Part shown: positions 1-64,000 of the stretch, piece by piece
Numbering within the stretch: the stretch's first letter is position 1
How the letters are laid out: every line of letters starts with the position of its first letter
Source: Escherichia coli
Lineage (GTDB): Bacteria > Pseudomonadota > Gammaproteobacteria > Enterobacterales > Enterobacteriaceae
Reading direction: 5' to 3' (one strand)
Length of the DNA: 64,000 nucleotides
Assembly: GCF_002854065.1 (NCBI RefSeq)
Contig: NZ_CP024153.1
Translations under genes and position numbers: made by a program
Notes under the pieces: generated by a model
Databases searched by the model: none
Seen by the model: only the letters and a program-made list of their open reading frames with translations
What the model was told of the DNA's origin: nothing

Positions 1-129
1 GCGATAGACGCCTTCGACGAAGCCGATCCGGACGCAGCGTTCGAGCAGGGACTCGCGGTGATTGTCGATGGATTGGCGAAAAGGAGGCTCGTTGTCAGGA
101 ACGTTGAAGGACCGAGAAAGGGTGACGAT
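1..129 (+). CDS. tetR: TetR(A) tetracycline repressor, 3' end only (5' end lies off-window)
   Basis: Frame 1 translates to ...AIDAFDEADPDAAFEQGLAVIVDGLAKRRLVVRNVEGPRKGDD*, matching the recalled C-terminus of Tn1721 TetR(A); position next to the Tn1721 IR fits. Confidence 0.75.
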
Positions 130-216
130 TGATCAGGACCGCTGCCGGAGCGCAACCCACTCACTACAGCAGAGCCATGTAGACAACATCCCCTCCCCCT
201 TTCCACCGCGTCAGAC

Positions 217-244
217 GCCCGTAGCAGCCCGCTACGGGCTTTTT
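217..244 (+). terminator. Putative rho-independent terminator after tetR (GC stem gcccgtagc/gctacgggc followed by TTTTT)
   Basis: Inverted repeat plus T-run read directly in sequence. Confidence 0.4.
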
Positions 245-430
245 CATGCCCTGCCCTAGCGTCCAAGCCTCACGGCCGCGCTCGGCCTCTCTGGCGGCCT
301 TCTGGCGCTCCTGCTGCGGCGTCCGCTCGTGGGCCGTGGCGCGGGTCCGCGCGCCGGCCTCGTGCGCCTGGCGCTCGCGGGCGAGGTCCAGGGCGGCCGT
401 CTTCACGTTCTGCCTTGCGCAGATGAGATA

Positions 431-468
431 GGGGAGCCCGCAGAATTCGGAAAAAATCGTACGCTAAG
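431..468. repeat. Tn1721/Tn1722 38-bp terminal inverted repeat
   Basis: GGGGAGCCCGCAGAATTCGGAAAAAATCGTACGCTAAG matches the recalled Tn1721 IR; overlaps the tnpA stop. Confidence 0.8.
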
Positions 469-1980
469 GTTTTCCGGGCATCCGTAAGGGCCGAAACTTC
501 CCGTCTTCCAGTCTGCGGCTCTGCCGCCAGACGTAATCGCCGGTTAGGTTGATGTGCTCCCAGCCCAGCGGCGACAGGAATTGCAGCAGCTCGCCGTCCA
601 CCGGCTTGCCGGCCTCGACCAACCCCTGGGTGGCGCGTTCCAGGTACACCGTGTTCCACAGCACGATAGCCGCCGTCACCAGGTTGAGGCCGCTGGCCCG
701 GTAGCGCTGCTGCTCGAAGCTCCGATCCCTGATTTCCCCAAGGCGGTTGAAGAACACCGCCCTGGCCAGCGAGTTGCGCGCCTCACCTTTGTTCAGGCCG
801 GCATGCACGCGGCGGCGCAGTTCAACACTTTGCAGCCAGTCCAGGATGAACAGCGTGCGCTCGATCCGGCCCAGCTCGCGCAGGGCCACGGCCAGTCCGT
901 TCTGGCGCGGGTAGCTGCCGAGCTTGCGCAGCATCAGCGAGGCGGTGACGGTGCCCTGCTTGATCGAGCTGGCCAGGCGCAGGATGTCGTCCCAGTGGGC
1001 ACGCACGTGCTTGATGTTCAGGGTGCCGCCGATCAGCGGGCGCAACGTCGGGTAGGCTTGCACGCCCTGCGGCACGTACAGCTTGGTTTCGCCGAGGTCG
1101 CGGATGCGCGGCGCGAAGCGGAAGCCTAGCAGGTGCATCAGGGCAAAGACGTGATCGGTGAAGCCGGCCGTGTCGGTGTAGTGCTCCTCGATCCGCAGGT
1201 CGGACTCGTGGTACAGCAGGCCGTCGAGCACATAGGTGGAATCGCGGACGCCGACATTCACCACGCGGGTGCTGAACGGCGCGTACTGGTCGGAGATATG
1301 GGTATAGAACAGCCGTCCCGGCTCGCTACCGTACTTCGGGTTGACGTGCCCGGTGCTCTCGCCCCGGCCACCCGCGCGGAAGCGCTGGCCATCGGAGGAT
1401 GAGGTCGTGCCGTCGCCCCAGTGGGCGGCAAAGGCGTGGCGATACTGGTGGTTGACCAGCTCGGCCAAGGCCGCCGAATAGGTTTCGTCGCGGATGTGCC
1501 AGGCTTGCAGCCAGGACAGCTTGGCGTAGGTCAGGCCGGGGCTCGACTCGGCCATCTTGGTCAGCCCGAGGTTGATCGCATCACCGAGGATTGCGGACAG
1601 CAGCAACGTCCTGTCTTTGGCCTCGGCCCCGTCCTTCAAGTGGGTGAAGTGGCGGCTGAAGCCCGTCCAGTCGTCCACGTCCATCAGCAGTTCGGTGATC
1701 TTGATGCGCGGCAGTAACTGGCTGGTTTGGTCGATCAGCGCCTGCGCCCGATCCGGCACCGCCGCATCCAGCGGGGTGATTTTCAGCCCTGACTCGGTGA
1801 GGATGGCATCGGGCAGCTCGTTGTCCTTGGCCAGGCGGGTGACGGTGGCCAACTGCTCGTCCAGCAGCTGCAAACGCTCTTCCAGGTACTGGTCGCTGTT
1901 CGGGTTGATCGCCAGGGGCAGGGCCTGCTCGCGCTTGAGTGCGGCGAACTTCTCGGCCGGCAGCAGGTAGTCGTCGAAGT
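464..1980 (-). pseudogene. tnpA: Tn3-family (Tn1721-like) transposase TnpA, C-terminal ~505 aa retained; 5' end removed by IS26
   Basis: 529-aa ORF whose first 24 residues are read-through from the IS26 end; remainder has Tn3-family TnpA C-terminal character and ends at the Tn1721 IR. Confidence 0.85.
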
Positions 1981-2800
1981 GGCACTGTTGCAAATAGTCG
2001 GTGGTGATAAACTTATCATCCCCTTTTGCTGATGGAGCTGCACATGAACCCATTCAAAGGCCGGCATTTTCAGCGTGACATCATTCTGTGGGCCGTACGC
2101 TGGTACTGCAAATACGGCATCAGTTACCGTGAGCTGCAGGAGATGCTGGCTGAACGCGGAGTGAATGTCGATCACTCCACGATTTACCGCTGGGTTCAGC
2201 GTTATGCGCCTGAAATGGAAAAACGGCTGCGCTGGTACTGGCGTAACCCTTCCGATCTTTGCCCGTGGCACATGGATGAAACCTACGTGAAGGTCAATGG
2301 CCGCTGGGCGTATCTGTACCGGGCCGTCGACAGCCGGGGCCGCACTGTCGATTTTTATCTCTCCTCCCGTCGTAACAGCAAAGCTGCATACCGGTTTCTG
2401 GGTAAAATCCTCAACAACGTGAAGAAGTGGCAGATCCCGCGATTCATCAACACGGATAAAGCGCCCGCCTATGGTCGCGCGCTTGCTCTGCTCAAACGCG
2501 AAGGCCGGTGCCCGTCTGACGTTGAACACCGACAGATTAAGTACCGGAACAACGTGATTGAATGCGATCATGGCAAACTGAAACGGATAATCGGCGCCAC
2601 GCTGGGATTTAAATCCATGAAGACGGCTTACGCCACCATCAAAGGTATTGAGGTGATGCGTGCACTACGCAAAGGCCAGGCCTCAGCATTTTATTATGGT
2701 GATCCCCTGGGCGAAATGCGCCTGGTAAGCAGAGTTTTTGAAATGTAAGGCCTTTGAATAAGACAAAAGGCTGCCTCATCGCTAACTTTGCAACAGTGCC
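1981..2800 (+). mobile_element. IS26 copy 1 (820 bp, IS6 family)
   Basis: Terminal repeats GGCACTGTTGCAAA at both ends; 240-aa Tnp26 ORF; no 8-bp target duplication. Confidence 0.95.
2026..2748 (+). CDS. tnpA: IS26 transposase Tnp26 (Gly184 form: ...[14 protein letters not shown]...)
   Basis: 240 aa beginning [31 protein letters not shown] after the MLMELH leader. Confidence 0.95.
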
Positions 2801-3254
2801 ATTTTTCCCGATTCGACTTATTCGGGCGCTCCCCTGGCTCAAATGTGATTTCTCCATCCTCAACAGAGATCCCAGCCAGCCCCATGATAGAAAGATCCCC
2901 GGCCATTTCATCGGTGGTGCCGTTGGCGATTGCTGCCATCAGCTTTTCACGACTGGGGAAGCGATCCATCCAACTGATCCGATAGTCATCCGTCATCAGG
3001 CTTTCATATGCTTCCAAGAAGCGCCCGCCCTCAATGGCATAATCCGCCATCTTGTCGCCGGTTCGTGCTCCACCAGGTGCGCCGGTGCTGCTTGGCATTA
3101 GTCCGATAGCTTCCATGAAGTCGGCCCATTCCTTGTTGTGATAGCCACGCCGCCCAGGCTTGCCGAAATGGTGCTGCCATAGGTGGCACATTTCGTGGCA
3201 AAGCGTTTGCATAATTTCTTCGGGGGGGCATACGGCGAAGTAAGCCGGATTCAT
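2801..3254 (-). pseudogene. SprT-like zinc metalloprotease (HExxH) gene fragment, truncated by IS26; possibly mpR-like
   Basis: ORF contains HEMCHLWQHH zinc-binding motif near its start and reads into the IS26 end. Confidence 0.55.
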
Positions 3255-3350
3255 GGCGATTTCGTCCGTCCGGGTTCCTTGGGAGTTAACGAACCTCTCC
3301 GGGCTGAAATAGCCATAGGTTTGTTTTTCTCGTTGGAGGTGTAGGAGAGG

Positions 3351-3490
3351 AATAAAGTTTCATACTAAGCAGTCAAGTAACCCTGTTTGTACCGTTCTAA
3401 ATGATACTCACCCAGAAATAAAGATTCATACTAATTCCTACTACAAAATCTGAGTCACGCTACAACTGAGTAATAAAGTATCATACTGGT
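3351..3490. repeat. Three direct repeats AATAAAGNNTCATACTR (starting at 3351, 3418 and 3473) downstream of qnrS
   Basis: Read directly in sequence; spacing 67 and 55 bp. Confidence 0.6.
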
Positions 3491-3636
3491 TGTCTTGAGC
3501 ATCCACAGATTGATTGGCCCCATTCAAACACGTTTCTGGACAAGAATGAGCTAGAAGTATTGATCTAGCTCTGGTGATTTGAATTAGAAAATGTATTAAT
3601 GTTGTGTATAGTTTATCAGCAGGTATTCGTAAGCAT

Positions 3637-4293
3637 CTAGTCAGGAAAAACAACAATACCCAACGCTTCGAGAAGCTGTTCTTGTTGCCAGCTGGCAATT
3701 TTGATACCTGATGTATCGACTTTTCGAGGATCTAAACCGTCGAGTTCGGCGTGACATAAATTAGCACCCTGTAGGCTAAACTGTCCCCAGACATCTTCAG
3801 AAAAAACACCTCGACTTAAGTCTGACTCTTTCAGTGATGCGCCCGCGAGGTGAGTCCCTATCCAGCGATTTTCAAACAGCTCACATTTTTCTAAACAGAC
3901 CCGCTCCATATTGGCATAAGACAGGTTACATCCAGTAATAAAGGCTGAGCAAAAGTACATACGATTACTCACTTGATTGGCAAAGTTTGCTCGGGAAAAG
4001 TTGGCCCCTTTTAAATCACACTCACGTAACTCAATACCGTAGCAATTGGCGTTACTAAAGTTTGCCATCGCAAGCTGGCATTGTTGGAAACTTGCATCGC
4101 GAAGGTCTGCGACATCAAAATGGCAACCTTCGATATCACCCTGTTCAATGAACTTGCAGTTAATAAATGTCGCATCACGCAAGTTAGCACGTCGAAAATC
4201 GCATCGGATAAAGGTGCAAGCAGTGAAAGTAATATCACTTAGATCTTGATGTGAAAAACTGTGGTGTCGATATGTGTGACGGTAGGTTTCCAT
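3637..4293 (-). CDS. qnrS: Qnr pentapeptide-repeat quinolone-resistance protein, QnrS family (closest to recalled QnrS2)
   Basis: 218 aa, METYRHTYRHHSFSHQDLSDITFTACTFIRCDFRRANLRD... with tandem pentapeptide repeats and C-terminal ...LEALGIVVFPD. Confidence 0.9.
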   Translation of the reverse strand: METYRHTYRHHSFSHQDLSDITFTACTFIRCDFRRANLRDATFINCKFIEQGDIEGCHFDVADLRDASFQQCQLAMANFSNANCYGIELRECDLKGANFSRANFANQVSNRMYFCSAFITGCNLSYANMERVCLEKCELFENRWIGTHLAGASLKESDLSRGVFSEDVWGQFSLQGANLCHAELDGLDPRKVDTSGIKIASWQQEQLLEALGIVVFPD

Positions 4294-4460
4294 GTTGACT
4301 CCTATGATGAACTGGACGCAACACTACCATCAAAGCCACATCACATCACCAAAATAAAAACACTAAAAATCAAGATCTTAAAAACCCTCATTTTGCCTAT
4401 TTTAAGGGGGTAAAATAGCGCCCTGAGCCTCTATGTTAACGTTCAAAGTACGCGGCACCA

Positions 4461-5093
4461 TTGAAAAAAGTTATCCGCTTAAAAAGCCACAGAGAAAAGG
4501 AACCCAATAGATTACTGATGTCCGCCATGTTGGTTTCATCTAGTGCCCTGCTCCGTGTATTGGATTGCACAATCTATAACCATTATGCGGCAGCCTTTTG
4601 GATTGCACAATCCAAAGTTAGGGGAAGCCGACGAGCCAGGGAGCCCCGCGACCTGGTGAGCCTGGCCGAAGGCCAAAAGCCACTGCAAAACCGAAAAATT
4701 TCGTACGTACGAAAAAACATGGGGGGGTTAGAACTAGGGCAGGAAGAAGGTACATTACATAAATTAGCAAGTAGGTTAGGAATTTCATATCCCACCGCCG
4801 TTAGTTGGACTACCGACATAGGAATAAAGCTAAATCGGCAAGGCTATAATAGCCCCTCTCACGACTTTACAAATCTACAATGCCGCCATGCCAGGGAATT
4901 TCTAAAAATGACCAGGGATGATTTCTGCTCGTTATCCAAAGTAAGCAAAACAGCTCTAAGGGAATTTGAATTAGGGAAGGCCAATATCAGGAGAGAGACG
5001 GCTAATAAAATATTGGCCGCTTTTGAGGTGATGGGGATCAGGTTCAATGCTGATGGCACCTTTTCACATGGCCAAAGCACCCCCCGCGATTGA
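4461..5093 (+). CDS. Hypothetical HTH (XRE-like) DNA-binding protein; true start probably internal (about 4719)
   Basis: C-terminal ~90 aa resemble an HTH_XRE domain; the N-terminal 86 aa of the ORF are low-complexity and probably not coding. Confidence 0.4.
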   Translation: MKKVIRLKSHREKEPNRLLMSAMLVSSSALLRVLDCTIYNHYAAAFWIAQSKVRGSRRAREPRDLVSLAEGQKPLQNRKISYVRKNMGGLELGQEEGTLHKLASRLGISYPTAVSWTTDIGIKLNRQGYNSPSHDFTNLQCRHAREFLKMTRDDFCSLSKVSKTALREFELGKANIRRETANKILAAFEVMGIRFNADGTFSHGQSTPRD

Positions 5094-5157
5094 CTGCGCA
5101 ACCTGCTTTTTTATGTTAAATGGCAGTGCGAGAAGTGAGCTATGATGCGGCTTTCAG

Positions 5158-5343
5158 CTAGGTATCAGATGGCGACAATCTCGCCAATGCTGCGTTTAAA
5201 GTCGGCCTAGACACACCAAAGTGTTTTGCAACTTCAGCTTTCGTTATCTCTACATCCGACAGCATGGCCCTTGCCTTCCTGGCGTCTTCATCTGACATGG
5301 CCAAGGGTCGCCCACCGCGTCGCCCTCTTGCCCTTGCTGCCTC
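5158..5343 (-). pseudogene. Serine recombinase (resolvase/invertase) 3' fragment with C-terminal HTH, truncated by IS26
   Basis: Protein tail ...GRRGGRPLAMSDEDARKARAMLSDVEITKAEVAKHFGVSRPTLNAALARL resembles a resolvase C-terminal DNA-binding domain; upstream part replaced by IS26. Confidence 0.55.
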
Positions 5344-6163
5344 GGCACTGTTGCAAATAGTCGGTGGTGATAAACTTATCATCCCCTTTTGCTGATGGAG
5401 CTGCACATGAACCCATTCAAAGGCCGGCATTTTCAGCGTGACATCATTCTGTGGGCCGTACGCTGGTACTGCAAATACGGCATCAGTTACCGTGAGCTGC
5501 AGGAGATGCTGGCTGAACGCGGAGTGAATGTCGATCACTCCACGATTTACCGCTGGGTTCAGCGTTATGCGCCTGAAATGGAAAAACGGCTGCGCTGGTA
5601 CTGGCGTAACCCTTCCGATCTTTGCCCGTGGCACATGGATGAAACCTACGTGAAGGTCAATGGCCGCTGGGCGTATCTGTACCGGGCCGTCGACAGCCGG
5701 GGCCGCACTGTCGATTTTTATCTCTCCTCCCGTCGTAACAGCAAAGCTGCATACCGGTTTCTGGGTAAAATCCTCAACAACGTGAAGAAGTGGCAGATCC
5801 CGCGATTCATCAACACGGATAAAGCGCCCGCCTATGGTCGCGCGCTTGCTCTGCTCAAACGCGAAGGCCGGTGCCCGTCTGACGTTGAACACCGACAGAT
5901 TAAGTACCGGAACAACGTGATTGAATGCGATCATGGCAAACTGAAACGGATAATCGGCGCCACGCTGGGATTTAAATCCATGAAGACGGCTTACGCCACC
6001 ATCAAAGGTATTGAGGTGATGCGTGCACTACGCAAAGGCCAGGCCTCAGCATTTTATTATGGTGATCCCCTGGGCGAAATGCGCCTGGTAAGCAGAGTTT
6101 TTGAAATGTAAGGCCTTTGAATAAGACAAAAGGCTGCCTCATCGCTAACTTTGCAACAGTGCC
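5344..6163 (+). mobile_element. IS26 copy 2
   Basis: Identical to copy 1 including terminal repeats. Confidence 0.95.
5389..6111 (+). CDS. tnpA: IS26 transposase Tnp26 (Gly184 form)
   Basis: Identical 240-aa ORF. Confidence 0.95.
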   Translation: MLMELHMNPFKGRHFQRDIILWAVRWYCKYGISYRELQEMLAERGVNVDHSTIYRWVQRYAPEMEKRLRWYWRNPSDLCPWHMDETYVKVNGRWAYLYRAVDSRGRTVDFYLSSRRNSKAAYRFLGKILNNVKKWQIPRFINTDKAPAYGRALALLKREGRCPSDVEHRQIKYRNNVIECDHGKLKRIIGATLGFKSMKTAYATIKGIEVMRALRKGQASAFYYGDPLGEMRLVSRVFEM

Positions 6164-6409
6164 GTCGATTGAAACACGGTGCATCTGATCGGACAGGGCG
6201 TCTAAGAGCGGCGCAATACGTCTGATCTCATCGGCCGGCGATACAGGCCTCGCGTCCGGATGGCTGGCGGCCGGTCCGACATCCACGACGTCTGATCCGA
6301 CTCGCAGCATTTCGATCGCCGCGGTGACAGCGCCGGCGGGGTCTAGCCGCCGGCTCTCATCGAAGAAGGAGTCCTCGGTGAGATTCAGAATGCCGAACAC
6401 CGTCACCAT
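6164..6409 (-). pseudogene. sul1: sul1 dihydropteroate synthase, first ~82 codons only; truncated by IS26
   Basis: [82 protein letters not shown] then IS26. Confidence 0.9.
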
Positions 6410-6750
6410 GGCGTCGGCCTCCGCAGCGACTTCCACGATGGGGATCGGGCGAGCAAAAAGGCAGCAATTATGAGCCCCATACCTACAAAGCCCCACGCAT
6501 CAAGCTTTTGCCCATGAAGCAACCAGGCAATGGCTGTAATTATGACGACGCCGAGTCCCGACCAGACTGCATAAGCAACACCGACAGGGATGGATTTCAG
6601 AACCAGAGAAAGAAAATAAAATGCGATGCCATAACCGATTATGACAACGGCGGAAGGGGCAAGCTTAGTAAAGCCCTCGCTAGATTTTAATGCGGATGTT
6701 GCGATTACTTCGCCAACTATTGCGATAACAAGAAAAAGCCAGCCTTTCAT
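6403..6750 (-). CDS. qacEdelta1: QacEdelta1 small multidrug-resistance efflux protein (class 1 integron 3'-CS)
   Basis: 115 aa [81 protein letters not shown]... Confidence 0.9.
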
Positions 6751-6972
6751 GATATATCTCCCAATTTGTGTAGGGCTTATTATGCACGCTTAAAAATAAT
6801 AAAAGCAGACTTGACCTGATAGTTTGGCTGTGAGCAATTATGTGCTTAGTGCATCTAACGCCGCCATAAACGGCGACAGGGTGGCGCGCCTATTGCGCAT
6901 AAAATGGCGAAGCCATGCGCAACAGGCGCGGAATCTCTGGCGTCCGGTTTGATGGCTTTGTTATGCAAAGGA

Positions 6973-7425
6973 CTAGTCTTCAATGACGTGTAAACCACGG
7001 CGCTTTAAGTCCTCCAACGAATCCAACATTCCCCTTATTAATTCAACAGGATGCCCCTCCCAGTCTTCAACAACGCCAACAATTCTCAAGGGTTCGCAGG
7101 TTCTATAGGACTGTGTTGGATTACCGGGAAATCTTTTGTTCGTAAGATTCGGATCGTCTTCGAACGGTCCTGTTGGCTCAACTATGTATATGTAGCCGCG
7201 ACCCTCGAGGCCAGACAGTGACATAGCAAGTTCAGCTCCCCAAACTGCTGGCTCCATCAAGGCTGAAAAGTAGATGTGCTTAAGAATACGACCGTCCTCG
7301 AAATGAGAGATGAACCCTGTGGTTAGCAAGTCACCAATCGCCAAATTGGCTTTGGTTCCATGATAGAACGGTCCTTGAACCTGCTTGTAATTATCATGAG
7401 AGATGGGAATCCAATCTTTTACCAT
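6973..7425 (-). CDS. arr-3: Arr-3 rifampin ADP-ribosyltransferase (integron cassette)
   Basis: 150 aa MVKDWIPISHDNYKQVQGPFYHGTKANLAIGDLLTTGF... Confidence 0.9.
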   Translation of the reverse strand: MVKDWIPISHDNYKQVQGPFYHGTKANLAIGDLLTTGFISHFEDGRILKHIYFSALMEPAVWGAELAMSLSGLEGRGYIYIVEPTGPFEDDPNLTNKRFPGNPTQSYRTCEPLRIVGVVEDWEGHPVELIRGMLDSLEDLKRRGLHVIED

Positions 7426-7509
7426 TTTAAGACCCTTAATTGTTGGGATTTGGCTGCATAACGCCTGAAATAAGCCGTGCCGCGAAGCGGCATCGGCTTG
7501 ATTGAATTG

Positions 7510-8142
7510 TTAGACGGCAAACTCGAGCCAATACTTGTGCAGGCCAACAATATTAGACGAGCACAGCATGGGCATTGCCGCTTTGATCTTCTCCAGTGAC
7601 CAATTCCACCACTCCATCTCCAGAAGCAATGAAATTTCCTCATCGGTGAAGCGTTTCTTAATCTTCTTAGCGGGATTGCCGCCAACGATAGCGTAAGGCT
7701 CCACATCTTTTGTCACCAACGAGCGGCTGCCTATCACCGCACCGTGCCCGATCTTGATTCCGGGCATGACCATTGCCTCAGAGCCGATCCAAACGTCATT
7801 GCCAATGACAGTATTACCTGCTTTTTGGAAGGCATCGAGTGCGCTTGAGAATGCAGGTTCTTCCTGCATATAAAAGAACGGGAAAGATGATGCCCAGTCG
7901 TACCGATGCCCCTGATTGCCAGCCATGATAAAGGAAGCCCCACTCCCGATAGAGCAGAAACTACCGATGATCAACTTATCAACGTCATCACGGTCCGGAA
8001 ACAGATACCGTGCGCAGTCATCGAATGAGTGCCCATGATAGTAGCCAGAGTAATAGCTGTACCGCCCAACTTTGATATTGGGGTTCTTCACTTGCTCAGA
8101 AAGCAGCTTGCCTTTGAAGGGGCTATCAAAGTAGTTGGTCAT
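7510..8142 (-). CDS. catB3: CatB3 xenobiotic (chloramphenicol) acetyltransferase, full length (integron cassette)
   Basis: 210 aa [42 protein letters not shown]... with hexapeptide-repeat acetyltransferase character. Confidence 0.9.
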
Positions 8143-8279
8143 AAGAGATCCCGCGGTCTGTGACTTTGCCGTCTAACGTTTGAAATAAGGGGCGCCGAGC
8201 GCCAGCGAGGGGAGCCAAAAGCTTGCTTTTGGCCGTCCCGACTTGATTGAAGGGTTGGGCGATTTTGCCATTAGATTTT

Positions 8280-9110
8280 TTATAAATTTAGTGTGTTTAG
8301 AATGGTGATCGCATTTTTCTTGGCTTTTATGCTTGATGTTAAATTCGACCCCAAGTTTCCTGTAAGTGCGGACACAAAAACATATTTATGTCCTGATTTG
8401 CTTATAATAAACCCTTCAAACCATCCGTTTTGTAAGGTTCTATTTGCTGTGAATCCTGCACCAGTTTTCCCATACAGTTTTGTACTATTATCCAGATCTT
8501 GTAGATACATGTTCTCTATGGTGTTTTCTATGGCTGAGTTTTTAACTGGGAGATTGTGATTAATAATTTTACGCAGGAATTGAATTTGTTCTTCTGGTGA
8601 AATTTTTAAGCTACTTTCGAGCCATGCTTCTGTTAATCCGTTGTTTCTTTCTTTATCTCCAGAGAAGTCTTGATTTCCATAATCAAAATCTTTGAGATAA
8701 TTCTTGATTTTATTTAATCCAATTTTTTGGGTTATTTCTTGCGAAACCCAAACAACAGAAAATTGCATCCACGTCTTTGGTGTATGATTGCTGTTCCAGA
8801 TCTCCATTCCTTTGGGGGTTTTATCCCATTTGAATATGGTTTTCTGATCTATTATTTCCGCATCAAATGCCATAAGTGATAATGCGATCTTGAAAGTTGA
8901 ATCTGGTGCCATTTGCGTTGCACACTTTGCTTTATTGAATTGAGCAATTTCAGCGTTTGTGGATGCATCGTAAAGTAAAAAACAACCTTCAGTTCCTTCA
9001 AATAATGGAGATGCAACAGTAGAGATATCTGTTGATGCACTGGCGCTGCTGTAGATAATATTTGCAATTATTAAAAAAATAGCGAAGTTGATATGTATTG
9101 TGTTTTTCAT
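8280..9110 (-). CDS. blaOXA-1: OXA-1 class D beta-lactamase (integron cassette)
   Basis: 276 aa from internal start MKNTIHINFAIFLIIANIIYSSASASTDISTV...; STFK active-site motif present; the ORF track extends 15 codons upstream. Confidence 0.93.
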   Translation of the reverse strand: MKNTIHINFAIFLIIANIIYSSASASTDISTVASPLFEGTEGCFLLYDASTNAEIAQFNKAKCATQMAPDSTFKIALSLMAFDAEIIDQKTIFKWDKTPKGMEIWNSNHTPKTWMQFSVVWVSQEITQKIGLNKIKNYLKDFDYGNQDFSGDKERNNGLTEAWLESSLKISPEEQIQFLRKIINHNLPVKNSAIENTIENMYLQDLDNSTKLYGKTGAGFTANRTLQNGWFEGFIISKSGHKYVFVSALTGNLGSNLTSSIKAKKNAITILNTLNL

Positions 9111-9240
9111 AATAAGTATTGGTTTGGTAAAGGGCTTAATTTTAACGGCTAACAATTAATGAGGCTCCGGGTTCGCCCAACGTTTGACATGAGGGGCGGC
9201 CAAGGGCGCCAGCCCTTGGACGTCCCCCTCGATGGAAGGG

Positions 9241-9840
9241 TTAGGCATCACTGCGTGTTCGCTCGAATGCCTGGCGTGTTTGAACCATGTACACGGCTGG
9301 ACCATATGGGGTGGTTACGGTACCTTGCCTCTCAAACCCCGCTTTCTCGTAGCATCGGATCGCTCGCAAGTTGCTCGGCGACGGGTCCGTTTGGATCTTG
9401 GTGACCTCGGGATCATTGAACAGCAACTCAACCAGAGCTCGAACCAGCTTGGTTCCCAAGCCTTTGCCCAGTTGTGATGCATTCGCCAGTAACTGGTCTA
9501 TTCCGCGTACTCCTGGATCGGTTTCTTCTTCCCACCGTCCGTCCCCGCTTCCAAGAGCAACGTACGACTGGGCATACCCAATCGGCTCTCCATTCAGCAT
9601 TGCAATGTATGGAGTGACGGACTCTTGCGCTAAAACGCTTGGCAAGTACTGTTCCTGTACGTCAGCAAGTGTCGGGCGTGCTTCTTCTCCGCCCCACCAC
9701 TCGACGATATGAGATCGATTTAGCCACTCATAGAGCATCGCAAGGTCATGCTCAGTCATGAGGCGCAGTGTGACGGAATCGTTGCTGTTGGTCACGATGC
9801 TGTACTTTGTGATGCCTAACTTTGTTTTTGCGTTGCTCAT
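9241..9840 (-). CDS. aac(6')-Ib-cr: AAC(6')-Ib-cr aminoglycoside/fluoroquinolone acetyltransferase (Trp-to-Arg and Asp-to-Tyr variant); alternative GTG start at 9879
   Basis: ...[28 protein letters not shown]... and ...[15 protein letters not shown]... carry both -cr-defining substitutions. Confidence 0.9.
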
Positions 9841-9958
9841 GATGTCTAACTCCCAATTTGTGTAGGGCTTATTATGCACGCTTAAAAATAATAAAAGCAG
9901 ACTTGACCTGATAGTTTGGCTGTGAGCAATTATGTGCTTAGTGCATCTAACTTTGTTT

Positions 9959-10023
9959 TAGGGCGACTGCCCTGCTGCGTAACATCGTTGCTGCTCCATA
10001 ACATCAAACATCGACCCACGGCG
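9959..10023 (-). other. attI1 recombination site of integron A (approximate)
   Basis: 5'-CS sequence ...GCCCTAAAACAAAG/TTAG... junction with the first cassette. Confidence 0.5.
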
Positions 10024-10086
10024 TAACGCGCTTGCTGCTTGGATGCCCGAGGCATAGACTGTACAAAAAAACAGTCATAACAAGCC

Positions 10087-10768
10087 ATGAAAACCGCCAC
10101 TGCGCCGTTACCACCGCTGCGTTCGGTCAAGGTTCTGGACCAGTTGCGTGAGCGCATACGCTACTTGCATTACAGTTTACGAACCGAACAGGCTTATGTC
10201 CACTGGGTTCGTGCCTTCATCCGTTTCCACGGTGTGCGTCACCCGGCAACCTTGGGCAGCAGCGAAGTCGAGGCATTTCTGTCCTGGCTGGCGAACGAGC
10301 GCAAGGTTTCGGTCTCCACGCATCGTCAGGCATTGGCGGCCTTGCTGTTCTTCTACGGCAAGGTGCTGTGCACGGATCTGCCCTGGCTTCAGGAGATCGG
10401 AAGACCTCGGCCGTCGCGGCGCTTGCCGGTGGTGCTGACCCCGGATGAAGTGGTTCGCATCCTCGGTTTTCTGGAAGGCGAGCATCGTTTGTTCGCCCAG
10501 CTTCTGTATGGAACGGGCATGCGGATCAGTGAGGGTTTGCAACTGCGGGTCAAGGATCTGGATTTCGATCACGGCACGATCATCGTGCGGGAGGGCAAGG
10601 GCTCCAAGGATCGGGCCTTGATGTTACCCGAGAGCTTGGCACCCAGCCTGCGCGAGCAGCTGTCGCGTGCACGGGCATGGTGGCTGAAGGACCAGGCCGA
10701 GGGCCGCAGCGGCGTTGCGCTTCCCGACGCCCTTGAGCGGAAGTATCCGCGCGCCGGGCATTCCTGGC
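10087..10768 (+). pseudogene. intI1: intI1 class 1 integrase, 3'-truncated by IS26 (about 227 of 337 codons)
   Basis: [53 protein letters not shown]...; ORF runs into the IS26 terminal repeat at 10769. Confidence 0.9.
10174..10202 (-). promoter_or_regulatory. Integron Pc cassette promoter, TGGACA-N17-TAAACT (PcH1-type)
   Basis: Hexamers read on minus strand inside the intI1 5' region. Confidence 0.6.
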
Positions 10769-11588
10769 GGCACTGTTGCAAATAGTCGGTGGTGATAAAC
10801 TTATCATCCCCTTTTGCTGATGGAGCTGCACATGAACCCATTCAAAGGCCGGCATTTTCAGCGTGACATCATTCTGTGGGCCGTACGCTGGTACTGCAAA
10901 TACGGCATCAGTTACCGTGAGCTGCAGGAGATGCTGGCTGAACGCGGAGTGAATGTCGATCACTCCACGATTTACCGCTGGGTTCAGCGTTATGCGCCTG
11001 AAATGGAAAAACGGCTGCGCTGGTACTGGCGTAACCCTTCCGATCTTTGCCCGTGGCACATGGATGAAACCTACGTGAAGGTCAATGGCCGCTGGGCGTA
11101 TCTGTACCGGGCCGTCGACAGCCGGGGCCGCACTGTCGATTTTTATCTCTCCTCCCGTCGTAACAGCAAAGCTGCATACCGGTTTCTGGGTAAAATCCTC
11201 AACAACGTGAAGAAGTGGCAGATCCCGCGATTCATCAACACGGATAAAGCGCCCGCCTATGGTCGCGCGCTTGCTCTGCTCAAACGCGAAGGCCGGTGCC
11301 CGTCTGACGTTGAACACCGACAGATTAAGTACCGGAACAACGTGATTGAATGCGATCATGGCAAACTGAAACGGATAATCGGCGCCACGCTGGGATTTAA
11401 ATCCATGAAGACGGCTTACGCCACCATCAAAGGTATTGAGGTGATGCGTGCACTACGCAAAGGCCAGGCCTCAGCATTTTATTATGGTGATCCCCTGGGC
11501 GAAATGCGCCTGGTAAGCAGAGTTTTTGAAATGTAAGGCCTTTGAATAAGACAAAAGGCTGCCTCATCGCTAACTTTGCAACAGTGCC
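10769..11588 (+). mobile_element. IS26 copy 3
   Basis: 820 bp with both terminal repeats. Confidence 0.95.
10814..11536 (+). CDS. tnpA: IS26 transposase Tnp26 (Gly184 form)
   Basis: Identical 240-aa ORF. Confidence 0.95.
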   Translation: MLMELHMNPFKGRHFQRDIILWAVRWYCKYGISYRELQEMLAERGVNVDHSTIYRWVQRYAPEMEKRLRWYWRNPSDLCPWHMDETYVKVNGRWAYLYRAVDSRGRTVDFYLSSRRNSKAAYRFLGKILNNVKKWQIPRFINTDKAPAYGRALALLKREGRCPSDVEHRQIKYRNNVIECDHGKLKRIIGATLGFKSMKTAYATIKGIEVMRALRKGQASAFYYGDPLGEMRLVSRVFEM

Positions 11589-11628
11589 AGACAAAAGGCT
11601 GCCTCATCGCTAACTTTGCAACAGTGCC
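11589..11628 (+). repeat. Tandem second copy of the last 40 bp of IS26 (remnant of an earlier IS26)
   Basis: AGACAAAAGGCTGCCTCATCGCTAACTTTGCAACAGTGCC occurs twice in direct succession (11549-11588 and 11589-11628). Confidence 0.85.
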
Positions 11629-12137
11629 CCCTCCCGCACGATGATCGTGCCGTGATCGAAATCCAGATCCTTGACCCGCAGTTGCAAACCCTCACTGATC
11701 CGCATGCCCGTTCCATACAGAAGCTGGGCGAACAAACGATGCTCGCCTTCCAGAAAACCGAGGATGCGAACCACTTCATCCGGGGTCAGCACCACCGGCA
11801 AGCGCCGCGACGGCCGAGGTCTTCCGATCTCCTGAAGCCAGGGCAGATCCGTGCACAGCACCTTGCCGTAGAAGAACAGCAAGGCCGCCAATGCCTGACG
11901 ATGCGTGGAGACCGAAACCTTGCGCTCGTTCGCCAGCCAGGACAGAAATGCCTCGACTTCGCTGCTGCCCAAGGTTGCCGGGTGACGCACACCGTGGAAA
12001 CGGATGAAGGCACGAACCCAGTGGACATAAGCCTGTTCGGTTCGTAAACTGTAATGCAAGTAGCGTATGCGCTCACGCAACTGGTCCAGAACCTTGACCG
12101 AACGCAGCGGTGGTAACGGCGCAGTGGCGGTTTTCAT
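11629..12137 (-). pseudogene. intI1: intI1 class 1 integrase, 3'-truncated at a different point (about 170 codons retained)
   Basis: Same N-terminus as the other intI1, ends ...[12 protein letters not shown] then IS26-end sequence. Confidence 0.9.
12022..12050 (+). promoter_or_regulatory. Integron Pc cassette promoter, TGGACA-N17-TAAACT (PcH1-type)
   Basis: Hexamers read directly in the 5'-CS. Confidence 0.6.
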
Positions 12138-12211
12138 GGCTTGTTATGACTGTTTTTTTGTACAGTCTATGCCTCGGGCATCCAAGCAGCAAGCGCGTTA
12201 CGCCGTGGGTC

Positions 12212-12277
12212 GATGTTTGATGTTATGGAGCAGCAACGATGTTACGCAGCAGGGCAGTCGCCCTAAAACAAAGTTAG
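12212..12277 (+). other. attI1 recombination site of integron B (approximate)
   Basis: 5'-CS ...GCCCTAAAACAAAG/TTAG junction with the dfrA12 cassette. Confidence 0.5.
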
Positions 12278-12281
12278 CCAT

Positions 12282-12779
12282 ATGAACTCGGAATCAGTAC
12301 GCATTTATCTCGTTGCTGCGATGGGAGCCAATCGGGTTATTGGCAATGGTCCTAATATCCCCTGGAAAATTCCGGGTGAGCAGAAGATTTTTCGCAGACT
12401 CACTGAGGGAAAAGTCGTTGTCATGGGGCGAAAGACCTTTGAGTCTATCGGCAAGCCTCTACCGAACCGTCACACATTGGTAATCTCACGCCAAGCTAAC
12501 TACCGCGCCACTGGCTGCGTAGTTGTTTCAACGCTGTCGCACGCTATCGCTTTGGCATCCGAACTCGGCAATGAACTCTACGTCGCGGGCGGAGCTGAGA
12601 TATACACTCTGGCACTACCTCACGCCCACGGCGTGTTTCTATCTGAGGTACATCAAACCTTCGAGGGTGACGCCTTCTTCCCAATGCTCAACGAAACAGA
12701 ATTCGAGCTTGTCTCAACCGAAACCATTCAAGCTGTAATTCCGTACACCCACTCCGTTTATGCGCGTCGAAACGGCTAA
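12282..12779 (+). CDS. dfrA12: DfrA12 trimethoprim-resistant dihydrofolate reductase (cassette)
   Basis: 165 aa MNSESVRIYLVAAMGANRVIGNGPNIPWKIPGEQKIFRRLTEGKVVVMGRKTFESIG... Confidence 0.93.
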   Translation: MNSESVRIYLVAAMGANRVIGNGPNIPWKIPGEQKIFRRLTEGKVVVMGRKTFESIGKPLPNRHTLVISRQANYRATGCVVVSTLSHAIALASELGNELYVAGGAEIYTLALPHAHGVFLSEVHQTFEGDAFFPMLNETEFELVSTETIQAVIPYTHSVYARRNG

Positions 12780-12890
12780 CCATTCCGTCAACGGGACGCC
12801 AAAATGCTGCGCATTTTGGTTCCCTCCGCTGCGCTCCGGCTCTCGTTACGTCCAACGTTAGCACCACTGAAACCCAGCTTTATTTAGCTC

Positions 12891-13181
12891 ATGTTTATTC
12901 AAACGGCATTTAGCTTTTCAGGCGTTATTCAGTGCCTGTTTTGCCTTTTTTCCGGGCTTCGCCTGCATGGGCTGCGCAGGTTTTCAGTCTTTTTGGCCTC
13001 TAGCCCTTGCGTAGCAAGCGCAAGCAGCTATCGTTTTTGCAGTGCTGTGCCGCCTCGGTGGCGCAGCGTTTTTTCACGGTTAGCGCCCGTCGCCAAATTC
13101 AAGTTATCCGTTTTGGCTTCTGGTTCTAACATTTCGGTCAAGCCGACCCGCATTCTGCGGTCGGCTTACCTCGCCCGTTAG
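12891..13181 (+). CDS. gcuF: gcuF/orfF gene cassette of unknown function
   Basis: 96-aa ORF between dfrA12 and aadA2, the position of the classic array. Confidence 0.75.
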   Translation: MFIQTAFSFSGVIQCLFCLFSGLRLHGLRRFSVFLASSPCVASASSYRFCSAVPPRWRSVFSRLAPVAKFKLSVLASGSNISVKPTRILRSAYLAR

Positions 13182-13186
13182 ACATC

Positions 13187-13978
13187 ATGAGGGAAGCGGT
13201 GACCATCGAAATTTCGAACCAACTATCAGAGGTGCTAAGCGTCATTGAGCGCCATCTGGAATCAACGTTGCTGGCCGTGCATTTGTACGGCTCCGCAGTG
13301 GATGGCGGCCTGAAGCCATACAGCGATATTGATTTGTTGGTTACTGTGGCCGTAAAGCTTGATGAAACGACGCGGCGAGCATTGCTCAATGACCTTATGG
13401 AGGCTTCGGCTTTCCCTGGCGAGAGCGAGACGCTCCGCGCTATAGAAGTCACCCTTGTCGTGCATGACGACATCATCCCGTGGCGTTATCCGGCTAAGCG
13501 CGAGCTGCAATTTGGAGAATGGCAGCGCAATGACATTCTTGCGGGTATCTTCGAGCCAGCCATGATCGACATTGATCTAGCTATCCTGCTTACAAAAGCA
13601 AGAGAACATAGCGTTGCCTTGGTAGGTCCGGCAGCGGAGGAATTCTTTGACCCGGTTCCTGAACAGGATCTATTCGAGGCGCTGAGGGAAACCTTGAAGC
13701 TATGGAACTCGCAGCCCGACTGGGCCGGCGATGAGCGAAATGTAGTGCTTACGTTGTCCCGCATTTGGTACAGCGCAATAACCGGCAAAATCGCGCCGAA
13801 GGATGTCGCTGCCGACTGGGCAATAAAACGCCTACCTGCCCAGTATCAGCCCGTCTTACTTGAAGCTAAGCAAGCTTATCTGGGACAAAAAGAAGATCAC
13901 TTGGCCTCACGCGCAGATCACTTGGAAGAATTTATTCGCTTTGTGAAAGGCGAGATCATCAAGTCAGTTGGTAAATGA
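13187..13978 (+). CDS. aadA2: AadA2 streptomycin/spectinomycin adenylyltransferase ANT(3'')-Ia family (cassette)
   Basis: 263 aa MREAVTIEISNQLSEVLSVIERHLESTLLAVHLYGSAVDGGLKPYSDIDLLVTV... Confidence 0.93.
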   Translation: MREAVTIEISNQLSEVLSVIERHLESTLLAVHLYGSAVDGGLKPYSDIDLLVTVAVKLDETTRRALLNDLMEASAFPGESETLRAIEVTLVVHDDIIPWRYPAKRELQFGEWQRNDILAGIFEPAMIDIDLAILLTKAREHSVALVGPAAEEFFDPVPEQDLFEALRETLKLWNSQPDWAGDERNVVLTLSRIWYSAITGKIAPKDVAADWAIKRLPAQYQPVLLEAKQAYLGQKEDHLASRADHLEEFIRFVKGEIIKSVGK

Positions 13979-14032
13979 TGTCTAACAATTCGTTCAAGCC
14001 GACCGCGCTACGCGCGGCGGCTTAACTCCGGC

Positions 14033-14132
14033 GTTAGATGCACTAAGCACATAATTGCTCACAGCCAAACTATCAGGTCAAGTCTGCTTTTATTATTTTT
14101 AAGCGTGCATAATAAGCCCTACACAAATTGGG
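14033..14132 (+). other. First ~100 bp of the class 1 integron 3'-CS, cut before qacEdelta1
   Basis: Same sequence as 6760-6858 (inverted) up to ...ACACAAATTGGG, then unrelated low-GC DNA. Confidence 0.8.
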
Positions 14133-14462
14133 TAAAACCGCAAGAACTGTAATTATGAATTTGTCAGAAAACTATCCGTACAAGGAAGTGTATGAAAAAT
14201 GTCTGGTATAATAAAGATATCATCTTGAAAATCGAGTGTTGCTCTGTGGATAACTTGCAGGGTTTAATAAGTATCTTTACTCAAAAGTTGCAATCAATAA
14301 TTTATTGAAAAAGATTGAAAGGTGGTGGTAAATAATGTTACAATGTGGGAGTATCAGTTTAAATTCTTCGTGAAATAGTGTTCTTTTAAGCTAATAAAAA
14401 ATGCACGTGGAATTTAGGTCAAAGAAAAGTAAAGAAAAATTTATTTATGGAGGTAAAAAAGG

Positions 14463-14855
14463 ATGAGTCAAGTTGTTGATTTTTTAAATGAAGCAAAAAC
14501 TTTTTATTTTGCAACCGTTGAAGGAGACCAGCCAAGGGTCAGACCGTTTAATGCAGCCATGGAGAGGAATGGCAAGGTCTATCTTGGTACAACCAATCAG
14601 AAAAAAGTTTATCAGCAGTTATTGGCAAATTCAAAGGTGGAAGTCTCAGGTATGGCAAAAGGAAAATGGATTCGGCTCACCGGCGAAGCCGTAATTGATG
14701 ATACCGTGGAAGCAAGGGAAGCAATGCTTGAAGCAAATCCGCCTTTGAGAGATTGGTATAGCGCTGATGATGGGAAATTCACCGTATTTTATTTGAAAAA
14801 CATGCAGGCAGTTTTATATTCCTTTACAGGAGATCCGGAGATATTAGATAATTAA
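14463..14855 (+). CDS. Pyridoxamine-5'-phosphate-oxidase-like FMN-binding family protein (hypothetical) in low-GC segment
   Basis: 130-aa ORF with AT-rich upstream region and RBS-like GGAGG; family assignment by general sequence character, unverified. Confidence 0.5.
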   Translation: MSQVVDFLNEAKTFYFATVEGDQPRVRPFNAAMERNGKVYLGTTNQKKVYQQLLANSKVEVSGMAKGKWIRLTGEAVIDDTVEAREAMLEANPPLRDWYSADDGKFTVFYLKNMQAVLYSFTGDPEILDN

Positions 14856-15095
14856 TCAAAACATGCAGCCCAGTGGTAGAATGAACTGACCCCCATAAGT
14901 TAGACCAAAAATCTAACTTATGGGAGGTCATTTTTTATGGCAAAATACAGTTATGAATTTAAGTTACAAGTTGTTCAAGCATATTTAGATTTTTATTTTG
15001 TCCGTTTTGTCTAGCTTACCGAAAGCCAGACTCAGCAAGAATAAAATTTTTATTGTCTTTCGGTTTTCTAGTGTAACGGACAAAACCACTCAAAA

Positions 15096-15133
15096 TAAAA
15101 AAGATACAAGAGAGGTCTCTCGTATCTTTTATT
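15096..15133 (-). terminator. Bidirectional hairpin terminator downstream of bleO
   Basis: A-run, stem GATACAAGAGAG/CTCTCGTATC, T-run read directly. Confidence 0.5.
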
Positions 15134-15174
15134 CAGCAATCGCGCCCGATTGCTGAACAGATTAATAATAGATT

Positions 15175-15552
15175 TTAGCTTTTTATTTGTTGAAAAAAGC
15201 TAATCAAATTGTTGTCGGGATCAATTACTGCAAAGTCTCGTTCATCCCACCACTGATCTTTTAATGATGTATTGGGGTGCAAAATGCCCAAAGGCTTAAT
15301 ATGTTGATATAATTCATCAATTCCCTCTACTTCAATGCGGCAACTAGCAGTACCAGCAATAAACGACTCCGCACCTGTACAAACCGGTGAATCATTACTA
15401 CGAGAGCGCCAGCCTTCATCACTTGCCTCCCATAGATGAATCCGAACCTCATTACACATTAGAACTGCGAATCCATCTTCATGGTGAACCAAAGTGAAAC
15501 CTAGTTTATCGCAATAAAAACCTATACTCTTTTTAATATCCCCGACTGGCAA
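15175..15552 (-). CDS. bleO: Bleomycin-binding protein, glyoxalase/VOC fold (BleO-like, Gram-positive type)
   Basis: 125 aa MPVGDIKKSIGFYCDKLGFTLVHHEDGFAVLMCNEVRIHLWEASDEGW... matches recalled pUB110-type Ble. Confidence 0.75.
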   Translation of the reverse strand: MPVGDIKKSIGFYCDKLGFTLVHHEDGFAVLMCNEVRIHLWEASDEGWRSRSNDSPVCTGAESFIAGTASCRIEVEGIDELYQHIKPLGILHPNTSLKDQWWDERDFAVIDPDNNLISFFQQIKS

Positions 15553-15648
15553 TGCCGGGATAGACTATTATTCTCCCCGGAGCCACTACGCTGACCCGGT
15601 TGATTTCAGAGGTAAGGGAAAAGGCGACGTTGCGCCTGTGGAACAAAC

Positions 15649-16470
15649 GGCACTGTTGCAAAGTTAGCGATGAGGCAGCCTTTTGTCTTATTCAAAGGCC
15701 TTACATTTCAAAAACTCTGCTTACCAGGCGCATTTCGCCCAGGGGATCACCATAATAAAATGCTGAGGCCTGGCCTTTGCGTAGTGCACGCATCACCTCA
15801 ATACCTTTGATGGTGGCGTAAGCCGTCTTCATGGATTTAAATCCCAGCGTGGCGTTGATTATCCGTTTCAGTTTGCCATGATCGCATTCAATCACGTTGT
15901 TCCGGTACTTAATCTGTCGGTGTTCAACGTCAGACGGGCACCGGCCTTCGCGTTTTGAGCAGAGCAAGCGCGCGACCATAGGCGGGCGCTTTATCCGTGT
16001 TGATGAATCGTGGGAATCTGCCACTTCTTCACGTTGTTGAGGATTTTACCCAGAAACCGGTATGCAGCTTTGCTGTTACGACGGGAGGAGAGATAAAAAT
16101 CGACAGTGCGGCCCCGGCTGTCGACGGCCCGGTACAGATACGCCCAGCGGCCATTGACCTTCACGTAGGTTTCATCCATGTGCCACGGGCAAAGATCGGA
16201 AGGGTTACGCCAGTACCAGCGCAGCCGTTTTTCCATTTCAGGCGCATAACGCTGAACCCAGCGGTAAATCGTGGAGTGATCGACATTCACTCCGCGTTCA
16301 GCCAGCATCTCCTGCAGCTCACGGTAACTGATGCCGTATTTGCAGTACCAGCGTACGGCCCACAGAATGATGTCACGCTGAAAATGCCGGCCTTTGAATG
16401 GGTTCATGTGCAGCTCCATCAGCAAAAGGGGATGATAAGTTTATCACCACCGACTATTTGCAACAGTGCC
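15649..16470 (-). mobile_element. IS26 copy 4 (822 bp; two 1-bp insertions)
   Basis: Both terminal repeats present; extra A at about 16010 (GGGAATCTG vs GGGATCTG) and extra T at about 15953 (GCGTTTTGAGC vs GCGTTTGAGC). Confidence 0.95.
15701..16425 (-). pseudogene. tnpA: IS26 tnpA disrupted by frameshift (split into 144-aa and 107-aa ORFs; Asn184 form)
   Basis: ORFs 15991-16425 and 15701-16024 together cover Tnp26 with a frame change between them. Confidence 0.85.
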
Positions 16471-16584
16471 TAAAAATCGACCATACAGAGAGGGAAACCA
16501 CCGGAGTGGTGGGAAAAGCAGAAAGGCTCACGTGGCATAAGGCGTGGACAATGGTATCGACTGGTTTTTCAATTTCCTATACGT
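16471..16584. repeat. 114-bp fragment identical (inverted) to the 3'-side end of the IS91-family element at 23324-23437
   Basis: Reverse complement of 16471-16584 matches 23324-23437; abuts the IS26 end on one side and GTTC-containing flank on the other. Confidence 0.8.
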
Positions 16585-16673
16585 GAACTATTGAAGTAAT
16601 CAATCAAATTTTATAGGCTGATAGCCAAGTAACAACCACCAATGATATGCCAGGTAAAATCAGGGGACGTAAA

Positions 16674-18110
16674 ATGAGTACTCTTGATGTTCAGAAGCTC
16701 AAGGATGATGCCGTCGAATGGGCCTTAACTCATGGTGTTGCTTTCAAGGAATCGTCGTATTCCGCAGTGCATACCCCGTTTACCCTGACACCAACACCTA
16801 TCAGCCGTAAATCCTATCAGTACTTAAAGAATGCAACAGGAATACTCAGCAAATTAATCTATTCAGTTTCTGAGGATCATGATTTTTTGTACTCTGCGAT
16901 TTATCCCATCAAGGCCGGGAATGCCTTCTTTTCAGCCCTCCTGAACATGCATCAACAAATCCATTCATCATCAAGGCATGCTCCTCGATTACCATTACTC
17001 ATTATGCGTAGCGACTTTATGGATGATAATCGTGATGGGTTCAGGCTTATAGAGTTCAATGGTATAGCTGCAGGAATGGGGCCGTTTGGTCAGCGGATAC
17101 ATGATCTGCATCACTATCTACAACGGCAATATCCCGCTGTCTTTTCTGATTTATCGAATCAGGCAACAGGGGCGCTTGTCGACAATCAAGCGATCGAAGG
17201 GTTATCAGCAGCGATTTGTCAGGCAACTTGCAGAATTAAGCAGGAGTTCGGAGACCCCGGCCCTGCCAGGTTCCTGATGATTGTGCAGGAGAATGAAAAT
17301 AATGTGTTTGATCAACACTTGCTTGAGCTCGCCCTCCAGCAAAAAGGAATCGAAACGCATCGCAGGACTTTTCGTGAACTGCATAATCAATTGAGTACAG
17401 GCGCCGACAACAGGCTCATTCTCGAGGGTGTAGGCCCACTTGATACCGTCTACTTACGTGCCGGATATCAGTATTCTGATTATGAAGCATTCAATATCGA
17501 TGAGCAGGAGTGTTGTCAGGCGCTGATGGCGACCCGAGTATTCATTGAGCAGCACCGGGTTGCAGTGAACGCCACAGTTGGCCAGCAACTGGCGACCAGC
17601 AAGCGAGTACAAATGCTGCTCTCGCAATTGGGTTACGACGAGTTTGTCGCATTTGGATTAACACTGCAGGAAGCTAAAATAGCAAAAACGATACTGGGTG
17701 AGATGTTACCCATCAGCCCGGATAGTATCAACCTTGCAAAAGAGTCTCCTTCGGAAACCTGGGTTCTCAAAAATCAGGGTGAAGGCGGGGGGCATTGTCT
17801 GTTTGGTGCGGATATCCTGACAAAACTGACGGAACTCACTCCACAACAATATCAGTCCTGGTCGCTGATGCGCCGTTTACACCCTCAGCCCCGAGCTATG
17901 CCCACCTTGATTGTGCGTAAAGGGGAGTTGCATAAGGTGAATGATTTGATAAGCGAACTTGGAATGTTCTCCGTGCAGACAGATAACAATCCCTCCAGTG
18001 CTGAGCACAGTTTTGCTGGATATCTAATTCGTAGCAAATCAGCTGAATCGACAGAGGGAGGGGTCCATAGTGGACAAGGTGTTTTAGACTCGCTGGTATA
18101 CAGCGATTAG
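16674..18110 (+). CDS. Eukaryotic-type glutathione synthetase-like ATP-grasp protein (ORF track start 16647)
   Basis: Blocks resembling recalled human GSS: TPFTLTPT, IEFNGIAAGMGP, LMIVQENENNVFDQ...IETHRRTFREL, VYLRAGYQ, KNQGEGGGHCLFG. Confidence 0.7.
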   Translation: MSTLDVQKLKDDAVEWALTHGVAFKESSYSAVHTPFTLTPTPISRKSYQYLKNATGILSKLIYSVSEDHDFLYSAIYPIKAGNAFFSALLNMHQQIHSSSRHAPRLPLLIMRSDFMDDNRDGFRLIEFNGIAAGMGPFGQRIHDLHHYLQRQYPAVFSDLSNQATGALVDNQAIEGLSAAICQATCRIKQEFGDPGPARFLMIVQENENNVFDQHLLELALQQKGIETHRRTFRELHNQLSTGADNRLILEGVGPLDTVYLRAGYQYSDYEAFNIDEQECCQALMATRVFIEQHRVAVNATVGQQLATSKRVQMLLSQLGYDEFVAFGLTLQEAKIAKTILGEMLPISPDSINLAKESPSETWVLKNQGEGGGHCLFGADILTKLTELTPQQYQSWSLMRRLHPQPRAMPTLIVRKGELHKVNDLISELGMFSVQTDNNPSSAEHSFAGYLIRSKSAESTEGGVHSGQGVLDSLVYSD

Positions 18111-18527
18111 TCCCTTTCAAGGGGGCTGAAATCTGGTTATATGAAAGCATGCGGTAAGTGGTGTTTTAGCCCCAGTGGAGATGATGCTGTTTCTAGACTG
18201 AGTCGTAGTAAGCTAATAATAGTATTATAAATGAAGCCATGAGGGTATTTACAGGGCATATCTTATTAAGGGAACAACAGCAAAAACTGCTGCTATAAGA
18301 GGCTGCACCCAAAGTTCTTCAAGGTTCACATCATCGCTGCTGGGTCGATGCTGTTTCAGTTACGGGTCAATTTTCAATACCATTAGCTGTTCCTGTGACT
18401 ACGGTCATTACGCGCTGTCGACATCAATTTGTACAGCAAACAGTCTTAGCGTGGGATATTTAATGAGATGGTCACTCCCTCCTTCCCGGTACTATGCTGA
18501 GGATAGGCTTTCATTCGGAGAACTATC

Positions 18528-19532
18528 ATGGAAAACATTGCGCTCATTGGTATCGATCTGGGTAAAAACTCTTTCCATATTCATTGCCAAGATCGTCGCG
18601 GCAAGGCTGTTTACCGTAAAAAATTTACACGGCCAAAGTTAATCGAATTTTTGGCGACATGCCCCGCTACAACCATCGCAATGGAAGCCTGTGGTGGCTC
18701 TCACTTTATGGCACGCAAGTTGGAAGAGTTGGGGCATTTTCCTAAGCTGATATCACCACAATTTGTCCGTCCATTCGTTAAAAGTAACAAAAACGACTTT
18801 GTCGACGCCGAAGCTATTTGTGAAGCTGCATCGCGTCCGTCTATGCGTTTTGTACAGCCCAGAACTGAATCTCAGCAGGCAATGCGTGCGCTGCATCGTG
18901 TCCGTGAATCCCTGGTTCAGGATAAGGTAAAAACAACCAATCAGATGCATGCTTTTCTGCTGGAATTTGGCATCAGCGTTCCACGAGGAGCTGCCGTTAT
19001 TAGCCGACTGAGTACCCTTCTTGAGGACAATAGTTTGCCTCTATACCTCAGCCAGTTATTGCTGAAATTACAACAGCATTATCACTATCTTGTTGAGCAG
19101 ATTAAAGATTTGGAATCCCAGTTGAAACGAAAGTTGGACGAAGATGAGATTGGACAGCGCTTGCTGAGCATTCCCTGCGTCGGAACACTGACAGCGAGTA
19201 CTATTTCAACTGAGATTGGCGACGGGAAGCAGTACGCCAGCAGTCGTGACTTTGCGGCGGCAACAGGGCTAGTGCCTCGACAGTACAGCACGGGAGGTCG
19301 GACGACATTGCTGGGAATTAGTAAGCGAGGTAACAAAAAGATCCGAACTTTGTTGGTTCAATGTGCCAGGGTATTCATACAAAAACTGGAACACCAGTCT
19401 GGCAAATTGGCCGATTGGGTCAGGGATCTACTGTGTAGGAAAAGCAACTTTGTCGTCACTTGTGCTCTGGCAAACAAGCTGGCCAGAATAGCCTGGGCCC
19501 TAACGGCACGACAGCAAACTTATGTAGCATAA
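18528..19532 (+). CDS. IS110-family (DEDD) transposase/recombinase
   Basis: 334 aa MENIALIGIDLGKNSFHIHCQD... N-terminal RuvC-like DEDD character and C-terminal ...GISKRGNKKIRTLLVQCA... motif typical of the IS110 family. Confidence 0.85.
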   Translation: MENIALIGIDLGKNSFHIHCQDRRGKAVYRKKFTRPKLIEFLATCPATTIAMEACGGSHFMARKLEELGHFPKLISPQFVRPFVKSNKNDFVDAEAICEAASRPSMRFVQPRTESQQAMRALHRVRESLVQDKVKTTNQMHAFLLEFGISVPRGAAVISRLSTLLEDNSLPLYLSQLLLKLQQHYHYLVEQIKDLESQLKRKLDEDEIGQRLLSIPCVGTLTASTISTEIGDGKQYASSRDFAAATGLVPRQYSTGGRTTLLGISKRGNKKIRTLLVQCARVFIQKLEHQSGKLADWVRDLLCRKSNFVVTCALANKLARIAWALTARQQTYVA

Positions 19533-19807
19533 CGGCAGAAATACACCGGTTTAAAGAATCACTGATCTGGTTTTGCGAATACTGATATTGATGATACTAA
19601 CGGCCCACCGGCCTGTTGAGGAACCTGTAAAACGGAAAGGCTCATTGAAGCCGTATATTTTCTGGAGGTTCATCAGGCGCGGAACTCATCGAGGCGCGGG
19701 AATAAAATCCCATTCAGACGCCGGATAGATTCAAGCAAGCCAATTTATCGTCAAAATCGGTGTTGCAAAAACGGGAGTGACCATAGATTCCGTTTTCCAA
19801 GCGGACC

Positions 19808-19870
19808 CCGTGCTGTGTGGAAATCCGCCCACCTTGCCGGGCGCCGGTGCTGTGTGGAAATTCGCCCATC
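19808..19870. repeat. About 1.6 copies of the 37-bp repeat unit (inverted relative to the 56063-57150 array), just downstream of the truncated rep gene
   Basis: CCGTGCTGTGTGGAAATCCGCCCACCTTGCCGGGCGCCGGTGCTGTGTGGAAATTCGCCC is the reverse complement of the array unit. Confidence 0.75.
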
Positions 19871-19919
19871 TTCATGACAAAAATTTGTCAAATGACAGGC
19901 TCATGTGTGCTGATTTATG

Positions 19920-20601
19920 TCAGACGGGATTTTGCTTATCAATTATTGAGAACAGAAATTTTCCTGAATCATCAATACTATACTTAGCAAGTAAAGGTGT
20001 TTTCTCATTTATCTGCTTGAGAGCAGGATCAAGGAAAGATCGTTTCAACTCTGCCAAGTTCTTCTGTTGGGATTCCGGCAAAAGGAAACGGTCATTTAAC
20101 CAAGCATGAGTAGTAACCCATAAGCCTGAAGATTTGAATTGAGCAAGACTTTCATAAAGGCGGATCGTCCGTGGATTTCGAAGACTGCCACAATCGCGGA
20201 GCGAGTAGGTGGTGAACTGGTTCGTCAGGCCGTAAATGTACCGCAGGAGTTTATGGTTAAATTCGATTTCCCAGATACCACGAGCTGATCGGCTGCCAGC
20301 CTCTGTTAGCCAGGGGCGCGCGACGCAGTCAAAACTCCCTTCTTTCGGGTAAAAGATTACCGCAGAACGGCTTAACTCAAACACGCCTTCTTTAACATCC
20401 TTGATAGCCTGGTTACGGCTTACCTGAAAAATTTGCTGATAGTCAGCCACCTTTACTTTGAAAGTAGAGTCACCGAGTACAGCCATCTCATCATCATCTT
20501 CGCTTACTGAAGCTGTGAAATACGTCTGCATAAGACATAACCAGAGAACGCGCTTTGCTTTTAGCGAGAGGTAGTAAGCAGCTTCGGTAAGCTCGTTAGA
20601 C
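19920..20601 (-). pseudogene. Rep_3-family (RepE-like) replication initiator, N-terminally truncated by IS26
   Basis: ...NELTEAAYYLSLKAKRVLWL...IRLYESLAQF... parallels recalled F RepE ([20 protein letters not shown]...MRLYESLCQY); first 17 residues of the ORF come from the IS26 end. Confidence 0.75.
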
Positions 20602-21421
20602 GGCACTGTTGCAAAGTTAGCGATGAGGCAGCCTTTTGTCTTATTCAAAGGCCTTACATTTCAAAAACTCTGCTTACCAGGCGCATTTCGCCCAGGGGAT
20701 CACCATAATAAAATGCTGAGGCCTGGCCTTTGCGTAGTGCACGCATCACCTCAATACCTTTGATGGTGGCGTAAGCCGTCTTCATGGATTTAAATCCCAG
20801 CGTGGCGTTGATTATCCGTTTCAGTTTGCCATGATCGCATTCAATCACGTTGTTCCGGTACTTAATCTGTCGGTGTTCAACGTCAGACGGGCACCGGCCT
20901 TCGCGTTTGAGCAGAGCAAGCGCGCGACCATAGGCGGGCGCTTTATCCGTGTTGATGAATCGTGGGATCTGCCACTTCTTCACGTTGTTGAGGATTTTAC
21001 CCAGAAACCGGTATGCAGCTTTGCTGTTACGACGGGAGGAGAGATAAAAATCGACAGTGCGGCCCCGGCTGTCGACGGCCCGGTACAGATACGCCCAGCG
21101 GCCATTGACCTTCACGTAGGTTTCATCCATGTGCCACGGGCAAAGATCGGAAGGGTTACGCCAGTACCAGCGCAGCCGTTTTTCCATTTCAGGCGCATAA
21201 CGCTGAACCCAGCGGTAAATCGTGGAGTGATCGACATTCACTCCGCGTTCAGCCAGCATCTCCTGCAGCTCACGGTAACTGATGCCGTATTTGCAGTACC
21301 AGCGTACGGCCCACAGAATGATGTCACGCTGAAAATGCCGGCCTTTGAATGGGTTCATGTGCAGCTCCATCAGCAAAAGGGGATGATAAGTTTATCACCA
21401 CCGACTATTTGCAACAGTGCC
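20602..21421 (-). mobile_element. IS26 copy 5 (variant: Asn184 plus one synonymous change)
   Basis: 820 bp; ...KLKRIINATLGFKS... Confidence 0.95.
20654..21376 (-). CDS. tnpA: IS26 transposase Tnp26 (Asn184 form)
   Basis: 240-aa ORF; GGC to AAC at codon 184 relative to copies 1-3. Confidence 0.95.
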   Translation of the reverse strand: MLMELHMNPFKGRHFQRDIILWAVRWYCKYGISYRELQEMLAERGVNVDHSTIYRWVQRYAPEMEKRLRWYWRNPSDLCPWHMDETYVKVNGRWAYLYRAVDSRGRTVDFYLSSRRNSKAAYRFLGKILNNVKKWQIPRFINTDKAPAYGRALALLKREGRCPSDVEHRQIKYRNNVIECDHGKLKRIINATLGFKSMKTAYATIKGIEVMRALRKGQASAFYYGDPLGEMRLVSRVFEM

Positions 21422-21491
21422 GATTAGAGCACTATAAAGAACTAAAGAAATGAAGATACAAAGATACGAATATCTGAATAAAAACAGAAAA

Positions 21492-21612
21492 ATGCGTACC
21501 CATCCACCTTTCAGTGCGTACCCATCCACCTTTCAGTGCGCAGCCATCCACCTTTCATGAAAATTACAGTGCGTACCCATCCACCTTTCAGTGCGTACCC
21601 ATCCACCTTTCA
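21492..21612. repeat. Five direct 22-bp iteron-like repeats GTGCGTACCCATCCACCTTTCA (origin-like)
   Basis: Read directly; four near-perfect copies and one variant (GCGCAGCCATCCACCTTTCA). Confidence 0.75.
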
Positions 21613-21783
21613 TTTTGAGGCGACAAAAAACAACACCTATCTTAATGAAATTATTGATAAAAAAACTGGCACAATGTTTGCAGAATAAGTTAGAGTAAGT
21701 TAAAGATCTTAAAGTAGATCTACCGATCTACATTTAAGATCTTAAAAACAAGAAGTTTAATAAGCAAAAAAACACAAAAAATC

Positions 21784-21831
21784 TGTGGATAACTTTGCTC
21801 AAAACAAAAAATTCACACTACCTGTGGATAA
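21784..21831. promoter_or_regulatory. Two DnaA-box-like sites TGTGGATAA, 30 bp apart, in AT-rich DNA
   Basis: CTGTGGATAACTTTG appears twice; AT-rich context beside the iterons. Confidence 0.5.
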
Positions 21832-22474
21832 CTTTGCGTAAACCCAGAGGACAGATCACTCTGAACCAAGACAACCACACATAAAAACAATATGCTCGCT
21901 TTTTAACCACTGCGCGTAATTGCCTGATGTTATCCCTGTGCTGTTCCGCTTCCTCGCTCACTAACTCGCTACACTCGGTCGTTCGGCTGCGGCGAGCGGT
22001 GTCTCCTTTCTCAAAACCAGAAGAGTTCAGATCATACGATCCGTTGATTGATCCTTTTTGGATCTTTCACTGAGAAGCCCTGAATCGCTTTCTAACGCTT
22101 TGTTCGATGTAACCATGAGGAAAACCATGTGAAATCGAAAAAATCGCTCAGAATGCGATACAGCGCGTTTTAGAGGGTATTTACAAAACAGTCGTTGCCT
22201 TGAGGAAATTTTGATCAAGATTGAACTCCTATCCGGATCATGGCAACAGATCACAGCAACAAGGCCGCTAAAAAGCGTTGAGCGGCGTTAAAAACCGTTA
22301 AACCGTAGCTGACTATAACGAAACGGGAAAAAACGCTCAGAACGCGTTACAGAGCGTTTTAAGGCGATGTCGGAAAGAGCCATACCTCACCTGTTCTGAT
22401 GTTTTTCTCAACACAAGCACTTTTAAGAGTACTTTTAAAGATGCTATTATGCCAATAAGACAAGCGGAGGACTT

Positions 22475-22726
22475 ATGAGCTATCAAATTCTGACAACCAC
22501 AGCGGCCAGTATTACTGACCTGAAAAAAAATCCTATGGGAACCGTAGCTGAAGGTGAAGGGGACGCTGTTGCGATCCTGAACCGAAACGAACCGGCGTTC
22601 TATTGCGTTCCACCAAAACTTTACGCCTACTATCGGGAACTCGCTGAAGATGCTGAGTTAAACGCTGTTGCTGATGAGCGCATGAAAAACCCGGAAATTG
22701 TGAAGGTTAACCTGGATGACCTATGA
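22475..22726 (+). CDS. Phd/YefM/StbD-type antitoxin
   Basis: 83-aa ORF overlapping the downstream RelE-like gene by 11 bp; typical antitoxin size and arrangement. Confidence 0.7.
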   Translation: MSYQILTTTAASITDLKKNPMGTVAEGEGDAVAILNRNEPAFYCVPPKLYAYYRELAEDAELNAVADERMKNPEIVKVNLDDL

Positions 22727-22997
22727 ACTGGCTTTTGACCGCAGAGCACTGAAGGAATGGCAGAAACTCGGCCACACCATCCGTGAACAATTCAAAAAGA
22801 AGCTGGCAGAACGGCTGGAAAATCCACGCGTACCCGCAGCCCGGTTACATGGTCATGCTGATCGCTATAAAATCAAACTTCGTGCATCTGGCTACAGACT
22901 TGTATATCAAGTCATTGATGAGAAAGTCGTTTTACTCGTTATTGCTGTTGGAAGAAGGGAAAGCAGCGAAGTTTATCAGATTGCAGATATGCGCTGA
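22716..22997 (+). CDS. RelE/StbE/ParE-family toxin
   Basis: 93 aa MTYELAFDRRALKEWQKLGHTIREQFKKKLAERLENPRVPAARLHGHADRYKIKLRASGYRLVYQVIDEKVVLLVIAVGRRE, characteristic RelE/StbE pattern. Confidence 0.8.
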   Translation: MTYELAFDRRALKEWQKLGHTIREQFKKKLAERLENPRVPAARLHGHADRYKIKLRASGYRLVYQVIDEKVVLLVIAVGRRESSEVYQIADMR

Positions 22998-23183
22998 ACT
23001 GAAACCCGCCCCGTAATTCGCGGCTGCAGCCGCTCAGACGCGCAGATGCTACACACCGTCACGGCGTACCGTTCGCAAGCTTACGCGCTAACTGCGAAAG
23101 GCTAATTGCGTGTTGTTAGTCCGGTAATGGGCTTTGCAGGGAGGGGGGATGTCCCTGATCTTAATTAAGCTGGTTTGTTTCCG

Positions 23184-23325
23184 GGCACTGTTGCAAAGTT
23201 AGCGATGAGGCAGCCTTTTGTCTTATTCAAAGGCCTTACATTTCAAAAACTCTGCTTACCAGGCGCATTTCGCCCAGGGGATCACCATAATAAAATGCTG
23301 AGGCCTGGCCTTTGCGTAGTGCACG
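23184..23325 (-). mobile_element. IS26 fragment (142 bp of one end, internally truncated)
   Basis: GGCACTGTTGCAAAGTTAGCGATGAGG...GCGTAGTGCACG matches the IS26 end, then diverges. Confidence 0.9.
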
Positions 23326-25002
23326 TATAGGAAATTGAAAAACCAGTCGATACCATTGTCCACGCCTTATGCCACGTGAGCCTTTCTGCTTTTCCCACCA
23401 CTCCGGTGGTTTCCCTCTCTGTATGGTCGATTTTTATACCGTAACAGGCTGTTTTTTATACTTTCACCGATTCCCGGGCACACTTAGCCTGTGTCAGGCC
23501 GGCATATACCTCAGTAGACTGATATCCCGCGCGTTTTTCTTCAGCCCTGATACATTCAGCCCCGCAATGGCCCGGCGGTATACCATCCGGCAGCCACACA
23601 GCACGCATTCGAACGGGTCACGACTCAGGAACTGTTTCACCATTTGTGCATAGCACACTTTCGCCACTGGTTCCGGTTTATCCATCCCCAGTGCACGGTA
23701 CACCTGCGGCAGCTTCTCTCCACACACACGGTTGGCAAGGAACCCGAAGTACCTCACCATCTTAAAAAACTTCTCCGGGATGTGCTGTTTCAGCCTCGCG
23801 ACCAGCTCACGCTGTGTCAGCGTTTCCGTCGCCGTTTCTCCCGTTTTGTGGTCCAGGTAACGGAAGCTCAGGCTTGCCCCTCCGTTGTAATGAGCCAGTC
23901 GGGAAGCCGCTATTGGTGGCTTCTTCAGATAACGACCCAGGTAGCGTGCCGTATTCCGCCCTCCGGCTGTCTTCTTCGACATGTACACATGCCAGTATTT
24001 TCCGCCGGATTTCAGCACCAGGCTTCTCCACTGTGATTCCGTCGTGATATGTGACAACGACTCCGGCATTGCCATCCCCTCTGACCACGCTTTCAGAAGC
24101 AGCTGCCGCATATTCCACATCCACCGTGAACGCATCGCGTCTTTCAGGAAGCTCAGCTTTTTCCACTGACCATGCTTATTCAGACCTCCACAGGTTACAG
24201 ACACATGTACATGCGGATGCCAGTTGAGACGACGGCCATACGTGTGGATGGCGCAGAAGATACCGGGTTCCAGCCCCCGTTTTCGGGCGGCATACAGCAG
24301 ATTCTCCACCGCCAGACGGCACACGTCATTCAGCAGCCAGCGGTTGCTTTCGAACACCGGCCACAGCGTGTCCGGCAGGGTGAAGACCAGATGTACCCAG
24401 TCGCAGTCAGGAAGACGATTCAGCTGTGTTGCTGTCCACAGGTCTGTGGCCTTCTTTCCGCAGGACGGGCAGGCACGGCTGCCGCATGAGTTGGTCAGGT
24501 ACTTTACGTGCTGACAGTCCGGGTTATCACACCCGAACTCTTTTACACCCAGTATCCGTGTGCCGCAGGCCAGCATTTTGGTGACGGCTTCAACCTCGAT
24601 ATCGCGCAGACCGCCCGCATCCAGGAAGGACGTCCAGCACTGGTTGGCTGTGAACAGACGTTTCAGAGGGCGGGGAGTAAAACCGGACAACATGAGGATG
24701 GATTAAACCCCGGTATCCTGTAGCAGGGTAAGGGCTGCTGTATCGCCACGGCGCTTCAGGATGGAGGTCGTCACCATCGCAGGTGGTGGGTCCATGGGTT
24801 TGAGCATTTTCATCCAGTCCCATTCTCGTTGTGAGAGCTTCTCAGCACCAACAGAGAGCAGAACTGTATCGATACTTTTGCGGGTCAACATAAGGGGATG
24901 AGTCCTTAATAAAACAGGTCCTCAGAGCATACATATTCTGCGGGGCGTGCGGCAACAACAGGACGAACCGGGGCGGTTTTCAATTTGCAGCCGCCAGGCT
25001 GC
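23326..25002 (-). mobile_element. IS91-family rolling-circle element (IS1294-like, about 1.68 kb); boundaries approximate
   Basis: Single HUH/Y2-type transposase ORF plus small upstream ORF; length consistent with IS1294; one end duplicated at 16471-16584. Confidence 0.65.
23494..24693 (-). CDS. tnpA: IS91-family (IS1294-like) transposase
   Basis: 399 aa with Cys-rich zinc-binding N-terminus (CGTRILGVKEFGCDNPDCQHVKYLTNSCGSRACPSCGKK), HVH (HPHVHVSV) motif and C-terminal tyrosines typical of IS91-family Y2 transposases. Confidence 0.85.
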   Translation of the reverse strand: MLSGFTPRPLKRLFTANQCWTSFLDAGGLRDIEVEAVTKMLACGTRILGVKEFGCDNPDCQHVKYLTNSCGSRACPSCGKKATDLWTATQLNRLPDCDWVHLVFTLPDTLWPVFESNRWLLNDVCRLAVENLLYAARKRGLEPGIFCAIHTYGRRLNWHPHVHVSVTCGGLNKHGQWKKLSFLKDAMRSRWMWNMRQLLLKAWSEGMAMPESLSHITTESQWRSLVLKSGGKYWHVYMSKKTAGGRNTARYLGRYLKKPPIAASRLAHYNGGASLSFRYLDHKTGETATETLTQRELVARLKQHIPEKFFKMVRYFGFLANRVCGEKLPQVYRALGMDKPEPVAKVCYAQMVKQFLSRDPFECVLCGCRMVYRRAIAGLNVSGLKKNARDISLLRYMPA

Positions 25003-26448
25003 CGTGGTTCATGATAACTTCTGCTCTTCATCGTGCGGCCGACTGGGCTAAATCTGTGTTCTCTTCGGCGGCGCTGGGTGATCCTCGCCGTACTGCCCGC
25101 TTGGTTAACGTCGCCGCCCAATTGGCAAAATATTCTGGTAAATCAATAACCATCTCATCAGAGGGTAGTGAAGCCATGCAGGAAGGCGCTTACCGATTTA
25201 TCCGCAATCCCAACGTTTCTGCCGAGGCGATCAGAAAGGCTGGCGCCATGCAAACAGTCAAGTTGGCTCAGGAGTTTCCCGAACTGCTGGCCATTGAGGA
25301 CACCACCTCTTTGAGTTATCGCCACCAGGTCGCCGAAGAGCTTGGCAAGCTGGGCTCTATTCAGGATAAATCCCGCGGATGGTGGGTTCACTCCGTTCTC
25401 TTGCTCGAGGCCACCACATTCCGCACCGTAGGATTACTGCATCAGGAGTGGTGGATGCGCCCGGATGACCCTGCCGATGCGGATGAAAAGGAGAGTGGCA
25501 AATGGCTGGCAGCGGCCGCAACTAGCCGGTTACGCATGGGCAGCATGATGAGCAACGTGATTGCGGTCTGTGACCGCGAAGCCGATATTCATGCTTATCT
25601 GCAGGACAAACTGGCGCATAACGAGCGCTTCGTGGTGCGCTCCAAGCACCCACGCAAGGACGTAGAGTCTGGGTTGTATCTGTACGACCATCTGAAGAAC
25701 CAACCGGAGTTGGGTGGCTATCAGATCAGCATTCCGCAAAAGGGCGTGGTGGATAAACGCGGTAAACGTAAAAATCGACCAGCCCGCAAGGCGAGCTTGA
25801 GCCTGCGCAGTGGGCGCATCACGCTAAAACAGGGGAATATCACGCTCAACGCGGTGCTGGCCGAGGAGATTAACCCGCCCAAGGGTGAGACCCCGTTGAA
25901 ATGGTTGTTGCTGACCAGCGAACCGGTCGAGTCGCTAGCCCAAGCCTTGCGCGTCATCGACATTTATACCCATCGCTGGCGGATCGAGGAGTTCCATAAG
26001 GCATGGAAAACCGGAGCAGGAGCCGAGAGGCAACGCATGGAGGAGCCGGATAATCTGGAGCGGATGGTCTCGATCCTCTCGTTTGTTGCGGTCAGGCTGT
26101 TACAGCTCAGAGAAAGCTTCACGCTGCCGCAAGCACTCAGGGCGCAAGGGCTGCTAAAGGAAGCGGAACACGTAGAAAGCCAGTCCGCAGAAACGGTGCT
26201 GACCCCGGATGAATGTCAGCTACTGGGCTATCTGGACAAGGGAAAACGCAAGCGCAAAGAGAAAGCAGGTAGCTTGCAGTGGGCTTACATGGCGATAGCT
26301 AGACTGGGCGGTTTTATGGACAGCAAGCGAACCGGAATTGCCAGCTGGGGCGCCCTCTGGTAAGGTTGGGAAGCCCTGCAAAGTAAACTGGATGGCTTTC
26401 TTGCCGCCAAGGATCTGATGGCGCAGGGGATCAAGATCTGATCAAGAG
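25003..26448 (+). mobile_element. IS50L of Tn5, outside end (~85 bp) missing
   Basis: Homology to IS50 begins about 8 bp before the tnp start; ochre codon truncates Tnp as in IS50L; inside end CTGATCAAGAGACAG precedes aph(3')-IIa. Confidence 0.85.
25011..26363 (+). CDS. tnp: IS50L transposase (C-terminally short form ending ...GIASWGALW)
   Basis: 450 aa MITSALHRAADWAKSVFSSAALGDPRRTARLVNVAAQLAKYSGKSITISSEG... Confidence 0.9.
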   Translation: MITSALHRAADWAKSVFSSAALGDPRRTARLVNVAAQLAKYSGKSITISSEGSEAMQEGAYRFIRNPNVSAEAIRKAGAMQTVKLAQEFPELLAIEDTTSLSYRHQVAEELGKLGSIQDKSRGWWVHSVLLLEATTFRTVGLLHQEWWMRPDDPADADEKESGKWLAAAATSRLRMGSMMSNVIAVCDREADIHAYLQDKLAHNERFVVRSKHPRKDVESGLYLYDHLKNQPELGGYQISIPQKGVVDKRGKRKNRPARKASLSLRSGRITLKQGNITLNAVLAEEINPPKGETPLKWLLLTSEPVESLAQALRVIDIYTHRWRIEEFHKAWKTGAGAERQRMEEPDNLERMVSILSFVAVRLLQLRESFTLPQALRAQGLLKEAEHVESQSAETVLTPDECQLLGYLDKGKRKRKEKAGSLQWAYMAIARLGGFMDSKRTGIASWGALW

Positions 26449-26457
26449 ACAGGATGA

Positions 26458-27264
<807 letters not shown>

Positions 27265-27284
27265 GCGGGACTCTGGGGTTCGAA

Positions 27285-27457
27285 ATGACCGACCAAGCGA
27301 CGCCCAACCTGCCATCACGAGATTTCGATTCCACCGCCGCCTTCTATGAAAGGTTGGGCTTCGGAATCGTTTTCCGGGACGCCGGCTGGATGATCCTCCA
27401 GCGCGGGGATCTCATGCTGGAGTTCTTCGCCCACCCCGGGCTCGATCCCCTCGCGAG
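27285..27457 (+). pseudogene. ble: Tn5 ble (bleomycin resistance), 3'-truncated by IS26
   Basis: MTDQATPNLPSRDFDSTAAFYERLGFGIVFRDAGWMILQRGDLMLEFFAHPGLDPLA then IS26 end. Confidence 0.85.
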
Positions 27458-28277
27458 GGCACTGTTGCAAATAGTCGGTGGTGATAAACTTATCATCCCC
27501 TTTTGCTGATGGAGCTGCACATGAACCCATTCAAAGGCCGGCATTTTCAGCGTGACATCATTCTGTGGGCCGTACGCTGGTACTGCAAATACGGCATCAG
27601 TTACCGTGAGCTGCAGGAGATGCTGGCTGAACGCGGAGTGAATGTCGATCACTCCACGATTTACCGCTGGGTTCAGCGTTATGCGCCTGAAATGGAAAAA
27701 CGGCTGCGCTGGTACTGGCGTAACCCTTCCGATCTTTGCCCGTGGCACATGGATGAAACCTACGTGAAGGTCAATGGCCGCTGGGCGTATCTGTACCGGG
27801 CCGTCGACAGCCGGGGCCGCACTGTCGATTTTTATCTCTCCTCCCGTCGTAACAGCAAAGCTGCATACCGGTTTCTGGGTAAAATCCTCAACAACGTGAA
27901 GAAGTGGCAGATCCCACGATTCATCAACACGGATAAAGCGCCCGCCTATGGTCGCGCGCTTGCTCTGCTCAAACGCGAAGGCCGGTGCCCGTCTGACGTT
28001 GAACACCGACAGATTAAGTACCGGAACAACGTGATTGAATGCGATCATGGCAAACTGAAACGGATAATCAACGCCACGCTGGGATTTAAATCCATGAAGA
28101 CGGCTTACGCCACCATCAAAGGTATTGAGGTGATGCGTGCACTACGCAAAGGCCAGGCCTCAGCATTTTATTATGGTGATCCCCTGGGCGAAATGCGCCT
28201 GGTAAGCAGAGTTTTTGAAATGTAAGGCCTTTGAATAAGACAAAAGGCTGCCTCATCGCTAACTTTGCAACAGTGCC
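27458..28277 (+). mobile_element. IS26 copy 6 (Asn184 variant); left arm of Tn6010-like oqx unit
   Basis: 820 bp with terminal repeats. Confidence 0.95.
27503..28225 (+). CDS. tnpA: IS26 transposase Tnp26 (Asn184 form)
   Basis: 240-aa ORF. Confidence 0.95.
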   Translation: MLMELHMNPFKGRHFQRDIILWAVRWYCKYGISYRELQEMLAERGVNVDHSTIYRWVQRYAPEMEKRLRWYWRNPSDLCPWHMDETYVKVNGRWAYLYRAVDSRGRTVDFYLSSRRNSKAAYRFLGKILNNVKKWQIPRFINTDKAPAYGRALALLKREGRCPSDVEHRQIKYRNNVIECDHGKLKRIINATLGFKSMKTAYATIKGIEVMRALRKGQASAFYYGDPLGEMRLVSRVFEM

Positions 28278-28316
28278 CCAAAAAGAACAAGATTCACCGC
28301 AACCCAGGACACTGCC

Positions 28317-28796
28317 ATGTTAGATTACCGCTTCCCGACAGCTTTGCAGATGGTTCTCAGCGTAGCAATGGCGGAGCAGATGGGTGAACGTTCGACGAGT
28401 GCGATTCTGGCCTACGGCCTGGAAGCGAACCCGAGCTTTATCCGTAAACTAATGGTTCCGCTAACTCGTGACGGCATTATCGTCTCCACGCTTGGTCGCA
28501 ACGGCTCAATTCATCTTGGCCGTCCGGCGGACAAGATCACCCTGCGTGATATCTATCTTTCGGTTATCGAAGATAAAAAACTGTGGGCGTCGCGTCCTGA
28601 CGTCCCGGCCCGCTGCGTGGTCAGCGCCAACGCCTGCTGGTACTTCAAATCGGTTGCCGATGAAGCAGAGCAGGCTTCGTTAAACGTCCTCGCTCGCCAT
28701 ACCGTGGCCAGCGCGCTGGAGGCGGTCAAAAACGCCGATACCAGCGGCTGCGACCCGGTGCCGGAAATGATCGCCCGCTTTAAAAAAGCGCATTAA
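28317..28796 (+). CDS. oqxR: OqxR Rrf2-family transcriptional repressor of oqxAB
   Basis: 159-aa ORF divergent/convergent with oqxAB in the position of oqxR in Tn6010. Confidence 0.8.
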   Translation: MLDYRFPTALQMVLSVAMAEQMGERSTSAILAYGLEANPSFIRKLMVPLTRDGIIVSTLGRNGSIHLGRPADKITLRDIYLSVIEDKKLWASRPDVPARCVVSANACWYFKSVADEAEQASLNVLARHTVASALEAVKNADTSGCDPVPEMIARFKKAH

Positions 28797-28810
28797 TCAT
28801 TTTCTGGTGA

Positions 28811-28850
28811 CGAAAAAAAACCGCCTTCAAATTGTGAAGGCGGTTTTTTT
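28811..28850. terminator. Bidirectional rho-independent terminator between convergent oqxR and oqxB
   Basis: AAAAAAAACCGCCTTCAAATTGTGAAGGCGGTTTTTTTG: A-run, perfect stem, T-run. Confidence 0.7.
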
Positions 28851-28865
28851 GTTATCTGCTGCAGG

Positions 28866-31800
28866 CTAGGCGGGCAGATCCTCCTGGACCGGCTTCCTGC
28901 GGGTCACCAGTTTCCGTAGCGTCACGTAAAACACCGGCGTCAGGAACAGACCGAAGAGCGTCACGCCCAGCATCCCGGAGAACACCGTGATCCCGGTGAC
29001 GCCGCGGACTTCCGCCCCCGCGCCGTGGCCGAGGATCAGCGGAATGGTCCCGGCGATAAAGGCGATGGAGGTCATCACGATCGGGCGCAGACGCAGGCGG
29101 CATGCCTCCAGCGCCGCTTCCATGATGCCTTTCCCCTGGATCTCCAGCTCGCGGGCAAACTCGACGATCAGAATGGCGTTTTTACAGGCCAGGCCCATCA
29201 GGACCACCAGACCCACCTGCACGAAGACGTTGTTATCGCCCCCGGTCAGCCAGACGCCAAACAGCGCGGAGAGCATCGTCATCGGTACGATAAGGATCAC
29301 CGCCAGCGGCAGGGTCCAGCTTTCATACAGCGCGGCCAGTACGAGGAATGCCAGCAGCACCGCCACCGGGAAGACGATCAGCGCCGTGTTGCCCTGGGTG
29401 GCCTGCTGGAAGCTGAGATCCGTCCACTCAATATTCATCCCATTCGGCAGGATCTGCTTCGACAGCTCTTCCAGATGCGTCATCGCCTGCGAAGAAGAGA
29501 GGACCCGCGGATCGGCATCGCCAATCAGGTCCGCCGCCGGATAACCGTTGTAGCGGATCACCGGATCCGGCCCGTAGGTGGTACTGATATTCACCATACT
29601 GCCGATCGGTACCATTTCGCCCTGATTATTGCGGGTGCGCAGATTGGCGATATCTTCCACGCTCTCGCGGTATGGTCCGTCAGCCTGGGCCATCACGCGC
29701 CAGGTACGCCCGAACTGGTTAAAGTCATTGACATAAGACGAGCCGAGATAGGTCTGCAGCGTACCGAACAGATCGGTTAGCGATACCCCCTGCGCTTTCG
29801 CCTTATCGCGATCGACCTGCACGTCCAGCTGCGGCACGTTAGCCTGGTAAGTCGAGATCGGGAAGTGCATCCCCGGCGTCTGCATAATCGCCCCGGACAT
29901 CGCATTCACCGCGCTTTGCAGCGCGCCATAGCCCAGCCCTCCGCGATCCTGGATGTACAGGGAGTAGCCGGAACCCTGACCCAGACCTAAAATCGGCGGC
30001 GGCAGGATGGAAAAGCCAAAGCCCTGCTGGATTTGCGCGATTTTGGCGTTGATCTCCGCGTTAATTTCCGCCGCCGTGTGTTTGCGCTGGTCGAACGGTT
30101 TCAGGCCAAAAAAGACCGTCCCGGTATTCGGCGTGTTGGTGAACTGCAGCGCGTTAAGCCCCGGGAAAGCGACCGCATAGTCGACCCCTTCGGTATTCAT
30201 CCCGATCTCGCTCATTTTGCGGATCACCGCGTCGGTGCGCGCCAGCGACGACCCTTCCGGCATCTTCACGCCGCCAATGAGATACAGCTTATCCTGGGTG
30301 GGAATAAACCCGCCGGGGACGACTTTAAACATCACCCCAGCGGCGCAGAGCAGCAGCAGGTACACCGCAAACACTGCGCCACGGCGTCCAAGCGTTTTGC
30401 CTACCAGTCCCTGATAGCCGTTCGAGCTGCGCAGGAAAAAGCGGTTAAACGGACGGAAAATCCAGCCAAACAGGCGATCGATCAGCCGGGTAGGGAGGTC
30501 TTTCTTCGCGCCGTGCGGCTTTAACAGCAGGGCCGCCAGCGCCGGGGAGAGCGTCAGCGAGTTGATGGCCGAGATCACCGTCGAGATGGCGATGGTCACC
30601 GCGAACTGTTTGTAGAACTGGCCGGTGACCCCGGAGAGAAACGCCATCGGCACGAACACCGCACACAGCACCAGCGCAATGGCGATAATCGGCCCGGAGA
30701 CCTCACGCATCGCCTGATGCGCCGCGGCAAGCGGCGCAAGCCCCTCTTCGATATTACGCTCGACGTTCTCCACCACCACGATGGCGTCGTCCACCACGAT
30801 ACCGATAGCCAGTACCAGCCCGAACAGGCTCAGGGTATTCAGCGAGAAGCCCAGCAGATAGAGAATGCTGAAGGTACCCACCACCGATACCGGCACAGCG
30901 ATCAACGGGATAATCGACGCGCGCCAGGTCTGCAGGAACAGGATCACTACCAGCACCACCAGCACTACCGCCTCCAGCAGCGTCTGCACCACCGCGCGGA
31001 TGGAGTCGCGGACGAAAACCGTCGGGTCGTACGGCGCCGCCCATTGCATATCTTCCGGGAAGCGGGTGGCCAGCTCGGCCATTTTGGCGCGTACCGCGTT
31101 CGACAGATCGATGGCGTTAGCGCCGGGTGACTGGAAGATACCGATCCCGACCGCATCCTTATTGTTGAGCTGGGAGCGCAGCGCATAGCTACCGGAACCC
31201 ATCTCGATGCGCGCCACGTCGCGCAGGCGGACCAGCGAGCCATCCTGCGCCGTTTTCAGAATGATATTGCCAAACTCTTCTTCGGTATGCAGACGGCCCT
31301 GGGCGTTAATGGAGATCAGGAAATCGCTCTCCTGCGGCAGCGGCTCGGCGCCAAGCTGTCCGGCAGACACCTGGACGTTTTGCTCCTGCATCGCCGTCAC
31401 CACATCCGAGGCCGTCAGACCGCGGGCAGCGACCTTATTGGGATCCAGCCAGACGCGCATCGCATATTCACCGGAGCCAAAAATCTGGATCTGGCCGACG
31501 CCGGGCAGGCGCGCCAGCTCATCCTTCACTTTCAGCGTGGCGTAGTTGCGCATATACAGCGAGTCGTACTTCCCGCCGGGGGAGAACAGATGCACCACCA
31601 GGGTCAGCGTCGGAGACTGCTTCTGGGTGGTGATCCCCAGACGGCGTACATCCTCCGGCAGACGCGCTTCGGCCTGCGCGACGCGGTTCTGCACCTGAAC
31701 CTGCGCCTGATCCGGGTCGGTACCCGGGCGGAAGGTGACGGTGGTGACCAGCACGCCGTCGGAGCCGGCGACCGATTTCATGTACATCATGTTTTCAACG

Positions 31801-32018
31801 CCGTTGATCGCTTCCTCCAGCGGCGTCGCCACGGTCTCGGCAATCACTTTCGGGTTGGCGCCGGGATACTCCGCGCGCACCTGGACGCTCGGCGGGACGA
31901 CATCCGGATATTCGCTCACCGGCAGCAGTGGGATAGCGATTAACCCGGTGATAAAAATTAAAATCGACAGCACCGCGGCGAAAATCGGCCTGTCGATAAA
32001 AAAGCGGGAAAAGTCCAT
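28866..32018 (-). CDS. oqxB: OqxB RND multidrug efflux transporter
   Basis: 1050 aa MDFSRFFIDRPIFAAVLSILIFITGLIAIPLLPVSEYPDVVPPSVQVRAEYPGANPKV... Confidence 0.93.
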   Translation of the reverse strand: MDFSRFFIDRPIFAAVLSILIFITGLIAIPLLPVSEYPDVVPPSVQVRAEYPGANPKVIAETVATPLEEAINGVENMMYMKSVAGSDGVLVTTVTFRPGTDPDQAQVQVQNRVAQAEARLPEDVRRLGITTQKQSPTLTLVVHLFSPGGKYDSLYMRNYATLKVKDELARLPGVGQIQIFGSGEYAMRVWLDPNKVAARGLTASDVVTAMQEQNVQVSAGQLGAEPLPQESDFLISINAQGRLHTEEEFGNIILKTAQDGSLVRLRDVARIEMGSGSYALRSQLNNKDAVGIGIFQSPGANAIDLSNAVRAKMAELATRFPEDMQWAAPYDPTVFVRDSIRAVVQTLLEAVVLVVLVVILFLQTWRASIIPLIAVPVSVVGTFSILYLLGFSLNTLSLFGLVLAIGIVVDDAIVVVENVERNIEEGLAPLAAAHQAMREVSGPIIAIALVLCAVFVPMAFLSGVTGQFYKQFAVTIAISTVISAINSLTLSPALAALLLKPHGAKKDLPTRLIDRLFGWIFRPFNRFFLRSSNGYQGLVGKTLGRRGAVFAVYLLLLCAAGVMFKVVPGGFIPTQDKLYLIGGVKMPEGSSLARTDAVIRKMSEIGMNTEGVDYAVAFPGLNALQFTNTPNTGTVFFGLKPFDQRKHTAAEINAEINAKIAQIQQGFGFSILPPPILGLGQGSGYSLYIQDRGGLGYGALQSAVNAMSGAIMQTPGMHFPISTYQANVPQLDVQVDRDKAKAQGVSLTDLFGTLQTYLGSSYVNDFNQFGRTWRVMAQADGPYRESVEDIANLRTRNNQGEMVPIGSMVNISTTYGPDPVIRYNGYPAADLIGDADPRVLSSSQAMTHLEELSKQILPNGMNIEWTDLSFQQATQGNTALIVFPVAVLLAFLVLAALYESWTLPLAVILIVPMTMLSALFGVWLTGGDNNVFVQVGLVVLMGLACKNAILIVEFARELEIQGKGIMEAALEACRLRLRPIVMTSIAFIAGTIPLILGHGAGAEVRGVTGITVFSGMLGVTLFGLFLTPVFYVTLRKLVTRRKPVQEDLPA

Positions 32019-32041
32019 GTCTTGGATTCTCTGATTAGGGA

Positions 32042-33217
32042 TCAGTTAAGGGTGGCGCTGGAGGTCATGGCAACGGTTTTGGCGTTAACCGGCATACCCG
32101 GCATAAACACTTTTTGTAAGCCGTCGACGATGACGCTATCCCCAGGATTCAACCCCTTCTGAACGATGCGTAAACCGTCTGCCAGCCGCCCTGGGGTAAT
32201 GTCGCGGCGCTGTGCTTTACCATCTTTATCAACGATATAGACGTATTTACGATCCTGATCGGTCAGTACCGCTTTGTCGTCGATCAGCGTGGCTTTGAAC
32301 TCTGCGCTGCCCGGCAGACGCACGCGGGCAAACAGCCCCGGCGTGAACAGACGCTGCGAGTTATCCAGCAGCGCACGCATGCGGATGGTGCCGGTACTCG
32401 GCGTTAACTGATTATCGAGAAAATCCACTTTGCCCTGGTGGGGGTAACCCTCCTCGCCCACCAGGCCAATCTCCACCGGGAGCGCCTGATTATCGCTGGA
32501 CGCGCCTTGCCCGCGGCGGGCGAGGTTTTGATAGTGGAGGTAGGTTGACTCGTCGACGTCAAAGTAGACGTACACCGTCTTTTGCGAGACCAGGGTGGTG
32601 AGCACGCTGGCGGTGTCGCCCGCGGTGACCAGGTTACCGCTGGTGATCAGCGCCCGGCTGGCGCGGCCGTCAATAGGGGCGGTCACTTTGGTGAAGTCGA
32701 GGTTAAGCTGCGCGGCATCCACCGCCGCCTGCGCGGCGCGAATGTCGGCCTGCGCCTGAACCGCGGCTGACCGGCGCTGCTCCCACTCTTCACGGGAGAC
32801 GAGGTTGGTATGGACTAATTTATCGGTGCGGTTCGCCTCGCTTTGCGCGAGGCTGGCCTGCGTTTTGGCTCTTGCCAACGCCGCCTGCGCCTGCTCCAGC
32901 GCGGCGCGATAGGTTCTGTCATCTATCGTGAACAGCACCTGGCCCTTTTTTACCTCCTGGCCGTCAGTGTAATTCACTTTATCAATGTATCCCGAGACGC
33001 GAGGGCGAAGCTGAACGCTCTCCACCGCTTCAATGCGACCGTTAAAACTATCCCACTGACTGATCGACTTCACCAGCACCTTAGCGGCGCTGACCGTCGG
33101 GGCGGGAGGCGCAGCATTCTGTGCGACGCTGTCGTCGCAGCCGACGAGCAGAAAGGAGAGCATCATCGCGCCGAGCGCGGTCAGGTGAATGTTTCCCCAG
33201 GTTTTTTGCAGGCTCAT
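32042..33217 (-). CDS. oqxA: OqxA periplasmic adaptor (membrane fusion protein)
   Basis: 391 aa MSLQKTWGNIHLTALGAMMLSFLLVGCDDSVAQNAAPPAPTVSAAKVLVK... Confidence 0.93.
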   Translation of the reverse strand: MSLQKTWGNIHLTALGAMMLSFLLVGCDDSVAQNAAPPAPTVSAAKVLVKSISQWDSFNGRIEAVESVQLRPRVSGYIDKVNYTDGQEVKKGQVLFTIDDRTYRAALEQAQAALARAKTQASLAQSEANRTDKLVHTNLVSREEWEQRRSAAVQAQADIRAAQAAVDAAQLNLDFTKVTAPIDGRASRALITSGNLVTAGDTASVLTTLVSQKTVYVYFDVDESTYLHYQNLARRGQGASSDNQALPVEIGLVGEEGYPHQGKVDFLDNQLTPSTGTIRMRALLDNSQRLFTPGLFARVRLPGSAEFKATLIDDKAVLTDQDRKYVYIVDKDGKAQRRDITPGRLADGLRIVQKGLNPGDSVIVDGLQKVFMPGMPVNAKTVAMTSSATLN

Positions 33218-33473
33218 TATTTTTATTCCGGTAAATGTAGCCGCCGGGCAAGACGCAGCGTGAGAAGCCGCGCCACTTCCTTTGTCCGGGCTGGCTTAAG
33301 GCCATTTGTGTCGATCATCGCCACAAAACTGTAACAATTTCGAATACACTATCGCGGCGATTGTAGGAAGGCGCTTAACTAAGTGCAAGAATAATTGTTG
33401 CACTTTATGTGCGGTCCAGGGGGGGGATAAAAAACCGCGATCCCGGCGTGGATTTAAATGTAACAATAAAACT

Positions 33474-34293
33474 GGCACTGTTGCAAATAGTCGGTGGTGA
33501 TAAACTTATCATCCCCTTTTGCTGATGGAGCTGCACATGAACCCATTCAAAGGCCGGCATTTTCAGCGTGACATCATTCTGTGGGCCGTACGCTGGTACT
33601 GCAAATACGGCATCAGTTACCGTGAGCTGCAGGAGATGCTGGCTGAACGCGGAGTGAATGTCGATCACTCCACGATTTACCGCTGGGTTCAGCGTTATGC
33701 GCCTGAAATGGAAAAACGGCTGCGCTGGTACTGGCGTAACCCTTCCGATCTTTGCCCGTGGCACATGGATGAAACCTACGTGAAGGTCAATGGCCGCTGG
33801 GCGTATCTGTACCGGGCCGTCGACAGCCGGGGCCGCACTGTCGATTTTTATCTCTCCTCCCGTCGTAACAGCAAAGCTGCATACCGGTTTCTGGGTAAAA
33901 TCCTCAACAACGTGAAGAAGTGGCAGATCCCACGATTCATCAACACGGATAAAGCGCCCGCCTATGGTCGCGCGCTTGCTCTGCTCAAACGCGAAGGCCG
34001 GTGCCCGTCTGACGTTGAACACCGACAGATTAAGTACCGGAACAACGTGATTGAATGCGATCATGGCAAACTGAAACGGATAATCAACGCCACGCTGGGA
34101 TTTAAATCCATGAAGACGGCTTACGCCACCATCAAAGGTATTGAGGTGATGCGTGCACTACGCAAAGGCCAGGCCTCAGCATTTTATTATGGTGATCCCC
34201 TGGGCGAAATGCGCCTGGTAAGCAGAGTTTTTGAAATGTAAGGCCTTTGAATAAGACAAAAGGCTGCCTCATCGCTAACTTTGCAACAGTGCC
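33474..34293 (+). mobile_element. IS26 copy 7 (Asn184 variant); right arm of Tn6010-like oqx unit
   Basis: 820 bp with terminal repeats; same orientation as copy 6. Confidence 0.95.
33519..34241 (+). CDS. tnpA: IS26 transposase Tnp26 (Asn184 form)
   Basis: 240-aa ORF. Confidence 0.95.
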   Translation: MLMELHMNPFKGRHFQRDIILWAVRWYCKYGISYRELQEMLAERGVNVDHSTIYRWVQRYAPEMEKRLRWYWRNPSDLCPWHMDETYVKVNGRWAYLYRAVDSRGRTVDFYLSSRRNSKAAYRFLGKILNNVKKWQIPRFINTDKAPAYGRALALLKREGRCPSDVEHRQIKYRNNVIECDHGKLKRIINATLGFKSMKTAYATIKGIEVMRALRKGQASAFYYGDPLGEMRLVSRVFEM

Positions 34294-35115
34294 CTCCCGA
34301 TTAACTGGCAGATGACACGCCTCCTGAAAACCCCTAGCATACGCCGCAGTGTTCATGCTAACGGCGAATTCCAGTAAATGTATTCTACCGATGTCGTAAA
34401 AGAAAATGCTTACCTTTCAGCCACCCGCTCGGGGCTGGAATCGAACGAGATCGCTATCCTTCAGCGCTCTTTGCCTTCCCGCTTTAATCTTCGGCATTTG
34501 AAAAAAAATGAATCATTAAAACTCGTACTGCAAAAGAAAGCGGGAAAATCACGTGTAGTGGCTTATAAATTTACGTCCGGCTCATTTAATTACACGGCGT
34601 ATCGTATATCAGACAAAAAGTTCTATAATCTTTCCGATACTTCCGGGAAAGGCAGTCTCGATTATCCGTTACCAGCCACAGCAAGACTCAGTTCACCTTT
34701 CAATCCTGCAAGACTTAACCCGGTATCGGGAAAAGTGAGTCCCCATAATGGCATTGATTATTCCATGCCCATGAACACGAAAATAGTCAGCGTCATCGAC
34801 GGAAAAATCACCCGGGCCGAATACAACAGTACCATGGGATATTTTGTTGAAGTAACGGGAAAAGCCGGTGTTAAAACTCGCTATCTCCACCTCAATAAAA
34901 TACTCGTTACTAAAGGGGCCAGAGTTACCCGGGGAGGTGCTATTGCGTTATCCGGTAACAGCGGACGTTCATCCGGTCCTCATTTACATTATGAGCTGGT
35001 CATCAATAACAATCCTGTTAATTCACTGGCGTTCCGGGCATCGGCACCCGCTGATAACAAACTCGAACAGCATGCCTTTGCGCATGCCAGAGACTACGAA
35101 CGATACCTGGACTGA
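34294..35115 (+). pseudogene. M23-family metallopeptidase gene, 5'-truncated by IS26
   Basis: C-terminal ...PHNGIDYSMPMNTKIVSVIDGKI...GNSGRSSGPHLHYEL... M23 (LytM-type) signature; no native start (ORF begins in the IS26 end). Confidence 0.7.
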
Positions 35116-35148
35116 TAACGGGACCGCGACGCGGCCCCGTTTGCCGGA

Positions 35149-35346
35149 TTAATTTTTTTTATTGTTTTCACTTCCGTGATGTTGGTGATCCCCATGCCCT
35201 CCGTGGCCGTGGAAAAGATGCATTAGCGGGCAGACCAGCAATAACAGATATGGCCAGTAACCTGCCACATGTGACCAGTGTTCTCGCAGGAGGGCAAATG
35301 CCGCGATCGCGGCGACAGCAATAAGCGCATAGGTGGTACTTTTCAT
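35149..35346 (-). CDS. Small His-rich membrane protein (DUF2933-like) downstream of silP
   Basis: 65 aa with one TM helix and HGHGGHGDHQHHG tail. Confidence 0.5.
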   Translation of the reverse strand: MKSTTYALIAVAAIAAFALLREHWSHVAGYWPYLLLLVCPLMHLFHGHGGHGDHQHHGSENNKKN

Positions 35347-35386
35347 ACTGGACTCCTTCTGTTCATAACAGACCCTTCACTCAGTG

Positions 35387-37864
35387 TTATTTCCCGAGCC
35401 TGACACTTTTCAGACGCAACGCATTCACAATGACGCTGACGGAAGAAAGAGCCATGGCCGCCGCCGCAATAACTGGCGACAGCAGTATTCCATACACAGG
35501 ATAAAGCAGGCCTGCAGCCACCGGCACACCAAGTGCGTTGTAGATAAATGCAAAAAACAGATTCTGTCGGATATTTTTCATGGTGATCTCTGACAGATGA
35601 CGGGCCCTGTTCAGTATCATCAGGTCGCCTTTGAGAAGGGTGACTCCGGCACTTTCAATTGCCACATCTGTACCCGTTCCCATGGCTATTCCCACGTCAG
35701 CCGCTGCCAGCGCCGGGGCATCATTCACACCGTCTCCGGCCATCGCAACCACATGGCCAGACGCTTTCAGTCGGGTTATCACTGCTTTTTTGCCATCCGG
35801 CAGAATCCCGGCTTCAACCTCATCTATTCCCAGTTTCCGTGCGACTGCTTCAGCGGTAAGCTGGTTATCCCCGGTGAGCATAACGATGCGGATCCCCGCC
35901 TGACGCAACGCTTTAAGTGCATCCGGCGTGGTTGCTTTCACGGGATCCGAGATAGCTATCAGGCCTGCAAGGTACCCATCTGTGGCCACATAGATAACGG
36001 TAGCGCCTTCCATCCGCAACTTATCCGCAACGGCCTTTTGATTATCAATAACGATACTGTTTTCCTGCATAGCCAGTTCATTACCAATAACAACCCGTTG
36101 ACCTTCAACATCGCCTGAAACACCTTTCCCCGACGGAGCATTGAAATCACTGACTGCGGGTATCATGATCCCCCTGTGCTGGGCTGCCCGGACTACAGCC
36201 ATACCCAGCGGATGCTGCGAGCCTTTTTCCACTGCGGCCGCTACACGTAAAAGAGATGCTTCCCCACCCGGATTGAGACTGATAATCCCTGTCACCGTAG
36301 GCGAACCTTCCGTGAGCGTGCCTGTTTTGTCGACAACCAGCGTGTCCACTTTTTCAAGACGCTCAAGGGCTTCGGCATTCCTGATTAACACCCCGGCCTG
36401 GGCTCCTTTGCCTACCCCCACCATTATCGACATCGGTGTGGCCAGCCCCAGTGCGCAGGGGCAGGCAATAATCAGGACCGACACAGCCGCAATCAGACCG
36501 TGCGCCATCCTGGGCTCGGGCCCCCAGACAGACCAGATCACGAAAGCAACAACCGCGATAAGTATCACCAGAGGAACAAACCAGCCTGAAACGCTGTCAG
36601 CCATTCTCTGGATGGGGGCACGCGAACGCTGTGCATCAGCGACCATCTGAACAATTCGTGAGAGCATCGTTTCATCACCGACTTTCTCTGCACGGATGAT
36701 AAGACTACCTGTCTGATTAATCGTCCCCCCAATGACAGGGTCATCCTTCGTTTTGGTAACCGGCATAGACTCCCCGGTCACCATCGATTCATCAACGGTT
36801 GTTTTGCCTTCGATCACGATACCGTCGACCGGAATACTCTCTCCAGGTCTGATGCGGAGCTTATCGCCAGGCAGGACATCTTCCGCATTAATATCCGTTT
36901 CATGACCGTCATGATCCAGCCGTCTGGCGGTTTTGGGGGCAAGGTTCAGAAGCGCAGTAATGGCGCCTGAGGTTTGTTCCCGTGCCCGCAGCTCAAGAAC
37001 CTGTCCCAGCAGAACAAGCACCGTAATAACTGCTGCGGCTTCAAAATAAACGGCCACCAGGCCATCCATGTTTCTGAACGATGCAGGAAACCAGGAGGGG
37101 AAGACGGTTGCAATGACGCTGTAAACCCAGGCTACGCCGGTCCCCATTGCAACAAGGGTAAACATATTCAGGGAGCGGTTACGTAACGACATTCCGGCCC
37201 GGGCGAAGAATGGCCAGCCACACCACAACACGACAGGGGAGGCCAGAAGCAACTGCAGCCATGTGTTGTACTGTGGCGGTACTGTATTCCTCAAGTCGGG
37301 AAACAGATGAGATCCCATTTCGAGTACCAGAACCGGAAACGCCAGCAACAACCCCAGCCAGAAGCGTCTTGTCATGTCGTGAAGTTCATCACTCGGCCCC
37401 GTGGATGCCGTAGCTACGAGCGGCTCCAGTGCCATTCCACAGACAGGACAGCTTCCGGGACCACTGCGGCGTATCTCCGGGTGCATCGGACATGTCCACA
37501 CACCTTCAGAATTCTCTTTTTCCGCCTGGTGGTGAGGCTGTTTTATCTGATCAGGGCTGACTTCGTGATGATCGTGGTGATGGTGATGGGAATGTTCACT
37601 GGCATCTTCGGTAAGATAACGATCGGGATGGGCTTTAAATTTACTCTCACAGCTGGCGGAGCAGAAATAAAGTTGATGGTCCTGGTATCGAATGCTGCTG
37701 TGCGCCCTGTCGGGCAGGATGGCCATCCCGCACACGGGATCTCTCACCTTATGCAATACGTGGCCCTCGTCCGGGGATAATGTCTGCTCAGAAGCAGTCT
37801 GGTTGTTGTGTTGCACTGCATTGTTATTTTTCACTGTAACTCTCCTTATGCATATCTGAAGCAT
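35387..37864 (-). CDS. silP: SilP P1B-type heavy-metal (Ag+/Cu+) exporting ATPase
   Basis: 825 aa with CPC, DKTGT and GDGVNDAP motifs and His-rich N-terminus. Confidence 0.9.
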   Translation of the reverse strand: MLQICIRRVTVKNNNAVQHNNQTASEQTLSPDEGHVLHKVRDPVCGMAILPDRAHSSIRYQDHQLYFCSASCESKFKAHPDRYLTEDASEHSHHHHHDHHEVSPDQIKQPHHQAEKENSEGVWTCPMHPEIRRSGPGSCPVCGMALEPLVATASTGPSDELHDMTRRFWLGLLLAFPVLVLEMGSHLFPDLRNTVPPQYNTWLQLLLASPVVLWCGWPFFARAGMSLRNRSLNMFTLVAMGTGVAWVYSVIATVFPSWFPASFRNMDGLVAVYFEAAAVITVLVLLGQVLELRAREQTSGAITALLNLAPKTARRLDHDGHETDINAEDVLPGDKLRIRPGESIPVDGIVIEGKTTVDESMVTGESMPVTKTKDDPVIGGTINQTGSLIIRAEKVGDETMLSRIVQMVADAQRSRAPIQRMADSVSGWFVPLVILIAVVAFVIWSVWGPEPRMAHGLIAAVSVLIIACPCALGLATPMSIMVGVGKGAQAGVLIRNAEALERLEKVDTLVVDKTGTLTEGSPTVTGIISLNPGGEASLLRVAAAVEKGSQHPLGMAVVRAAQHRGIMIPAVSDFNAPSGKGVSGDVEGQRVVIGNELAMQENSIVIDNQKAVADKLRMEGATVIYVATDGYLAGLIAISDPVKATTPDALKALRQAGIRIVMLTGDNQLTAEAVARKLGIDEVEAGILPDGKKAVITRLKASGHVVAMAGDGVNDAPALAAADVGIAMGTGTDVAIESAGVTLLKGDLMILNRARHLSEITMKNIRQNLFFAFIYNALGVPVAAGLLYPVYGILLSPVIAAAAMALSSVSVIVNALRLKSVRLGK

Positions 37865-37960
37865 TTTTGTCTTCAGGGTATGTCATGGATGCGATTACCA
37901 CGAATATCGCCGGCACAGGAGTGCCTGCTACCGGCGTCCCGTTATCAGCCGTTCCGCTGA

Positions 37961-38407
37961 CTATTCGATTCGCTGGAAGACTTTTTTACTTCCATCCGGT
38001 GAGAATGCGATAACATCGTAAGCCTCTTTTCGGGCTCCCATCTCCATTCCAGGACTTCCTGCTGGCATACCGGGGGTGGCGAGACCGTATATACCCGAAC
38101 CAGACTGCATTGCCTTATGTATCGTTGTCGCAGGCACATGGCCTTCAATGATCAAATTACCGGCAACCGCGGTATGACAACTTCGTAGTCCTGCAGGAAT
38201 AGCATGCTTTTCTTTCAGGGCTGACAGCGCCTGATCATTCATGATGTGAGTTCGTACTTCAAACCCGTCTTTTTCCATCGCTTTGCCCCACAGGGAACAA
38301 CAGCCACAGTTTTCAGATTTGTACATATCAATCACTTTTTCACTCGCCATCGCGGGTAGTGAAAGGCCGAGAGCCAGCGCTATTAGAACCACTTTTTTCA
38401 TACTCAC
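37961..38407 (-). CDS. DUF411 periplasmic metal-binding protein (sil ORF105/SilG-like)
   Basis: 148 aa with signal peptide and CGCC motif; sits between silA and silP. Confidence 0.8.
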   Translation of the reverse strand: MSMKKVVLIALALGLSLPAMASEKVIDMYKSENCGCCSLWGKAMEKDGFEVRTHIMNDQALSALKEKHAIPAGLRSCHTAVAGNLIIEGHVPATTIHKAMQSGSGIYGLATPGMPAGSPGMEMGARKEAYDVIAFSPDGSKKVFQRIE

Positions 38408-38487
38408 CTCTGTATATTATCGATATAAACCCTGACGTCAGGGTGAATCAGTAAAGAAGGACACCCACAGGGGGTGCCCTTTCAGGT

Positions 38488-41400
38488 TCAGGACACGCTT
38501 TTTTTATGTCTGCGCAGCCAGATTAATTTGTAGGCGGCAGGAATAATGAACAGGGACAGCAGCGGAGCCGTGATCATCCCACCAATCATGGGTGCCGCGA
38601 TACGGCTCATGACTTCTGAACCTGCACCGGTTCCCCAGAGTATTGGCAGCAGACCCGCAATGATCACCGCCACGGTCATGGCTTTCGGCCGGACACGCAG
38701 TACGGCACCATGATAGAGGGCTTCATCAAGGCCTTCCGGTGTGAACGTCTCTTTACGGGACAATTCCGGGTGCGCTTCAATGGCATGACGCAGATACATC
38801 AGCATGACCACGCCAAACTCTGCTGCCACCCCGGCCAGGGCGATAAACCCGGTGCCGGTTGCGACAGACATATGGAAGCCCTGCCAGTACAGGAACCATA
38901 TCCCGCCTACCAGCGCAAACGGCAGGCTCATCAGAATAAGTAAGGCCTCATCAGCCCGGCGGAATGCCAGATACAACAGGATGAAGATGATCATCACCGT
39001 CATCGGCACCATCAGCTTCAGTTTCTTGTTGGCATGCTCAAGCAGTTCAAACTGTCCGGAGAATGACACGCTGGTACCCGGTCTCAGTTTCACTTTCTGA
39101 CTGATCGCCGTTTTAATGTCATTAACCACCGACACCATATCCCTGCCGCGCGCGTCAATGTAAATCCAGCTGGCTGGACGGGCATTTTCGGTTTTCAGCA
39201 TGGTTGGTCCGGAAACGACCTTAATATCGGCAACATCGCCCAGCGTAATTTGCTGCTTCATTGGGGTCAGGATTGGCATCTCTCTCAACGCCTGCGGACT
39301 GTTACGGTAATCCTGCGGATAGCGAATGTTAATAGGGTACCGGGCCACGCCTTCAACCGTCTCACCCACCATAGCCCCACCGATTGCTGAAGAGACGAAC
39401 AGCTGGACGTCGCCCACAGTCATCCCGTACCGGGAAGCTTTTTCCCGGTTAATGTCCACATCAATATAACGTCCACCTTCCAGTCGTTCAGCCAGTGCGG
39501 AAACCACACCAGGTACGGTTTTAGCGACTGCTTCGATACTCTGTGCTGTTACATCGATATCCGACAGAACAGTACCCGATACCTTAATACCTATCGGACT
39601 TTTAATGCCGGTTGAGAGCATATCAATACGGTTACGGATAGGCGGTACCCAGAGGTTGGCCAGACCCGGTAAACGGACGGTCCTGTCGAGTTCTTCAATA
39701 ATCTTGTCAATCGTCATGCCTGGACGCCACTGATCCTCAGGTTTCAGTTGGATGGTGGTTTCCATCATTTCGAGCGGAGCAGAATCCGTGGCGGTCTCAG
39801 CCTTACCGGTCTTGCCAAAAACTGAGGCCACTTCAGGCACCGTTTTGATTAGTTTGTCCGTGGTCTGTAAGAGCGCAGCAGCTTCTCCAGGAGACACGCC
39901 AGGTAACGTTGACGGCATATACAACAGGTCACCTTCGTTAATCTTCGGTAAAAACTCGCCGCCCACCTGACTCAGTGGCCAGATAACAGTGAAAATGGAT
40001 AAAGCCGCAACCAGCAGGGTTGTTTTTGGCCAGTGTAGTACCCTGAGCAGTAACGGGTGATACGCTTTAATCAGCAACCGGTTCAGTGGGTTACTGGTCT
40101 CAGCAGGAATTTTCCCGCGGATCCAGAACCCCATCAGAATAGGGATAACAATGATTGCCAGTATGGCTGCACCCGCCATGGAATACGTTTTTGTAAAGGC
40201 CAGCGGACCAAACAGACGCCCTTCCTGCCCTTCCAGGGTAAAAATAGGAATGAACGATAATGTGATAATCAGCAGGCTGATAAACAGCGCTGGACCCACT
40301 TCAACGGAGGCGTCAGTGATAACCTTCCAGCGGGTGGCATTATCAATCTGTTCCCCGGGATGCTGATGGTCCCACTCCTCAAGCCGTTTATGCGCGTTTT
40401 CGATCATGACGATGGCGGCATCCACCATCGCTCCGACGGCTATTGCAATCCCTCCCAGCGACATAATGTTGGCATTCAGCCCCTGGAAGTGCATGACGAT
40501 AAAGGCGATACACAGGCCAAGTGGCAGAGAAATAATCGCCACCAGGGCAGAACGGACATGCCAGAGGAACAGTGCGCAAACGACAGCAACAACGATAAAC
40601 TCTTCAAGAAGCTTGTAACTGAGGTTGTCAATCGCACGATCGATTAACTGGCTGCGATCGTATGTCGTTACGATCTCCACTCCTTCAGGCAGGCTTGCCT
40701 TCAGCGTGTCCAGTTTATCCCTCACCGCCGTAATGACTTCGCGTGCATTTTTGCCCGAACGCAGGATCACCACTCCGCCAGCGACTTCGCCCTGACCGTT
40801 AAGCTCAGCGATACCACGCCGCATTTCCGGTCCCATTTGTATGCGGGCAACATCACGCAGGTAAACAGGTACTCCATTTTCCCCCGTTTTCAGGACGATA
40901 TTTTTGAAATCATCAATAGTCTGAAGATAACCGCTGGCCCGGACCATATACTCTGACTCAGCAATTTCAACAGATGAGCCACCGGCTTCCTGGTTAGATG
41001 AGCTAAGAGCTTGTTTTACTTCTGGCAGACTGATGCCGTACTGCGTCAGTTTTACCGGGTCAAGCTGGATCTGATACTGCTTAACCACGCCGCCTACGGA
41101 TGCAACTTCAGCGACATTAGGAATGGTTTTCAGCTCAAACTTCAGGAACCAGTCCTGCAGAGAACGCAGTTCTGAAAGGTCGTGTTTTCCGCTGCGATCG
41201 ACAAGGGCATATTCAAAAATCCAGCCCACACCCGTGGCATCAGGACCGATTTCAGAACTCACACCAGCAGGCAGTTTTCCCTGAACCTGATTCAGATACT
41301 CCAGCACGCGAGAGCGCGCCCAGTACAGATCGGTGCCGTCTTCAAAAATGACATACACATACGAATCCCCGAACTGTGAAAAACCACGCACGGTTTTTGC

Positions 41401-41634
41401 GCCAGGCACGGACAACATGGTGGTGGTAAGCGGATAGGTGACCTGGTTTTCTACAATCTGCGGGGCCTGGCCGGGATAGCTGGTTTTGATAATGACCTGC
41501 ACATCTGACAGGTCAGGCAAGGCATCTACCGGCGTGTTAATAATCGTCCATGTTCCCCAGATGCTGAGAAACAGGGCCCCCATCATGACCAGGAAACGGT
41601 TGGCGACAGAGCGCCGGATAATCCATTCAATCAT
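38488..41634 (-). CDS. silA: SilA heavy-metal RND efflux pump (CusA family)
   Basis: 1048 aa [49 protein letters not shown]... Confidence 0.93.
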
Positions 41635-41644
41635 CGTCGTCTCC

Positions 41645-42937
41645 TCAGTGCCCTGAATGCATATTTACAGGCTGGTCAGACATTGCTGGCATACTGCTTT
41701 TTGTTTTTTCAGGGTGGCGCATACGTTCCAGCGCGCCCGTAATATTGGCTTCGGAGTCAATGAGGAACAGGCCACTGACCACCACGGTATCGCCTTCATT
41801 CAGGCCGGAGCCGATGCCGGACTGTTGCTGTGATTCATGCAGAACGTGGATCTGTTTCGGCACAAACTTGCCTTCATCATCAACAGTAATCACGCGCTGT
41901 TCTTTGCCGGTATCGATAACGGCCTGGCTTGGTATCAGCAGCATCTCCTGGCTTCTGGTATTCAGTTTCAGATAGGCATTCATGCCCGGCTTGAGAAACT
42001 CATCCTTATTAGAAACCTGGAGACGGACCTGAAGCGTACGGGTTATCTGATCCACGCTGGGAAGAATATTCCATTTTTCGACATGGAATGTTTTATCCGG
42101 ATAAGCCGGTACCGAAATTTCAAACTGCGACGTATCTTTCAGCAGATAGGCGATAGATTCTGGCACTGCAGCGCTGATCCAGACCGGGTCCATTCCCTGA
42201 ATCTGAGCCACCACCTTATCTTTCGAAATATTCATGCCGGTGCGCAGGTCAAATGCAGTAATGACACCATCAATAGGTGCTTTAATGGTAAAACGGGTCT
42301 GAATGCTCCGGGTAGAACGCAGTCTCTGAATATCCTCTTCCGGCATACCTGCCAGGCGAAGCCGTTCCAGAACGCCTTTAATTTGCGTGGAAGTACCACC
42401 GGTGCTGGATAACAGAAGGAATTCACTCTGTGCTTCCACCCAGTCCGGAATGGTAATATCGATAAGTGGCGTCCCCTTCTTCACATGATCGCCAATCGTC
42501 ATGGGGTAGACTTTTTCGACAAACCCGTCAGAACGCGCCTGCACAATAACAAACTGATACTCGTTATAGCTGACATTAGCCGGGATTGTCTGAGAATAAT
42601 TCAGCATTCCTCGCGTGACTTTTTGCGTTTTTAATCCCAGATTCTGAACCTGGGTTGGGTCGATACGGATCCCGCCACTGCTTTTATCGCCACTGTCATC
42701 AGCATATTTTGGCACCAGGTCCATATCCATAAAGGGCGATTTTCCGGGTTTATCAAATTTGGTATCCGGTTTCATCGGGTCATACCAGAAAAGTACCTTT
42801 CGCTCCGGTGCCTTTTGTTCGGTTTGTACTGTTTTTTGTGATGAGTTTACATACTGCCAGGCAGTAACCGATATCAGCCCCCCTGCTATGAGGCTGCTGA
42901 TAATTATTGCAGCATATTTTATCTTTAAAGAAGCCAT
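41645..42937 (-). CDS. silB: SilB periplasmic adaptor (CusB family)
   Basis: 430-aa MFP-type ORF immediately upstream of silA. Confidence 0.9.
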
Positions 42938-43050
42938 ACAATTTTCCGCTAAAAAATCAAAACACCTGGCATATGCGCCTGACGGTTAACTCACACATAT
43001 ACCTATGTGAATGTACAGGCGCACAGGATGTAATCGCTCCGGACAGCCAA

Positions 43051-43404
43051 TCAGGACTGCGTCACGTTAATGCTTTTGAGTAAGGAGATATTGCCCTGCT
43101 GAATAAACGAGAAATCGACATGGTTGCCTGTTTTCAGGGCATTAATAGCATCGTCTGCATTAACAAAAGTAAAGCGCATGGTCATTGCAGGCCAGCCCAC
43201 CGCTGGAATTGCTTCATGCGAAATGGTGATTTTCTTAGTATTCATATCAATGTCTTTAACGACACCGGTGCCCTTGATAACTTGCTGTACCGAAGCATCA
43301 CTGGCAGTATTCATATCGCCATGCTGATGTGTTTCAGCATGAAGACCGGCAGAAAACATGACAGAGAAGGCACCAAATAAAACGGCTTTAAGTGAATTAC
43401 GCAT
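43051..43404 (-). CDS. silF: SilF periplasmic Ag/Cu chaperone (CusF family)
   Basis: 117 aa with signal peptide; operon position between silC and silB. Confidence 0.88.
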   Translation of the reverse strand: MRNSLKAVLFGAFSVMFSAGLHAETHQHGDMNTASDASVQQVIKGTGVVKDIDMNTKKITISHEAIPAVGWPAMTMRFTFVNADDAINALKTGNHVDFSFIQQGNISLLKSINVTQS

Positions 43405-43431
43405 TTTAATTTCCTGATTAATTAAATAAAT

Positions 43432-44817
43432 TTACTCTACCCAACCGCCACCCAGCGCGGTAAACAGATTAATTTCGTTAACCTGCCGGGAATAGGTAAG
43501 ATCGAGAATGGTTTGCTGGGTAGCGAAGAGGGAACGTTCTGCATCCAGCACTTCGATGTAACTGACAGCACCACTTGCATACAATCCTCTGGCACGCTGG
43601 AGAGTTATCTGAAGTGAATCAAGATAACGCTGCTGTGACTCAAGTTGCTGGCTAAGGCTGTCGCGCAGCGCAAGCGTGTCGGAAACATCCTTAAAGGCTG
43701 ACTGAATTTTTTGTTCGTAATTAACCACCGACTGTTGCTGGCGAATTTCAGCCAGCTTCAGATTGGCTTTATTCCTGCCAGCATTAAATATAGGAATTTC
43801 AATTTTAGGGATAAAATTCCACATTCCACTTCCTGACGTAAACAGGCTGGACAGCTCCGTACTGCTTGCGGAAAGACCACTGGTCAGGGTAATGGAGGGG
43901 AAAAAGGCCGCTCGCGCTGCGCCAATATTGGCATCAGCCGCTTTCAGCTGATATTCCGCTTCCATAATATCCGGTCGCTGCAGCAAAATTTGTGAAGACA
44001 TATTTGGTGGTAATTTTACTGGTGCGATCTCCCCGCCTTTCATCCCTTTTTCTGACGGAAGTGCGCGGTACGTTCCCAGCACCAGTTGCAGGGCATTGTT
44101 TGCCTTAGCCAGATCGCCTTCTCGTTTGGCTATTTCGGCGCGGGTACTTTCGATTTGTCCCCTGGCCTGTTCAAGAGCCAGAACGTTCGTACTCCCGGTC
44201 ACGAGCTGTTGCTCAACGAAAGCATAGGACTGTTGATAATTTTTCAGCGTTTCCCGCGCAATACGGAGTTGTTCGTACGCCAGTTGCTGGCTGAAATAAC
44301 TTTGTGAAACGCTGGAGACCAGCAGGATGTGTACGGCCCGACGGGCTTCTTCGCTGGCAAAGTAGTTCTGGCGATCAGCGTCACTCATGTTCTTAAGTTT
44401 GCCGAAAAAATCGAGCTCATAGCTGAGTTTCAGACCCGCGTCGTACTTCTGTGTGGTCGGCTTGTCGCCTTTCAGACCACCGCTGTATGTGATCCCGGAT
44501 GAGGCATTCAGCTGGGGATAACGATCTGCATCCGTGACGTTGAACTGGGCCCGGGCCTCTTCAACCTTCAGGGCAGCCATTCTCAAATCGCGGTTATTAT
44601 TCAGGGCTTCAGTAATCAGCCGTGTAACCTGGGGATCGACAAAAAAGTTACGCCAGCCCGTATCCTGATAACCATTCACTGCTGGCGTCAGGCTGTTTCG
44701 GGACAGTGAAAACTGCTGGGGTACCGGTGCTGCCGGGCGCTGATATTCAGGTGCCAGAGAGACACAACCGGCCAGGATGAATATCGTGCTAATGCTGAGT
44801 AATTTTAATTTGAACAT
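43432..44817 (-). CDS. silC: SilC outer-membrane factor (CusC family); ORF track has a 101-codon spurious upstream extension
   Basis: 461 aa from MFKLKLLSISTIFILAGC lipoprotein signal. Confidence 0.9.
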   Translation of the reverse strand: MFKLKLLSISTIFILAGCVSLAPEYQRPAAPVPQQFSLSRNSLTPAVNGYQDTGWRNFFVDPQVTRLITEALNNNRDLRMAALKVEEARAQFNVTDADRYPQLNASSGITYSGGLKGDKPTTQKYDAGLKLSYELDFFGKLKNMSDADRQNYFASEEARRAVHILLVSSVSQSYFSQQLAYEQLRIARETLKNYQQSYAFVEQQLVTGSTNVLALEQARGQIESTRAEIAKREGDLAKANNALQLVLGTYRALPSEKGMKGGEIAPVKLPPNMSSQILLQRPDIMEAEYQLKAADANIGAARAAFFPSITLTSGLSASSTELSSLFTSGSGMWNFIPKIEIPIFNAGRNKANLKLAEIRQQQSVVNYEQKIQSAFKDVSDTLALRDSLSQQLESQQRYLDSLQITLQRARGLYASGAVSYIEVLDAERSLFATQQTILDLTYSRQVNEINLFTALGGGWVE

Positions 44818-45006
44818 AACGCTTCTCGTCCAGGCAGACCTGGTAAATGGTTCAAATGAAGTCCAGAGTATTACCAGGGTTACTTTACAGAATGCACTCT
44901 GTTTGTCGGGTGACAGGATAATGACAATGTTGTCATTTTTGCTGTAATCCGTTGATAACGATCGTGGGCGCAATAGAATGACCTTAGCAGCCAGCCGGGG
45001 AGCAAG

Positions 45007-45687
45007 ATGAAAATATTGATCGTCGAAGACGAAATTAAAACAGGTGAATATCTCAGCAAAGGGCTTAGAGAGGCAGGGTTCGTAGTGGATCACGCTGATA
45101 ATGGTCTTACCGGATATCATCTCGCCATGACAGCCGAGTATGATTTAGTCATTCTGGATATCATGCTACCTGATGTGAACGGCTGGGATATCATCCGCAT
45201 GCTGCGCACTGCCGGAAAGGGTATGCCGGTCTTACTGCTGACAGCCCTCGGCACGATCGAACATAGGGTCAAAGGACTGGAACTGGGTGCGGACGATTAT
45301 CTGGTTAAACCCTTTGCGTTTGCCGAACTGCTCGCCCGGGTGAGAACCCTTCTGAGGCGGGGAAACACGATGATCACGGAAAGCCAGTTTAAGGTGGCTG
45401 ACCTCTCGATTGATCTCGTATCCAGAAAAGTCAGTCGCGCCGGAAACCGCATTGTGCTCACCAGTAAAGAGTTCAGCCTGCTGGAATTCTTCATTCGCCA
45501 TCAGGGAGAGGTTCTTCCCCGCTCCCTGATTGCCTCTCAGGTCTGGGACATGAATTTTGACAGCGACACTAATGCGATCGATGTCGCAGTAAAGCGACTC
45601 CGCGCTAAAATAGACAACGATTACGGGACAAAGCTGATCCAGACAGTCCGGGGCGTGGGCTACATGCTGGAGGTCCCGGATGCATAG
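45007..45687 (+). CDS. silR: SilR OmpR-family response regulator
   Basis: 226 aa [40 protein letters not shown]..., divergent from silC. Confidence 0.9.
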
Positions 45688-47155
45688 CAAACCTTCCAGA
45701 CGCCCTTTCTCACTCGCTCTGCGGCTGACCTTTTTTATCAGCCTGTCCACGATACTGGCTTTTATCGCCTTCACCTGGTTTATGCTGCATTCTGTTGAAA
45801 ATCATTTTGCCGAGCAGGATGTCAGCGATCTTCAACAAATCAGCACCACACTGAACCGTATACTGCAGTCCCCGGTGGATCCGGATGATAAAAAAATAAG
45901 CAAAATAAAGGAATCAATTGCCAGCTACCGCAACGTTGCCCTTTTGCTCCTCAATCCCAGGGGTGAAGTGCTCTTTAGCTCAGCTCAGGGGGCGGCACTA
46001 CGCCCGGCAGTGAATTCAGCAGATTTTAGCGAGCACAGCCGCGCACGGGATGTCTTTCTCTGGACGGTGGAGGATCCTGCGGGACCGATGGATACCGGGT
46101 CCGAAATGAAGATGGAAACATACAGGATTATCGCCTCCTCTGGTCAGGCGATATTTCAGGGCAAACAGCAGAACTATGTCATGCTGACTGGCCTATCCAT
46201 TAATTTCCATCTCCATTACCTCGATGCGCTGAAAAAGAACCTGATTGCGATTGCCGTCGTGATAAGCCTGTTGATTGTTCTGATCATTCGAATCGCTGTC
46301 CGTCAGGGGCACCTGCCCCTTCGTAATGTCAGCAATGCCATTAAAAACATCACCTCCGAGAATCTTGATGCGCGACTGGAACCGACACGCGTTCCCATTG
46401 AGCTGGAGCAACTGGTTATCTCGTTCAATCATATGATTGGAAAGATTGAGGATGTCTTTACCCGCCAGGCCAATTTCTCTGCCGATATCGCGCATGAGAT
46501 CAGAACGCCCATCACCAATCTGGTGACGCAGACTGAAATCGCACTGAGTCAGGATCGAACACAGAGGGAACTTGAGGATGTCCTCTATTCCAGTCTTGAA
46601 GAGTATAACCGGATGACCAAAATGGTCAGCGATATGCTGTTCCTGGCACAGGCAGATAATAATCAGCTGATACCTGACAGGGTCATGTTTGACCTCAGAG
46701 CGGAAGTCATGAAAGTCTTCGAGTTTTTCGAAGCCTGGGCCGAAGAACGCAATATCACGCTCAAATTTAACGGGATGCCCTGCCTGGTTGAGGGAGATCC
46801 ACAAATGTTCAGAAGGGCGATCAATAATCTGTTATCCAATGCCCTGCGTTATACCCCGGAGGGACAGGCAATCACCGTCTCAATAAGAGAGCAGGAGAGC
46901 TTTTTTGACCTTGTGATTGAAAATCCGGGGAAACCGATCCCTGAAGAACATTTATCAAGGCTGTTTGACCGTTTTTATCGGGTGGATCCATCCAGACAAC
47001 GAAAAGGAGAAGGCAGCGGCATCGGCCTTGCGATTGTGAAGTCAATCGTGGAAGCACATCACGGAAGAGTGCAGGTGGAATCAGACGTACGCTCCACGCG
47101 TTTTATCTTATCCGTGCCCAGACTGGAGAAAATGATCCCGGAAACCCAATGCTGA
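45680..47155 (+). CDS. silS: SilS sensor histidine kinase
   Basis: 491 aa with two TM segments, HAMP and HisKA/HATPase regions; overlaps silR by 8 bp. Confidence 0.9.
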
Positions 47156-47405
47156 AAATAAAGATGTAAATGACAAAGATGTCATTAGCCTGTCATGCAG
47201 CAAACAGAAGCCATTCGATATAATTAGTGCAACTTATCAGGAAGGCTGGATTGCTTCATCAATACCCGGCGTCAGAGTACGCCAGGAAATGAATATCCAG
47301 CCCTCTTCCGGAGAAATAAACGCTGCCGAACTTGTTTCAGTTATGGAACTGAAAACACCGGTTGTACTTCCCCGGACATCACTAATTCAGAAATGGAGAG
47401 TTATC

Positions 47406-47837
47406 ATGAAAAATATCGTATTAGCATCTTTGCTGGGCTTTGGTTTAATTTCATCGGCCTGGGCCACTGAAACCGTGAATATCCATGATCGCGTCAACAA
47501 TGCACAGGCTCCTGCTCACCAGATGCAGTCTGCTGCGGCTCCTGTCGGGATCCAGGGGACTGCTCCTCGTATGACCGGTATGGACCAGCATGAACAGGCC
47601 ATTATTGCTCATGAGACCATGACGAACGGCTCGGCGGATGCGCACCAGAAAATGGTGGAAAGTCATCAGAAGATGATGGGAAATAACACGGTATCCACGA
47701 CCGTCCCGTCAACGTCTTACGCGGCGATGAATGAGCATGAAAGAGCAGCGGTTGCCCATGAATTCATGAATAACGGGCAATCCGGCCCACATCAGGCTAT
47801 GGCCGAAGCGCACCGCCGCATGATCAATGCAGGCTGA
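47406..47837 (+). CDS. silE: SilE periplasmic silver-binding protein (internal start of ORF 47289-47837)
   Basis: 143 aa MKNIVLASLLGFGLISSAWATETVNIH... with repeated His-x-x-Met motifs. Confidence 0.9.
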   Translation: MKNIVLASLLGFGLISSAWATETVNIHDRVNNAQAPAHQMQSAAAPVGIQGTAPRMTGMDQHEQAIIAHETMTNGSADAHQKMVESHQKMMGNNTVSTTVPSTSYAAMNEHERAAVAHEFMNNGQSGPHQAMAEAHRRMINAG

Positions 47838-47929
47838 ATGCGACGGTAGTATCCGTGCTGTTACCTTTTCCCTGATAGATTTTCCTGAAACAACGTTGCT
47901 ACATTTTTGCCCCCCGTCAGGGGGCTTTT

Positions 47930-48331
47930 TTGTCTGACTCAGCTACACTTAACCGGTACCTGTCTGAAAGGAATTATTATATGAAAATCAAAAACACCCT
48001 TTTTGTAATATTAATGTTATCCCTGCCAGCCATTTCTGCTGAACATTCGGAAATGAAAATGTCAGATATGCACTCATCGGCATCATCACAGGAATATATG
48101 GCTGGCATGAAAAATATGCATGAAAAAATGATGGCCGCCGTTAATGAATCCAATCCCGATAAGGCCTTTGCAAAAGGTATGATCGCACACCATGAAGGGG
48201 CAATCGCAATGGCTGAGACCGAGCTCAAATACGGAAAAGATCCCGAAATGAGAAAGCTTGCGCAGGACATCATTAAAGCTCAAAAAGGTGAAATTGAGCA
48301 GATGAATAAATGGCTTGACAGTCATAAATAA
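47930..48331 (+). CDS. DUF305-family periplasmic protein (metal-resistance associated); true start probably internal (about 47981)
   Basis: Signal peptide MKIKNTLFVILMLSLPAISA and ...GMIAHHEGAIAMAE... motif. Confidence 0.65.
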   Translation: MSDSATLNRYLSERNYYMKIKNTLFVILMLSLPAISAEHSEMKMSDMHSSASSQEYMAGMKNMHEKMMAAVNESNPDKAFAKGMIAHHEGAIAMAETELKYGKDPEMRKLAQDIIKAQKGEIEQMNKWLDSHK

Positions 48332-48404
48332 TGAACACTGGAGTGTTGTCTTGCGCACCCTCTTAGGGTACCCCCGGACACGAAAATATATAGCACTTAA
48401 CTAA

Positions 48405-48432
48405 TTAAAAACCCGAATAATTTCGGGTTTTT
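48405..48432 (+). terminator. Rho-independent terminator (AAACCCGAA/TTCGGGTTT stem plus T-run)
   Basis: Read directly. Confidence 0.6.
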
Positions 48433-48718
48433 AATGTAACTTTCTTTTCTGAACGGAAATAATAGTCATACAATTTAATTTTCTTGTAATTACTCCTACT
48501 TTTAATCAGGTACTGGACGATGGATAACGACTCCCGCCTGAGAGGGAAAATCCGTCTGGTTACCTGGCGCTATACTTAACCGATTGATCGACATGCCATG
48601 CTGGTAAAATATTAAAATCCTCCCCCATAAATCTGAACCACATGACAGGATTGATAGTCAGGCAGTATTTCACATTCATTGCTAAAAAAATAAAAATAAG
48701 CATGCATCTTCTCGAAGA

Positions 48719-49633
48719 TTAATTACCTTCCATCTTGTAAAAAAGAATCAAATCCTCTAATAATATCTCGATTCCCGCTTTTTTTAATACATCTTTCCGC
48801 TCGGCATATATTTTCCTCAACATATCTTCAAACCCCTTGCCAAGATGAATTTGTTTATGGCAGTTGCAACATAGTGATATGATATTCTCTTCCACATCCA
48901 GTGAATTCTCAAAATAGTCTTGCTTTGACATCGGGACAATGTGATGAGGTTCTGTGTAATTTAGAGGAGAGTTTCGCCTTCTGAACGTTGGATGGTCGCA
49001 ATTAATTTCACATTTATAATCAGCTTTGTTAAGCGCATTTTTTGAAACAGATTTACTTCTTGGGTATGAGAGTCCATTTTTGACTTCTATTGCAGCTTTC
49101 TTAGGTTTCGCTTTTTCGCTATACTCAAATGTCTGAGTAACGTCAAAGTGATTACTTTCTTCTAGAGCAGTGATCAAATCATTATCTGAGTAAAAATCAA
49201 TGCTTGAGCTTTCGTTCGTACTAAAAAAATCTAGTTCTTTTATTGCCTGAACAAGTTCTTCACGGATAGTCCATAAATTTCGCTTTGGGTTTCCTTTAAT
49301 TTCTCTACTTTTCATGACTGTAATGAATTTTGTCCCGGAAGCAATCTTTCCGACTCCTTTAACCTCGAATCGGCCAAGCTGCTTCTGAACTCTTCCACCC
49401 AACCCATTGATTACACCATTAGCACTCATACTGTGCAGGTCGTACTTCTTGCCGATATCGAAACATGTACAGGAATGGTCTGGCTCAATGAACCATTTTT
49501 TTAACGCTGCAATACTTTTGTCATCAAAAACTTTTTTATCCCTTAATAAAATCTTCCATTCTTCAACGCTAATATCTATATCACAGACGTATTCACCATC
49601 AATTACTTCACATATTTTTTCAATCATGTCCAT
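48719..49633 (-). CDS. HNH (His-Me finger) endonuclease-domain protein with uncharacterised ~200-aa N-terminal domain
   Basis: C-terminal YKCEINCDHP...EPHHIVPMS...SLCCNCHKQIHLG HNH/zinc-finger motifs; low-GC gene flanked by ~400-600 bp AT-rich non-coding DNA. Confidence 0.75.
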   Translation of the reverse strand: MDMIEKICEVIDGEYVCDIDISVEEWKILLRDKKVFDDKSIAALKKWFIEPDHSCTCFDIGKKYDLHSMSANGVINGLGGRVQKQLGRFEVKGVGKIASGTKFITVMKSREIKGNPKRNLWTIREELVQAIKELDFFSTNESSSIDFYSDNDLITALEESNHFDVTQTFEYSEKAKPKKAAIEVKNGLSYPRSKSVSKNALNKADYKCEINCDHPTFRRRNSPLNYTEPHHIVPMSKQDYFENSLDVEENIISLCCNCHKQIHLGKGFEDMLRKIYAERKDVLKKAGIEILLEDLILFYKMEGN

Positions 49634-50243
49634 AACTCTCTTGTAACACAGGCTTTGTAATAATGTAAAATCCGTTACACGGCGTTGTATGTAATGTCAT
49701 TGTCTCTTGGACTCCTACAGTCCAAAACAACTTTGTGTTTTGTTGTCCAAAAACTTTTTGTTGCAGTGAGTTCTCACTGAGATAAATCTCGCCTTGAGCG
49801 TATCACATCAGCAGACTTCCTCTCAACCTTATGGACTTAACCCGGTCATTCTTCACGACAAAGAAAGTACGGCATTTTACATGACGAAGAGACGGTCTCA
49901 GTTTCACATGACCGGATAACGTTTTTAATGTACTTCATTATTACGGCACGGGTGTTCAAAGAGTATTTTTAAATATTAATCATTTTGTTTAACGGGTGGA
50001 TACCTACAAATTTTAACATTTACTAATCAAGATAGCAGTTATACGTACTGTCCCGGCAAAAATCCTGAGGTTTACAGATTCCCTCACCGTAACAGACCCG
50101 GTCATTCCCCCTGGTCCTCCGGAGAGTCTAGTACGAGTGATAAACGTGAATTCCTGTACCTGAAGTTCAGCCGCTGGCAGATAAGTCGTGAACTATAATT
50201 ACATTCAGTCAGATCCAAACACCTTTTCATCTGCATATATACT

Positions 50244-51239
50244 TTGTACATACCAGGAGATTACATGCAGGCACCCGGTATACCGGAGAATGAAGAACAG
50301 AGGCTGAAGTCCCTGTATATTACCGGCCTTCTTGATACCCGTGACGATGAGCGTTTTGAACGCCTGACGCGGCTGGCCCGTAAAGCCTTTCAGGTCCCGG
50401 TGGCCCTGATAAGCCTGCTGGATCGCGAGCGCCAGTGGCTCCTCGCCTGCCAGGGCGTCGGCGTGCGCGAAACCCCGCGTAACATCTCGTTCTGCGGGCA
50501 TGCCATTCTGCAGGAGGGGCCCTTCATTGTTCACGACGCAGCTGCTGATGAGCGGTTCCGTGACAATCCCCTGGTCACCGGTGAGCCCCACATCCGGTTC
50601 TACGCCGGCCAGCCGGTGAGCCTGCCCGACGGCACGGTGGCCGGCACGCTGTGCCTGATCCACACCGTTCCCCGCGCCTTCACGGATGATGACATTGCGT
50701 CCCTCCGGGATCTGGCCTGTATCGTGGAAGACGAATTCGAGGCCATCAGCATGGCCATGACGGACAGCCTGACGGGCATTCCCAACCGGCGCGGGTTTTA
50801 CCGCGCCGGCGAAAAACTCTTCCGCGCGATGAACCGGCAGGATGCGTCGTTCAGCCTCATCTATTTCGATCTGGACAGGTTCAAACCGGTGAACGATCTC
50901 TGGGGGCACGCAGAGGGAGACGAGGTGCTGAAGGTTTTTGCCGGCTTTTTACATCAGCACCTCGAACCGGGCGAAATAGCAGGCCGCCTCGGCGGGGATG
51001 AGTTTGCCGCCCTGATCCGGCGAAACGGGAACACGAGTTCTTTTCTGCACGCGCTGAGTGCCAGTTTGGATCATTACAATGACACCTCGGGCAAGCCCTA
51101 CAACATCAATTATTCCTTTGGCGAACTGATCAATAACGCAGACCAGTACGCGACGCTGGCGGAAATGATCGGCAAATGTGACGAAGTGATGTACCTGAAG
51201 AAAAAACGAAAGACCCTGTCGCGGAAAGCAGAACCGTGA
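50244..51239 (+). CDS. GAF-domain diguanylate cyclase (GGDEF)
   Basis: N-terminal GAF-like region; C-terminal ...RLGGDEFAAL... GGDEF active-site motif. Confidence 0.85.
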   Translation: MYIPGDYMQAPGIPENEEQRLKSLYITGLLDTRDDERFERLTRLARKAFQVPVALISLLDRERQWLLACQGVGVRETPRNISFCGHAILQEGPFIVHDAAADERFRDNPLVTGEPHIRFYAGQPVSLPDGTVAGTLCLIHTVPRAFTDDDIASLRDLACIVEDEFEAISMAMTDSLTGIPNRRGFYRAGEKLFRAMNRQDASFSLIYFDLDRFKPVNDLWGHAEGDEVLKVFAGFLHQHLEPGEIAGRLGGDEFAALIRRNGNTSSFLHALSASLDHYNDTSGKPYNINYSFGELINNADQYATLAEMIGKCDEVMYLKKKRKTLSRKAEP

Positions 51240-51808
51240 CGTTCTCCTTCCCGGCTGATCCCCTGCCCCGGGGTTCAGCCGGACGGCAGGAACAATATAT
51301 TTAACCTCATGGCGCATAAAGTCATTTATATTTGCTCATGGCGCAATAATCCTCTCATCGCAACAATTACTCGTTTTTTGTGTCCATGCTGCAAAAATTC
51401 CTCTCTTCCTCTCCCGAGATCCGAAAAAAGGTAGTCCCGGATCTCTGCGAACCCCACCGGCGCGCAGCGGCCCGACAACACAAGATGTAGCGGTGTTTCC
51501 AGCTGATAGTGACGCCATATGTTGTGTCCCTCTCCTGCCCCGTGACCCGGCGCGCAGCATCAGAAAACAGTGCTTCGCTTACTTCCTGACCGTGATAAAC
51601 TTCCGGAAACTTCGCTAAATGTGAAAAGTCGGATCTGCCGGAAACGGTCATTCGGTAATTTAACAGCGTTGCTATATGGCTGCTTATTATCAGTCAAAAA
51701 AATAATTACAGTATGGGAAATTCATCCAGGTGACAGATGCAGGATTGTGCTCAGCTAATTATACCTTGCGTCATAATTACACTTAGTGACTATTTATTAG
51801 GAGGCTAA

Positions 51809-52105
51809 ATGCACGCATCAATGGTTCATGTCTGGGAGTATCTGACACGTTGTGGTCATAAATTTCTATGGCTAAAAATTAACCCTCTACCTCCAGGATA
51901 TACCGGTTCGGTATACAGAGCGCAGTTTGAAATTTACAGCGCGTCGGGCCGTATTCTGGTCACGCTTGATGTGCACAGACAGCAATGGGTGTGTTCAGCA
52001 AACAATCCTCGCCGTGAACCTGCTGATAAAAACGGGGTCATGCTTGATAGCGGTATACCTCTGGATAGAAACCTCGCATCACATTATGCAAAACAGGGGT
52101 ACTGA
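51809..52105 (+). CDS. Hypothetical small protein (98 aa)
   Basis: Strong RBS (AGGAGG) 7 bp upstream of ATG; no recognisable motif. Confidence 0.5.
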   Translation: MHASMVHVWEYLTRCGHKFLWLKINPLPPGYTGSVYRAQFEIYSASGRILVTLDVHRQQWVCSANNPRREPADKNGVMLDSGIPLDRNLASHYAKQGY

Positions 52106-52169
52106 ATGAATCTAACCCTGGTACAAGCACTGGCAGATGCCTGGCGGGATTTCTCAATAAGGATCAAAC

Positions 52170-52841
52170 ATGGCTGACTGGTTTATTGCGACTGAGGGCG
52201 TGAAGGTGGTGAAGGACAGTGCCAGCCTGTGGCCGCAGATCGTTACGGCTATTTCCTCTGCCGGCGCAGCCCTGGTGGGTGTTGCTCTCACACACCGTTT
52301 TACCCGCAGGCGTGAAGAAGCTACTGCTGCACGTAAACGTTACGATGAATTGTACTTTATATCTACCGAGCTAGTTTTTCTGCTGGAGCGTTTTGCACAA
52401 CGCTGTGTTTATTCTGCTAATGAATCAGGGGAATATGACCAAGATGGACGTATTAGGATTGAGTATTCTTTACCTGAAATCAATTTCGAGTCCATTACTG
52501 GGGACTGGCGTTCTCTGCCACCAGGATTGATGTACAGACTTGCTGAATTGCCAGTCATCTGCAGGGAAGCCGCGAGTTCTATAAGTGCGGCGTTCAATGA
52601 AGATACTCCCTTCGATGGATCGTATGGAATTTTCGAACTTAACAGGCAGTCTGCAAGACTCGGATTAAAAGCAATACGTTTATCCCGTTGGCTACGTCAG
52701 CTATGCGATATGCCTGGGGACAGGTTGTCTGACGACCGTTGGTCGGCATGGAGTGTTTTGTATCGGAAGCGCTGGGAGCATATTAGGAATAATAACAATG
52801 TTCACCGCCGATATAAACGGTTGCCTGATGTTACTGAGTAG
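52170..52841 (+). CDS. Hypothetical membrane-anchored protein (223 aa, one N-terminal TM helix)
   Basis: RBS (AGGA) upstream; hydrophobic segment LWPQIVTAISSAGAALVGVAL; ends 19 bp before the recombinase gene. Confidence 0.55.
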   Translation: MADWFIATEGVKVVKDSASLWPQIVTAISSAGAALVGVALTHRFTRRREEATAARKRYDELYFISTELVFLLERFAQRCVYSANESGEYDQDGRIRIEYSLPEINFESITGDWRSLPPGLMYRLAELPVICREAASSISAAFNEDTPFDGSYGIFELNRQSARLGLKAIRLSRWLRQLCDMPGDRLSDDRWSAWSVLYRKRWEHIRNNNNVHRRYKRLPDVTE

Positions 52842-52860
52842 ATGGCTCAGGAGTTAGACT

Positions 52861-53649
52861 ATGAATAATAATTTCCCGGCAGGTATCAGGGATAACACAC
52901 GGAACACCTCGATGAATCTGCCAGTAGCCATCGATTACCCTGCCGCTCTCGCCCTGCGTCAGATGGCGCTCGTGCAGGATGAACTCCCGAAATACCTGCT
53001 GGCGCCGGAAGTCAGCGCCCTGCTCCATTACGTGCCGGATCTTCACCGCAAGATGCTGCTGGCGACGCTGTGGAACACCGGCGCGCGCATTAATGAAGCG
53101 CTCGCGCTGACCCGGGGGGATTTTTCGCTGGCGCCGCCGTATCCTTTCGTGCAGCTGGCCACGCTCAAGCAGCGCACCGAGAAAGCGGCCAGGACGGCAG
53201 GTCGTGCCCCCGCAGGCAGTCAGGTCCATCGTCTGGTTCCCCTTTCCGATCACCACTACGTCAGTCAGCTGCAGATGATGGTGGCCACCCTGAAAATTCC
53301 CCTCGAAAGACGAAACAAACGCACCGGCAGAATGGAGAAGGCGCGTATCTGGGAGATCACAGACCGAACCGTCCGCACCTGGCTTAGCGAAGCGGTGGAA
53401 GCCGCAGCGGCCGACGGGGTGACGTTCTCAGTACCGGTGACCCCCCATACGTTCCGTCACTCCTACGCGATGCACATGCTGTATGCCGGCATACCACTGA
53501 AGGTTTTGCAGAGCCTGATGGGCCACAAATCGATTAGCTCGACGGAAGTCTATACGAAGGTGTTTGCACTTGATGTTGCTGCGCGGCATCGAGTTCAGTT
53601 TCAGATGCCCGAAGCGGATGCGGTAGCCATGCTGAAAGGGAATATTTAA
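52861..53649 (+). CDS. Tyrosine site-specific recombinase (phage-integrase/XerD-like, possibly ResD-type resolvase)
   Basis: C-terminal ...HTFRHSYAMHML...GHKSISSTEVYTKV... catalytic R-H-R-Y signature. Confidence 0.85.
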   Translation: MNNNFPAGIRDNTRNTSMNLPVAIDYPAALALRQMALVQDELPKYLLAPEVSALLHYVPDLHRKMLLATLWNTGARINEALALTRGDFSLAPPYPFVQLATLKQRTEKAARTAGRAPAGSQVHRLVPLSDHHYVSQLQMMVATLKIPLERRNKRTGRMEKARIWEITDRTVRTWLSEAVEAAAADGVTFSVPVTPHTFRHSYAMHMLYAGIPLKVLQSLMGHKSISSTEVYTKVFALDVAARHRVQFQMPEADAVAMLKGNI

Positions 53650-53706
53650 GTACTTAGGAGAATGATGCTGGCGAACGTCATGCTCGCCGGTGAGGTCTGT
53701 CAGAAG

Positions 53707-53898
53707 TTATCTGGACCAGCTGACGGGAATATCTGCTCTGTATTCCTCATACTGCTCATAGATCGCATGCTGAAGCATCGTAATACGTTCTGACAACCTG
53801 TTGGCGTCCGACATATGCCGCCATTCCCCCTCAATAGTGGTTTTCTGTCCATCCGGGAGATTGAGCGTGATCAATACCTTTGTATCACGAATAATCAC
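53707..53898 (-). CDS. Hypothetical small protein (63 aa)
   Basis: ORF only; no motif recognised. Confidence 0.3.
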   Translation of the reverse strand: MIIRDTKVLITLNLPDGQKTTIEGEWRHMSDANRLSERITMLQHAIYEQYEEYRADIPVSWSR

Positions 53899-53942
53899 CC
53901 CGTCAGTGAAAGAATTAAGACCACTGAATCGCCACGGATAAT

Positions 53943-54755
53943 CTAGACACTTCCGAGCCGTTGATAATACTGGTTTTCATATTCTGTCGGTGACATCTGT
54001 TCGCTAGAACCATGCCGACGCTTACTGTTATAAAACATTTCGATGTAATCAAAAATATCACTGCGGGCTTCTTCCCGCGTTCCGTAGATCTTTTTCTTTA
54101 TCCGTTCGCGTTTCAACAACTGGAAAAAGCTTTCTGCAACCGCATTATCATGGCAGTTACCGCGACGGCTCATGCTGCCCTCCAGGCCGTGTGATTTCAG
54201 GAACGACTGCCATTCATGGCTTGTGTACTGACTGCCCTGATCCGAATGAACCAGCACCTGTTTTTGGGGATTACGCCGCCATACAGCCATCAGCAGTGCG
54301 TTCAGGACAATGTCTTTTGTCATCCGGGACTGCATGGACCAGCCGATAATTTTGTGTGAGAACAGATCAACAACCACGGCAAGATACAGCCAGCCTTCGT
54401 GGGTCCTTATGTAGGTTATGTCCGTTACCCAACGCTCATCCGGAGCATCCGGATTGAACTGTCGCTGAAGCCTGTTGGGCGACACGATACTGGCCTCGCC
54501 TTTACGAGCCCGCGGGCTCCGGTATCCGACCTGAGCCTTTATCCCGATACGTTTCATCAGTCGCCAGACTCTGTTCACTCCGCACTGTTGCCCGCTGTCC
54601 CGCAGATCTAAATGGATTTTGCGATAACCATAGACGCATCCCGATTCCAGCCAGAACTGTTTAATCTGTCCTGTCAGTCTCAGGTCTGCCTGATGGCGTT
54701 GTGAATGCGGCTGCTGAAGCCAGGCGTAAAAACCACTGGGATGAACATCCAGCAC
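53943..54755 (-). pseudogene. IS3-family transposase OrfB (DDE integrase domain); upstream orfA region interrupted by IS30
   Basis: 270 aa with ...WVTDITYIRT...LAVVVDLFSHKIIGWSM...HSDQGSQYTS... IS3-family DDE motifs. Confidence 0.8.
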
Positions 54756-54841
54756 CCGACAGAGCAGGCGAACAGGCCAGCAACAGGTGTTTTCACGGAT
54801 AAAGGCGTACCTCAGTCGGACAGCTTTGCGAAGTACGCCGC

Positions 54842-56062
54842 TGTAGATTCAATCTGTCAATGCAACACCCCTTTCAATTATCTCTTTCGGTGTTTTGAAC
54901 TTCAGTGTCTTTCTCGGTCTGTTGTTTAGCTGAGCAGCAACCAGATCTAGTTCATGTTGAGTATATTGGGCAAGACATGTCTTTTTAGGAAAGTACTGCC
55001 GAATTAGCCCATTTGTGTTCTCATTTGTTCCCCGCTGCCAAGGACTCTGAGGATCGCAGAAGTAAACTTTAACGCCGGTGCTGACAGTAAATTCTAGATG
55101 TCTGGCCAGTTCCATTCCTCTGTCCCATGTCAGTGATTTTCTGAGTTCTGACGGTAAACTCAGGAATTTGTCGGTAAGAGCCTGATTTACTGAGACAGAA
55201 TCTTTGCCCCTGAGTCTAAGGATGATCGTATAACGTGATTTTCGGTCTACAAGTGTGGCTATATGAGAGTTTTTTGTACCTGAGACTAAATCGCCCTCCC
55301 AATGCCCCAGAGAGCGTCTGTTATCGATATTTCGGGAACGTTCGTGAATTGGTGTTCCGTTCACTATGTTAATCGTACCTCTTTCGCCTTTGCGGGTATG
55401 ACGCCTGCCATGGCGAAGGCTATGCGACCGTCGCAGATGCTGTATATTCAGGTGGTGTAGCGCTTCACGGCTACGAAAGTACAGCGTTTTATAAATTGTC
55501 TCAGGTGATATTCGCAGCGTTTTTTGACGTGGTTTTGTTCGCCTTAACCATCCTGATATTTGCTCTGGAGACCATTTCATCTCCAGCTTTTCCAGAACAA
55601 GCTTTCGCAATGGTAAATTTTGATCCAGTAAGCACGGTTTTGGCCTTTTCGCCATTCTGTTGGCTCGGTTATTAGCATCAACAGCTTTGTAATAGCGTCT
55701 GCCCCGATTACGCTGAACTTCACGTGAGATCGTCGAAGGACTGCGATTCAGCGCAGTAGCTATCGCACGAATGCTCATTTTGGCTGACAAACCAGCTCGT
55801 ATCTCCTCGCGCTCAGACAGTGTCAGGTGAGCTACAGCCCGCTTACGCTCATGGGGTTTTATGCCGCCAGTATCCCTTAACATAGTGAAGATCGTTCCGG
55901 GTTTTGAACCCAGGATATTCGCTATTTCACTGAAGCCTGTTCCGTTCTTCCATAGTTCAAAAACAGAGGCTTTTTCCTCTGCTGTAAATGTTCATCTCAT
56001 TCAAAAAACCTCCGCAACCCCATGTTTTCACATAACTGTTGCGTTGACCAATTGAATCTACA
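54842..56062 (-). mobile_element. IS30 (1221 bp)
   Basis: Terminal repeats TGTAGATTCAAT...; no matching 2-bp target duplication (GC left, GG right). Confidence 0.9.
54849..56000 (-). pseudogene. IS30 transposase with TGA at codon 3 (ATG AGA TGA); 344-aa ORF resumes at internal Met
   Basis: Recalled IS30 Tnp begins MRRTFTAEEK...; window reads M R stop T F T A E E K in the same frame. Confidence 0.7.
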
Positions 56063-57150
56063 GGGCGGATTTCCACACAGCACCGGCGCCCGGCAAGGTG
56101 GGCCGATTTCCACACAGCACCGGTGCGCGGCAAGGTGGGCCGATTTCCACACAGCACCGGCGCCCGGCAAGGTGGGCTGATTCCCACACGGCACCGGCGC
56201 CCGGCAAGGTGGGCGGATTTCCACACAGCACCGGCGCGCGGCAAGGTGGGCTGATTCCCACACGGCACCGGCGCCCGGTAAGGTGGGCGGATTTCCACAC
56301 GGCACCGGCGCCCGGTAAGGTGGGCGGATTTCCACACAGCACCGGCGCCCGGCAAGGTGGGCTGATTCCCACACGGCACCGGCGTCCGGTAAGGTGGGCG
56401 GATTTCCACACAGCACCGGCGCGCGGCAAGGTGGGCCGATTTCCACACGGCACCGGCGCCCGGCAAGGTGGGCGGATTTCCACACGGCACCGGCGCCCGG
56501 TAAGGTGGGCTGATTCCCACACGGCACCGGCGCCCGGCAAGGTGGGCTGATTCCCACACGGCACCGGCGCCCGGTAAGGTGGGCGGATTTCCACACAGCA
56601 CCGGCGCGCGGCAAGGTGGGCTGATTCCCACACGGCACCGGCGTCCGGTAAGGTGGGCGGATTTCCACACAGCACCGGCGCGCGGCAAGGTGGGCTGATT
56701 CCCACACGGCACCGGCGCCCGGTAAGGTGGGCGGATTTCCACACGGCACCGGCGCCCGGCAAGGTGGGCTGATTCCCACACGGCACCGGCGCCCGGCAAG
56801 GTGGGCTGATTCCCACACGGCACCGGCGCCCGGTAAGGTGGGCTGATTCCCACACAGCACCGGCGCCCGGCAAGGTGGGCTGATTCCCACACGGCACCGG
56901 CGCCCGGCAAAGTGGGCGGATTTCCACACAGCACCGGCGCCCGGTAAGGTGGGCGGATTTCCACACAGCACCGGCGCCCGGCAAGGTGGGCTGATTCCCA
57001 CACGGCACCGGCGCCCGGTAAGGTGGGCGGATTTCCACACAGCACCGGCGCGCGGCAAGGTGGGCCGATTTCCACACAGCACCGGCGCCCGGCAAGGTGG
57101 GCGGATTTCCACACAGCACCGGCGCGCGGCAAGGTGGGCCGATTCCCATA
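56063..57150. repeat. Tandem array of ~29 copies of a 37-bp GC-rich repeat (consensus GGGCNGATTYCCACACRGCACCGGYGCSCGGYAAGGT)
   Basis: Period and copy variants read directly; begins exactly at the IS30 end. Confidence 0.9.
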
Positions 57151-57774
57151 TCGACATGTATGTAGCTTGTGTTATCCGTGGATTGTGCAGCTCAGCTGGT
57201 CGTATGGCGGAGTGTCCCCCGTAACCGGCCGCGTGCGGCCGCTAACGCGCAGTACGGCCCCCCCCGTGGGGGACGTGCGGCAGCTGCGTGGCGGTGAGCG
57301 GGATTAGGGCTTTGCAGCTACCGTGTTAAGTTCCCTGGTGTCGCTGAAAGAGTTGATGAACATCCCCCTAAGCGTCAGCAGCAAGCTGCCGCCGCTAAGT
57401 CCCCGGAAATCACGCCCTTTACGTCGTAAACGCCGTAAAGCCCGCTCACCGGGGTTAAAAGGGATTACTTTGACTTCTTCATTGCTGTTCGCGAGTTAAG
57501 GCTAATCAGGGCAGGGGGTAGGGTGGCAGAATTTATAGCCCGGCAACGGGCTACGCCGGGCTTTCGGCGCCATTTTACAACACAGACACATGTAACCTCA
57601 TCTGGCGCCTCCATGCCGCTGACGCGGCATTCAGAAGCTTCCCAATGCTGTAGGTTTTAACATCTGCTTTATGTCAGAAGCGGATGGTTCAGAAGCCAGC
57701 AGTTTCCAATAACAGATATAGTATCGAACCGGATACTCATGATTTTTGGGTGACGCTGCCAACTTACTGATTTA

Positions 57775-58080
57775 GTGTATGATGGTGTTTTTGAGGTGCT
57801 CCAGTGGCTTCTGTTTCTATCAGCTGTCCCTCCTGTTCAGCTACTGACCGGGGTGGTGCGTAACGGCAAAAGCACTGCCGGACATCAGCGCTATCTCTGC
57901 TCTCACTGCCGTAAAACATGGCAACTGCAGTTCACTTACACCGCTTCTCAACCCGGTACGCACCAGAAAATCATTGATATGGCCATGAATGGCGTTGGAT
58001 GCCGGGCAACTGCCCGCATTATGGGCGTTAGCCTCAACACGATTTTACGTCACTTAAAAAACTCAGGCCGCAGTCGGTAA
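57775..58080 (+). pseudogene. insA: IS1 insA with frameshift near the 5' end (canonical GTG-start frame stops after 19 codons)
   Basis: Window has CTGACCGGGG where canonical IS1 is recalled as CTGACGGGG; ORF track protein has a non-canonical 27-aa N-terminus lacking the first CxxC of the zinc finger. Confidence 0.7.
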
Positions 58081-58124
58081 CCTCGCGCATACAGCCGGGC
58101 AGTGACGTCATCGTCTGCGCGGAA

Positions 58125-58502
58125 ATGGACGAACAGTGGGGATACGTCGGGGCTAAATCGCGCCAGCGCTGGCTGTTTTACGCGTATGACAGGCTCCGGA
58201 AGACGGTTGATGCGCACGTATTCGGTGAACGCACTATGGCGACGCTGGGGCGTCTTATGAGCCTGCTGTCACCCTTTGACGTGGTGATATGGATGACGGA
58301 TGGCTGGCCGCTATATGAATCCCGCCTGAAGGGAAAGCTGCACGTAATCAGCAAGCGATATACGCAGCGAATTGAGCGGCATAACCTGAATCTGAGGCAG
58401 CACCTGGCACGGCTGGGACGGAAGTCGCTGTCGTTCTCAAAATCGGTGGAGCTGCATGACAAAGTCATCGGGCATTATCTGAACATAAAACACTATCAAT
58501 AA
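58125..58502 (+). CDS. insB: IS1 InsB reading frame (normally expressed as InsAB' by frameshifting)
   Basis: 125 aa [22 protein letters not shown]... Confidence 0.85.
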
Positions 58503-59366
<864 letters not shown>

Positions 59367-59536
59367 CCACTTCAAACATGCTTCGTTCAGATCCCAACAG
59401 AGTTTTCACCATCGCCTGTAACAGCCGTCCTGCTGCGTGATTACTCCGCTCAACGGGTTGCTGGCGACAAGTCAATACCTGTTCGTGACAGGTATTGATT
59501 GAACCGTTGTCCCTAACTAATAATGTGCCGACGATG

Positions 59537-59750
59537 CAGGTGGGACCGTGGTCCCAGGGAGATAACCTGACCGGCGATACAGGTGGGACCGTGGTCCCAG
59601 GGAGATAACCTGACCGGCGATACAGGTGGGACCGTGGTCCCAGGGAGATAACCTGACCGGCGATACAGGTGGGACCGTGGTCCCAGGGAGATAACCTGAG
59701 CGGCGATACAGATGGGACCGTGGTCCCAGAGAGAATATTCAGGCCAGTTA
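59537..59750. repeat. sopC: sopC-like centromere: about 5 tandem 43-bp repeats each containing the inverted repeat TGGGACCGTGGTCCCA
   Basis: Read directly; immediately downstream of sopB as in F plasmid. Confidence 0.85.
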
Positions 59751-59817
59751 TGTTTTCTGGCCTGTGAGAAAGGAAATGAAGTAAAGGGAGATCACCGTAG
59801 ACTAAAGCGTGTCCGCA

Positions 59818-60789
59818 TCAGACTCCTGGTTTCTCAAGCTCCTTAAGAATGGCTTCTATTTTCTCTATACACTCCGCAGGAATGCGGGACCTATCCAGGT
59901 TAAGCACCATTTTATCGCCCTTATACAATGCTGTTGCCCCTGGAGCAAACTGATGACGTGAGCTCAGATTAACTCTTGATGCGGGGGATTGTTTCAGTAC
60001 GGATGTTAAAAGACTAATGACCTCTTCAGCTTCAAAGATTAGTCCCGCTTTCTTCTGATCGTGGAGAGTCTCAGCCTGCTGCTTCAGTAATTCTTCTTTA
60101 TCTGCAAAAGCCTTCTGAAGGGCTTCACCTGACCGGGCAGACAGTTCTCCAGGATGTGCAAACAGGGCAACAACGGATTTAGGCAATTTGGCCGTATTGA
60201 TACAGCGGGTAATGATCTTACGAGAGATGTTTTCCGCATCGGCAAGCGCAGAAATATTTCCTGCAAACTCATTCTGCAGCCGGCTTGTATAACGCAGGCC
60301 ACGTTCATAAGCACTCGTCGGCCGATAATCGTTACCCAGTCGGGACAATGCAGCCATCTGCTCATCGTCCAGTTCACCAACCAGAACGCGATAATCACTT
60401 TCCGTCAGGATTGCGGCTTTACGGCGACGGCTGCCGTCGGCAATTTCTATGACATCAGAAACCCGGCGGCCGAAAGCTGGAGTCTGCTGACCGGTCAGTA
60501 AAAATGAAGGAATGAGATCATCCAGAGCATCTTCGGTAAGTAGTTCCTGATCGCGCTCATTGCCTGACCATACGCGTGAAGCGCTCTCAACAGAGTCTCC
60601 CCGGAGCACCTCAAGGGTAAATTTTACTTCCCGTCCACATACCGGAAGAGAGATTGCATTACCGCGGGCCATAGCACCCACGCGCGCAATTAATGAATCC
60701 ACCATCGGCGCGGCCGGCGCCGGTGATGAAGTATCTTCAGTCGATTGAGTATGTGTGGTATGTCTTGGAATGACAGGAGCACGCTTCAT
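59818..60789 (-). CDS. sopB: SopB/ParB centromere-binding partition protein
   Basis: 323-aa ORF immediately downstream of sopA and upstream of sopC repeats. Confidence 0.88.
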
Positions 60790-61964
60790 TATCTAATCTC
60801 CCAGCGTGGTTTAATCAGACGATCAAAAATCTCATTGCAAACAGGCTCCCAGATAGAGAGGGCATTACGCCAGGCACCGGTTGAAGAACGTTGATCAATA
60901 GCCTGTTCAAAAACGGTTCTCATACGGATCTGACCTTTACCGACTTCATCCGTTTCGCGCACAACATTTTTAAGGACCATGCTTCCCCAGGCATCCCGAA
61001 TTTGTTCTTCCATCCACGGGGACTGTGAGCCATTATTATTACTGTATTTGGTAAGCAGAATACGGACATCTGGCTCGAAGCCTTTAAGATCCACGTTCTT
61101 AAGCAGGTCACGAAGCATATCGAAAAACTGCAGTGCGGAGGTGTAGTCGAACAGCTCTGCCGGAGTAGGGACAATCAGAACATCAGCAGCGCATACAACA
61201 TTTATCGTACCGATACCAAGGTTAGGTGCACTGTCGATAACTATCACGTCATAATCATGAGCGACAGTTTCAATGGCCAGACGGAGCATCAGGTGCGGGT
61301 CAGCAGGTAATTTGCCTTCGTCAAATTTCCCCATCAGCTCGGTTTCAATGCGGTGCAGTGCCAGACAGGACGGGATGATATCAAGGCCAGGCCAGCAGGT
61401 GGGCTTTATAGCGTAGCTGGCGTCATCCTTTTCCCCAAGATAAAAGGGTAGGAGAGTGTCCTCAGCATGAATATGAAGATCGGGCACCCATCCGTGATAC
61501 ATAGAAGCAGTTCCCTGTGGGTCATTGCCTTCAACAAGCAGAACACGGAGTCCTTTCAGAGCAAGATCCTGAGCCAGGTGAACGGATACTGAGGTTTTGT
61601 AAACACCACCTTTGTGAGCTGCAACGCCAATCACCGGCGGAAACGCATCTTCAGCACGGCGCAGTCGTGTACCAAATACATCCCGCATGTGATTGATTTG
61701 TTCGATGGTATAACCAACGCGTTGCTCAACTCTCCCACGGGTTTCCATATCAGGGTGCGGCAGCCGGCCAGCTTTCTCGGCATCCCTGATAGCCTGAGAT
61801 GACACGCCAACTAAATCTGCCGCTTCACCAATCCTCCAGCGCCGGGTTATTTTCCGGGCTTCCGGACTGTCATCATTAAACTGTGCAATGGCGATTGCTT
61901 TCGTCATTTCATGACCAGCACTTATGCACTGGTTGAGTGTATCCATGAGTCCCATACTGAACAT
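60789..61964 (-). CDS. sopA: SopA/ParA type Ia partition ATPase (F-plasmid-like)
   Basis: Near-identical to recalled F SopA: ...[55 protein letters not shown]...; Walker A KGGVYKTS. Confidence 0.9.
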
Positions 61965-62149
61965 CCTTTAACCATCACTTTGCATTATTTTATTAAATCT
62001 TGGAATTTATTGCAAAGCAACAATAAAATCGCAAAGCACACGAAAAAGTGCAAAGTGAACCACATTGGCTAATGAAAGAACGCAGGGGATTACAAAAGAG
62101 TACATACTGCAGTCAATATTAATCACTGCCGCTCGCCGCAGTAAGCGAT

Positions 62150-62680
62150 CTCACAAAGTGAGAAAGCGGCGAGGAAGCGGAAAATCACAGAACTCACAGA
62201 TTGCACGTACGTCGGGTTGCTAAAGATGACTCGGGATCAGCCAGTTATAATGAAATTGACTGCGGTATGTAATATATTGACTATGGTATGATGCTTACCG
62301 CATCTGTAGGAAAGACGACTCAGCATACCGCAGTCAATGTTTCATTGTTGTACCTGTAGATCTCAATCTTCCAGAGCGTATTCAGGAAAATCAGGCCAGG
62401 GTTCTGGATATCTGGTGTGGCGCTTCCGGCCTTGTATCTGGGTTATTCATGGTCTCGATCCAATAATTGATCCCAAGGAGATCATAGTGAGATCCAAAAG
62501 AGATCCCCGGATCGCTCCAGCATGCGCTGTAACTGGCTTTAACGTCTGTCTGGATCGACTGCGGAATGTAAAATGTTGACTGTTATATGCATAATCTAAT
62601 ACTGTGATATGCAACGGTATTTACTGAGGTATGTATATCTGTTGACTGCGATACGTATTACTACATCCTTTTGTGGATAA
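62150..62680. repeat. Iteron cluster upstream of repB (multiple TTGACTG(C/T)GGTATG-like repeats in both orientations)
   Basis: ATTGACTGCGGTATGT, ATTGACTATGGTATGA, CATACCGCAGTCAAT, TGTTGACTGTTATATG, TGTTGACTGCGATACG read directly. Confidence 0.7.
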
Positions 62681-62683
62681 CCG

Positions 62684-63706
62684 TTGAGGATCAAGATGAC
62701 GAGCGAAAATAATAGCTTACTTCTGAACCTTCAGGAAGTTGATAAGACAACCGGTGAAGTTGTTAAGCTGGATGTCAACAGCACCAGTACCGTGCAGCCA
62801 GTAGCGCTCATGAGACTCGGTCTCTTCGTCCCAACTCTGAAATCAACAGGGAAGAGCAAGGCGAACCGGAAAAACGTTACAGACGCGACTGAGGAGCTTG
62901 TACAGCTGTCCATTGCCAAAAGCGAAGGATACACTGACGTTAAGATCACCGGTTCGCGTCTTGATATGGACACGGATTTTAAAGTCTGGCTGGGGATAAT
63001 TCGCTCCATGTCGGAGTATGGGGTAAAAAGTGACACCCTGGAACTGTCGTTCGTCGAATTCGTTAAGATGTGCGGATTTGACTCCCGTCGTTCAAACAAA
63101 AAAATGCGCGATCGCATCAGTAATTCCCTGTTTAAACTCGCCTCGGTTACGCTGAAGTTCCAGAGCGAGACCAAAGGATGGACCACCCATCTGGTGCAGT
63201 CAGCCTATTATGACATCAACGAGGATATCGTTGAGATCAAGGCTGAACCTAAGCTGTTTGAGCTTTACCACATGGACAGAAGGGTACTTCTGCGGCTGAA
63301 AGCCATTGACGCCCTGCAGCGCAAGGAATCAGCCCAGGCGCTTTATACCTACATCGAAAGTCTTCCCCAGAATCCTGCACCTATTTCCATGAAACGGATG
63401 CGTGACCGGCTGAATCTCACCTCAAATGTCTATACGCAGAACCACACGGTGCGTAAGGCGATGGAGCAGCTGCGGGATATTGGTTATCTGGATTACACTG
63501 AGTTTAAACGTGGCCGAGCCACCTATTTCAGCGTGCATTATCGCAACCCCAAACTCATCAGTGGTCCTGTGAAGGTTCCGCGCAAAGAGGAAGAAGAGAA
63601 GGCGCCAGAGCAAAATTATGACGAAGTCATTAAGGCGCTGAAGGCTGCTGGCATCGATCCCCTTAAACTGGCCGAAGCTCTCTCAGCGATGAAGCCAGAA
63701 AATTGA
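62684..63706 (+). CDS. repB: Rep_3-family replication initiator (RepB/RepA of IncFIB/IncR-like replicon); start may be internal (MTSENN...)
   Basis: 340 aa; ...[16 protein letters not shown]... and ...[25 protein letters not shown]... resemble recalled IncR/IncFIB RepB; flanked by iterons. Confidence 0.8.
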
Positions 63707-63830
63707 CTGTCATATGTGATTTCAGGCCGTGATACGCAGATATTGACTACGGTATGCGGGTTTAACGGCGATATTCCCAGGTCTGTGCACTGCTCCACAC
63801 GTGTTAACATGCCACAGTCAATTTTTCAGT
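63707..63830. repeat. Iteron cluster downstream of repB
   Basis: AATTGACTGTCATATG, ATATTGACTACGGTATGC, CCACAGTCAAT read directly. Confidence 0.65.
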
Positions 63831-64000
63831 AAAGCTCTATACCCCTTACGAAAATCTCAATCGGATGGGCTTTGTTGAATAAATCGAACTTTTGCTGAGT
63901 TGAAGGATCAGATCACGTATCTTCCCGACAACGCAGACCGTTCCGTGGCAAAGCAAAAGTTCAAAATCACCAACTGGCCCACCTACAATAAAGCCCCCAT

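Follow-up and report, generated by a model that had tools for sequence, protein, structure and literature searches.

The 64,000-nucleotide stretch of Escherichia coli DNA analyzed here (contig NZ_CP024153.1, hereafter the window) carries, on the plus strand at 16674..18110, a gene of the eukaryotic-type glutathione synthetase (GS) family that encodes a protein of 478 amino acids identical to WP_000105383.1. The open reading frame (ORF) spans 16647–18110 and gives 487 amino acids when counted from its first ATG. The ATG at 16674 follows a GGGGA Shine–Dalgarno-like motif and is the PGAP start of WP_000105383.1, and the resulting length agrees with that of the homologues. Position 16471 is the first base past the right inverted repeat of an IS26 and not the start of the gene. 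A promoter and terminator scan of 16300–18600 gave nothing above the shuffled expectation, and a hairpin 3′ of the GS stop codon was marginal (z −1.9).

The left boundary is an 822 bp IS26 copy (15649..16470, minus strand) with terminal repeats at 15649–15662 and 16457–16470. It is 99.76% identical to other IS26 copies, with indels present, and its tnpA is split into two ORFs (15701–16024 and 15991–16425). Directly next to it lies the remnant of an IS91 (16471..16584, plus strand), namely the last ~114–118 bp 3′ of tnpA (the oriIS/IRR end), truncated on its left side by IS26. This remnant matches at 100% the sequence directly downstream of the annotated IS91 transposase genes in L014 and shows 99.2% identity to the terminus (23436–23317) of the complete IS91 copy in the window. 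A reading of the left flank as an upstream arsR remnant was rejected, as the sequence is that of the IS91 end. The remaining 89 bp before the start codon (16585..16673, plus strand) are native upstream DNA, formerly part of the divergent arsR–GS intergenic region, and begin at a GAAC tetranucleotide, the IS91 target. Homology to the Salmonella arsR–GS intergenic region begins at this GAAC (16585), and identity to the plasmids L096, L098 and L099 (99.8–99.9%), which carry arsenic-resistance (ars) islands, begins at the same base. A simple IS91 insertion at GAAC fits this junction better than a one-ended rolling-circle event in which IS91 captured GS, which is disfavored because the gene stands on the oriIS side. 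The oriIS side of IS91 is not the co-mobilized side.

On the right, a non-coding spacer (18111..18444, plus strand) leads from the GS stop codon to a transposon inverted repeat. This spacer occurs only along with the GS gene, all 347 plasmid records that contain it being GS-linked. The inverted repeat is a 38 bp terminal repeat of the Tn21-subgroup type, split by an insertion: its inner 17 bp (CTTAGCGTGGGATATTT) occupy 18445..18461, its outer part (…TCCGTTTTCCAAGCGGACCCC) lies at 19788..19809, and between them sits IS4321 of the IS110/IS1111 family (18462..19787, plus strand; tnpA at 18528–19532), which identical plasmids annotate as "IS110-like element IS4321 family transposase". The inner part of the repeat and the boundaries of IS4321 were defined by comparison with the uninterrupted repeat CTTAGCGTGGGATATTTTCCGTTTTCCAAGCGGACCCC, which is found in L096, L097/L098 and L099 with a different outside flank each time. 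Position 19809 is the end of the island. Beyond it (19810..20601, minus strand) lies the DNA of the insertion site, with repeated GTGCTGTGTGGAAAT(C/T)CGCCCA motifs as well as a gene for a RepE-like replication initiator (19920–20648) that is truncated by IS26; its NCBIfam match of 129 bits is below the cutoff, and L001 is annotated with "replication initiation protein" here. A second IS26 (20602..21421, minus strand), oriented as the first, closes a 5.8 kb segment, so that two direct-orientation copies (15649–16470 and 20602–21421) flank the GS gene. No 8 bp target-site duplication was seen around this IS26-bounded unit, whose left flank reads GAACAAAC and whose right flank reads GATTAGAG. The flanks are thus as the preliminary description had them, an IS26-truncated IS91 end on one side and an IS110-family element on the other.

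The encoded protein belongs to the eukaryotic-type GS family, with a similarity that is full-length and far above chance. A Pfam search returned PF03917 (GSH_synth_ATP; E 9.7e-61, residues 15–484) and PF03199 (GSH_synthase; E 4.3e-19, residues 209–316), the two domains being nested in the canonical way along the whole protein. Full-length matches from a sequence search of the PDB spanned 1e-41 to 1e-36 and included potato GS (5OES, 2.5e-41) and human GS (2HGS, 8.7e-40), each over ~470 residues. An AlphaFold2 model (pLDDT 86, pTM 0.88) matched the human, potato, yeast and soybean enzymes in Foldseek at TM scores of 0.83–0.86 (2HGS 0.85, 5OES 0.84, 3KAL 0.86; E ~1e-34). GshB, the E. coli-type GS, is expected to run the same reaction and belongs to the same ATP-grasp superfamily but is a different family. 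In the Pfam search, the plasmid protein matched no domain beyond those of eukaryotic GS; the PDB sequence search returned no GshB chain at E ≤ 1; and GshB was absent among the best 50 Foldseek matches. The earlier proposal of a eukaryotic-type rather than a GshB-type enzyme is therefore borne out.

The protein shares with eukaryotic GS (EC 6.3.2.3; 2HGS, 5OES, 1M0W) the Pfam architecture, the full-length fold and the ATP, Mg2+ and γ-Glu-Cys ligands, but it is only 24–27% identical to them and scores 236.4 bits against TIGR01986, under the curated equivalog cutoff of 329.8 bits. Four other family members, one of them from an operon with gshA, score 205–242 bits and are likewise below the cutoff. 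The plasmid-type family further differs in having GGGHC instead of GGGNN in the G-loop, GGVHSG instead of GGVAAG in the A-loop and a CC pair inserted after the S-loop, and its genes are bacterial and set within ars islands or gshA–ABC operons.

The γ-Glu-Cys, ATP and Mg2+ ligands are all conserved. Following PMC5919673, we took as the γ-Glu-Cys pocket Arg125 plus the six side-chain ligands of the γ-glutamate moiety; these residues (R125, Q211, E214, N216, Q220, R267 and Y270 in human GS numbering) are unchanged in the plasmid protein and do not vary among 118 family members. The same holds for the ATP, Mg2+ and glycine-triad positions E144, N146, K305, K364, E368, G369–371, M398, E425 and K452 and for R450. 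S149 is replaced by Ala and S151 by Gly, both small and uncharged; these two positions touch the substrate via the backbone (PMC5919673). The refuting condition set in the preliminary description, a similarity confined to generic ATP-grasp motifs or a loss of the substrate-binding residues, therefore fails: the similarity is full-length, and those residues are present. The divergent GSS22 and GSS30 effectors of Globodera pallida have the same fold and a retained ATP site, but all six of their γ-glutamate ligands are replaced and GS activity is lost (PMC5919673). Because the plasmid protein retains all six, it is much nearer to a working GS than these nematode proteins are.

The two loops with a non-canonical sequence are those that fold over the site of glycine and the γ-phosphate. 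In the A-loop, His-Ser takes the place of human Ala462-Ala463 in 118/118 and 84/84 members, while the backbone-forming Gly-Gly-Val is kept. In the G-loop, GGGHC is invariant across the family. Wider bacterial relatives (Aliikangiella, Reinekea) retain the A-loop His as GVH[RKS]G. Three active-site lids of the family carry the residues CC280–281, H374–C375 and H465, which are invariant or nearly so and missing in eukaryotic GS. In plant enzymes, the A-loop Ala-Ala pair is the known determinant of the third substrate, and in the soybean enzyme, its change to Leu-Pro shifts that substrate to β-alanine (PMC5919673).

Of 100,044 species-representative bacterial genomes, 190 contain relatives of the plasmid gene at 48–80% identity, mostly marine and aquatic Gammaproteobacteria. 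Since the best-characterized relatives are all eukaryotic, a recent acquisition of the gene from a eukaryote might be supposed, but the next-nearest relatives, at ~35% identity, are also bacterial, the eukaryotic enzymes are at only 24–34%, and the gene is embedded in bacterial operons; such an origin is rejected as effectively refuted. In a neighbor-joining tree, the plasmid gene falls within an ars-linked clade as sister to the gene of Salmonella Paratyphi B. All 13 chromosomal loci at least 64% identical to it (13/13; Salmonella, Aeromonas, Yersinia, Shewanella) lie among ars genes, and the family is repeatedly tied to ArsR and ArsP genes, an ArsP_1-family permease being its commonest neighbor; many members, however, have no ars neighbors. 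The homologues from ars islands of Shewanella and Aeromonas (among them those of Shewanella sp. ANA-3, S. putrefaciens 200 and pSheB of Shewanella sp. O23S) are 64–78% identical and stand among arsR, arsP, arsC, arsB/acr3, arsDA and gapdh–arsJ, whereas the copy in the window has lost every ars neighbor. Published maps of the Shewanella/Aeromonas ars/arr modules show a "glutathione synthetase" gene, and beyond this figure-legend mention (PMC6429310) our literature search found no functional study of a bacterial eukaryote-type GS or of the plasmid gene. At 10 loci belonging to a basal clade, GS ends the operon sigZ-gshA-ABC-ABC-GS, with a gshA that scores 488 bits against the TIGR01434 cutoff of 393. 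This coupling to gshA is absent from the ars-linked clade and from the window, in which tblastn found no ars, gshA, ABC or sigZ partner; the associated gshA-like gene suggested for this replicon was accordingly not seen within the 64 kb.

How, then, did the gene come to lie between two IS26 copies? Annotated ars islands from Klebsiella sp. w6, Salmonella pUWI-PS6.1 and E. albertii plasmids finish in a sequence 99.8–99.9% identical to the 1.9 kb segment 16585–18461. In these large islands, GS adjoins an ArsR-family regulator and comes last before the 38 bp Tn21-type inverted repeat that terminates them. The same repeat was found with four different outside flanks. In the window it is present as a single copy, with no second one, and neither the partner repeat nor the tnpA/tnpR of a Tn21-type element was found in the window or in the plasmids examined, in every one of which the other end of the island is truncated by IS26 or rearranged. 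IS4321 and IS5075 target the terminal repeats of the Tn21 family. The repeat here is of the same 38 bp GGGG…CACGCTAAG type as the Tn21-subgroup (Tn3-family) ends that are hit by these elements, and it too holds an IS4321, although its sequence (GGGGTCCGCTTGGAAAACGGAAAATATCCCACGCTAAG) has diverged from that of Tn21. In three lineages, the gene was severed from the island by a different element each time, IS91 in the window, IS3 in pUWI-PS6.1 and IS26 in E. albertii. Read from these junctions, the GS gene in the window is the leftover of the tip of an arsenic-resistance island and most likely not cargo carried for a purpose. It had been proposed to have been mobilized as IS-flanked cargo; rather than a self-standing cargo gene, it appears as the terminal gene of a Tn3-family-bounded ars island, cut off from its partners by IS91 and IS26.

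The gene is also far from rare. The identical protein, named "glutathione synthase", occurs in about 300 PLSDB plasmids and in 173 of 5,426 complete E. coli genomes, and the whole IS26–ΔIS91–GS–IS4321 block is present in about 295 PLSDB plasmids, so that its description as an unusual plasmid cargo is not supported. It is already annotated and widely copied; what is new is its origin in an ars island. In most plasmids with the segment, the ORF is intact and at least 99.8% identical. Several plasmids (H159–H163) hold GS copies truncated by IS26, and the copy of Klebsiella sp. w6 is frameshifted.

The reading we prefer, with a probability of about 0.6, is that of a working GS orphaned from arsenic detoxification that now hitch-hikes on the plasmid. 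The protein would most likely be an intact ATP-grasp ligase in which the C-terminal carboxylate of γ-glutamyl-cysteine is phosphorylated by ATP/Mg2+ before a small amino acid, most probably glycine, is attached, which would yield glutathione. Where it still closes its large native ars island and runs divergently from an ArsR-family regulator, it may supply more glutathione under arsenic, both for a glutaredoxin-coupled ArsC and for the thiol complexation or export of trivalent arsenicals. It is the gene neighborhood that points to this arsenic role. IS91 went in 89 bp ahead of the ATG, IS26 next deleted all the DNA further left, and IS4321 settled in the terminal repeat, leaving a 1.9 kb remnant that is now carried within an IS26-bounded piece of a multiresistance region. 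The orphan probably keeps its own promoter, while the repressor and all the ars partners are gone. Enterobacterial hosts already possess gshA and gshB, and glutathione synthesis is normally limited by GshA and not by GS. In such hosts, the plasmid gene is probably a redundant hitch-hiker. The comparisons show its family and fold, the conserved residues, the island origin, the junctions and the prevalence; the product, the arsenic-linked role, the expression and the lack of selection are inferred.

Could the gene instead be selected cargo that, acting with sil or other plasmid functions, makes the host more tolerant of oxidants, electrophiles or metals, as the preliminary description suggested? 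An intact, at least 99.8% identical ORF that has lost its repressor would fit some advantage for the host. The native 89 bp upstream are kept without the divergent ArsR-family repressor, so that constitutive expression is possible, and related plasmids carry glutathione-dependent functions such as FosA3. Yet the near-identity among plasmids reflects the recent spread of a single IS26-bounded block and is no sign of purifying selection, some copies are truncated or frameshifted, and the partner genes are absent from the window. Enterobacterial hosts have gshA and gshB of their own, with GshA normally limiting, and the natural association of the gene is with ars, nothing tying it to sil. We consider selection of this kind improbable. 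A somewhat different doubt concerns the product itself, which may not be glutathione because the Ala-Ala pair that sets the third substrate in plants is His-Ser here. An enzyme that takes γ-Glu-Cys but joins it to a third residue that is not glycine, or works on a different acceptor, would make a glutathione analogue the real product of the family. The invariance of His-Ser, the change of Asn-Asn to His-Cys in the G-loop and the A-loop His of Aliikangiella and Reinekea are in line with this, and soybean homoglutathione synthetase (3KAJ/3KAK/3KAL), whose 3KAL structure is among the best structural matches (same fold, TM 0.86), is a precedent for an A-loop change that alters the third substrate, although it carries Leu-Pro where the plasmid GS family has His-Ser. 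A second enzyme with a different product would be sensible if the hosts have a canonical gshB, as is expected for most of them (Vibrio, Shewanella, Aeromonas). Against this, Arg450 and Gly-Gly-Val are retained, the operon link to gshA is equally consistent with plain glutathione, and we know of no thiol analogue reported from Vibrio, Shewanella or Aeromonas. Nematode clade 1 enzymes, moreover, have non-Ala residues in the A-loop and still prefer glycine (PMC5919673). We regard an analogue as an unlikely product.

The His and Cys residues of the lids invite a further thought, that they form a metalloid- or redox-sensing site through which the enzyme would be gated by arsenite or thiol status or would act in part by binding As(III). 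ArsD, ArsR and ArsA usually coordinate As(III) through vicinal cysteines together with a third cysteine, and the conservation of the lid residues within a family repeatedly linked to ArsR and ArsP would suit such a role. However, the residues are equally kept in many members without ars neighbors, the CC pair is missing in the distant relatives P0124–P0126, and the model has low confidence at 264–276, immediately before that pair. We consider a sensing site very improbable. Returning to the orphaned GS that we prefer, its family may be more than a redundant source of glutathione in its native hosts. A tentative and rather unlikely proposal is that the gammaproteobacterial "GS2" family (GGGHC, GGVHSG and the CC pair) serves as a dedicated thiol-peptide synthetase, induced or gated by arsenite, that would work with the adjacent ArsP_1-family permease and an ArsE-type thioredoxin-like protein, supplying the thiol ligand, glutathione or an analogue, for the conjugation and export of trivalent arsenicals.

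For the plasmid itself, the gene matters little: it already has a name and is often carried along in IS26-rich multiresistance regions, where it is best read as the scar of an ars island. To see in it a novel determinant of tolerance, or something that acts together with sil, is attractive but wrong. To annotators, it offers a marker for the remnants of such islands. The interest lies in the family, a bacterial eukaryote-type GS wired either to ars genes or to an operon of gshA and ABC exporters and bearing an invariant, non-canonical glycine site, which raises the question of a second, arsenic-linked bacterial route to glutathione or an analogue. If the proposal for GS2 were correct, arsenic detoxification in bacteria would have an uncharacterized branch in this family, and the sigZ-gshA-ABC-ABC-GS operon would be its sister version for the synthesis and export of a thiol.

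The plus strand carries a single long ORF at 16647–18110. We read its start codon as ATG 16674, since a GGGGA motif lies 7 nt upstream, the resulting 478-aa product has the same length as its homologues, and RefSeq chose this start too (WP_000105383.1). The product belongs, over its full length, to the eukaryotic-type glutathione synthetase (GS) family. Pfam matched residues 15–484 of the ORF to GSH_synth_ATP (E = 9.7e-61), with a GSH_synthase domain nested inside it (E = 4.3e-19), and a PDB sequence search returned eukaryotic-type enzymes exclusively, all aligned end to end (potato GS, 2.5e-41; human, 8.7e-40; soybean homoglutathione synthetase (hGS), 6.5e-38; yeast, 5.1e-36). Similarly, an AlphaFold2 model based on 24 homologues (pLDDT 86, pTM 0.88) gave TM scores of 0.85 when superposed on human GS and 0.86 when superposed on closed soybean hGS. 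No likeness to bacterial GshB appeared in the Pfam, PDB sequence or structure-superposition searches, and the preliminary description, which had placed the protein with the eukaryotic enzymes and not with GshB, is thus borne out along its whole length.

Could this protein be a working enzyme? We aligned it residue by residue to 2HGS and compared it with an alignment of 118 homologues. The catalytic Arg125, which contacts the cysteine, the Mg2+ ligands (E144, N146, E368), the ATP ligands (K305, K364, K452, M398, E425), the glycine triad with Arg450, and the full set of six side chains binding the γ-glutamate part of γ-Glu-Cys (Q211, E214, N216, Q220, R267, Y270) are identical in the plasmid GS and invariant among its bacterial relatives (the bacterial GS family). 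Human Ser149 and Ser151 are replaced by Ala and Gly; according to Lilley et al., these positions touch the substrate through the backbone and need only small residues (PMC5919673). The same work marks inactive nematode GS-like effectors by the loss of the six γ-glutamate ligands; because the plasmid GS has kept them, it looks, by that criterion, like a working enzyme that accepts γ-Glu-Cys. The similarity is therefore not limited to generic ATP-grasp motifs, nor are substrate residues missing, the two findings that had been named as grounds for dropping the assignment. The plasmid GS is a full-length ligase of this family with an intact γ-Glu-Cys pocket, and is probably competent in catalysis.

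Against NCBIfam TIGR01986, the plasmid GS scored 236 bits, under the 329.8-bit equivalog cutoff. Since four other members of the bacterial family, one of them encoded in a gshA operon, scored 205–242 bits too, the low value is, on sequence grounds, a matter of divergence of the entire family and not of decay of the plasmid copy. The lids over the glycine/γ-phosphate site read GGGHC and GGVHSG throughout the family, whereas human-type enzymes have GGGNN and GGVAAG, and no eukaryotic GS shares the bacterial form; a CC pair directly after the S-loop is nearly invariant. In a homology search of 1.84 billion representative proteins, full-length family members scored 326–522 bits and the next proteins at most 186 bits; the HC/HS signature occurred only within the family, wider bacterial relatives (Aliikangiella, Reinekea) retaining the His alone. 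All three active-site lids (residues 280–281, 374–375 and 465–466; window ~17511–17516, ~17793–17798 and ~18066–18071) carry invariant or nearly invariant His/Cys residues missing from eukaryotic GS, which could bind a metal or metalloid or act as a redox site.

The gene had been regarded as unusual plasmid cargo, a view that does not hold. About 295 PLSDB plasmids (Escherichia, Salmonella, Klebsiella, Enterobacter) carry the IS26-ΔIS91-GS-IS4321 block at ≥99.9% identity, and in them the gene is labelled "glutathione synthase" or "Eukaryotic glutathione synthase, ATP binding domain". Of 5,426 complete E. coli genomes, 173 contain it, with 194 of the 199 copies on plasmids. Its presence on a plasmid is already known, annotated and ordinary.

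Where did the gene come from? Window positions 16585–18461 match, at 99.8–99.9% identity, the ends of large annotated arsenic-resistance (ars) islands in three plasmids: an IncF plasmid of Klebsiella sp. w6 (pond sediment), Salmonella pUWI-PS6.1 and an E. albertii plasmid. The Klebsiella order is arsR-arsH-sigma-arsD-arsA-GNAT-arsC-arsB-arsA-arsD-arsR-arsC-phosphatase-arsC-arsR(HTH_20), then the divergent GS gene and the terminal repeat; the GS gene there (L097, 9573–11037) is frameshifted, the ancestral context being otherwise kept. Citrobacter plasmids, one from C. arsenatis, have a Salmonella-type version adjoining arsC and a regulator. Different elements cut the gene from the island in three lineages: in the window this was done by IS91 and then IS26, in E. 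albertii by an IS26 inside arsR, and in pUWI-PS6.1 by an IS3-family element. Furthermore, IS26-truncated 3' parts of the gene stand alone in several Salmonella and E. coli plasmids. These comparisons show, at the level of sequence, that the gene was once the last in an ars island, oriented divergently to an ArsR-family regulator, and that it now stands orphaned among IS elements. Within the 64-kb window, homologues of ars, gshA, ABC and sigZ genes are all absent, and the proposed search for an associated gshA-like gene was accordingly negative there. In the Salmonella Paratyphi B island (L009), a ferredoxin/molybdopterin oxidoreductase set, possibly an arsenate- or sulfur-respiring reductase, lies between arsRDA and arsC/GS (3046–8441), and a CBASS defence system (SMODS, SAVED, Cap2-like, JAB) lies directly 3' of the GS gene (11595–16522).

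The IS26 copy on the left (15649–16470) measures 822 bp versus the usual 820, with its transposase split into two ORFs (15701–16024 and 15991–16425); a frameshift, possibly leaving the element defective, or else an assembly error would account for this. Position 16471 is base 1 past its right terminal repeat, so the span originally flagged runs from the IS26 boundary to the GS stop codon. The next stretch, 16471–16588, matches both the sequence immediately 3' of annotated IS91 transposase genes and the end of a complete IS91 in the window (23436–23317), which confirms the IS26-truncated IS91-family end described earlier. This complete copy (23184–25000 region, minus strand; tnpA 23494–24693, 309 bits to the IS91 model) has an oriIS end 99.2% identical to the remnant, so that the window contains a complete as well as a truncated IS91. 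A 142-bp IS26 fragment (23184–23325) adjoins the complete element. Homology to the chromosomal Salmonella Paratyphi B relative starts at GAAC, the IS91 target, at 16585–16588, 89 bp 5' of the start codon.

On the right, 334 bp past the GS stop, CTTAGCGTGGGATATTT is followed by IS4321 (18462–19787) and then by TCCGTTTTCCAAGCGGACCCC. In three other plasmids, these halves form one continuous 38-bp Tn21-type repeat, GGGGTCCGCTTGGAAAACGGAAAATATCCCACGCTAAG, and all four cases have different DNA outside it; because of this uninterrupted form and these four different flanks, the repeat is a genuine mobile-element terminus. Tn21-type termini are the expected target of IS4321 (IS4321/IS5075). Directly outside the repeat, at 19810–19880, repeated GTGCTGTGTGGAAAT(C/T)CGCCCA motifs precede an IS26-truncated gene for a RepE-like initiator; apparently, the ars island had first integrated next to the iterons of a small replicon, and capture of the block came later.

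Scanning one genome per species turned up GS relatives in 190 stretches, nearly all of them from marine or aquatic Gammaproteobacteria; for 83 non-redundant loci, we scored the gene neighbourhood against reference ars proteins and by clustering the adjacent ORFs. The 13 loci whose products are ≥64% identical to the plasmid GS (Salmonella, three Aeromonas, Yersinia, and six Shewanella, ANA-3 and S. putrefaciens included) all lie among ars genes. Across the 83 loci, an ArsP_1-family permease was the commonest neighbour (22); ArsR-family regulators and SigZ-type ECF sigma factors each stood at 16 loci, ABC exporters at 15 and GshA at 10. In Photobacterium piscicola (L072, 4078–11443), sigZ (4078–4620), gshA (4684–6312; TIGR01434, 488 bits versus a cutoff of 393), two ABC half-transporters and a GS homologue (9983–11443) share one strand, and this operon offers the strongest contextual evidence available for a role of the family in step two of glutathione synthesis. 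We rooted a neighbour-joining tree on human GS; it carries no bootstrap support and is to be taken as indicative. In it, the plasmid gene stands next to the Salmonella copy within the ars-linked Aeromonas/Yersinia/Shewanella clade, and the gshA-linked loci group nearer the base. Recent transfer from a eukaryote is ruled out, as the best matches outside the family are other bacterial proteins (~35% identity), with eukaryotic GS at 24–34%. The SigZ-family factors, which have a Cys-rich C-terminus, occur in the sigZ-gshA-ABC-ABC-GS operons of Photobacterium and Vibrio and also inside enterobacterial ars islands (for example L072; L069, 11492–12037; L098, 23272–23817), and may be thiol- or metalloid-responsive regulators.

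How might such an enzyme serve an ars island? The plasmid GS would join γ-Glu-Cys and glycine through an acyl-phosphate intermediate. Within the island, arsenite would de-repress the gene, and the extra glutathione would serve glutaredoxin-coupled ArsC and the binding or export of trivalent arsenicals. On the plasmid, the gene may be expressed from the retained 89-bp upstream region without the repressor; the enzyme would add little where the host has gshA and gshB, and the gene would persist by linkage to resistance genes. That it instead has real selective value on the plasmid seems to us quite improbable. The Ala-Ala pair determines the third substrate in plant enzymes (PMC5919673), and this position is non-canonical in the bacterial family, so the product could be a glutathione analogue; use of a third substrate other than glycine is nonetheless rather unlikely. 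We give a probability of about 0.6 to the whole reading of a competent GS of ars-island origin, now an orphaned hitch-hiker, with glutathione as its product and an arsenic-linked role. We found no biochemical or genetic test of the bacterial family in the literature, its sole trace being the legend of a figure in which a "glutathione synthetase" gene of Shewanella/Aeromonas ars/arr modules is coloured (PMC6429310). As leads, the ars-island origin, the non-canonical glycine site shared by the whole family and the two operon contexts that recur are of modest interest, though not surprising.

Elsewhere in the window, oqxAB (within 27458–34293; OqxB 28866–32018, 2495 bits) lies between two IS26 copies, with genes for a P-type ATPase (35387–37864) and a sil/cus-type RND pump (38488–41634) beyond it, the context of an ordinary multiresistance and metal-resistance plasmid. 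Between aadA (13187–13978) and IS26, a low-GC patch (14000–15600, 34–39% GC) contains bleO (15175–15552, minus strand) and a 130-aa ORF without an NCBIfam match (14463–14855), and looks like DNA from a low-GC source.

What the first reader, a model, noticed from the sequence alone, without database searches (positions are those of the whole stretch)
18111..19700. IS110-family element whose upstream non-coding region may encode a bridge RNA
IS110-family recombinases are now known to be guided by a structured non-coding RNA encoded at the element end. The ~400 bp upstream of the recombinase gene (18111-18527) is non-coding and could contain it; the element boundaries are not obvious, as expected for a family without terminal inverted repeats.
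Basis: established knowledge. Interest (0 to 1): 0.4.

Follow-up and report, generated by a model that had tools for sequence, protein, structure and literature searches.

The report
IS4321 element; guide RNA lies downstream
This is an ordinary copy of the well-known plasmid insertion sequence IS4321, whose RNA guide is encoded after the recombinase gene rather than in the 400 bases before it, which are not part of the element.

Summary
The gene at 18528-19532 does encode an IS110-family DEDD recombinase. The element is IS4321, of the IS1111 subgroup, and its ends are sharp. It spans 18461-19787 (1327 bp) and has perfect 12-bp subterminal inverted repeats. It sits inside a 38-bp Tn21-type transposon inverted repeat. 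An empty site in another plasmid confirms both junctions and shows no target duplication.

The upstream stretch 18111-18460 is flanking DNA. It shows no significant fold and no match to a covariance model.

The guide RNA is in the 255-bp region downstream of the gene. A covariance model built only from distant relatives hits 19586-19741 (148 bits, E 5e-35). A stem-loop with compensatory base changes (19611-19678) holds two guide segments:
- 19627-19638 is complementary to the top strand right of the insertion point.
- 19653-19665 matches the top strand across the insertion point.

In 24 relatives with other targets, these two blocks change with the flanks (0 of 20000 permutations reach the observed match). 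This is the published IS1111 seekRNA/bridge-RNA arrangement. Durrant et al. 2024 already list the IS4321 bridge RNA in the right end.

The verdict is that the element is already known.

The parts
18111..18444 (.). Flanking plasmid DNA, not part of the IS. It lies between the glutathione-synthase-like gene and the transposon inverted repeat.
   Evidence: It is not shared by other IS copies. It is retained in empty-site plasmids. Fold z-score is -1.1. No covariance-model match and no Rfam match.
18445..18460 (.). Left (inner) 16 bp of the 38-bp Tn21-type terminal inverted repeat that is the insertion target: CTTAGCGTGGGATATT.
   Evidence: Joined to 19788-19809, it reproduces the uninterrupted 38-bp repeat found in pD90-1. 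The same split occurs in six other copies.
18461..19787 (+). Complete IS4321-type insertion sequence (IS1111 subgroup of the IS110 family), 1327 bp.
   Evidence: Ends TAATGAG...AGA are identical in six independent plasmid copies, all 1327 bp. An empty site exists. Identity is 96-99.7% to copies whose transposase is annotated IS4321 family and about 93% to those annotated IS5075 family. The boundary is ambiguous by one T.
18461..18467 (+). 7-bp left terminal extension (TAATGAG). Its first four bases supply most of the -10 hexamer when the ends are joined.
   Evidence: The 7 bp left / 3 bp right rule is from PMC11187229.
18468..18479 (+). Left subterminal inverted repeat ATGGTCACTCCC.
   Evidence: pair I3: 12 nt, 100% complementary.
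18528..19532 (+). Gene for the DEDD recombinase/transposase (334 aa).
   Evidence: D10, E53, D90, D93 and the motif GLVPRQYSTG are invariant among 14 homologues.
19533..19787 (+). 255-bp 3' non-coding region (right end) of the IS.
   Evidence: All relatives have a short left end (67-73 bp) and a long right end (about 255-295 bp).
19586..19741 (+). Core of the guide RNA (seekRNA / bridge RNA).
   Evidence: Covariance model R1, built from relatives only, scores 148.2 bits, E 5.1e-35. There are 0 differences in 156 nt between this copy and IS5075, against 20% divergence at third codon positions.
19611..19678 (+). Target-binding stem-loop. Helices are 19611-19619/19670-19678, 19624-19626/19666-19668 and 19639-19641/19650-19652, around an internal loop.
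   Evidence: RNAalifold consensus. Pair counts show compensatory changes in 5 of 8 and 2 of 3 pairs of the outer and inner helices.
19627..19638 (+). 5' guide segment GUAAAACGGAAA. It is complementary to the top strand from the last base left of the insertion point through the right flank (T|TTCCGTTTT).
   Evidence: It contains the longest match of the whole IS to its target, 10 nt. It falls in a variable block of the alignment and covaries with the flanks.
19653..19665 (+). 3' guide segment GUAUAUUUUCUGG. It has the same sense as the top strand across the insertion point (ATATT|TTC), so it would pair with the bottom strand.
   Evidence: It contains the second longest match, 8 nt. Its register is fixed in relatives. 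Own flank matches 4.83 of 7 against 1.97 of 7 for other flanks.
19679..19741 (+). Second, nearly invariant RNA domain. It comprises the hairpin 19693-19722 and conserved flanking segments (GCGGAACUCAUCGA; GGAUAGAUUCAAGCAAGCC). It may have a donor-end or protein-binding role, but this is not established.
   Evidence: all four pairs of helix 10 show compensatory changes. Short matches to the IS ends are described in the report.
19763..19768 (+). -35 hexamer TTGCAA of the promoter that forms only when right and left ends are abutted in the excised circle (TTGCAA-17 nt-GATAAT).
   Evidence: The hexamer is invariant in 40 sequences. The junction promoter is described for the family in PMC11187229.
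19773..19784 (+). Right subterminal inverted repeat GGGAGTGACCAT.
   Evidence: pair I3.
19785..19787 (+). 3-bp right terminal extension AGA.
19788..19809 (.). Right (outer) 22 bp of the 38-bp target inverted repeat: TTCCGTTTTCCAAGCGGACCCC.

Best explanation
The locus is one intact copy of IS4321, an IS1111-subgroup member of the IS110 family, at 18461-19787. It is inserted in its usual fixed orientation and position inside the 38-bp terminal inverted repeat of a Tn21-type (Tn3-family) transposon end.

The element encodes a 334-aa DEDD recombinase and a guide RNA in its 255-bp 3' non-coding region. The RNA folds into a stem-loop whose internal loop exposes two guide segments.
- The 5' segment (19627-19638) pairs with the top strand of the target just right of the crossover point.
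- The 3' segment (19653-19665) pairs with the bottom strand across and left of the crossover point.
- The two footprints overlap on the T-rich core.

This is how the element finds Tn21-type repeats. When the element excises as a circle, the abutted ends create a promoter (TTGCAA-17-GATAAT). That promoter would drive the recombinase gene and, by read-through, the RNA.

Shown here:
- the exact ends and the empty site;
- the conserved RNA structure with compensatory changes;
- guide-to-target complementarity and its covariation across relatives;
- the junction promoter sequence.

Inferred from published work on relatives (ISEc11, ISKpn4, ISPa11, IS621): transcription and processing of the RNA, its binding to the recombinase, and activity of this particular copy.
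For: - Protein family.
- Ends and target: subterminal repeats; six independent 1327-bp copies in Tn21-type repeats at the same position and orientation; uninterrupted site in pD90-1 with no duplication.
- RNA position: the two longest matches of the whole IS to its target lie 17 nt apart in the 3' region.
- Alignment: 40 right ends (64-100% protein identity) show a conserved scaffold with two variable blocks exactly at these positions.
- Structure: 47 consensus pairs are 97.4% paired, against 31-48% when slid. Seventeen pairs have compensatory change, and 0 of 500 shuffles reach this.
- Guide covariation: guides match their own flanks 13.0 of 17 against 7.46 of 17 for other flanks; 0 of 20000 permutations reach this.
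- Independent covariance model: it hits 19586-19741 at 148 bits, E 5e-35.
- Selection: 0 of 156 differences from IS5075 despite 20% third-codon divergence.
- Junction promoter.
- Literature: NCR downstream and the top-strand match 5' of the bottom-strand match in IS1111 seekRNAs (PMC11187229). IS1111 bridge RNAs are in the right end, and IS4321 is listed as 'RE' in a supplementary table (PMC11208160).
Against: - No expression data are available for this RNA.
- Rfam has no family that matches it, so the RNA assignment rests on my own model and on the literature.
- The single-sequence fold of the 106-nt core is not better than shuffles (z -0.3). Only the comparative evidence is strong.
- How the element's own ends (the donor) are recognised is unresolved. 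Candidate donor-matching strings are only 5-6 nt and invariant, so they cannot be tested by covariation.
- Part of the 3' conservation overlaps DNA-level signals (-35 box, subterminal repeat).
Confidence: 0.9

Rival explanations
1. One reading: the guide RNA is encoded in the roughly 400 bp upstream of the recombinase gene (18111-18527), as in IS621/IS110-subgroup elements.
For: In the IS110 subgroup the bridge RNA is in the 5' (left) end (PMC11208160). The stretch is non-coding.
Against: - 18111-18460 is outside the element.
- Only 67 bp of left end exist, here and in all 39 distinct relatives.
- The fold is not significant.
- No covariance-model match even with filters off and no Rfam match.
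- No target-matching strings of 7 nt or more occur in the left end of the IS.
Confidence: 0.02
2. The 3' non-coding region is conserved for DNA-level reasons only (recombinase binding sites, promoter, subterminal repeat), and no functional RNA is made.
For: The -35 box and subterminal repeat lie in this region. Many helix pairs never vary, so they say nothing either way.
Against: - Compensatory changes keep pairing in 17 pairs.
- The two variable blocks track both strands of each element's own target.
- Relatives' RNAs from this region co-purify with their transposases and are essential (PMC11187229).
Confidence: 0.04
3. Sub-rival on mechanism: the RNA is a two-loop bridge RNA in the IS621 sense. 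The second conserved domain (19679-19741) would base-pair with the element's own ends: GGAUAGAU with the right end ATAGA|T, and CUCAU with ATGAG of the left end. The alternative is a target-only seekRNA, with the ends recognised by the protein through the subterminal repeats.
For: - The second domain is as invariant as the IS ends TAATGAGA...CATAGA.
- Its hairpin is supported by compensatory changes (helix 10).
Against: - The matches are only 5-6 nt, which is expected by chance in 255 nt.
- They do not change where relatives' ends change (L063, L077, L081, L084).
- CUCAUCG is predicted instead to pair with the invariant UGAUGA at 19589-19594.
- An 82-nt seekRNA holding only the target loop suffices for ISEc11.
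Confidence: 0.3
4. The copy is an inactive relic: the sequence features are present but no longer function.
For: No activity data exist. The window holds only this one copy.
Against: - The ORF is intact and 100% identical to a protein found on many plasmids.
- Both ends, both repeats and the RNA core are identical to other copies.
- The element is 1327 bp, like all others.
Confidence: 0.1

Closest known systems
IS4321 / IS5075 (IS1111 subgroup; Partridge and Hall 2003, cited in PMC11187229 and PMC11208160)
   Same: - Length is 1327 bp and the transposase is 334 aa.
- It has 12-bp subterminal inverted repeats with 7-bp and 3-bp extensions.
- Insertion is at one position and in one orientation in 38-bp Tn21-family inverted repeats.
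- The protein is 100% identical to proteins annotated as IS4321 family.
- The sequence printed for IS4321 in Durrant's supplementary table matches over the part shown.
   Different: Nothing of substance. This copy differs by a few percent at synonymous sites from other IS4321-type copies and by about 7% from IS5075. I could not compare it with the ISfinder reference entry itself.
seekRNA of IS1111-family elements ISEc11, ISKpn4, ISPa11, ISPst6 (Siddiquee et al. 2024, PMC11187229)
   Same: - The RNA is encoded in the non-coding region downstream of tnp.
- It has a stem-loop with two short target matches, and the top-strand match is 5' of the bottom-strand match.
- The two matches overlap in the target.
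- Relatives are naturally retargeted by replacement of just these blocks.
- A junction promoter forms on the circle.
   Different: The IS4321 RNA itself was not among those purified or sequenced there. The target is a transposon inverted repeat rather than attC, REP or other sites. The extent and processing of the RNA are inferred here.
IS621 bridge RNA (Durrant et al. 2024, PMC11208160; Hiraizumi et al. 2024, PMC11208158)
   Same: It pairs a DEDD recombinase with a structured RNA. An internal loop reads both strands of the target around a short core, and the specificity is programmable.
   Different: - The RNA is at the opposite end of the element (3', not 5').
- The order of strand matches is reversed.
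- This element has long subterminal repeats.
- A clear donor-binding internal loop is not demonstrable here.

Membership tests
IS110 family (DEDD recombinase IS) | N-terminal DEDD/RuvC-like domain (PF01548) and C-terminal PF02371 domain | tested here: met
   (E 1.8e-20 and 4.5e-20). NF033542 at 341 bits against a cut-off of 140.
IS1111 subgroup | Subterminal inverted repeats of sufficient length (7-17 bp), with asymmetric terminal extensions (7 bp left, 3 bp right) | tested here: met
   The repeats are 12 bp and perfect, at 18468-18479 and 19773-19784. The ends lie 7 and 3 bp beyond them, confirmed by six copies and an empty site.
IS1111 subgroup | Long non-coding region downstream of tnp and a short left end | tested here: met
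   The left end is 67 bp and the right end 255 bp. The same holds in 39 distinct relatives.
IS1111 subgroup | Transposase of 330-350 aa with a C-terminal GL-P----S(t)G motif | tested here: met
   The protein is 334 aa. GLVPRQYSTG occupies residues 247-256, and G247, L248, P250, T255 and G256 are invariant in 14 homologues.
IS1111 subgroup | Site- and orientation-specific insertion without target duplication | tested here: met
   The position and orientation are the same in all copies examined. The empty site equals the joined flanks.
IS4321/IS5075 isoform group | [quoted passage not shown] | tested here: met
   The Tn21 repeat sequence itself was recalled from memory; the Tn3-family transposase, merR and resolvase neighbours are consistent with it.
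IS4321/IS5075 isoform group | Near-identity to the ISfinder reference sequence | not testable with these tools
   ISfinder is not available. Indirect evidence: RefSeq product names and the protein printed for IS4321 in the supplement of PMC11208160.
seekRNA / IS1111-type bridge RNA | Conserved RNA secondary structure in the right end | tested here: met
seekRNA / IS1111-type bridge RNA | [quoted passage not shown] | tested here: met
seekRNA / IS1111-type bridge RNA | The RNA is transcribed, binds the transposase and is required for movement | not testable with these tools
   Shown only for relatives (PMC11187229).
IS621-type bridge RNA (IS110 subgroup) | RNA encoded in the 5' non-coding left end | tested here: not met
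   The left end is 67 bp and has no model hit. The RNA is in the right end.
IS621-type bridge RNA (IS110 subgroup) | A separate donor-binding internal loop complementary to both strands of the element's ends | tested here: inconclusive
   Only 5-6 nt invariant matches were found (ATAGAT, CUCAT). There is no covariation to test, and an alternative intramolecular pairing is predicted.

The most novel reading that the evidence does not exclude
The nearly invariant second domain of the IS4321-group RNA (19679-19741) may be a true donor-recognition module. It would act together with the invariant UUGAUGA at 19588-19594 and a partial copy of the subterminal repeat at about 19557-19564. The RNA would then read the element's own ends as well as the target, through a multi-loop architecture unlike the IS621 donor loop. 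It might include a kink-turn-like UGAUGA element, of the kind that links IS110 recombinases to Nop5 and C/D-box RNAs.
Probability: 0.2. Interest if true: 0.45.

Novelty: already known. Interest (0 to 1): 0.12.

Why it matters
The main value is correct annotation. IS4321/IS5075 is among the most common insertion sequences on resistance plasmids; more than 5000 plasmid records hold a copy. This report gives exact ends, the position of its guide RNA and the two guide segments that explain why it lands only in Tn21-type inverted repeats.

The set of relatives collected here forms a natural retargeting series. The RNA scaffold is the same, but the guide blocks and targets differ. This independently supports the published seekRNA/bridge-RNA model. 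It does not reveal a new kind of system.

Tried and rejected
- Rfam scan of 17000-21000 at E up to 1 found no family, so Rfam cannot be used to call this RNA.
- Single-sequence folding did not decide the matter. The whole 3' region gives z -3.0, the 106-nt core gives z -0.3 and the upstream region gives z -1.1.
- A tblastn search of plasmids for diverged relatives was saturated by 5000 near-identical copies. I replaced it with a protein search and a scan of genome contigs.
- Partridge and Hall 2003 (PMC219399) is not held in the library. Its content is cited only through later papers or marked as memory.
- I searched the window for a partner copy of the 38-bp repeat. Only the interrupted one is present.
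- I tested whether a segment upstream of the RNA core pairs with the right subterminal repeat and covaries with it. The result was not significant: own 5.19 against others 5.03, with 3137 of 20000 permutations at least as high.
- Donor-guide matches were considered but not adopted, because they are short and invariant.
- A consensus promoter scan of the integrated element found no + strand promoter upstream of tnp. This fits expression from the circle junction.

Full report
**What is at the locus**

The ORF 18528-19532 (+) encodes a 334-aa protein with the two Pfam domains of IS110-family recombinases, PF01548 DEDD_Tnp_IS110 and PF02371. It matches NCBIfam NF033542, 'IS110 family RNA-guided transposase', at 341 bits against a cut-off of 140. 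It is 100% identical to proteins annotated 'IS110-like element IS4321 family transposase' on many enterobacterial plasmids. At the DNA level, more than 5000 plasmid records hold a copy. Those whose transposase is annotated IS4321 family are 96-99.7% identical, and those annotated IS5075 family are about 93% identical.

**Boundaries**

The ends are sharp, contrary to the finding.
- A perfect 12-bp inverted repeat lies at 18468-18479 (ATGGTCACTCCC) and 19773-19784 (GGGAGTGACCAT).
- IS1111-subgroup elements carry such subterminal repeats with 7-bp left and 3-bp right extensions (PMC11187229). This places the ends at 18461 and 19787, a length of 1327 bp.
- I fetched six independent plasmid copies. 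All are 1327 bp and all begin TAATGAG-ATGGTCACTCCC and end GGGAGTGACCAT-AGA.
- All six lie at the same position and in the same orientation in a 38-bp sequence of the type CTTAGCGTGCTTTATT|TTCCGTTTTCTGAGACGACCCC. Tn3-family transposase, resolvase or merR genes lie alongside. From memory, this is the Tn21-family terminal inverted repeat.
- In the window the two halves are 18445-18460 and 19788-19809.
- Many plasmids carry the same neighbourhood without the IS. In pD90-1 (NZ_CP022451.1) the sequence reads ...CAGTCTTAGCGTGGGATATTTTCCGTTTTCCAAGCGGACCCCGTGCTG.... This is exactly the window's two flanks joined, with no duplication.
- The junction is ambiguous by a single T.

Of 18111-18527, only the last 67 bp belong to the element. 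Several results show that 18111-18460 is flanking DNA.
- Other IS copies start aligning only at window 18445-18457.
- The stretch is retained in empty-site plasmids.
- Its fold is no better than shuffles (z -1.1).
- Rfam finds nothing.
- The family covariance model described below finds nothing there even with filters off; the best match is 1.7 bits.

**Where the RNA is**

The two longest matches between the whole IS and its target lie in the 255-bp region after the stop codon.
- AAAACGGAAA at 19629-19638 is complementary to T|TTCCGTTTT.
- ATATTTTC at 19655-19662 has the same sense as ATATT|TTC.

To test whether this is more than chance, I collected relatives. A protein search and a scan of one genome per species gave 80 loci at 64-100% protein identity. 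These yielded 39 distinct right ends.
- All have a 67-73 bp left end, a right end of about 255-295 bp and ends TAATGAGA...CATAGA.
- In nearly all of them the right flank starts with TT(T).
- Their targets differ widely.

The alignment of 40 right ends (A2) shows a strongly conserved scaffold interrupted by two variable blocks. These blocks fall exactly at the two target-matching positions.

**Structure**

The RNAalifold consensus puts the two variable blocks on opposite sides of an internal loop. In window coordinates the enclosing helices are:
- 19611-19619 with 19670-19678;
- 19624-19626 with 19666-19668;
- 19639-19641 with 19650-19652.

A second hairpin lies at 19693-19722. Long-range helices join 19571-19594 to 19686-19691 and 19757-19770.

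Counting pairs on the alignment gives 97.4% of cells paired, against 31-48% when partners are slid by 1-3 columns. Seventeen of the 47 pairs have compensatory changes, and 0 of 500 shuffles reach this.

**Guide-target covariation**

For 24 non-redundant relatives, I compared the block homologous to 19627-19638 with the reverse complement of each element's right flank. I compared the block homologous to 19653-19659 with each element's left flank.
- Own flanks match 13.0 of 17 positions.
- Other elements' flanks match 7.46 of 17.
- None of 20000 permutations reaches the observed value.

The 3' block is in a fixed register. The 5' block needed a tolerance of 0-2 nt.

**Independent model test**

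I built a covariance model from 29 relatives only, excluding every IS4321/IS5075-like sequence (A3, R1). In the 64-kb window it hits 19586-19741 (+) at 148.2 bits, E 5.1e-35. Apart from a weak reverse-strand echo of the same locus, the only other match is a 12.7-bit hit at 10712-10762, E 0.12.

**Selection**

Between this copy and IS5075, third codon positions differ at 20% of sites. The 156-nt RNA core has no difference. The probability of that at the third-position divergence rate is about 8e-16.

**Mechanism**

The arrangement is the one published for IS1111-family seekRNAs.
- The non-coding region lies downstream of tnp.
- The top-strand match is 5' of the bottom-strand match.
- The two matches overlap at the insertion point.
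- Relatives are naturally retargeted by replacing just those blocks (PMC11187229).

Durrant et al. likewise place IS1111 bridge RNAs in the right end. Their supplementary table lists IS4321 (with IS4321L, IS4321R and IS5075) as 'RE, IS1111'.

Joining the right and left ends gives TTGCAA-17 nt-GATAAT, and both hexamer halves are invariant. This matches the circle-junction promoter described for the family. No + strand promoter consensus is found upstream of tnp in the integrated state.

Transcription, processing, protein binding and the activity of this copy are inferred, not shown.

**What remains open**

It is unresolved how the element's own ends are recognised. The second conserved domain carries GGAUAGAU (compare the right end ATAGA|T) and CUCAU (complementary to ATGAG in the left end). 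These matches are short and invariant, and they do not track the few end variants among relatives. CUCAUCG is predicted instead to pair with the invariant UGAUGA at 19589-19594. For ISEc11, an 82-nt RNA holding only the target loop is sufficient. I therefore treat a donor-binding loop as possible but unproven.

**Verdict**

This is a known element, IS4321, with a known kind of guide RNA at its known location in the right end. It was wrong about the end of the element, wrong about the absence of inverted repeats, and the proposed upstream region lies outside the IS. Interest is low.

Noticed in passing
window 19807-19872, compared with L087 2857-3144: Two 37-bp direct repeats (CCCGTGCTGTGTGGAAATCCGCCCACCTT...) lie between the transposon repeat and a Rep3-type initiator gene at 19920-20648 (-). 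They look like iterons. The otherwise collinear plasmid pD90-1 has at least eight tandem copies, so the array here appears shortened.
   Followed up: partly
window 15647-16470, plus copies at 1981-2800, 5342-6166, 10768-11588, 20602-21421, 27458-28277 and 33474-34293: The window holds seven full-length IS26 copies. The copy at 15647-16470 has two gap positions relative to the intact one, and its transposase reading frame is split into two ORFs (15701-16024 and 15991-16425).
   Followed up: partly
window 16647-18110: A 487-aa protein with eukaryotic-type glutathione synthase domains (PF03917, PF03199) is encoded immediately left of the interrupted transposon repeat. The same gene-plus-IS arrangement recurs on more than 100 enterobacterial plasmids.
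   Followed up: no
L021 1112-1131 / 2478-2499, L045 1111-1130 / 2485-2506, L054, L082: Several relatives of IS4321 in Serratia, Xenorhabdus, Photorhabdus and a soil MAG sit exactly between a GC-rich hairpin and a run of T, for example GCCCCGCGATGCGGGGC|TTTTTTAT. These sites look like intrinsic terminators, and the guide blocks match them.
   Followed up: partly
window 19588-19594: UUGAUGA is almost invariant in all 40 right ends, and it resembles a box C motif. It is predicted to pair with UCAUCG at 19686-19691. Whether it forms a kink-turn-like element was not examined.
   Followed up: no
window about 19557-19564: A short GTYACC/TCACT-like motif resembling the left subterminal repeat lies just upstream of the conserved RNA core in most relatives. 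Its pairing with the right repeat was not significant in a permutation test.
   Followed up: yes
window 15175-15552 (-) and 22716-22997 (+): The first is a glyoxalase/bleomycin-resistance-type ORF (PF00903, Ble-like N-terminal domain) next to the damaged IS26. The second is a ParE-family toxin gene, with a small upstream partner ORF at 22475-22726.
   Followed up: no
window 10712-10762 (-): A weak match to the covariance model (12.7 bits, E 0.12, 69% G+C) lies next to an IS26 end. It is probably chance.
   Followed up: no

Follow-up and report, generated by a model that had tools for sequence, protein, structure and literature searches.

Two unrelated replicon leftovers, one IncN and one IncX1, are very probably joined by a copy of IS26 in the 64,000-nt stretch of Escherichia coli DNA analysed here (the window), which makes the locus a chimera and not one broken replicon. 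A previous sequence-only reading had described a single RepE-like replicon dismembered by IS26. The features it listed are all present where it placed them, namely a truncated rep gene, the fifth IS26 copy, five 22-bp iterons, AT-rich DNA and two DnaA boxes (Table 1). Their assignment to one replicon split by IS26 failed, since the rep gene is IncN RepA (100% identical to R46), the iterons belong to an IncX1 origin and IS26 has no target-site duplication. Segments matching both modules have been described in F33:A-:B- plasmids (PMC6052338), and the IncN/IncX1 IS26 junction is an ordinary scar of a previously described type in multiresistance plasmids.

We propose that the left module is a travelling IncN remnant, composed of gshB, IS4321/5075, about 1.7 copies of a 37-bp repeat and a ΔrepA that lacks codons 1-13 and ends at IS26. 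The right module would be a travelling IncX1 remnant that runs from IS26 on and contains a complete origin core of iterons, AT-rich DNA and DnaA boxes, stbDE, an IS26 stub, IS1294, IS50 and aph(3')-IIa; pir and its promoter would have been removed from it.

Table 1. Features of the IS26 locus and of the resident replicon (positions in the window)
Feature	Position	Strand	Basis or remark
IS110-family (IS4321/IS5075-type) transposase gene	18528..19532	+	ORF; annotation of matching records
IncN 37-bp repeat remnant ('iteron II')	19808..19880		full copy 19810-19846 plus degenerate terminal copy
ΔrepA of IncN	19920..20601	-	tblastn/blastp: R46 RepA residues 14-239, 100% identity
IS26::ΔrepA fusion ORF, 242 aa	19920..20648	-	TTG start within IS26 end
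IS26 copy 5, 820 bp	20602..21421	-	intact; exact 14-bp terminal repeats 20602-20615, 21408-21421
IncX1 spacer, lost pir promoter region to iterons	21422..21491		comparison with pD90-3
Five 22-bp IncX1 iterons	21492..21612		3 + 2 arrangement, 11-bp spacer
AT-rich tract	21613..21783		GC 0.27 vs 0.51 for window
Two perfect DnaA boxes (TTATCCACA on minus strand)	21784-21792, 21823-21831	-	each in ~37-nt repeat unit
stbD/stbE addiction module, intact	22475..22997	+	Phd/YefM-type antitoxin and ParE/RelE-type toxin
IS26 end remnant, 145 bp	23184..23328	+	right limit of IncX1 fragment
IS91-family (IS1294) transposase gene	23494-24693	-	after IS26 remnant
Resident replicon and partition system	59528..63706		only complete replicon in window
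43-bp repeats, 4.8 copies	59528-59734		part of sopAB/RepB region
sopB	59818-60789	-	partition
sopA	60789-61964	-	partition
Four 19-bp repeats	62256-62660		RepB replicon
DnaA box	62672		RepB replicon
repB	62696-63706	+	Pfam Rep_3 WH1 and WH2

The IncN remnant and its fusion to IS26

Compared with R46 repA, the fragment lacks the first 13 codons (first 38 nt), the promoter and the IncN upstream repeats. It abuts IS26 at 20601/20602, where IS26 replaces the 5' end of the gene and all upstream DNA, so the earlier statement that Rep is without N-terminus and promoter where it meets IS26 was correct. The wording of PMC6052338 is of an 81-bp-shorter repA versus the 38 nt missing here relative to the R46 annotation, a discrepancy that probably reflects a different annotated start. 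Both Rep_3 domains are retained (Rep3_N, E=1e-27; Rep3_C, E=1.5e-9) and the Pfam match begins at residue 1 of the fragment. With the NCBIfam equivalog model of F-plasmid RepE (PRK13742) ΔrepA scored 127 bits, below the cut-off of 342, and the term RepE-like is valid only in the broad sense of membership in the Rep_3 superfamily.

In R46, five 22-bp repeats (AAGGTGGGCCAATTCCCATAAC), an AT-rich tract and a TGTGGATAT box lie upstream of repA and 37-bp repeats lie downstream. Such upstream repeats are absent beside ΔrepA; a search for AAGGTGGGCCAATTCCCATAAC within 5 mismatches found matches in the window only inside a 37-bp repeat array of 29.4 copies at 56.1-57.1 kb. Downstream of repA there are ~1.7 copies of the 37-bp repeat, versus ~7 in R46. 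These repeats are described as a RepA-binding site in PMC9412624, citing Papp & Iyer 1995. The alignment with R46 sets the start of IncN homology, and with it the left limit of the remnant, at ~19807-19810; the IS4321/IS5075-type element that marks this limit sits just past the repeats. In matching records the IS110-like IS4321 family transposase adjoins glutathione synthase, and an IS5075 inserted downstream of 'iteron II' has been described (PMC6052338). The start coordinate of the sequence-only reading, 19808, coincides with the first surviving copy of the 37-bp repeat.

The arrangement resembles the IncN1 'ΔrepA - iteron II - gshB' segment of pHNFP460-1 and pHNZY32, derived from an R46/pKM101-type IncN replicon (PMC6052338), in which the 5' end of repA is likewise cut by IS26 and is accompanied by a short downstream 37-bp array, gshB and IS5075/IS4321 just past the repeats. 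It differs in that five repeat copies are reported there (PMC6052338) and in that IS26 here also borders an IncX1 origin fragment.

In the fusion ORF 16 IS26-derived residues precede RepA residue 14. At the identical junction pS13D carries a 729-bp CDS (WP_152921961), and PGAP labels the fusion ORF a complete 'replication initiation protein' in other plasmids. A consensus scan of the IS26/ΔrepA junction found no sigma-70-like promoter there, the sole minus-strand promoter-like site in the scan being within repA (20519-20490). Direct reading of the sequence showed poor -10 candidates 16-18 nt on from the IS26 -35 element (TTGCAA), and a Shine-Dalgarno-like AAGG just 3 nt upstream of the TTG start. 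With both winged-helix domains retained and an in-frame TTG start co-directionally downstream of tnp26, low-level expression of a RepA-like protein from IS26::ΔrepA is possible.

The IncX1 origin fragment

Positions 21422-26460 of the window are 100% identical to pD90-3, in which this DNA starts 181 bp upstream of the start codon of pir, the gene of a 279-aa Rep_3 initiator. The IncX1 region of pOLA52 and pD90-3 has the order ddp3-bis-(repX)-pir-iterons-DnaA boxes-stbDE, and the fragment matches it at 100% identity from those 181 bp through stbDE; unlike in these plasmids, IS26 stands in place of pir, its promoter with two ATCCACCTT core sites, repX, bis and ddp3.

The individual iterons (21492-21513, 21514-21535, 21536-21557, 21569-21590 and 21591-21612) carry 0-2 mismatches to GTGCGTACCCATCCACCTTTCA, and shuffled sequence gave no match. 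They are identical to those of pD90-3 and p3-H9, in both of which the origin precedes an initiator gene other than IncN repA; other IncX1 plasmids carry 5-7 copies, and five upstream of pir/repX is the normal IncX1 number (PMC3402527). Iterons of the GTGCGTACCCATCCACCTTTCA type are present at IncX1 loci and absent from the R46 locus. In the low-GC tract beside them (27-30% GC) the DNA of the IncX1 origin probably unwinds; four GATC sites, against 0.86 expected in the AT-rich tract, lie in 21705-21741 within a pair of 14-nt inverted or direct repeats. The sequence TGTGGATAA occurs at 21784 and 21823, and four times in the whole window versus 0.44 expected by chance. Neither the AT-rich tract nor the DnaA boxes vary among five aligned IncX1 plasmids (92-100% overall identity). 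The layout had been read as that of a theta origin, and it is indeed identical to the IncX1 origin upstream of pir.

In sequence layout the fragment is also like the R6K γ-origin (IncX2), with tandem 22-bp iterons, an AT-rich tract and DnaA boxes upstream of pir, while iteron sequence and number differ, with five here and seven in R6K. A composite plasmid with a degenerate IncX1 replication region beside a second replicon is known in pLN126_33 (PMC3402527); in that plasmid a 77-bp deletion has reduced the iterons to one while the initiator gene survives, whereas the present fragment retains all five iterons and has lost its initiator gene.

No pir was found in the 64-kb window, where tblastn with both pD90-3 initiators matched only the 22%-identical IncN ΔrepA. 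The suggestion that the iterons might come from a different, intact replicon elsewhere on the plasmid was therefore right as to a different replicon, IncX1, but the window holds no intact copy of it. Neither remnant is able to initiate replication in cis, as had been anticipated for this site: ΔrepA has lost its promoter and the IncN upstream origin repeats, and the IncX1 origin has no cognate π in the window, IncN RepA being only 24% identical to the pD90-3 π and having different iterons. IncX1 and IncN iterons have a common AAGGTGG core, through which weak cross-binding is conceivable.

Any titration or incompatibility would be directed at IncX1 π and not at the adjacent Rep. If an IncX1 plasmid entered the cell, the five iterons might still capture its π in trans, with incompatibility or firing of the origin as a possible outcome; such binding could shape which IncX1 resistance plasmids coexist with this plasmid family. 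The origin core moves within IS26-bounded modules carried by IncF-like and IncHI2 plasmids. That the core does titrate, handcuff or fire from incoming π and so act as an incompatibility or exclusion determinant, or that its ~1.7 kb of perfect homology seeds cointegrates, we regard as a tentative proposal with perhaps a modest chance of being right.

An Rfam scan of 19000-24000 (E ≤ 1) gave no RNA family and no antisense or copy-control RNA candidate. The stretch ~21935-22003, which we take to be ColE1/pMB1-like, was considered as a single-strand initiation (primosome assembly) hairpin and rejected, as folding of both strands was no better than that of shuffles (z = 0.17 and 1.11).

Formation of the junction and competing readings

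The IS26 at the junction is the fifth of seven complete copies in the window and belongs to a variant (A459 and AA613-614) common to copies 4, 6 and 7; its tnp26 (20654-21358, minus strand) is co-directional with ΔrepA. The 8-bp flanks, CGTTAGAC and GATTAGAG, form no target-site duplication, and what borders the element on its far side is IncX1 DNA; the 5' end and promoter that repA lacks do not lie there.

Each junction recurs in public plasmids. The ΔrepA/IS26 junction is found in 216 PLSDB plasmids at 99.9-100% identity, and the IS26/IncX1-origin junction in ~30, mostly IncHI2; a search with the IncX1 origin gave 528 matching records in 515 E. coli genomes. In pSTM6-275 both junctions occur, ~140 kb apart and on different IS26 copies, and no record in PLSDB or among complete E. 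coli RefSeq genomes has both on one IS26. The same plasmid (NZ_CP019647) contains a pir-less IS26-IncX1 ori-stbDE-IS1294-IS50-aph(3')-IIa-IS26 module with the same IS26/origin junction (7.1 kb at 99.2% identity), but there the outer IS26 flank is IncHI2 backbone instead of IncN ΔrepA, and the IS26 is canonical instead of the A459/AA613-614 variant. The pSTM6-275 paper makes no mention of IncN, IncX, repA, stbD or iterons. IS26-mediated recombination of two existing modules is the likely cause of the arrangement. Both modules would have pre-existed separately and come to share one IS26 in one of two ways, through homologous recombination of two IS26 copies or through a cointegrate that IS26 formed and that was then resolved; an IS26 without target-site duplication follows from such a history.

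That a simple IS26 insertion split the 5' end of one RepE-like rep gene from its own iterons and DnaA boxes is hardly credible. Order and orientation do mimic a Rep_3 theta replicon, with rep on the minus strand and iterons, AT-rich tract and DnaA boxes upstream, and the layout looks right because repA of R46 is likewise preceded by five 22-bp repeats. Yet, at 100% identity each, the rep fragment derives from one plasmid group and the iterons from another, the missing part of repA does not lie beyond IS26, the 8-bp duplication is wanting and hundreds of plasmids carry the two junctions independently of each other. A better case, though still an unlikely one, can be made for a working IncX1 origin served by π from a pir beyond the 64-kb window or on a co-resident IncX1 plasmid, which would make this effectively a two-replicon molecule. 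No element of its core is missing: the five iterons, the AT/GATC tract and both DnaA boxes are identical to those of functional IncX1 plasmids. In pLAO66 the same RepB backbone is joined to an intact IncX1 pir region. The R6K γ-origin replicates with π in trans and is the basis of pir-dependent vectors, and by this analogy pir would be dispensable in cis. Against this, the 64 kb contain no pir-like sequence and IS26 occupies the native pir position, and the pir-less module resides in ~270-kb IncHI2 plasmids not typed as IncX1 by MOB-suite, which fits a passive passenger.

Slightly less probable than a working IncX1 origin is that the fusion ORF is read through from tnp26 to give an IncN RepA, functional or dominant-negative, that acts on 37-bp arrays and causes incompatibility versus IncN plasmids. 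The intact winged-helix domains, the in-frame TTG and the shared direction with tnp26 would permit it; the junction is conserved in all 216 plasmids, and the 29.4-copy array would offer repeats of the kind cited as RepA-binding sites (PMC9412624). The lack of a promoter-like site at the junction, the poor -10 candidates and the short distance from AAGG to TTG speak against it, and recent spread explains the high identity with no need of selection.

Replication, typing and maintenance

The RepB/sopAB replicon (59.5-63.7 kb) is the one on which replication depends within the 64-kb window. The view that the replicon near 62.7 kb is intact agrees with the Rep_3 WH1/WH2 domains of RepB, its own 19-bp repeats and DnaA box, and the adjacent sopAB. 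The same RepB (WP_000200070) stands at the start of the pLAO66 record and of those of its relatives. Typing of both rep genes had been proposed; it identified the fragment as IncN RepA, while RepB at 62.7 kb matched no NCBIfam family and its label (IncFIB or IncFIA, MOB-suite) is taken only from the PLSDB typing of relatives.

Because PGAP calls the fusion an ordinary initiator and MOB-suite types ΔrepA carriers as IncN, plasmids of this kind are scored as IncN multireplicons despite a dead IncN replicon. The same stub is present in at least 216 PLSDB plasmids, which affects replicon typing. Adjacency across IS26 is no proof of common origin, as two Rep_3-type replicon fragments reassemble here into a 'rep-iterons-DnaA box' layout that looks genuine but is not.

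On its right side the IncX1 fragment carries stbDE, 100% identical to that of pD90-3 (products WP_000121743 and WP_000220561) and, as far as its sequence indicates, the one part of the fragment that is evidently functional. The IncX1 piece is probably kept through physical linkage to this addiction module and to the resistance genes. Beyond IS1294 follow IS50, aph(3')-IIa and IS26-oqxAB-IS26, and the order from the IS26 remnant through IS1294, IS50 and aph(3')-IIa to IS26-oqxAB-IS26 is likewise described in PMC6052338.

IncN and IncX1 remnants on either side of one IS26

The elements noticed in the sequence-only reading (a truncated rep gene, an IS26, five iterons, AT-rich DNA and two DnaA boxes) are all present in place, but the view that they are parts of one replicon dismembered by IS26 copy 5 was wrong: the rep gene is of IncN type (R46, 100%), the iterons and DnaA boxes of IncX1 type (pD90-3, 100%). 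At this locus IS26 joins the scars of two replicons that are unrelated to each other; scars of either kind are already known, and the case illustrates how risky it is to infer a common origin across an IS26.

Features of the joined remnants and of the resident RepB replicon
Feature	Position	Strand or arrangement	Details
gshB	16647-18110
37-bp repeats	19808-19880	downstream of ΔrepA	~1.7 copies
ΔrepA (5'-truncated IncN repA)	19920-20601	minus	non-IS26 portion of the reading frame
IS26 copy 5	20602-21421	tnp on minus strand	820 bp, exact 14-bp terminal repeats
22-bp direct repeats (iterons)	21492-21612	3 + 2	five copies of GTGCGTACCCATCCACCTTTCA, 0-2 mismatches
AT-rich tract		after iterons	GC 0.27 (window 0.51); four GATC sites within 37 bp
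DnaA boxes	21784 and 21823		two, perfect
RepB replicon	59.5-63.7 kb		Rep_3 WH1 + WH2; four 19-bp repeats and DnaA box just upstream

The minus-strand open reading frame that enters the left end of IS26 copy 5 carries, in its ΔrepA portion, both Rep_3 winged-helix domains (Rep3_N, E=1e-27; Rep3_C, E=1.5e-9). A sequence search with this fragment gave a match in the IncN reference plasmid R46, and its translation is 100% identical to residues 14-239 of R46 RepA. Of the gene itself just 38 nt (codons 1-13, start codon included) are gone, together with all DNA upstream and hence the promoter and the IncN upstream repeats. R46 repA has about seven 37-bp repeats on its downstream side and, upstream, five 22-bp repeats of its own (AAGGTGGGCCAATTCCCATAAC) followed by an AT-rich tract and a TGTGGATAT box. 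In the window only a stub of the 37-bp repeats is left, and none of the upstream 22-bp repeats is retained next to ΔrepA. The fragment extends into a 242-aa fusion reading frame that starts at a TTG within IS26, co-directional with tnp26, and that in other plasmids is labelled by PGAP as a normal replication initiation protein; IncN replicon calls can thus be false. Since the IS26/ΔrepA junction showed no promoter-like site, any expression of the fusion would be read-through.

The left module, ordered gshB, IS4321/5075-type IS, 37-bp repeats and ΔrepA, has the same elements as the IncN segment of F33:A-:B- plasmids, whose 'additional IncN replication region' comprises a truncated repA, 'iteron region II' (37-bp repeats) and gshB, with IS5075 inserted downstream of iteron II (PMC6052338). 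When window 16471-19872 was compared with IncHI2 plasmids, many of ~250-330 kb were seen to keep gshB, IS4321 and a short 37-bp repeat stub only to 19872, where homology ends before repA; the left IncN module therefore exists in two or more versions, one carrying ΔrepA and another lacking it.

To the right of IS26 copy 5, the DNA matches another set of plasmids than the rep fragment does; over 5,039 bp (window 21422-26460) it agrees with pD90-3 at 100% identity. In the IncX1 plasmids pD90-3 and p3-H9 the same origin sequence lies directly upstream of a 279-aa Rep_3 initiator (its gene is named pir or repX in papers) that is unlike IncN RepA, with only 24% identity, and that is followed by a second rep gene and ddp, the typical IncX1 arrangement. 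The exact window iteron is present in two IncX1 loci and absent from the R46 locus; shuffled sequence gave no match to the 22-bp repeat. On direct comparison, an AAGGTGG core is common to the IncX1 and IncN iterons; outside it they diverge, and 11 of 22 positions match overall.

When the window was aligned with five IncX1 plasmids, the iterons (5-7 copies by plasmid), the GATC-rich tract and both DnaA boxes proved invariant. In the window, the match to native IncX1 DNA breaks off precisely at the IS26 boundary, which lies 181 bp upstream of where pir would start; the pir promoter region and two further ATCCACCTT sites are therefore gone. Five iterons upstream of pir/repX is the normal IncX1 state (Burmølle et al., PMC3402527), and the element order right of the iterons is that of PMC6052338. 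Otherwise near-identical IncX1 origins (p1354d, p1916D18-1 vs locus L002) have 5, 6 or 7 iterons, the number changing in steps of a full 22-bp unit at the end nearest pir.

Junctions and the joining of the modules

The window has seven complete IS26 copies. Copy 5 has 8-bp flanks CGTTAGAC and GATTAGAG and therefore no target-site duplication. It shares a three-base variant (A459, AA613-614) with copies 4, 6 and 7, the copies around oqxAB; copies 1-3 have the canonical sequence.

A 300-bp probe for the ΔrepA/IS26 junction identified 216 PLSDB plasmids, and a probe for the IS26/IncX1-origin junction about 30 records, mostly ~270 kb IncHI2 plasmids from pigs. Among the latter, pSTM6-275 is 99.2% identical to the window over 7.1 kb starting at the IS26 of that junction, and has both junctions on separate IS26 copies ~140 kb apart. 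The two junctions are independent of each other, and were found on one IS26 in none of the PLSDB records or complete E. coli RefSeq genomes. Most simply, two IS26-bounded modules that already existed would have recombined through IS26, whether by homologous recombination or via a cointegrate that was then resolved. Only this particular junction combination is new, as both modules are already described; the pir-less IncX1 module occurs in IncHI2 records but goes unmentioned in the pSTM6-275 paper.

Elsewhere, IS26 copy 4 (15649-16470) is 822 bp long and has two single-base insertions that the other copies lack; its transposase frame is therefore broken. Directly after copy 3, 11589-11628 is a small IS26-end remnant, with an extra 14-bp terminal repeat and 26 bp of IS26 end sequence duplicated.

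Replication capacity

The RepB replicon is complete, with sopA and sopB beside it scoring above equivalog cut-offs and adjoined by a 43-bp repeat array. It is reasonable to regard the local replication functions as dead, as the earlier view did, given a ΔrepA without promoter, start or upstream repeats and an IncX1 origin without an initiator, neither IncX1 initiator having a copy within the 64-kb window. Plasmid replication is thus probably driven by neither remnant. The R6K γ-ori binds π, the pir product, supplied in trans, and by analogy the IncX1 origin core could still do so. A pir gene may lie elsewhere on the plasmid, outside the window, since the IncX1 pir region is intact in pLAO66, a relative that shares the RepB backbone. 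The IncX1 fragment probably persists because of its linkage to the intact stbDE toxin-antitoxin pair that it contains and to resistance genes.

Other sequences in and beyond the remnants

Within the IncX1 fragment, 21935-22003 resembles the pBR322/pUC sequence that flanks the ColE1/pMB1 origin (ttccgcttcctcgctcact.actcgct...ggtcgttcggctgcggcgagcggt), and this part of the query matches many small mobilizable plasmids at 90-95% identity. DNA folding found no exceptional hairpin there, so that a single-strand initiation site is only a guess. Between the DnaA boxes and stbD lies a 42-nt direct repeat (22131-22172 and 22320-22361, 83% identity), which could be bound by a partition protein or a regulator; a 1-kb query covering it recurs at ~4 places per IncX1 plasmid.

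A 37-bp repeat, 91-95% similar to those of R46, is present in 29.4 tandem copies at 56063-57148; each copy has within it a 22-bp core (AAGGTGGGC[C/T]GATT[T/C]CCACAC) similar to the upstream iteron of IncN. No repA was found beside this array by tblastn, and one side is occupied by an ORF (54849-55883) that we take from its sequence to be an IS30-family transposase. Window 40000-64000, the array included, aligns to pS13D at 99% coverage, and the array matches the 'N region', an IncN remnant next to sil clusters (PMC9412624).

Follow-up and report, generated by a model that had tools for sequence, protein, structure and literature searches.

The stbDE module is known from Morganella plasmid R485 and from the IncX1 plasmids pOLA52 and pECTm80, in which a gene for an 83-aa antitoxin is followed by an overlapping gene for a 93-aa toxin. 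Both genes were annotated in pECTm80, and the module was kept in the synthetic plasmid pX1.0 (PMC3332091, PMC3097218). A further relative is relBE of E. coli, in which the C-terminal tail of RelB wraps around RelE and the DNA-binding domain of RelB is of the ribbon-helix-helix type. The operators of the YefM-YoeB and Axe-Txe systems consist of two hexamer palindromes with a GTAC core, which lie 12 bp apart (centre to centre) over the promoter. The par locus of pSC101 consists of origin-adjacent repeats which are bound by gyrase and contribute to replication and stability. T4-type phages contain the PeSLs, which Arbiol et al. reportedly described in 2010 as 'mobile regulatory cassettes'.

The window analysed here is the whole stretch of 64,000 nucleotides from an Escherichia coli plasmid. 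It contains an IncX1 fragment of 1.76 kb which lacks its pir gene and is an orphan trapped inside a larger plasmid between IS26 copies, with a complete IS26 (20602..21421) as the left bound and a 145-bp IS26 remnant (23184-23328) as the right bound. The stbDE genes are the same as in R485, pOLA52 and pECTm80, and as in the latter two they lie between the gamma origin and the conserved small ORFs of IncX1, whereas the location on a pir-less fragment between IS26 copies is a difference. Analysis of repeat families revealed the gamma-origin iterons (21487..21613, 22-bp units of the CCATCCACCTTTCAGTGCGTAC type), which are followed on the + strand by an AT-rich GATC cluster, two DnaA boxes (21784-21792 and 21823-21831), a ColE1/pBR322-type primosome assembly site or pas (21944..22013), a partial inverted copy of the motif described below and the first of two upstream repeats. 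The order of iterons, AT-rich GATC cluster and DnaA boxes is the same in the IncX4 plasmid L002, in another IncX plasmid (L003) and in R6K (L081). The segment 21940-22016 matched more than 5000 plasmid records at 89-96%, thousands of them small ColE1-type plasmids, and the site at 21944-22013 is presumably a match to the n' site of pBR322.

Both genes of the toxin-antitoxin (TA) pair were found as ORFs on the + strand, stbD at 22475..22726 (83 aa, with GGAGG 7 nt upstream) and stbE at 22716..22997 (93 aa), with the 11-bp overlap that the first-pass annotation had given. Judged by its sequence, the pair is the known stbDE plasmid addiction module of the RelE type, since copies with 100% identity are present in hundreds of sequenced plasmids. 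The assignment of the toxin to the RelE/StbE type in that annotation was borne out by matches of StbE to PF05016 (3.3e-14, 53.7 bits against a Pfam cut-off of 23), to TIGR02385 RelE_StbE (39.4 bits, cut-off 27.9) and to the crystal and ribosome structures of E. coli RelE in PDB (E = 1e-35, residues 1-90). Over 90 residues, StbE and E. coli RelE share about 60% identity. Alignment to the RelE of PDB 4v7k revealed that K52, K54, R61, R81 and Y87, which we take to be the active-site residues of E. coli RelE, are all identical in StbE (5 of 5). StbE is thus predicted to be an mRNA interferase of the RelE type, which would cleave mRNA as a ribosome-dependent endonuclease.

The antitoxin StbD is annotated in database records as 'plasmid stabilization protein'. 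Its N-terminal 60 aa resemble Phd/YefM, with a PhdYeFM_antitox score of 16.6 bits that is below the Pfam cut-off of 29.8. The N-terminus also resembles that of DnaT (E = 1.5e-7), and StbD matched YafN (E = 5.7e-4), in both cases with a score far below the family cut-off. The C-terminal 27 aa resemble the toxin-binding tail of RelB (E = 0.013), and this RelB-like tail would neutralise StbE. The likeness to relBE lies in a toxin with all catalytic residues and in the last 27 residues of StbD, whereas the DNA-binding domain of StbD appears to be of the Phd/YefM (DnaT-N-like) type. Because the DNA-binding domain types differ, the operator of StbD is expected to be unlike that of relBE. An antitoxin gene that comes first and overlaps the toxin gene, with one predicted promoter, fits a type II TA operon, and stbDE would be an ordinary addiction module of that type. 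Its importance would be of the usual kind, in helping a large resistance plasmid rich in IS26 to persist in its host.

A consensus scan predicted a sigma-70 promoter for stbDE at 22423..22450 on the + strand (TTAAGA-16-TGcTATTAT), with a TG-extended -10 and 9 of 12 consensus matches besides the TG. This position is in accordance with the earlier expectation that the TA promoter should lie closer to the gene than the repeats do. A probable operator of StbD or StbDE was read from the sequence at 22416..22438. It contains the hexamers AGCACT (22416-22421) and AGTACT (22428-22433), which are 12 bp apart and overlap the -35, and which can alternatively be read as the direct repeats GCACTTTTAA and GTACTTTTAA. 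In plasmid L004 each hexamer is the exact reverse complement of the other (AGCACT/AGTGCT). The spacing and the overlap with the -35 resemble YefM-YoeB and Axe-Txe, and by analogy with YefM-family operators the hexamers at 22416-22433 are likely the operator of StbD. Through its Phd/YefM-like N-domain, StbD would bind them and repress the promoter. The upstream repeats of about 40 bp differ from these systems, as the GTAC/GCAC hexamers of the promoter-proximal site were not found in either repeat.

The two repeats are located at 22137..22177 (repeat 1; profile core 22145-22175, E = 4.2e-10) and 22326..22366 (repeat 2; profile core 22334-22364, E = 7.2e-10), both on the + strand, and repeat 2 forms the left end of the stbDE cassette. 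The profile HMM was built from 36 copies in other replicons, with the copies of the window left out. The 41-mers differ at 8 of 41 positions, and the resulting identity of 80.5% agrees with the earlier figure of about 80%; a repeat search lengthened the two copies to 42 nt, with 83% identity and a distance of 189 bp. When a degenerate pattern of 35 nt was scanned with as many as 3 mismatches allowed, only these two places matched in the 64 kb, and nothing matched in 100 shuffles. Both repeats are real and not a product of chance. The CGCTC...GAGCG dyad that had been noted in each repeat is exact in repeat 2, whereas repeat 1 has CGCTC...GCGCG. The repeats also contain ATCGC-N7-GCGAT (repeat 1) and AACGC-N7-GCGTT (repeat 2), and the dyad AGAAYGC-N8-GCGTTTT is common to both. 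The core consensus of about 32 bases is cGCTYAGAAYGCGWTACAGNGCGTTTTAGRGG.

Further copies around the repeats are weaker. A partial inverted copy with the first two units, GCGTTAGAAAGCGATTCAGGG on the minus strand, lies at 22076..22098 (E = 0.0062, 12.8 bits), and weak profile matches were obtained at the equivalent position in L002, L003, L004, L005 and L008. A degenerate middle copy, GCTAAAAAGCGTTGAGCGGCGTTAAAAACCGTTAAACCG, was recognised by eye on the + strand at 22267..22305; it has GCGTT or CGTT at 22275, 22285 and 22296 in 10-bp phase and is conserved in L003, and it is graded weak because the profile gives no match there. A possible degenerate copy directly 3' of stbE (23030-23049, CCGCTCAGACGCGCAGATGC) was likewise seen by eye, as was an IncX4 counterpart, and neither is counted as a copy because the profile does not detect them. 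GCGTT occurs five times in 22100-22400, always on one strand, which makes this the densest 300-nt bin of the window, and the pairs 22275/22285 and 22344/22354 are 10 bp apart. Extra units were found in L030, L031 and L015. The phasing of the flanking extra CGTT units is weakly significant (p about 0.002-0.03), a value to which related sequences contribute.

The distribution of the core was analysed in plasmids, phages and genomes. The motif was found in 1482 plasmid records, essentially all IncX, in 314 phage records and in 49 viral contigs. A genome search gave 21 matches against about 9 expected by chance, and 11 of the 21 are intergenic sites in gammaproteobacterial or IncX-like contigs. 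In complete E. coli genomes the motif is present at 1427 plasmid places vs 143 chromosomal ones, and both of the two chromosomal places inspected are in prophage islands. The E. coli core genome has no conserved copy, and no match was obtained in IncF, IncI and ColE2-type plasmids. In phages and prophages of the T5-like, jumbo, Seunavirus, P2-like and lambdoid groups the motif is intergenic. It lies directly 3' of a replication-initiator gene in L038, between O-like and DnaB-like genes in L074, and beside DnaA boxes in T5-like phages, those of T5 having been described by Davison (bioRxiv 10.1101/866236). In P2-like prophages it stands between tail genes, in opposite orientation and far from any origin. 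Published work on IncX1, R6K and T5 describes stbDE, the three origins and the T5 DnaA boxes (PMC3332091, PMC3097218, bioRxiv 10.1101/866236). The motif is not described in papers on IncX1, pX1.0, pECTm80, IncX regulators, R6K Sfx or the T5 injection-stop region, and a literal search of 8 million papers with six of its 13-mers returned one irrelevant match. An Rfam search with the region and three prophage loci gave nothing relevant, with no match at E <= 10.

Comparison with related plasmids showed that the repeats belong to the IncX origin flank and are independent of the TA pair. The IncX4 plasmid L002 keeps the DNA of 21944-22173 to the exact end of repeat 1, continues with a gene for a DnaJ-domain protein and has no stbDE. 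L003 keeps 21494-22359 to the end of repeat 2 and continues with an unrelated, toxin-first TA pair. In L005 repeat 1 is followed by unrelated DNA without stbDE, and R6K has a two-unit remnant of the motif at the equivalent place. Repeat 1 with its left flank is conserved in IncX4, L003, L005 and L008. In L004 and L008 there is one hybrid repeat copy each, and the backbone identity of 82-89% rises to 96-97% within the stbDE cassette (22320/22328-22998), whose matching segment starts at 22328 in L004 and at 22320 in L008. The homology between IncX variants thus breaks exactly at the repeat, and by these alignments the motif marks the point where cargo such as stbDE appears to have been swapped in. 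The first-pass annotation had also allowed that the repeats might be part of a known element unrelated to the TA pair. They are indeed unrelated to it, but no characterised element accounts for them, and the pas excludes them.

The same annotation had suggested that the repeats may be operator or other binding sites, a reading under which StbD or StbDE, or a different plasmid protein with control over the TA module, would bind them as distal sites. In every case repeat 2 accompanies the stbDE cassette and ends about 60 bp before the -35, and both repeats have dyad symmetry; repeat 1 ends about 250 bp upstream, and neither repeat overlaps the promoter. As the repeats occur without stbDE in IncX4, L005 and many phages, and as a remnant in R6K, stand before a different TA pair in L003 and lack the promoter hexamers, control of stbDE by them is highly improbable. 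An action in RNA, as an insulator that forms a hairpin or as an intrinsic terminator, is doubtful. The minus-strand IncX copies would then form a short hairpin followed by T6-T8 and stop cargo transcription into the origin, and in other elements the same palindrome is placed directly after genes. A terminator scan flagged the minus strand of repeat 1 (ATCGC-N7-GCGAT, a 5-bp stem followed by T6), but its fold is no stabler than shuffles (-6.0 kcal/mol, z = +0.84), whereas the minus strand of repeat 2 gave a 9-bp stem with U6 (-13.3 kcal/mol, z = -2.25). Directly 5' of the core, A6-A8 is present in all IncX copies, and repeats 1 and 2 differ in the 5-bp stem by one compensatory change from T-A to A-T. 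In L025 and L026 the stem is 10 bp long, contains compensatory changes and is followed by UUUU on the minus strand, and the copies of L043 and L070 lie 7-17 nt past a stop codon with perfect 9-10-bp stems. However, the region contains 3 terminator-like matches vs 2.3 expected from shuffles, and family members differ in stem register. In 38 diverse copies no pair of the conserved stem had undergone a double change, and shuffles scored as well as the lower stem. In phages a canonical terminator is already present 50-70 nt before the motif, no backbone gene is transcribed toward the origin from the repeat side, and a terminator leaves unexplained why unrelated phages and plasmids conserve the loop sequence. 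A covariation test of three candidate helices gave no support beyond the conserved inverted repeat.

The motif could also act as single-stranded DNA, as a hairpin with a conserved loop that is exposed when the origin fires, is recognised by a host protein for priming or loading and works in concert with the ColE1-type pas. Its location right beside a pas homologue and about 350 bp from the DnaA boxes, its presence within the replication modules of two prophage families, a host range coinciding with Enterobacterales, Vibrionales and Alteromonadales, and stem variation that is wobble-compatible on one strand only all favour this role. Primase sites were defined in IncF and other plasmid families, from which, however, the motif is absent. 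There is no similarity to the G4 complementary-strand origin (G4 nt 3870-4030), R6K, a plasmid with mapped ssi signals, has a remnant only, and in DNA a stem of 7 bp that includes two G-T pairs has very little stability. Copies between tail genes and upstream of lytic-phage early promoters stand where no special priming is needed, and a priming or loading signal is considered unlikely. Even less probable is a crossover site for a recombinase that moves cassettes as units, like integron attC or Acinetobacter pdif. Breakpoints exactly at the motif, the hybrid copies, direct copies that bracket a 147-bp orphan segment, segments flanked by inverted motif pairs in prophages L086 and L087, and a four-copy tandem array in L060 would fit such a site. 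Yet the carriers share no recombinase gene, the profile detected no copy at the right end of the cassette (22998), and the dif/cer/psi, attC, res and hix cores are dissimilar by inspection. The best arms leave a 13-nt centre, which exceeds the known tyrosine-recombinase cores, and RecA-dependent exchange needs no more than a 30-bp island of identity.

Other identities were tried and rejected. The repeats are not the ColE1 pas (phiX174-type), as ColE1 homology stops at about 22016 and the repeats start at 22137, outside the site, although both are cis-elements of the same origin flank, adjoin each other and can form hairpins. They are not pi-binding IncX iterons, which score E = 5-46 against the motif profile, and the IncX4 iterons are unrelated to the IncX4 motif copy. 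Like pSC101 par, they are non-coding direct and inverted repeats that flank an iteron origin, but no sequence similarity between the two was seen. A structured RNA family was rejected, with no Rfam match at E <= 10 and covariation scores not above shuffles. By eye, no DnaA box was seen in the core, although a 9-mer similar to TATTCACA often follows it, and only one half-site of a LexA box was present. The consensus sites of IHF, Fis, RcsAB, KorB and parS did not fit, nor did dif/cer/psi (Xer), attC, hix/res, boxA/boxB or promoters of sigma-70, -54, -28, -32 and E, again by eye. Direct repeats of the OmpR/ArcA/PhoP type misfit in spacing or in the GCG by the same inspection, and the Type I-F CRISPR repeat gave 13 of 19 matches with two gaps while its stem was not reproduced.

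The reading which we prefer, with a probability of roughly 0.35, is that the motif belongs to the origin flank as an element recognised in duplex DNA, and that it also acts as a recombination joint. A factor that gammaproteobacterial hosts, or many of their mobile elements, have in common would recognise it in double-stranded form. The motif may be composed of three helically phased units (GCTYAGAAY / GCGWTACAGN / GCGTTTTAGR), which would often be flanked by further GCGTT units and by the DnaA-box-like TATTCACA, and it would probably contribute to keeping the origin-proximal or early region organised or insulated. We infer that the DNA is recognised as a duplex, and likewise any part that it plays in origin function. 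The reading is supported by the replication contexts in L038, L074 and T5-like phages, by the GCGTT units in 22100-22400 and by the extra units of L030, L031 and L015. In addition, the two dyad arms differ from each other in a consistent way, with G and T as majority alleles, so that two of seven pairs are wobbles and hairpin stability is not maximised. Against the duplex reading, the element is also a 7-bp inverted repeat that is 94% pairable. Variation at its two variable stem positions is limited to R and Y, and on the + strand such changes are compatible with wobble pairing, which leaves some probability to a hairpin of single-stranded DNA or RNA. The absence from the host core genome is unexpected for a host-factor site, and it counts against this reading, as do the weak significance of the CGTT phasing in the flanks and the P2-like location between tail genes far from any origin. 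Taken more broadly, the core may, rather tentatively, represent an undescribed cis-element of IncX origin flanks and of unrelated gammaproteobacterial phages, with one conserved factor, a replication-proximal or early-region role and use as a cassette joint.

As for the joint, recombination would swap cargo cassettes at the motif, and the stbDE cassette (22328-22998) would have repeat 2 as its left end. The proposal is based on the motif being an island of near-identity within diverged DNA, and from this we infer a recombination mechanism. Homologous recombination can be expected to leave breakpoints at any conserved island, irrespective of the role of that island. The PeSLs are similar in being short conserved intergenic stem-loop elements that flank variable genes and act as shuffling joints. 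They differ in having a recognisable early promoter, whereas the motif has none by consensus, and in being restricted to one phage group, whereas the motif is present in plasmids and several unrelated phage families.

The repeats would thus indicate where and how IncX plasmids, which include carriers of mcr-1, NDM and qnr, exchange their origin-adjacent cargo. The motif is nearly unchanged across plasmids and across lytic and temperate phages without shared genes. Were it read by one single factor, many mobile elements of enteric bacteria would depend on that factor in common, and the motif would be a handle for finding origin-proximal and early regions in unannotated phage and plasmid DNA.

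The two repeats upstream of the stbDE toxin-antitoxin (TA) pair were compared. Repeat 1 (22137-22177) and repeat 2 (22326-22366), both on the + strand, are 41-mers of 80.5% identity; repeat-finding lengthens each copy to 42 nt, with 83% identity and a spacing of 189 bp. Allowing up to 3 mismatches, a degenerate 35-nt pattern matched these two places only in the 64-kb window and nothing in 100 shuffled sequences. A motif profile built exclusively from copies in other replicons recovered repeat 1 with E = 4e-10 and repeat 2 with E = 7e-10. The repeats are real and not a chance pair, in accordance with the first-pass annotation, which had described direct repeats of about 40 bp and 80% identity; the CGCTC...GAGCG dyad that it placed in both is exact in repeat 2, and the exact form is missing from repeat 1. 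A partial inverted copy (22076-22098, - strand, profile E = 0.006) has counterparts at the equivalent position in further IncX plasmids, and a weak, degenerate copy lies at 22267-22305 (+ strand). With five GCGTT occurrences, on one strand throughout, 22100-22400 is richer in this word than any other 300-nt bin of the window; the pairs 22275/22285 and 22344/22354 have 10-bp spacing. Gapped motif-like sequences undetected by the profile were seen directly 3' of stbE (CCGCTCAGACGCGCAGATGC, 23030-23049) and in the IncX4 plasmid L002 (ACGCTCACACGCGCAGTACAGCGCC, about 3108-3135), both at the start of a GC-rich backbone segment common to the window and IncX4.

The antitoxin ORF stbD (22475-22726, + strand, 83 aa) and the toxin ORF stbE (22716-22997, + strand, 93 aa) overlap by 11 bp, as first read. 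StbE matched Pfam ParE_toxin (3e-14), exceeded the curated cut-off of TIGR02385 (RelE_StbE) and aligned over residues 1-90 with E. coli RelE as seen in structures of the ribosome-bound toxin and in RelBE crystals (E = 1e-35), which supported the proposed RelE/StbE type. RelE residues K52, K54, R61, R81 and Y87, which we take to be catalytic, are all identical in the alignment (5/5). StbD appears to be a hybrid of a Phd/YefM- or DnaT-like N-part and a RelB-like tail: the first 60 amino acids are similar to Phd/YefM-type antitoxins and to the DnaT N-terminus, every match lying under the curated cut-offs, and the last 27 resemble the RelB tail. Over residues 1-60 (22475-22654) DnaT (NCBIfam E = 1.5e-7; PDB 9zbu E = 6e-4) outscores the Phd/YefM-type antitoxins. 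The pair is the already known stbDE module; many plasmid records match 21400-23200 at 100% identity and label the two genes 'plasmid stabilization protein' and RelE/ParE toxin, and the names stbD and stbE are used in IncX1 papers (PMC3332091, PMC3097218). The sole promoter-like site upstream of stbDE is predicted at 22423-22450 (TTAAGA-16-TGcTATTAT, + strand), nearer to 22475 than the repeats, as had been anticipated. It is overlapped by hexamers AGCACT and AGTACT, 12 bp apart, whose counterparts in another plasmid (L004) are exact reverse complements. YefM-family operators have the same geometry, so the hexamers are probably the stbDE autoregulatory site. An IncF plasmid with this fragment (L085, 2828-4260) has an IS110-family insertion at the counterpart of window position 22469, which separates this promoter from the stbD start codon.

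The repeats and stbDE lie in the flank of an IncX1 replication origin. From left to right, iterons of 22 bp (21487-21613) come first, followed by AT-rich DNA containing four GATC sites, a pair of DnaA boxes (21784 and 21823), a ColE1-type segment (21944-22013), another cluster of GATC sites, the repeats and stbDE. The order of elements is common to IncX4, a third IncX type and R6K. The ColE1-type segment shares about 90-95% identity with a stretch of thousands of small ColE1-type plasmids and is presumably the pBR322 primosome assembly (n') site; it sits within the IncX1 and IncX4 origin flanks and is missing in R6K. The stbD gene, with its DnaT-like N-domain, adjoins this assembly site, which may be a coincidence. 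The origin-stbDE fragment (21422-23183) is severed from pir, an orphan bounded by a complete IS26 on the left (20602-21421) and by an IS26 remnant of 145 bp on the right (23184-23328). The Rep_3 gene on the left side (19920-20601), truncated at the 5' end by IS26, showed no match to the IncX1 pir in the reference plasmid. IS26 is present in at least eight copies in the window.

Comparison among IncX plasmids showed that the repeats belong to the replicon flank and not to the TA module. Homology of IncX4 to the window (21944-22173) stops exactly at the end of repeat 1, followed by a DnaJ-domain gene without a TA pair; that of plasmid L003 (21494-22359) stops at the end of repeat 2, followed by an unrelated TA pair with the toxin first. 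Plasmid L005 has repeat 1 and then foreign DNA, and R6K has a two-unit motif remnant, CCTTAGAAGGCGTTTTAGAAG, at the corresponding place. The suggestion that the repeats are operator sites, bound by the antitoxin, was not upheld and is very improbable, as they occur without the TA pair (IncX4, L005) or before an unrelated one (L003). Plasmids L004 and L008 carry one hybrid motif copy each, whose left part continues the backbone (82-89% identity to the window) and whose right part opens the stbDE cassette (96-97% identity, 22320/22328 to 22998). These hybrid copies and the homology breaks at the repeats argue that the motif is the joint where the cassette moved between diverged backbones, and that repeat 2 is the left end of the cassette.

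The repeats are tentatively read as a duplex recognition element and recombination joint, at a probability of roughly one in three. A hairpin acting as insulator or terminator is a less likely reading: the two arms, AGAAYGC and GCGTTTT, can pair in 94% of cells across 38 diverse copies, against 21-60% for a slid partner, but these copies showed no two-sided pair change and stem scores did not exceed those of shuffles. A longer stem gave no improvement over shuffles, the register of alternative stems varies between family members, and folding energies are unremarkable (z +0.8 to -2.3). Variation in the stem is confined to two positions, R and Y, and is compatible with wobble pairing on the + strand; with the majority alleles, G and T, two of the seven pairs are wobbles, so stem stability is not maximised. 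The core, about 32 bases, can also be read as a set of three or four helically phased units (GCTYAGAAY / GCGWTACAGN / GCGTTTTAGR); some phages carry additional units, and a TATTCACA-like 9-mer lies 3' of the core in several families. The lack of covariation, the stability not maximised and the phased units together favour recognition of the motif sequence on duplex DNA, as a preference and not a demonstration. A single-strand priming or loading signal is doubtful, and a dedicated recombination site is more doubtful still.

The distribution of the core was examined by pattern scans and BLAST. It was found in 1482 plasmid records, which are essentially all from IncX, Arsenophonus and a few phage-plasmids, with no IncF-type plasmid among the plasmid records matched, and in 314 phage records and 49 viral contigs. 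Phage carriers include T5-like Epseptimavirus and Sugarlandvirus, the jumbo Erwinia phage Asesino, a Seunavirus, Cronobacter phages, and P2-like and lambdoid prophages; other gammaproteobacterial carriers are Arsenophonus, Buttiauxella, Phytobacter, Aliivibrio and Catenovulum. The species-genome scan gave 21 hits against about 9 expected by chance, a number in line with the 10 that fall within long ORFs in unrelated phyla; the gammaproteobacterial and phage copies are intergenic. Complete E. coli genomes hold 1427 plasmid and 143 chromosomal places, and both of the chromosomal places inspected (2/143) fall within prophage islands that have long gaps in their annotation. The core matched nothing in Rfam or in the searchable literature; the earlier proviso that the repeats might be part of a known element unrelated to the TA pair held for the second half and not for the first.

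The genomic settings of the motif are varied. In two prophage families it follows a replication-initiator gene or lies between O-like and DnaB-like genes, and in one setting baseplate genes flank it, with the motif in opposite orientation. Davison's description of the T5 injection-stop region (bioRxiv 10.1101/866236) does not include the motif, which lies there beside a LexA-box-like palindrome and DnaA boxes. In two T5-like phages (L028/L029, about 1535-1620) the perfect palindrome, TACTGTATAAATATACAGTA, falls within about 30 nt past the motif and overlaps a promoter-like TTATTC-17-TATAAA, followed by paired DnaA boxes; this arrangement suggests a candidate SOS-controlled promoter in the injection-stop region. 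In jumbo phages the motif is upstream of early promoters. A 222-kb Enterobacter ludwigii 'plasmid' (L006) has the motif and early-promoter-like CAGATATATATTAC as in Asesino, with a DnaB-family gene nearby; this plasmid entry may really be the genome of a jumbo phage. L060, a lambda-like viral contig, has the motif in each of four 69-bp units repeated in tandem between its tail genes (2074-2300). Three motif-bearing prophage or phage-plasmid regions (L086 4036-6578, L087 2944-4556, L083 2203-3740) run for 1.5-2.5 kb without annotated genes and contain many short TTACAG, TATACAG and CGTTTAAGAGG-like units; a second, inverted motif copy was seen at L086 6293-6318 and L087 7529-7554, and one strand of the L083 region is strongly A+C-rich. 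The two repeats are members of a much wider family of intergenic elements, and they mark where cargo has been exchanged.

Follow-up and report, generated by a model that had tools for sequence, protein, structure and literature searches.

We found that a 57-bp element at positions 21944-22000 of a 64,000-nucleotide stretch of Escherichia coli DNA (hereafter the window) is homologous to a site beside the ColE1 replication origin, that its position and polarity are conserved next to plasmid origins of several kinds, and that the bases forming a predicted helix at its ends covary. We consider it likely that this element is a portable primosome assembly site of the phiX174 type, known as n'-pas, ssiA or the factor-Y effector site, and that the copy in the window is an idle one. 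Primosome assembly sites of this sequence family have long been known in ColE1 and are believed to exist in F, and the window element is a genuine and ordinary further member of that family. From its relatives we infer a dependence on PriA, the strand on which the site would act and a possible role in IncX replication. The comparisons below point to one sequence-conserved priming module common to ColE1-, ColE2-, F-, RepB- and IncX-type origins, with a polarity that goes with the type of origin.

A ColE1-like element beside an orphan IncX1 origin

The pMB1 57-mer TTCCGCTTCCTCGCTCACTGACTCGCTGCGCTCGGTCGTTCGGCTGCGGCGAGCGGT matches the plus strand of the window at 21944-22000 in 54 of 57 positions (94.7%), and all three mismatches are G-to-A changes in the spacer in the middle of the element. 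This was the sole match in the 64 kb, and none of 100 dinucleotide-preserving shuffles contained one. An earlier note on this DNA had described about 90% identity to pMB1 near its ori; the resemblance is real and slightly closer than that, and the note placed it at the right site, though the ends it gave (21925-21995) lie about 5-20 bp off those of the core.

The nucleotide search of 21850-22450 that the same note had called for was run by megablast against 72,556 plasmid records and matched 1,756 of them. Just over half (898) cover at least 80% of the query and are IncX1-like; the remainder are mostly mobilizable plasmids of 2-10 kb, Y. pestis pPCP1 among them, that match only about 21939-22016, with 91-97% identity and E values of 1e-15 to 4e-20. 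A more sensitive search with 21930-22025 as query reached at least 5,000 records. Many of the genome-contig matches in non-enteric species (Streptomyces, Microbacterium, MAGs) are probably cloning-vector contamination, and these matches were excluded as evidence of host range. The longest ColE1-type match, in pPCP1, spans 78 bp (21939-22016), and no similarity runs on into ori or rop. The ColE1-like similarity is far above chance, limited to about 57-78 bp and very widespread.

The features surrounding the element (Table 1) belong to an IncX1 origin of the gamma type, with iterons, an AT-rich region carrying GATC sites, and DnaA boxes. The element adjoins this origin, lying about 110 bp past the second DnaA box, and the block that follows it contains four GATC sites and CACTGAGAAGCCCT, the only 14-mer shared with R6K. 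Between 21422 and about 27450, the window and the IncX1 plasmid pD90-3 are 100% identical; pD90-3 carries two initiator genes to the left of the iterons, where the window has IS26. The left IS26 copy truncates the IncX1 replicon 71 bp before the first iteron, so that pir is lost. A tblastn search with four Pir proteins found no homologue of pir anywhere in the 64-kb window; a minus-strand open reading frame at 20654-21376, considered as a candidate pir, was rejected when tblastn identified it as IS26 transposase. A segment of the IncHI2 plasmid pSTM6-275 matches the whole stretch from IS26 to IS26 (20602-27457) at 99.9% identity. The IncX1 segment comprising the origin, stbDE and aph(3')-IIa is thus an IS26-bounded passenger that lacks a pir gene. 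Because pir is missing, the IncX1 origin is probably silent, and the element probably does nothing here.

Table 1. Features of the window around the ColE1-like element
Feature	Positions	Strand	Remarks
Left IS26 copy	20601..21422	-	tblastn of its ORF gives 99.6% identity to IS26 transposase
Terminal inverted repeats of left IS26	20602-20615 and 21408-21421		
Five 22-bp IncX1 iterons (TGCGTACCCATCCACCTTTCAG)	21493..21613		11-nt gap after the third
AT-rich segment	21614..21766		four GATC sites in palindromes; presumed unwinding region
Two DnaA boxes (TGTGGATAA)	21784..21831 (21784-21792, 21823-21831)		within a 37-nt direct repeat
Upstream motif (GCGCGTAA)	21912..21919		weakly conserved
ColE1-like element, putative primosome assembly site	21944..22000	- (inferred active strand)	
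Block A (TTCCGCTTCCTCGCTCACT)	21944..21962		predicted 5' helix halves CCGCT and CGC with a 4-nt bulge between them
Variable spacer (AACTCGCTACACTCGGT)	21963..21979		17-18 nt across the family
Block B (CGTTCGGCTGCGGCGAGCGGT)	21980..22000		predicted 3' helix halves GCG and AGCGG
Block of about 170 bp	22001..22173		conserved in IncX1 and IncX4 only, 83-88% identity
stbD/stbE	22475..22997	+	RelB/RelE-type addiction genes of the IncX1 backbone
Right IS26 copy	27458..28277		closes the IncX1-derived segment 21422-27457

The earlier note had offered two readings of the similarity, a relic of a small-plasmid cointegration or a shared structural motif. The first would make the element a functionless scrap of a ColE1 origin flank, left when an IncX1 plasmid once formed a cointegrate or recombined with a small one of ColE1/pMB1 type. 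An identity of 91-98% to ColE1-type plasmids that ends abruptly is what such an event would leave, the window is rich in IS26-mediated rearrangements, and IncX plasmids mobilise co-resident ColE1-like plasmids, so that the two do meet (PMC4222815). Against this, there is no further ColE1 sequence nearby. No RNAI, RNAII or other Rfam family was detected in 19000-25000 at E values up to 1, and an nhmmer profile built from three ColE1-like plasmids found no RNAI in the window. As the note itself had remarked, the similarity does not extend: ColE1-type matches stop after 57-78 bp. The note had also reasoned that a match no longer than about 60 bp and spread widely through unrelated contexts would speak against a relic, which is the pattern found. 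The window contains neither a hidden ColE1 replicon nor a ColE1 cointegration scar. A genuine cointegration relic is present in the window in another form, namely the IS26-bounded IncX1 segment.

Position and polarity of the element at plasmid origins

The element is found between rop and ori, on the RNAI strand, in pPCP1, pST3606-3 and a 1.9-kb Klebsiella plasmid. We scanned 100,044 species genomes with a pattern that fixed both conserved blocks and obtained 69 loci. When these were pooled with fetched plasmid and metagenome loci, 45 were of ColE1 type, and in all of them RNAI lay on the same strand and the same side of the element, 477-1277 bp away (median 507). Given that the start of RNAI lies about 445 nt upstream of the switch from RNA to DNA, replication leaving ori reaches the element after about 50-170 bp. 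The pUC-type contigs (L018 and L080) keep pMB1 sequence only as far as GGCGCTCTTCCGC, and the element is thus the last pMB1 sequence downstream of ori in them. The L-strand factor-Y site, taken to lie at about 2350-2420 of pBR322, agrees with this position. According to Allen et al. 2011 (PMC3167613), Pol I extension uncovers the lagging-strand primosome assembly site ssiA, or n'-pas, which recruits PriA; pUC-type vectors retain this site, whereas ssiB, located further downstream, has been lost or displaced in them. Another paper likewise reports PAS sites close to the origin of pBR322 (PMC8246471). The position of the element in ColE1-type plasmids is that of ssiA / n'-pas.

The site in ColE1, pMB1 and pBR322, also named the L-strand factor-Y effector site or rriA, has TTCCGCTTCCTCGCTCACT and CGTTCGGCTGCGGCGAGCGGT in identical form, the same predicted closing helix and an upstream motif resembling GCGTAAG. 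On the plus strand of the window the element reads TTCCGCTTCC...GCGAGCGGT. Since RNA II is antisense to RNAI, the strand displaced in ColE1 corresponds to the complement of the window strand, 5'-ACCGCTCGCC...GAGGAAGCGGAA-3', which in ColE1 geometry would be the active strand if the RNAI orientation and the standard ColE1 model are taken together. The two settings differ in other respects. In ColE1, ori lies 50-170 bp off on the GCGAGCGG side and Pol I exposes the site as it extends RNA II, whereas in the window the origin, with its iterons, AT-rich region and DnaA boxes, lies on the TTCCGC side, so that the polarity is reversed, and RNA II and RNAI are absent. The three G-to-A changes in the window spacer also weaken the long hairpin of pMB1.

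The element is a fixed part of several IncX backbones, where its polarity is constant and a distance of 390-710 bp, which takes in the AT-rich region and the DnaA box, separates it from the initiator start codon downstream. We detected it in IncX1 (the window, L001, L006, L063 and L078), IncX3 (L008, L013 and L014), IncX4 (L005) and an untyped IncX-like plasmid (L015). Sliding-window identity over the whole intergenic region revealed it as an island of 75-92% identity in IncX intergenic DNA that otherwise aligns at 30-50%. Between IncX1 and IncX4 the background was 0.30-0.50, rising to 0.83-0.88 over about 230 bp that begin exactly at TTCCGC. Backgrounds were similar in the other two comparisons: IncX1 and IncX3 gave a peak of 0.82 at the element only, and IncX4 and IncX3 a peak of 0.77 at the element, with their AT-rich regions also at 0.78. 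This arrangement is common: at a coverage of at least 80%, a 231-bp IncX3 origin-flank query including the element matched about 950 records and the equivalent 301-bp IncX4 query about 350.

The element was absent from R6K (IncX2) and from a second IncX2 plasmid. R6K shares with IncX1 the gamma-type architecture of pir, iterons, AT-rich region and DnaA box, as well as the 14-mer CACTGAGAAGCCCT. In R6K this 14-mer stands 25 nt after the DnaA box; in IncX1 and IncX4 the corresponding interval is about 250 bp and includes the element. Because R6K, the laboratory model among IncX plasmids, replicates without it, the element is not essential to gamma-type origins. R6K is also the source of the DnaA-box hairpin 'ABC primosome' ssi, which may play an equivalent role. 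An R6K-like match (H246) was rejected as an engineered suicide-vector insert; natural R6K is NZ_LT827129.

Iteron replicons outside IncX showed the same arrangement. In F, where the element occupies record positions 48031-48079, it is preceded in turn by repE, four iterons, an AT-rich region, two DnaA boxes and the motif GTGTGTAAGCAG. In pKPX1-type plasmids of Klebsiella and E. coli, the element lies 335 bp upstream of a RepB-family (RepB/Rep_3) initiator gene, with five iterons, GATC sites and a DnaA box preceding it in the order seen in F and IncX1. In a Citrobacter plasmid with a ColE2-type Rep (PF03090), the element follows the rep stop codon by 219 bp, in ColE1-like polarity and on the side that carries ori in ColE2. 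Some F-type copies sit between sopB and umuC with no initiator gene nearby, and on contigs of Erwinia, Pantoea and Mixta the element also occurs near an IncFII-RepA-like gene, beside toxin-antitoxin and DnaJ-domain genes.

These positions follow a simple rule: the origin flanks the GCGAGCGG side of the element in replicons that depend on Pol I (ColE1, ColE2) and the TTCCGC side in those with iterons (IncX, F, RepB). All 45 ColE1-type loci agree with the rule, as do F and the 20 scored iteron loci (9 Pir, 11 RepB-like) with the exception of one RepB-like locus. Because polarity is reversed between the ColE1/ColE2 and the iteron replicons, the ColE1 mechanism is not simply transferable to the latter. 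The conserved placement bears on the idea of a cointegration relic, since the element keeps its position and polarity in IncX1, IncX3 and IncX4 despite flanks that have diverged beyond alignment, whereas a neutral scrap would be expected to decay together with those flanks, and since it also adjoins F, RepB and ColE2-type origins. Taken with the want of RNAI/RNAII and a similarity of at most 78 bp, this leads us to regard a relic as highly improbable. The other reading in the earlier note, a shared structural motif, is supported: by its position in ColE1 the motif can be named as ssiA / n'-pas, and its ends show the compensatory helix changes described below.

Conserved blocks, predicted helix and spacer variants

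Block A was invariant in the seven IncX and ColE1-like sequences that we aligned, and alignment columns 10-24, which fall within it, were invariant in 94 distinct sequences. The sequence CTGCGGCGAGC in block B was likewise invariant in those 94, where it was fixed by the search patterns, and the GG flanking it changes to AC jointly with the partner bases. About 25-30 nt before block A lies an upstream motif with a family consensus of roughly GCGT(A/C)AG, whose spacing is much the same in IncX1, IncX3, IncX4, ColE1-like plasmids, the Klebsiella RepB replicon and F. This motif may belong to the complete site, which would then measure about 90-100 nt.

Folding of the main variants as single-stranded DNA, on both strands, predicted in most of them a closing helix of CCGCT/AGCGG and CGC/GCG, with a 4-nt bulge, that encloses variable inner hairpins. 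Overall stability of the window sequences did not exceed that of shuffled sequences over 86-146 nt on either strand (z = +0.25 to +1.55). RNAalifold with DNA parameters gave a weak consensus of -6 kcal/mol for 61 canonical sequences; both blocks were constant by design of the first scan, which left no usable covariation. For that reason a looser scan of metagenomes was run, which required only a non-G after GCGAGC. In about 115 of the 120 loci it yielded, GTGCT...AGCAC replaced CCGCT...AGCGG. Among the 94 distinct sequences, helix pair 8-62 was CG in 56 and GC in 38 and was never unpaired, while pair 9-61 was CG in 54, TA in 37 and unpaired in 3; the three unpaired cases are C.A on the plus strand, i.e., G.T on the complement. 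The scan pattern selected column 61 only, leaving column 9 and pair 8-62 free to vary. None of 500 shuffles reached the covariation score, and slid controls fell below it except at +3, which was about equal. The covariation probably traces to a few events, in the F-type lineage and the intermediates L106, L122 and L183, so the double compensatory changes from CCGCT/AGCGG to GTGCT/AGCAC give the predicted closing helix good but not overwhelming support. Within the F/IncX3-type spacer, the stem of a GGGC-NNN-GCCC hairpin is kept while its loop varies (TTC, TAT, GAT, CTT, TTT, TGC), and one locus has the compensatory pair GGGA/TCCC. The hexamer AAGCGG was considered as a possible family signature. 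It is present on the minus strand here but missing from the F-type variant and is therefore no defining feature of the family; a literature search on it returned primer sequences only.

A signal acting in duplex DNA or RNA could also conserve sequence at this place, either as a binding site for an origin protein or as an intrinsic terminator that shields the origin from transcription. The element does lie between the origin and the stbDE operon, and on the plus strand at 21978-22000 a consensus scan called a terminator-like hairpin whose tail is T-rich. Yet terminator and promoter calls in the scan were at background level (2 terminator-like calls against 1.2 expected), the T-rich tail is missing from the ColE1, F and RepB copies, whose flanks differ, and the invariant blocks reach far past the hairpin. 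The only candidate binders common to ColE1, ColE2, F and IncX are host replication factors. We therefore judge a duplex or RNA signal very unlikely and a primosome assembly site the better account of the conserved blocks.

Between the blocks, we found 16 spacer variants among 85 sources, and these do not track replicon families. The exact variant of the window, AACTCGCTACACTCGGT, occurred in IncX1 contexts only. The IncX4 variant was present at 100% identity in a large share of about 900 matches, mostly small Klebsiella plasmids; about 1,400 large plasmids of Klebsiella and E. coli carried 50 bp with 100% identity to the IncX3 variant; and the IncX1b variant was 98% identical to a Salmonella ColE1-like plasmid. 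That spacer variants cross replicon families points to exchange of the module among co-resident plasmids, in addition to selection on its sequence.

Such exchange might be all that keeps the element in IncX plasmids, if it is a patch that moves by homologous recombination or gene conversion, primes only in ColE1-type plasmids, and is in IncX a passenger or a hotspot for cointegrates. The IncX4, IncX3 and IncX1b spacer variants, which do not follow replicon phylogeny, and the ability of R6K to manage without the element both fit this idea. It leaves unexplained, however, why the element keeps a constant spot and polarity by the DnaA boxes of three IncX subgroups, F and RepB replicons, and why changes at its ends preserve base pairing. 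We consider a mere mobile patch unlikely, and favor a primosome assembly site that is also exchanged.

A possible priming role at IncX and related origins

We suggest the following mode of action for the proposed primosome assembly site. Once single-stranded, the conserved blocks would pair (CCGCT/AGCGG and CGC/GCG, with the 4-nt bulge) around the variable inner hairpin, and PriA would recognise this fork-like fold on SSB-coated DNA. Together with PriB, DnaT and DnaC, PriA would then load DnaB and DnaG, so that priming could proceed without DnaA. PriA-nucleated assembly of PriB, DnaT, DnaB/C and DnaG has been described as a general mechanism (PMC5778457). The complementary-strand origin of phiX174, the prototype pas, resembles this proposal in its mode of action, with a fork-like hairpin in SSB-coated single-stranded DNA and PriA (PMC5778457), but it is a phage site, not a plasmid site flanking an origin.

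In ColE1 and ColE2, the site would be on the strand displaced by Pol I just downstream of ori and would start lagging-strand synthesis there. In the iteron replicons, where the copy is found immediately beyond the DnaA boxes and its polarity is the reverse of that in ColE1, activity of the same strand would mean that DnaB moves toward the iterons and that primers are extended away from them. The copies in IncX, F and RepB plasmids may thus prime the strand that leaves the origin on the side opposite rep, serving as auxiliary sites for priming and helicase loading.

Two other plasmid origins offer parallels for such an arrangement. Imber, Low and Ray are said to have mapped a primosome assembly site at the mini-F ori2 region in 1983 (PNAS 80:7132), and ori2 of F resembles the window in the order of its features and the polarity of the element. 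The F copy differs in having an IncX3-like spacer (CGAGGGCTTCGCCCTGTCGCTCGA), helix ends of GTGCT/AGCAC in place of CCGCT/AGCGG and no AAGCGG; its initiator is RepE, of the Rep_3 family, not Pir, and its DnaA boxes are about 70 nt from the element, compared with about 110 nt in the window. The second parallel is the G-site of R1/R100, a G4-type ssi downstream of oriR that Masai and Arai reportedly described in 1989. It lies a few hundred bp outside an initiator-dependent origin, away from rep, and its primer is extended away, which is the role that the IncX copy may have. The G-site is, however, recognised by primase alone and belongs to a different sequence family.

It is possible, and we propose it only tentatively, that the origins of IncX1, IncX3 and IncX4 use a working PriA-dependent site, that R6K has lost it, and that the portable cassette of about 57-100 nt has been swapped among at least five unrelated replicon classes. 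The classes concerned in such an exchange are ColE1, ColE2, IncX, F/RepE and other Rep_3 replicons. Among the papers accessible to our literature search, none linked IncX plasmids with the primosome. If the IncX copies work, the major vectors of mcr-1 and NDM would have a PriA-dependent replication step that the R6K model does not predict, and that model would be incomplete for clinically important IncX plasmids, the main carriers of mcr-1 and blaNDM. The element would in addition be a useful marker for annotating plasmid origins, and its 57 near-identical bases in co-resident Col, F and IncX plasmids could be a substrate for the homologous formation of cointegrates.

The origin fragment and its surroundings

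The first 35 kb of the window is a typical multiresistance array built by IS26, with seven full copies and one end fragment of this insertion sequence, and the IncX1 origin fragment is one passenger segment within it. The element, the ColE1-like stretch read as a putative phiX174-type primosome assembly site, is followed by a block that IncX1 and IncX4 have in common at 83-88% conservation; this conservation does not extend to IncX3 or R6K. Four GATC sites are packed into 35 bp of this block (22030-22064), and the 14-mer CACTGAGAAGCCCT is the sole piece shared with the R6K gamma-origin flank. A 42-nt direct repeat with the core CGCTCAGAAYGCGWTACAGMGCGTTTTA occurs twice, the copies being 83% identical and 189 bp apart; a terminator-like call on the minus strand overlaps the first copy, and the pair could be an operator or centromere-like site.

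Coordinates of features in the window and beside F-type copies of the element
Feature	Sequence	Position	Remark
IS26, full copy	window	1981-2801	
IS26, full copy	window	5342-6164	
IS26, full copy	window	10766-11589	
IS26, full copy	window	15648-16470	
IS26, full copy	window	20601-21422	
IS26, full copy	window	27458-28277	
IS26, full copy	window	33474-34293	
IS26 remnant	window	23184-23325	142-bp end fragment
IncX1/IncX4-conserved block	window	22001-22173	~170 bp, directly after element
42-nt direct repeat	window	22131-22172 and 22320-22361	upstream of stbD
umuC/umuD-like operon region	L085	5079-6781	beside F-type element
umuC/umuD-like operon end	L088, L101, L116, L120	right flanks	beside F-type element

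The corresponding position in R6K

The element is absent from R6K (L010, NZ_LT827129), where, within 3290-3330, the DnaA box lies in the small inverted repeat GTTG TGGA CAAC. The "ABC primosome" was defined with an R6K DnaA-box hairpin as substrate, and it may be the functional counterpart of the element at the same position.

Copies of the element in other settings

In many large plasmids, an operon resembling umuC/umuD (Y-family polymerase), encoded on the opposite strand, has its end within 70-80 bp beyond the F-type element; in some loci the left neighbour of the element is sopA/sopB, not a rep gene. Canonical copies with flanks unlike those of ColE1, IncX or F were found in Pantoea stewartii (L026-L028) and Mixta mediterraneensis (L069-L070), adjoined by RelE/HigA-type toxin-antitoxin genes; the copy in L027 also adjoins a DnaJ-domain gene similar to the gene found after the origin in IncX2, IncX3 and IncX4. 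Many of the genome-contig matches (L016-L084) in non-enteric assemblies, including Streptomyces, Microbacterium, Hymenobacter and MAGs, carry pUC-, pBR322- or p15A-type flanks and probably represent vector or plasmid contamination. On a Pseudomonas sp. A-RE-19 contig (L072, 2617-2685), ColE1-type DNA lies left of the element and the 3' flank, ACTCTCCTTTCT, resembles the IncX1/IncX4 downstream block; this copy may be a recombinant with its junction inside the element.
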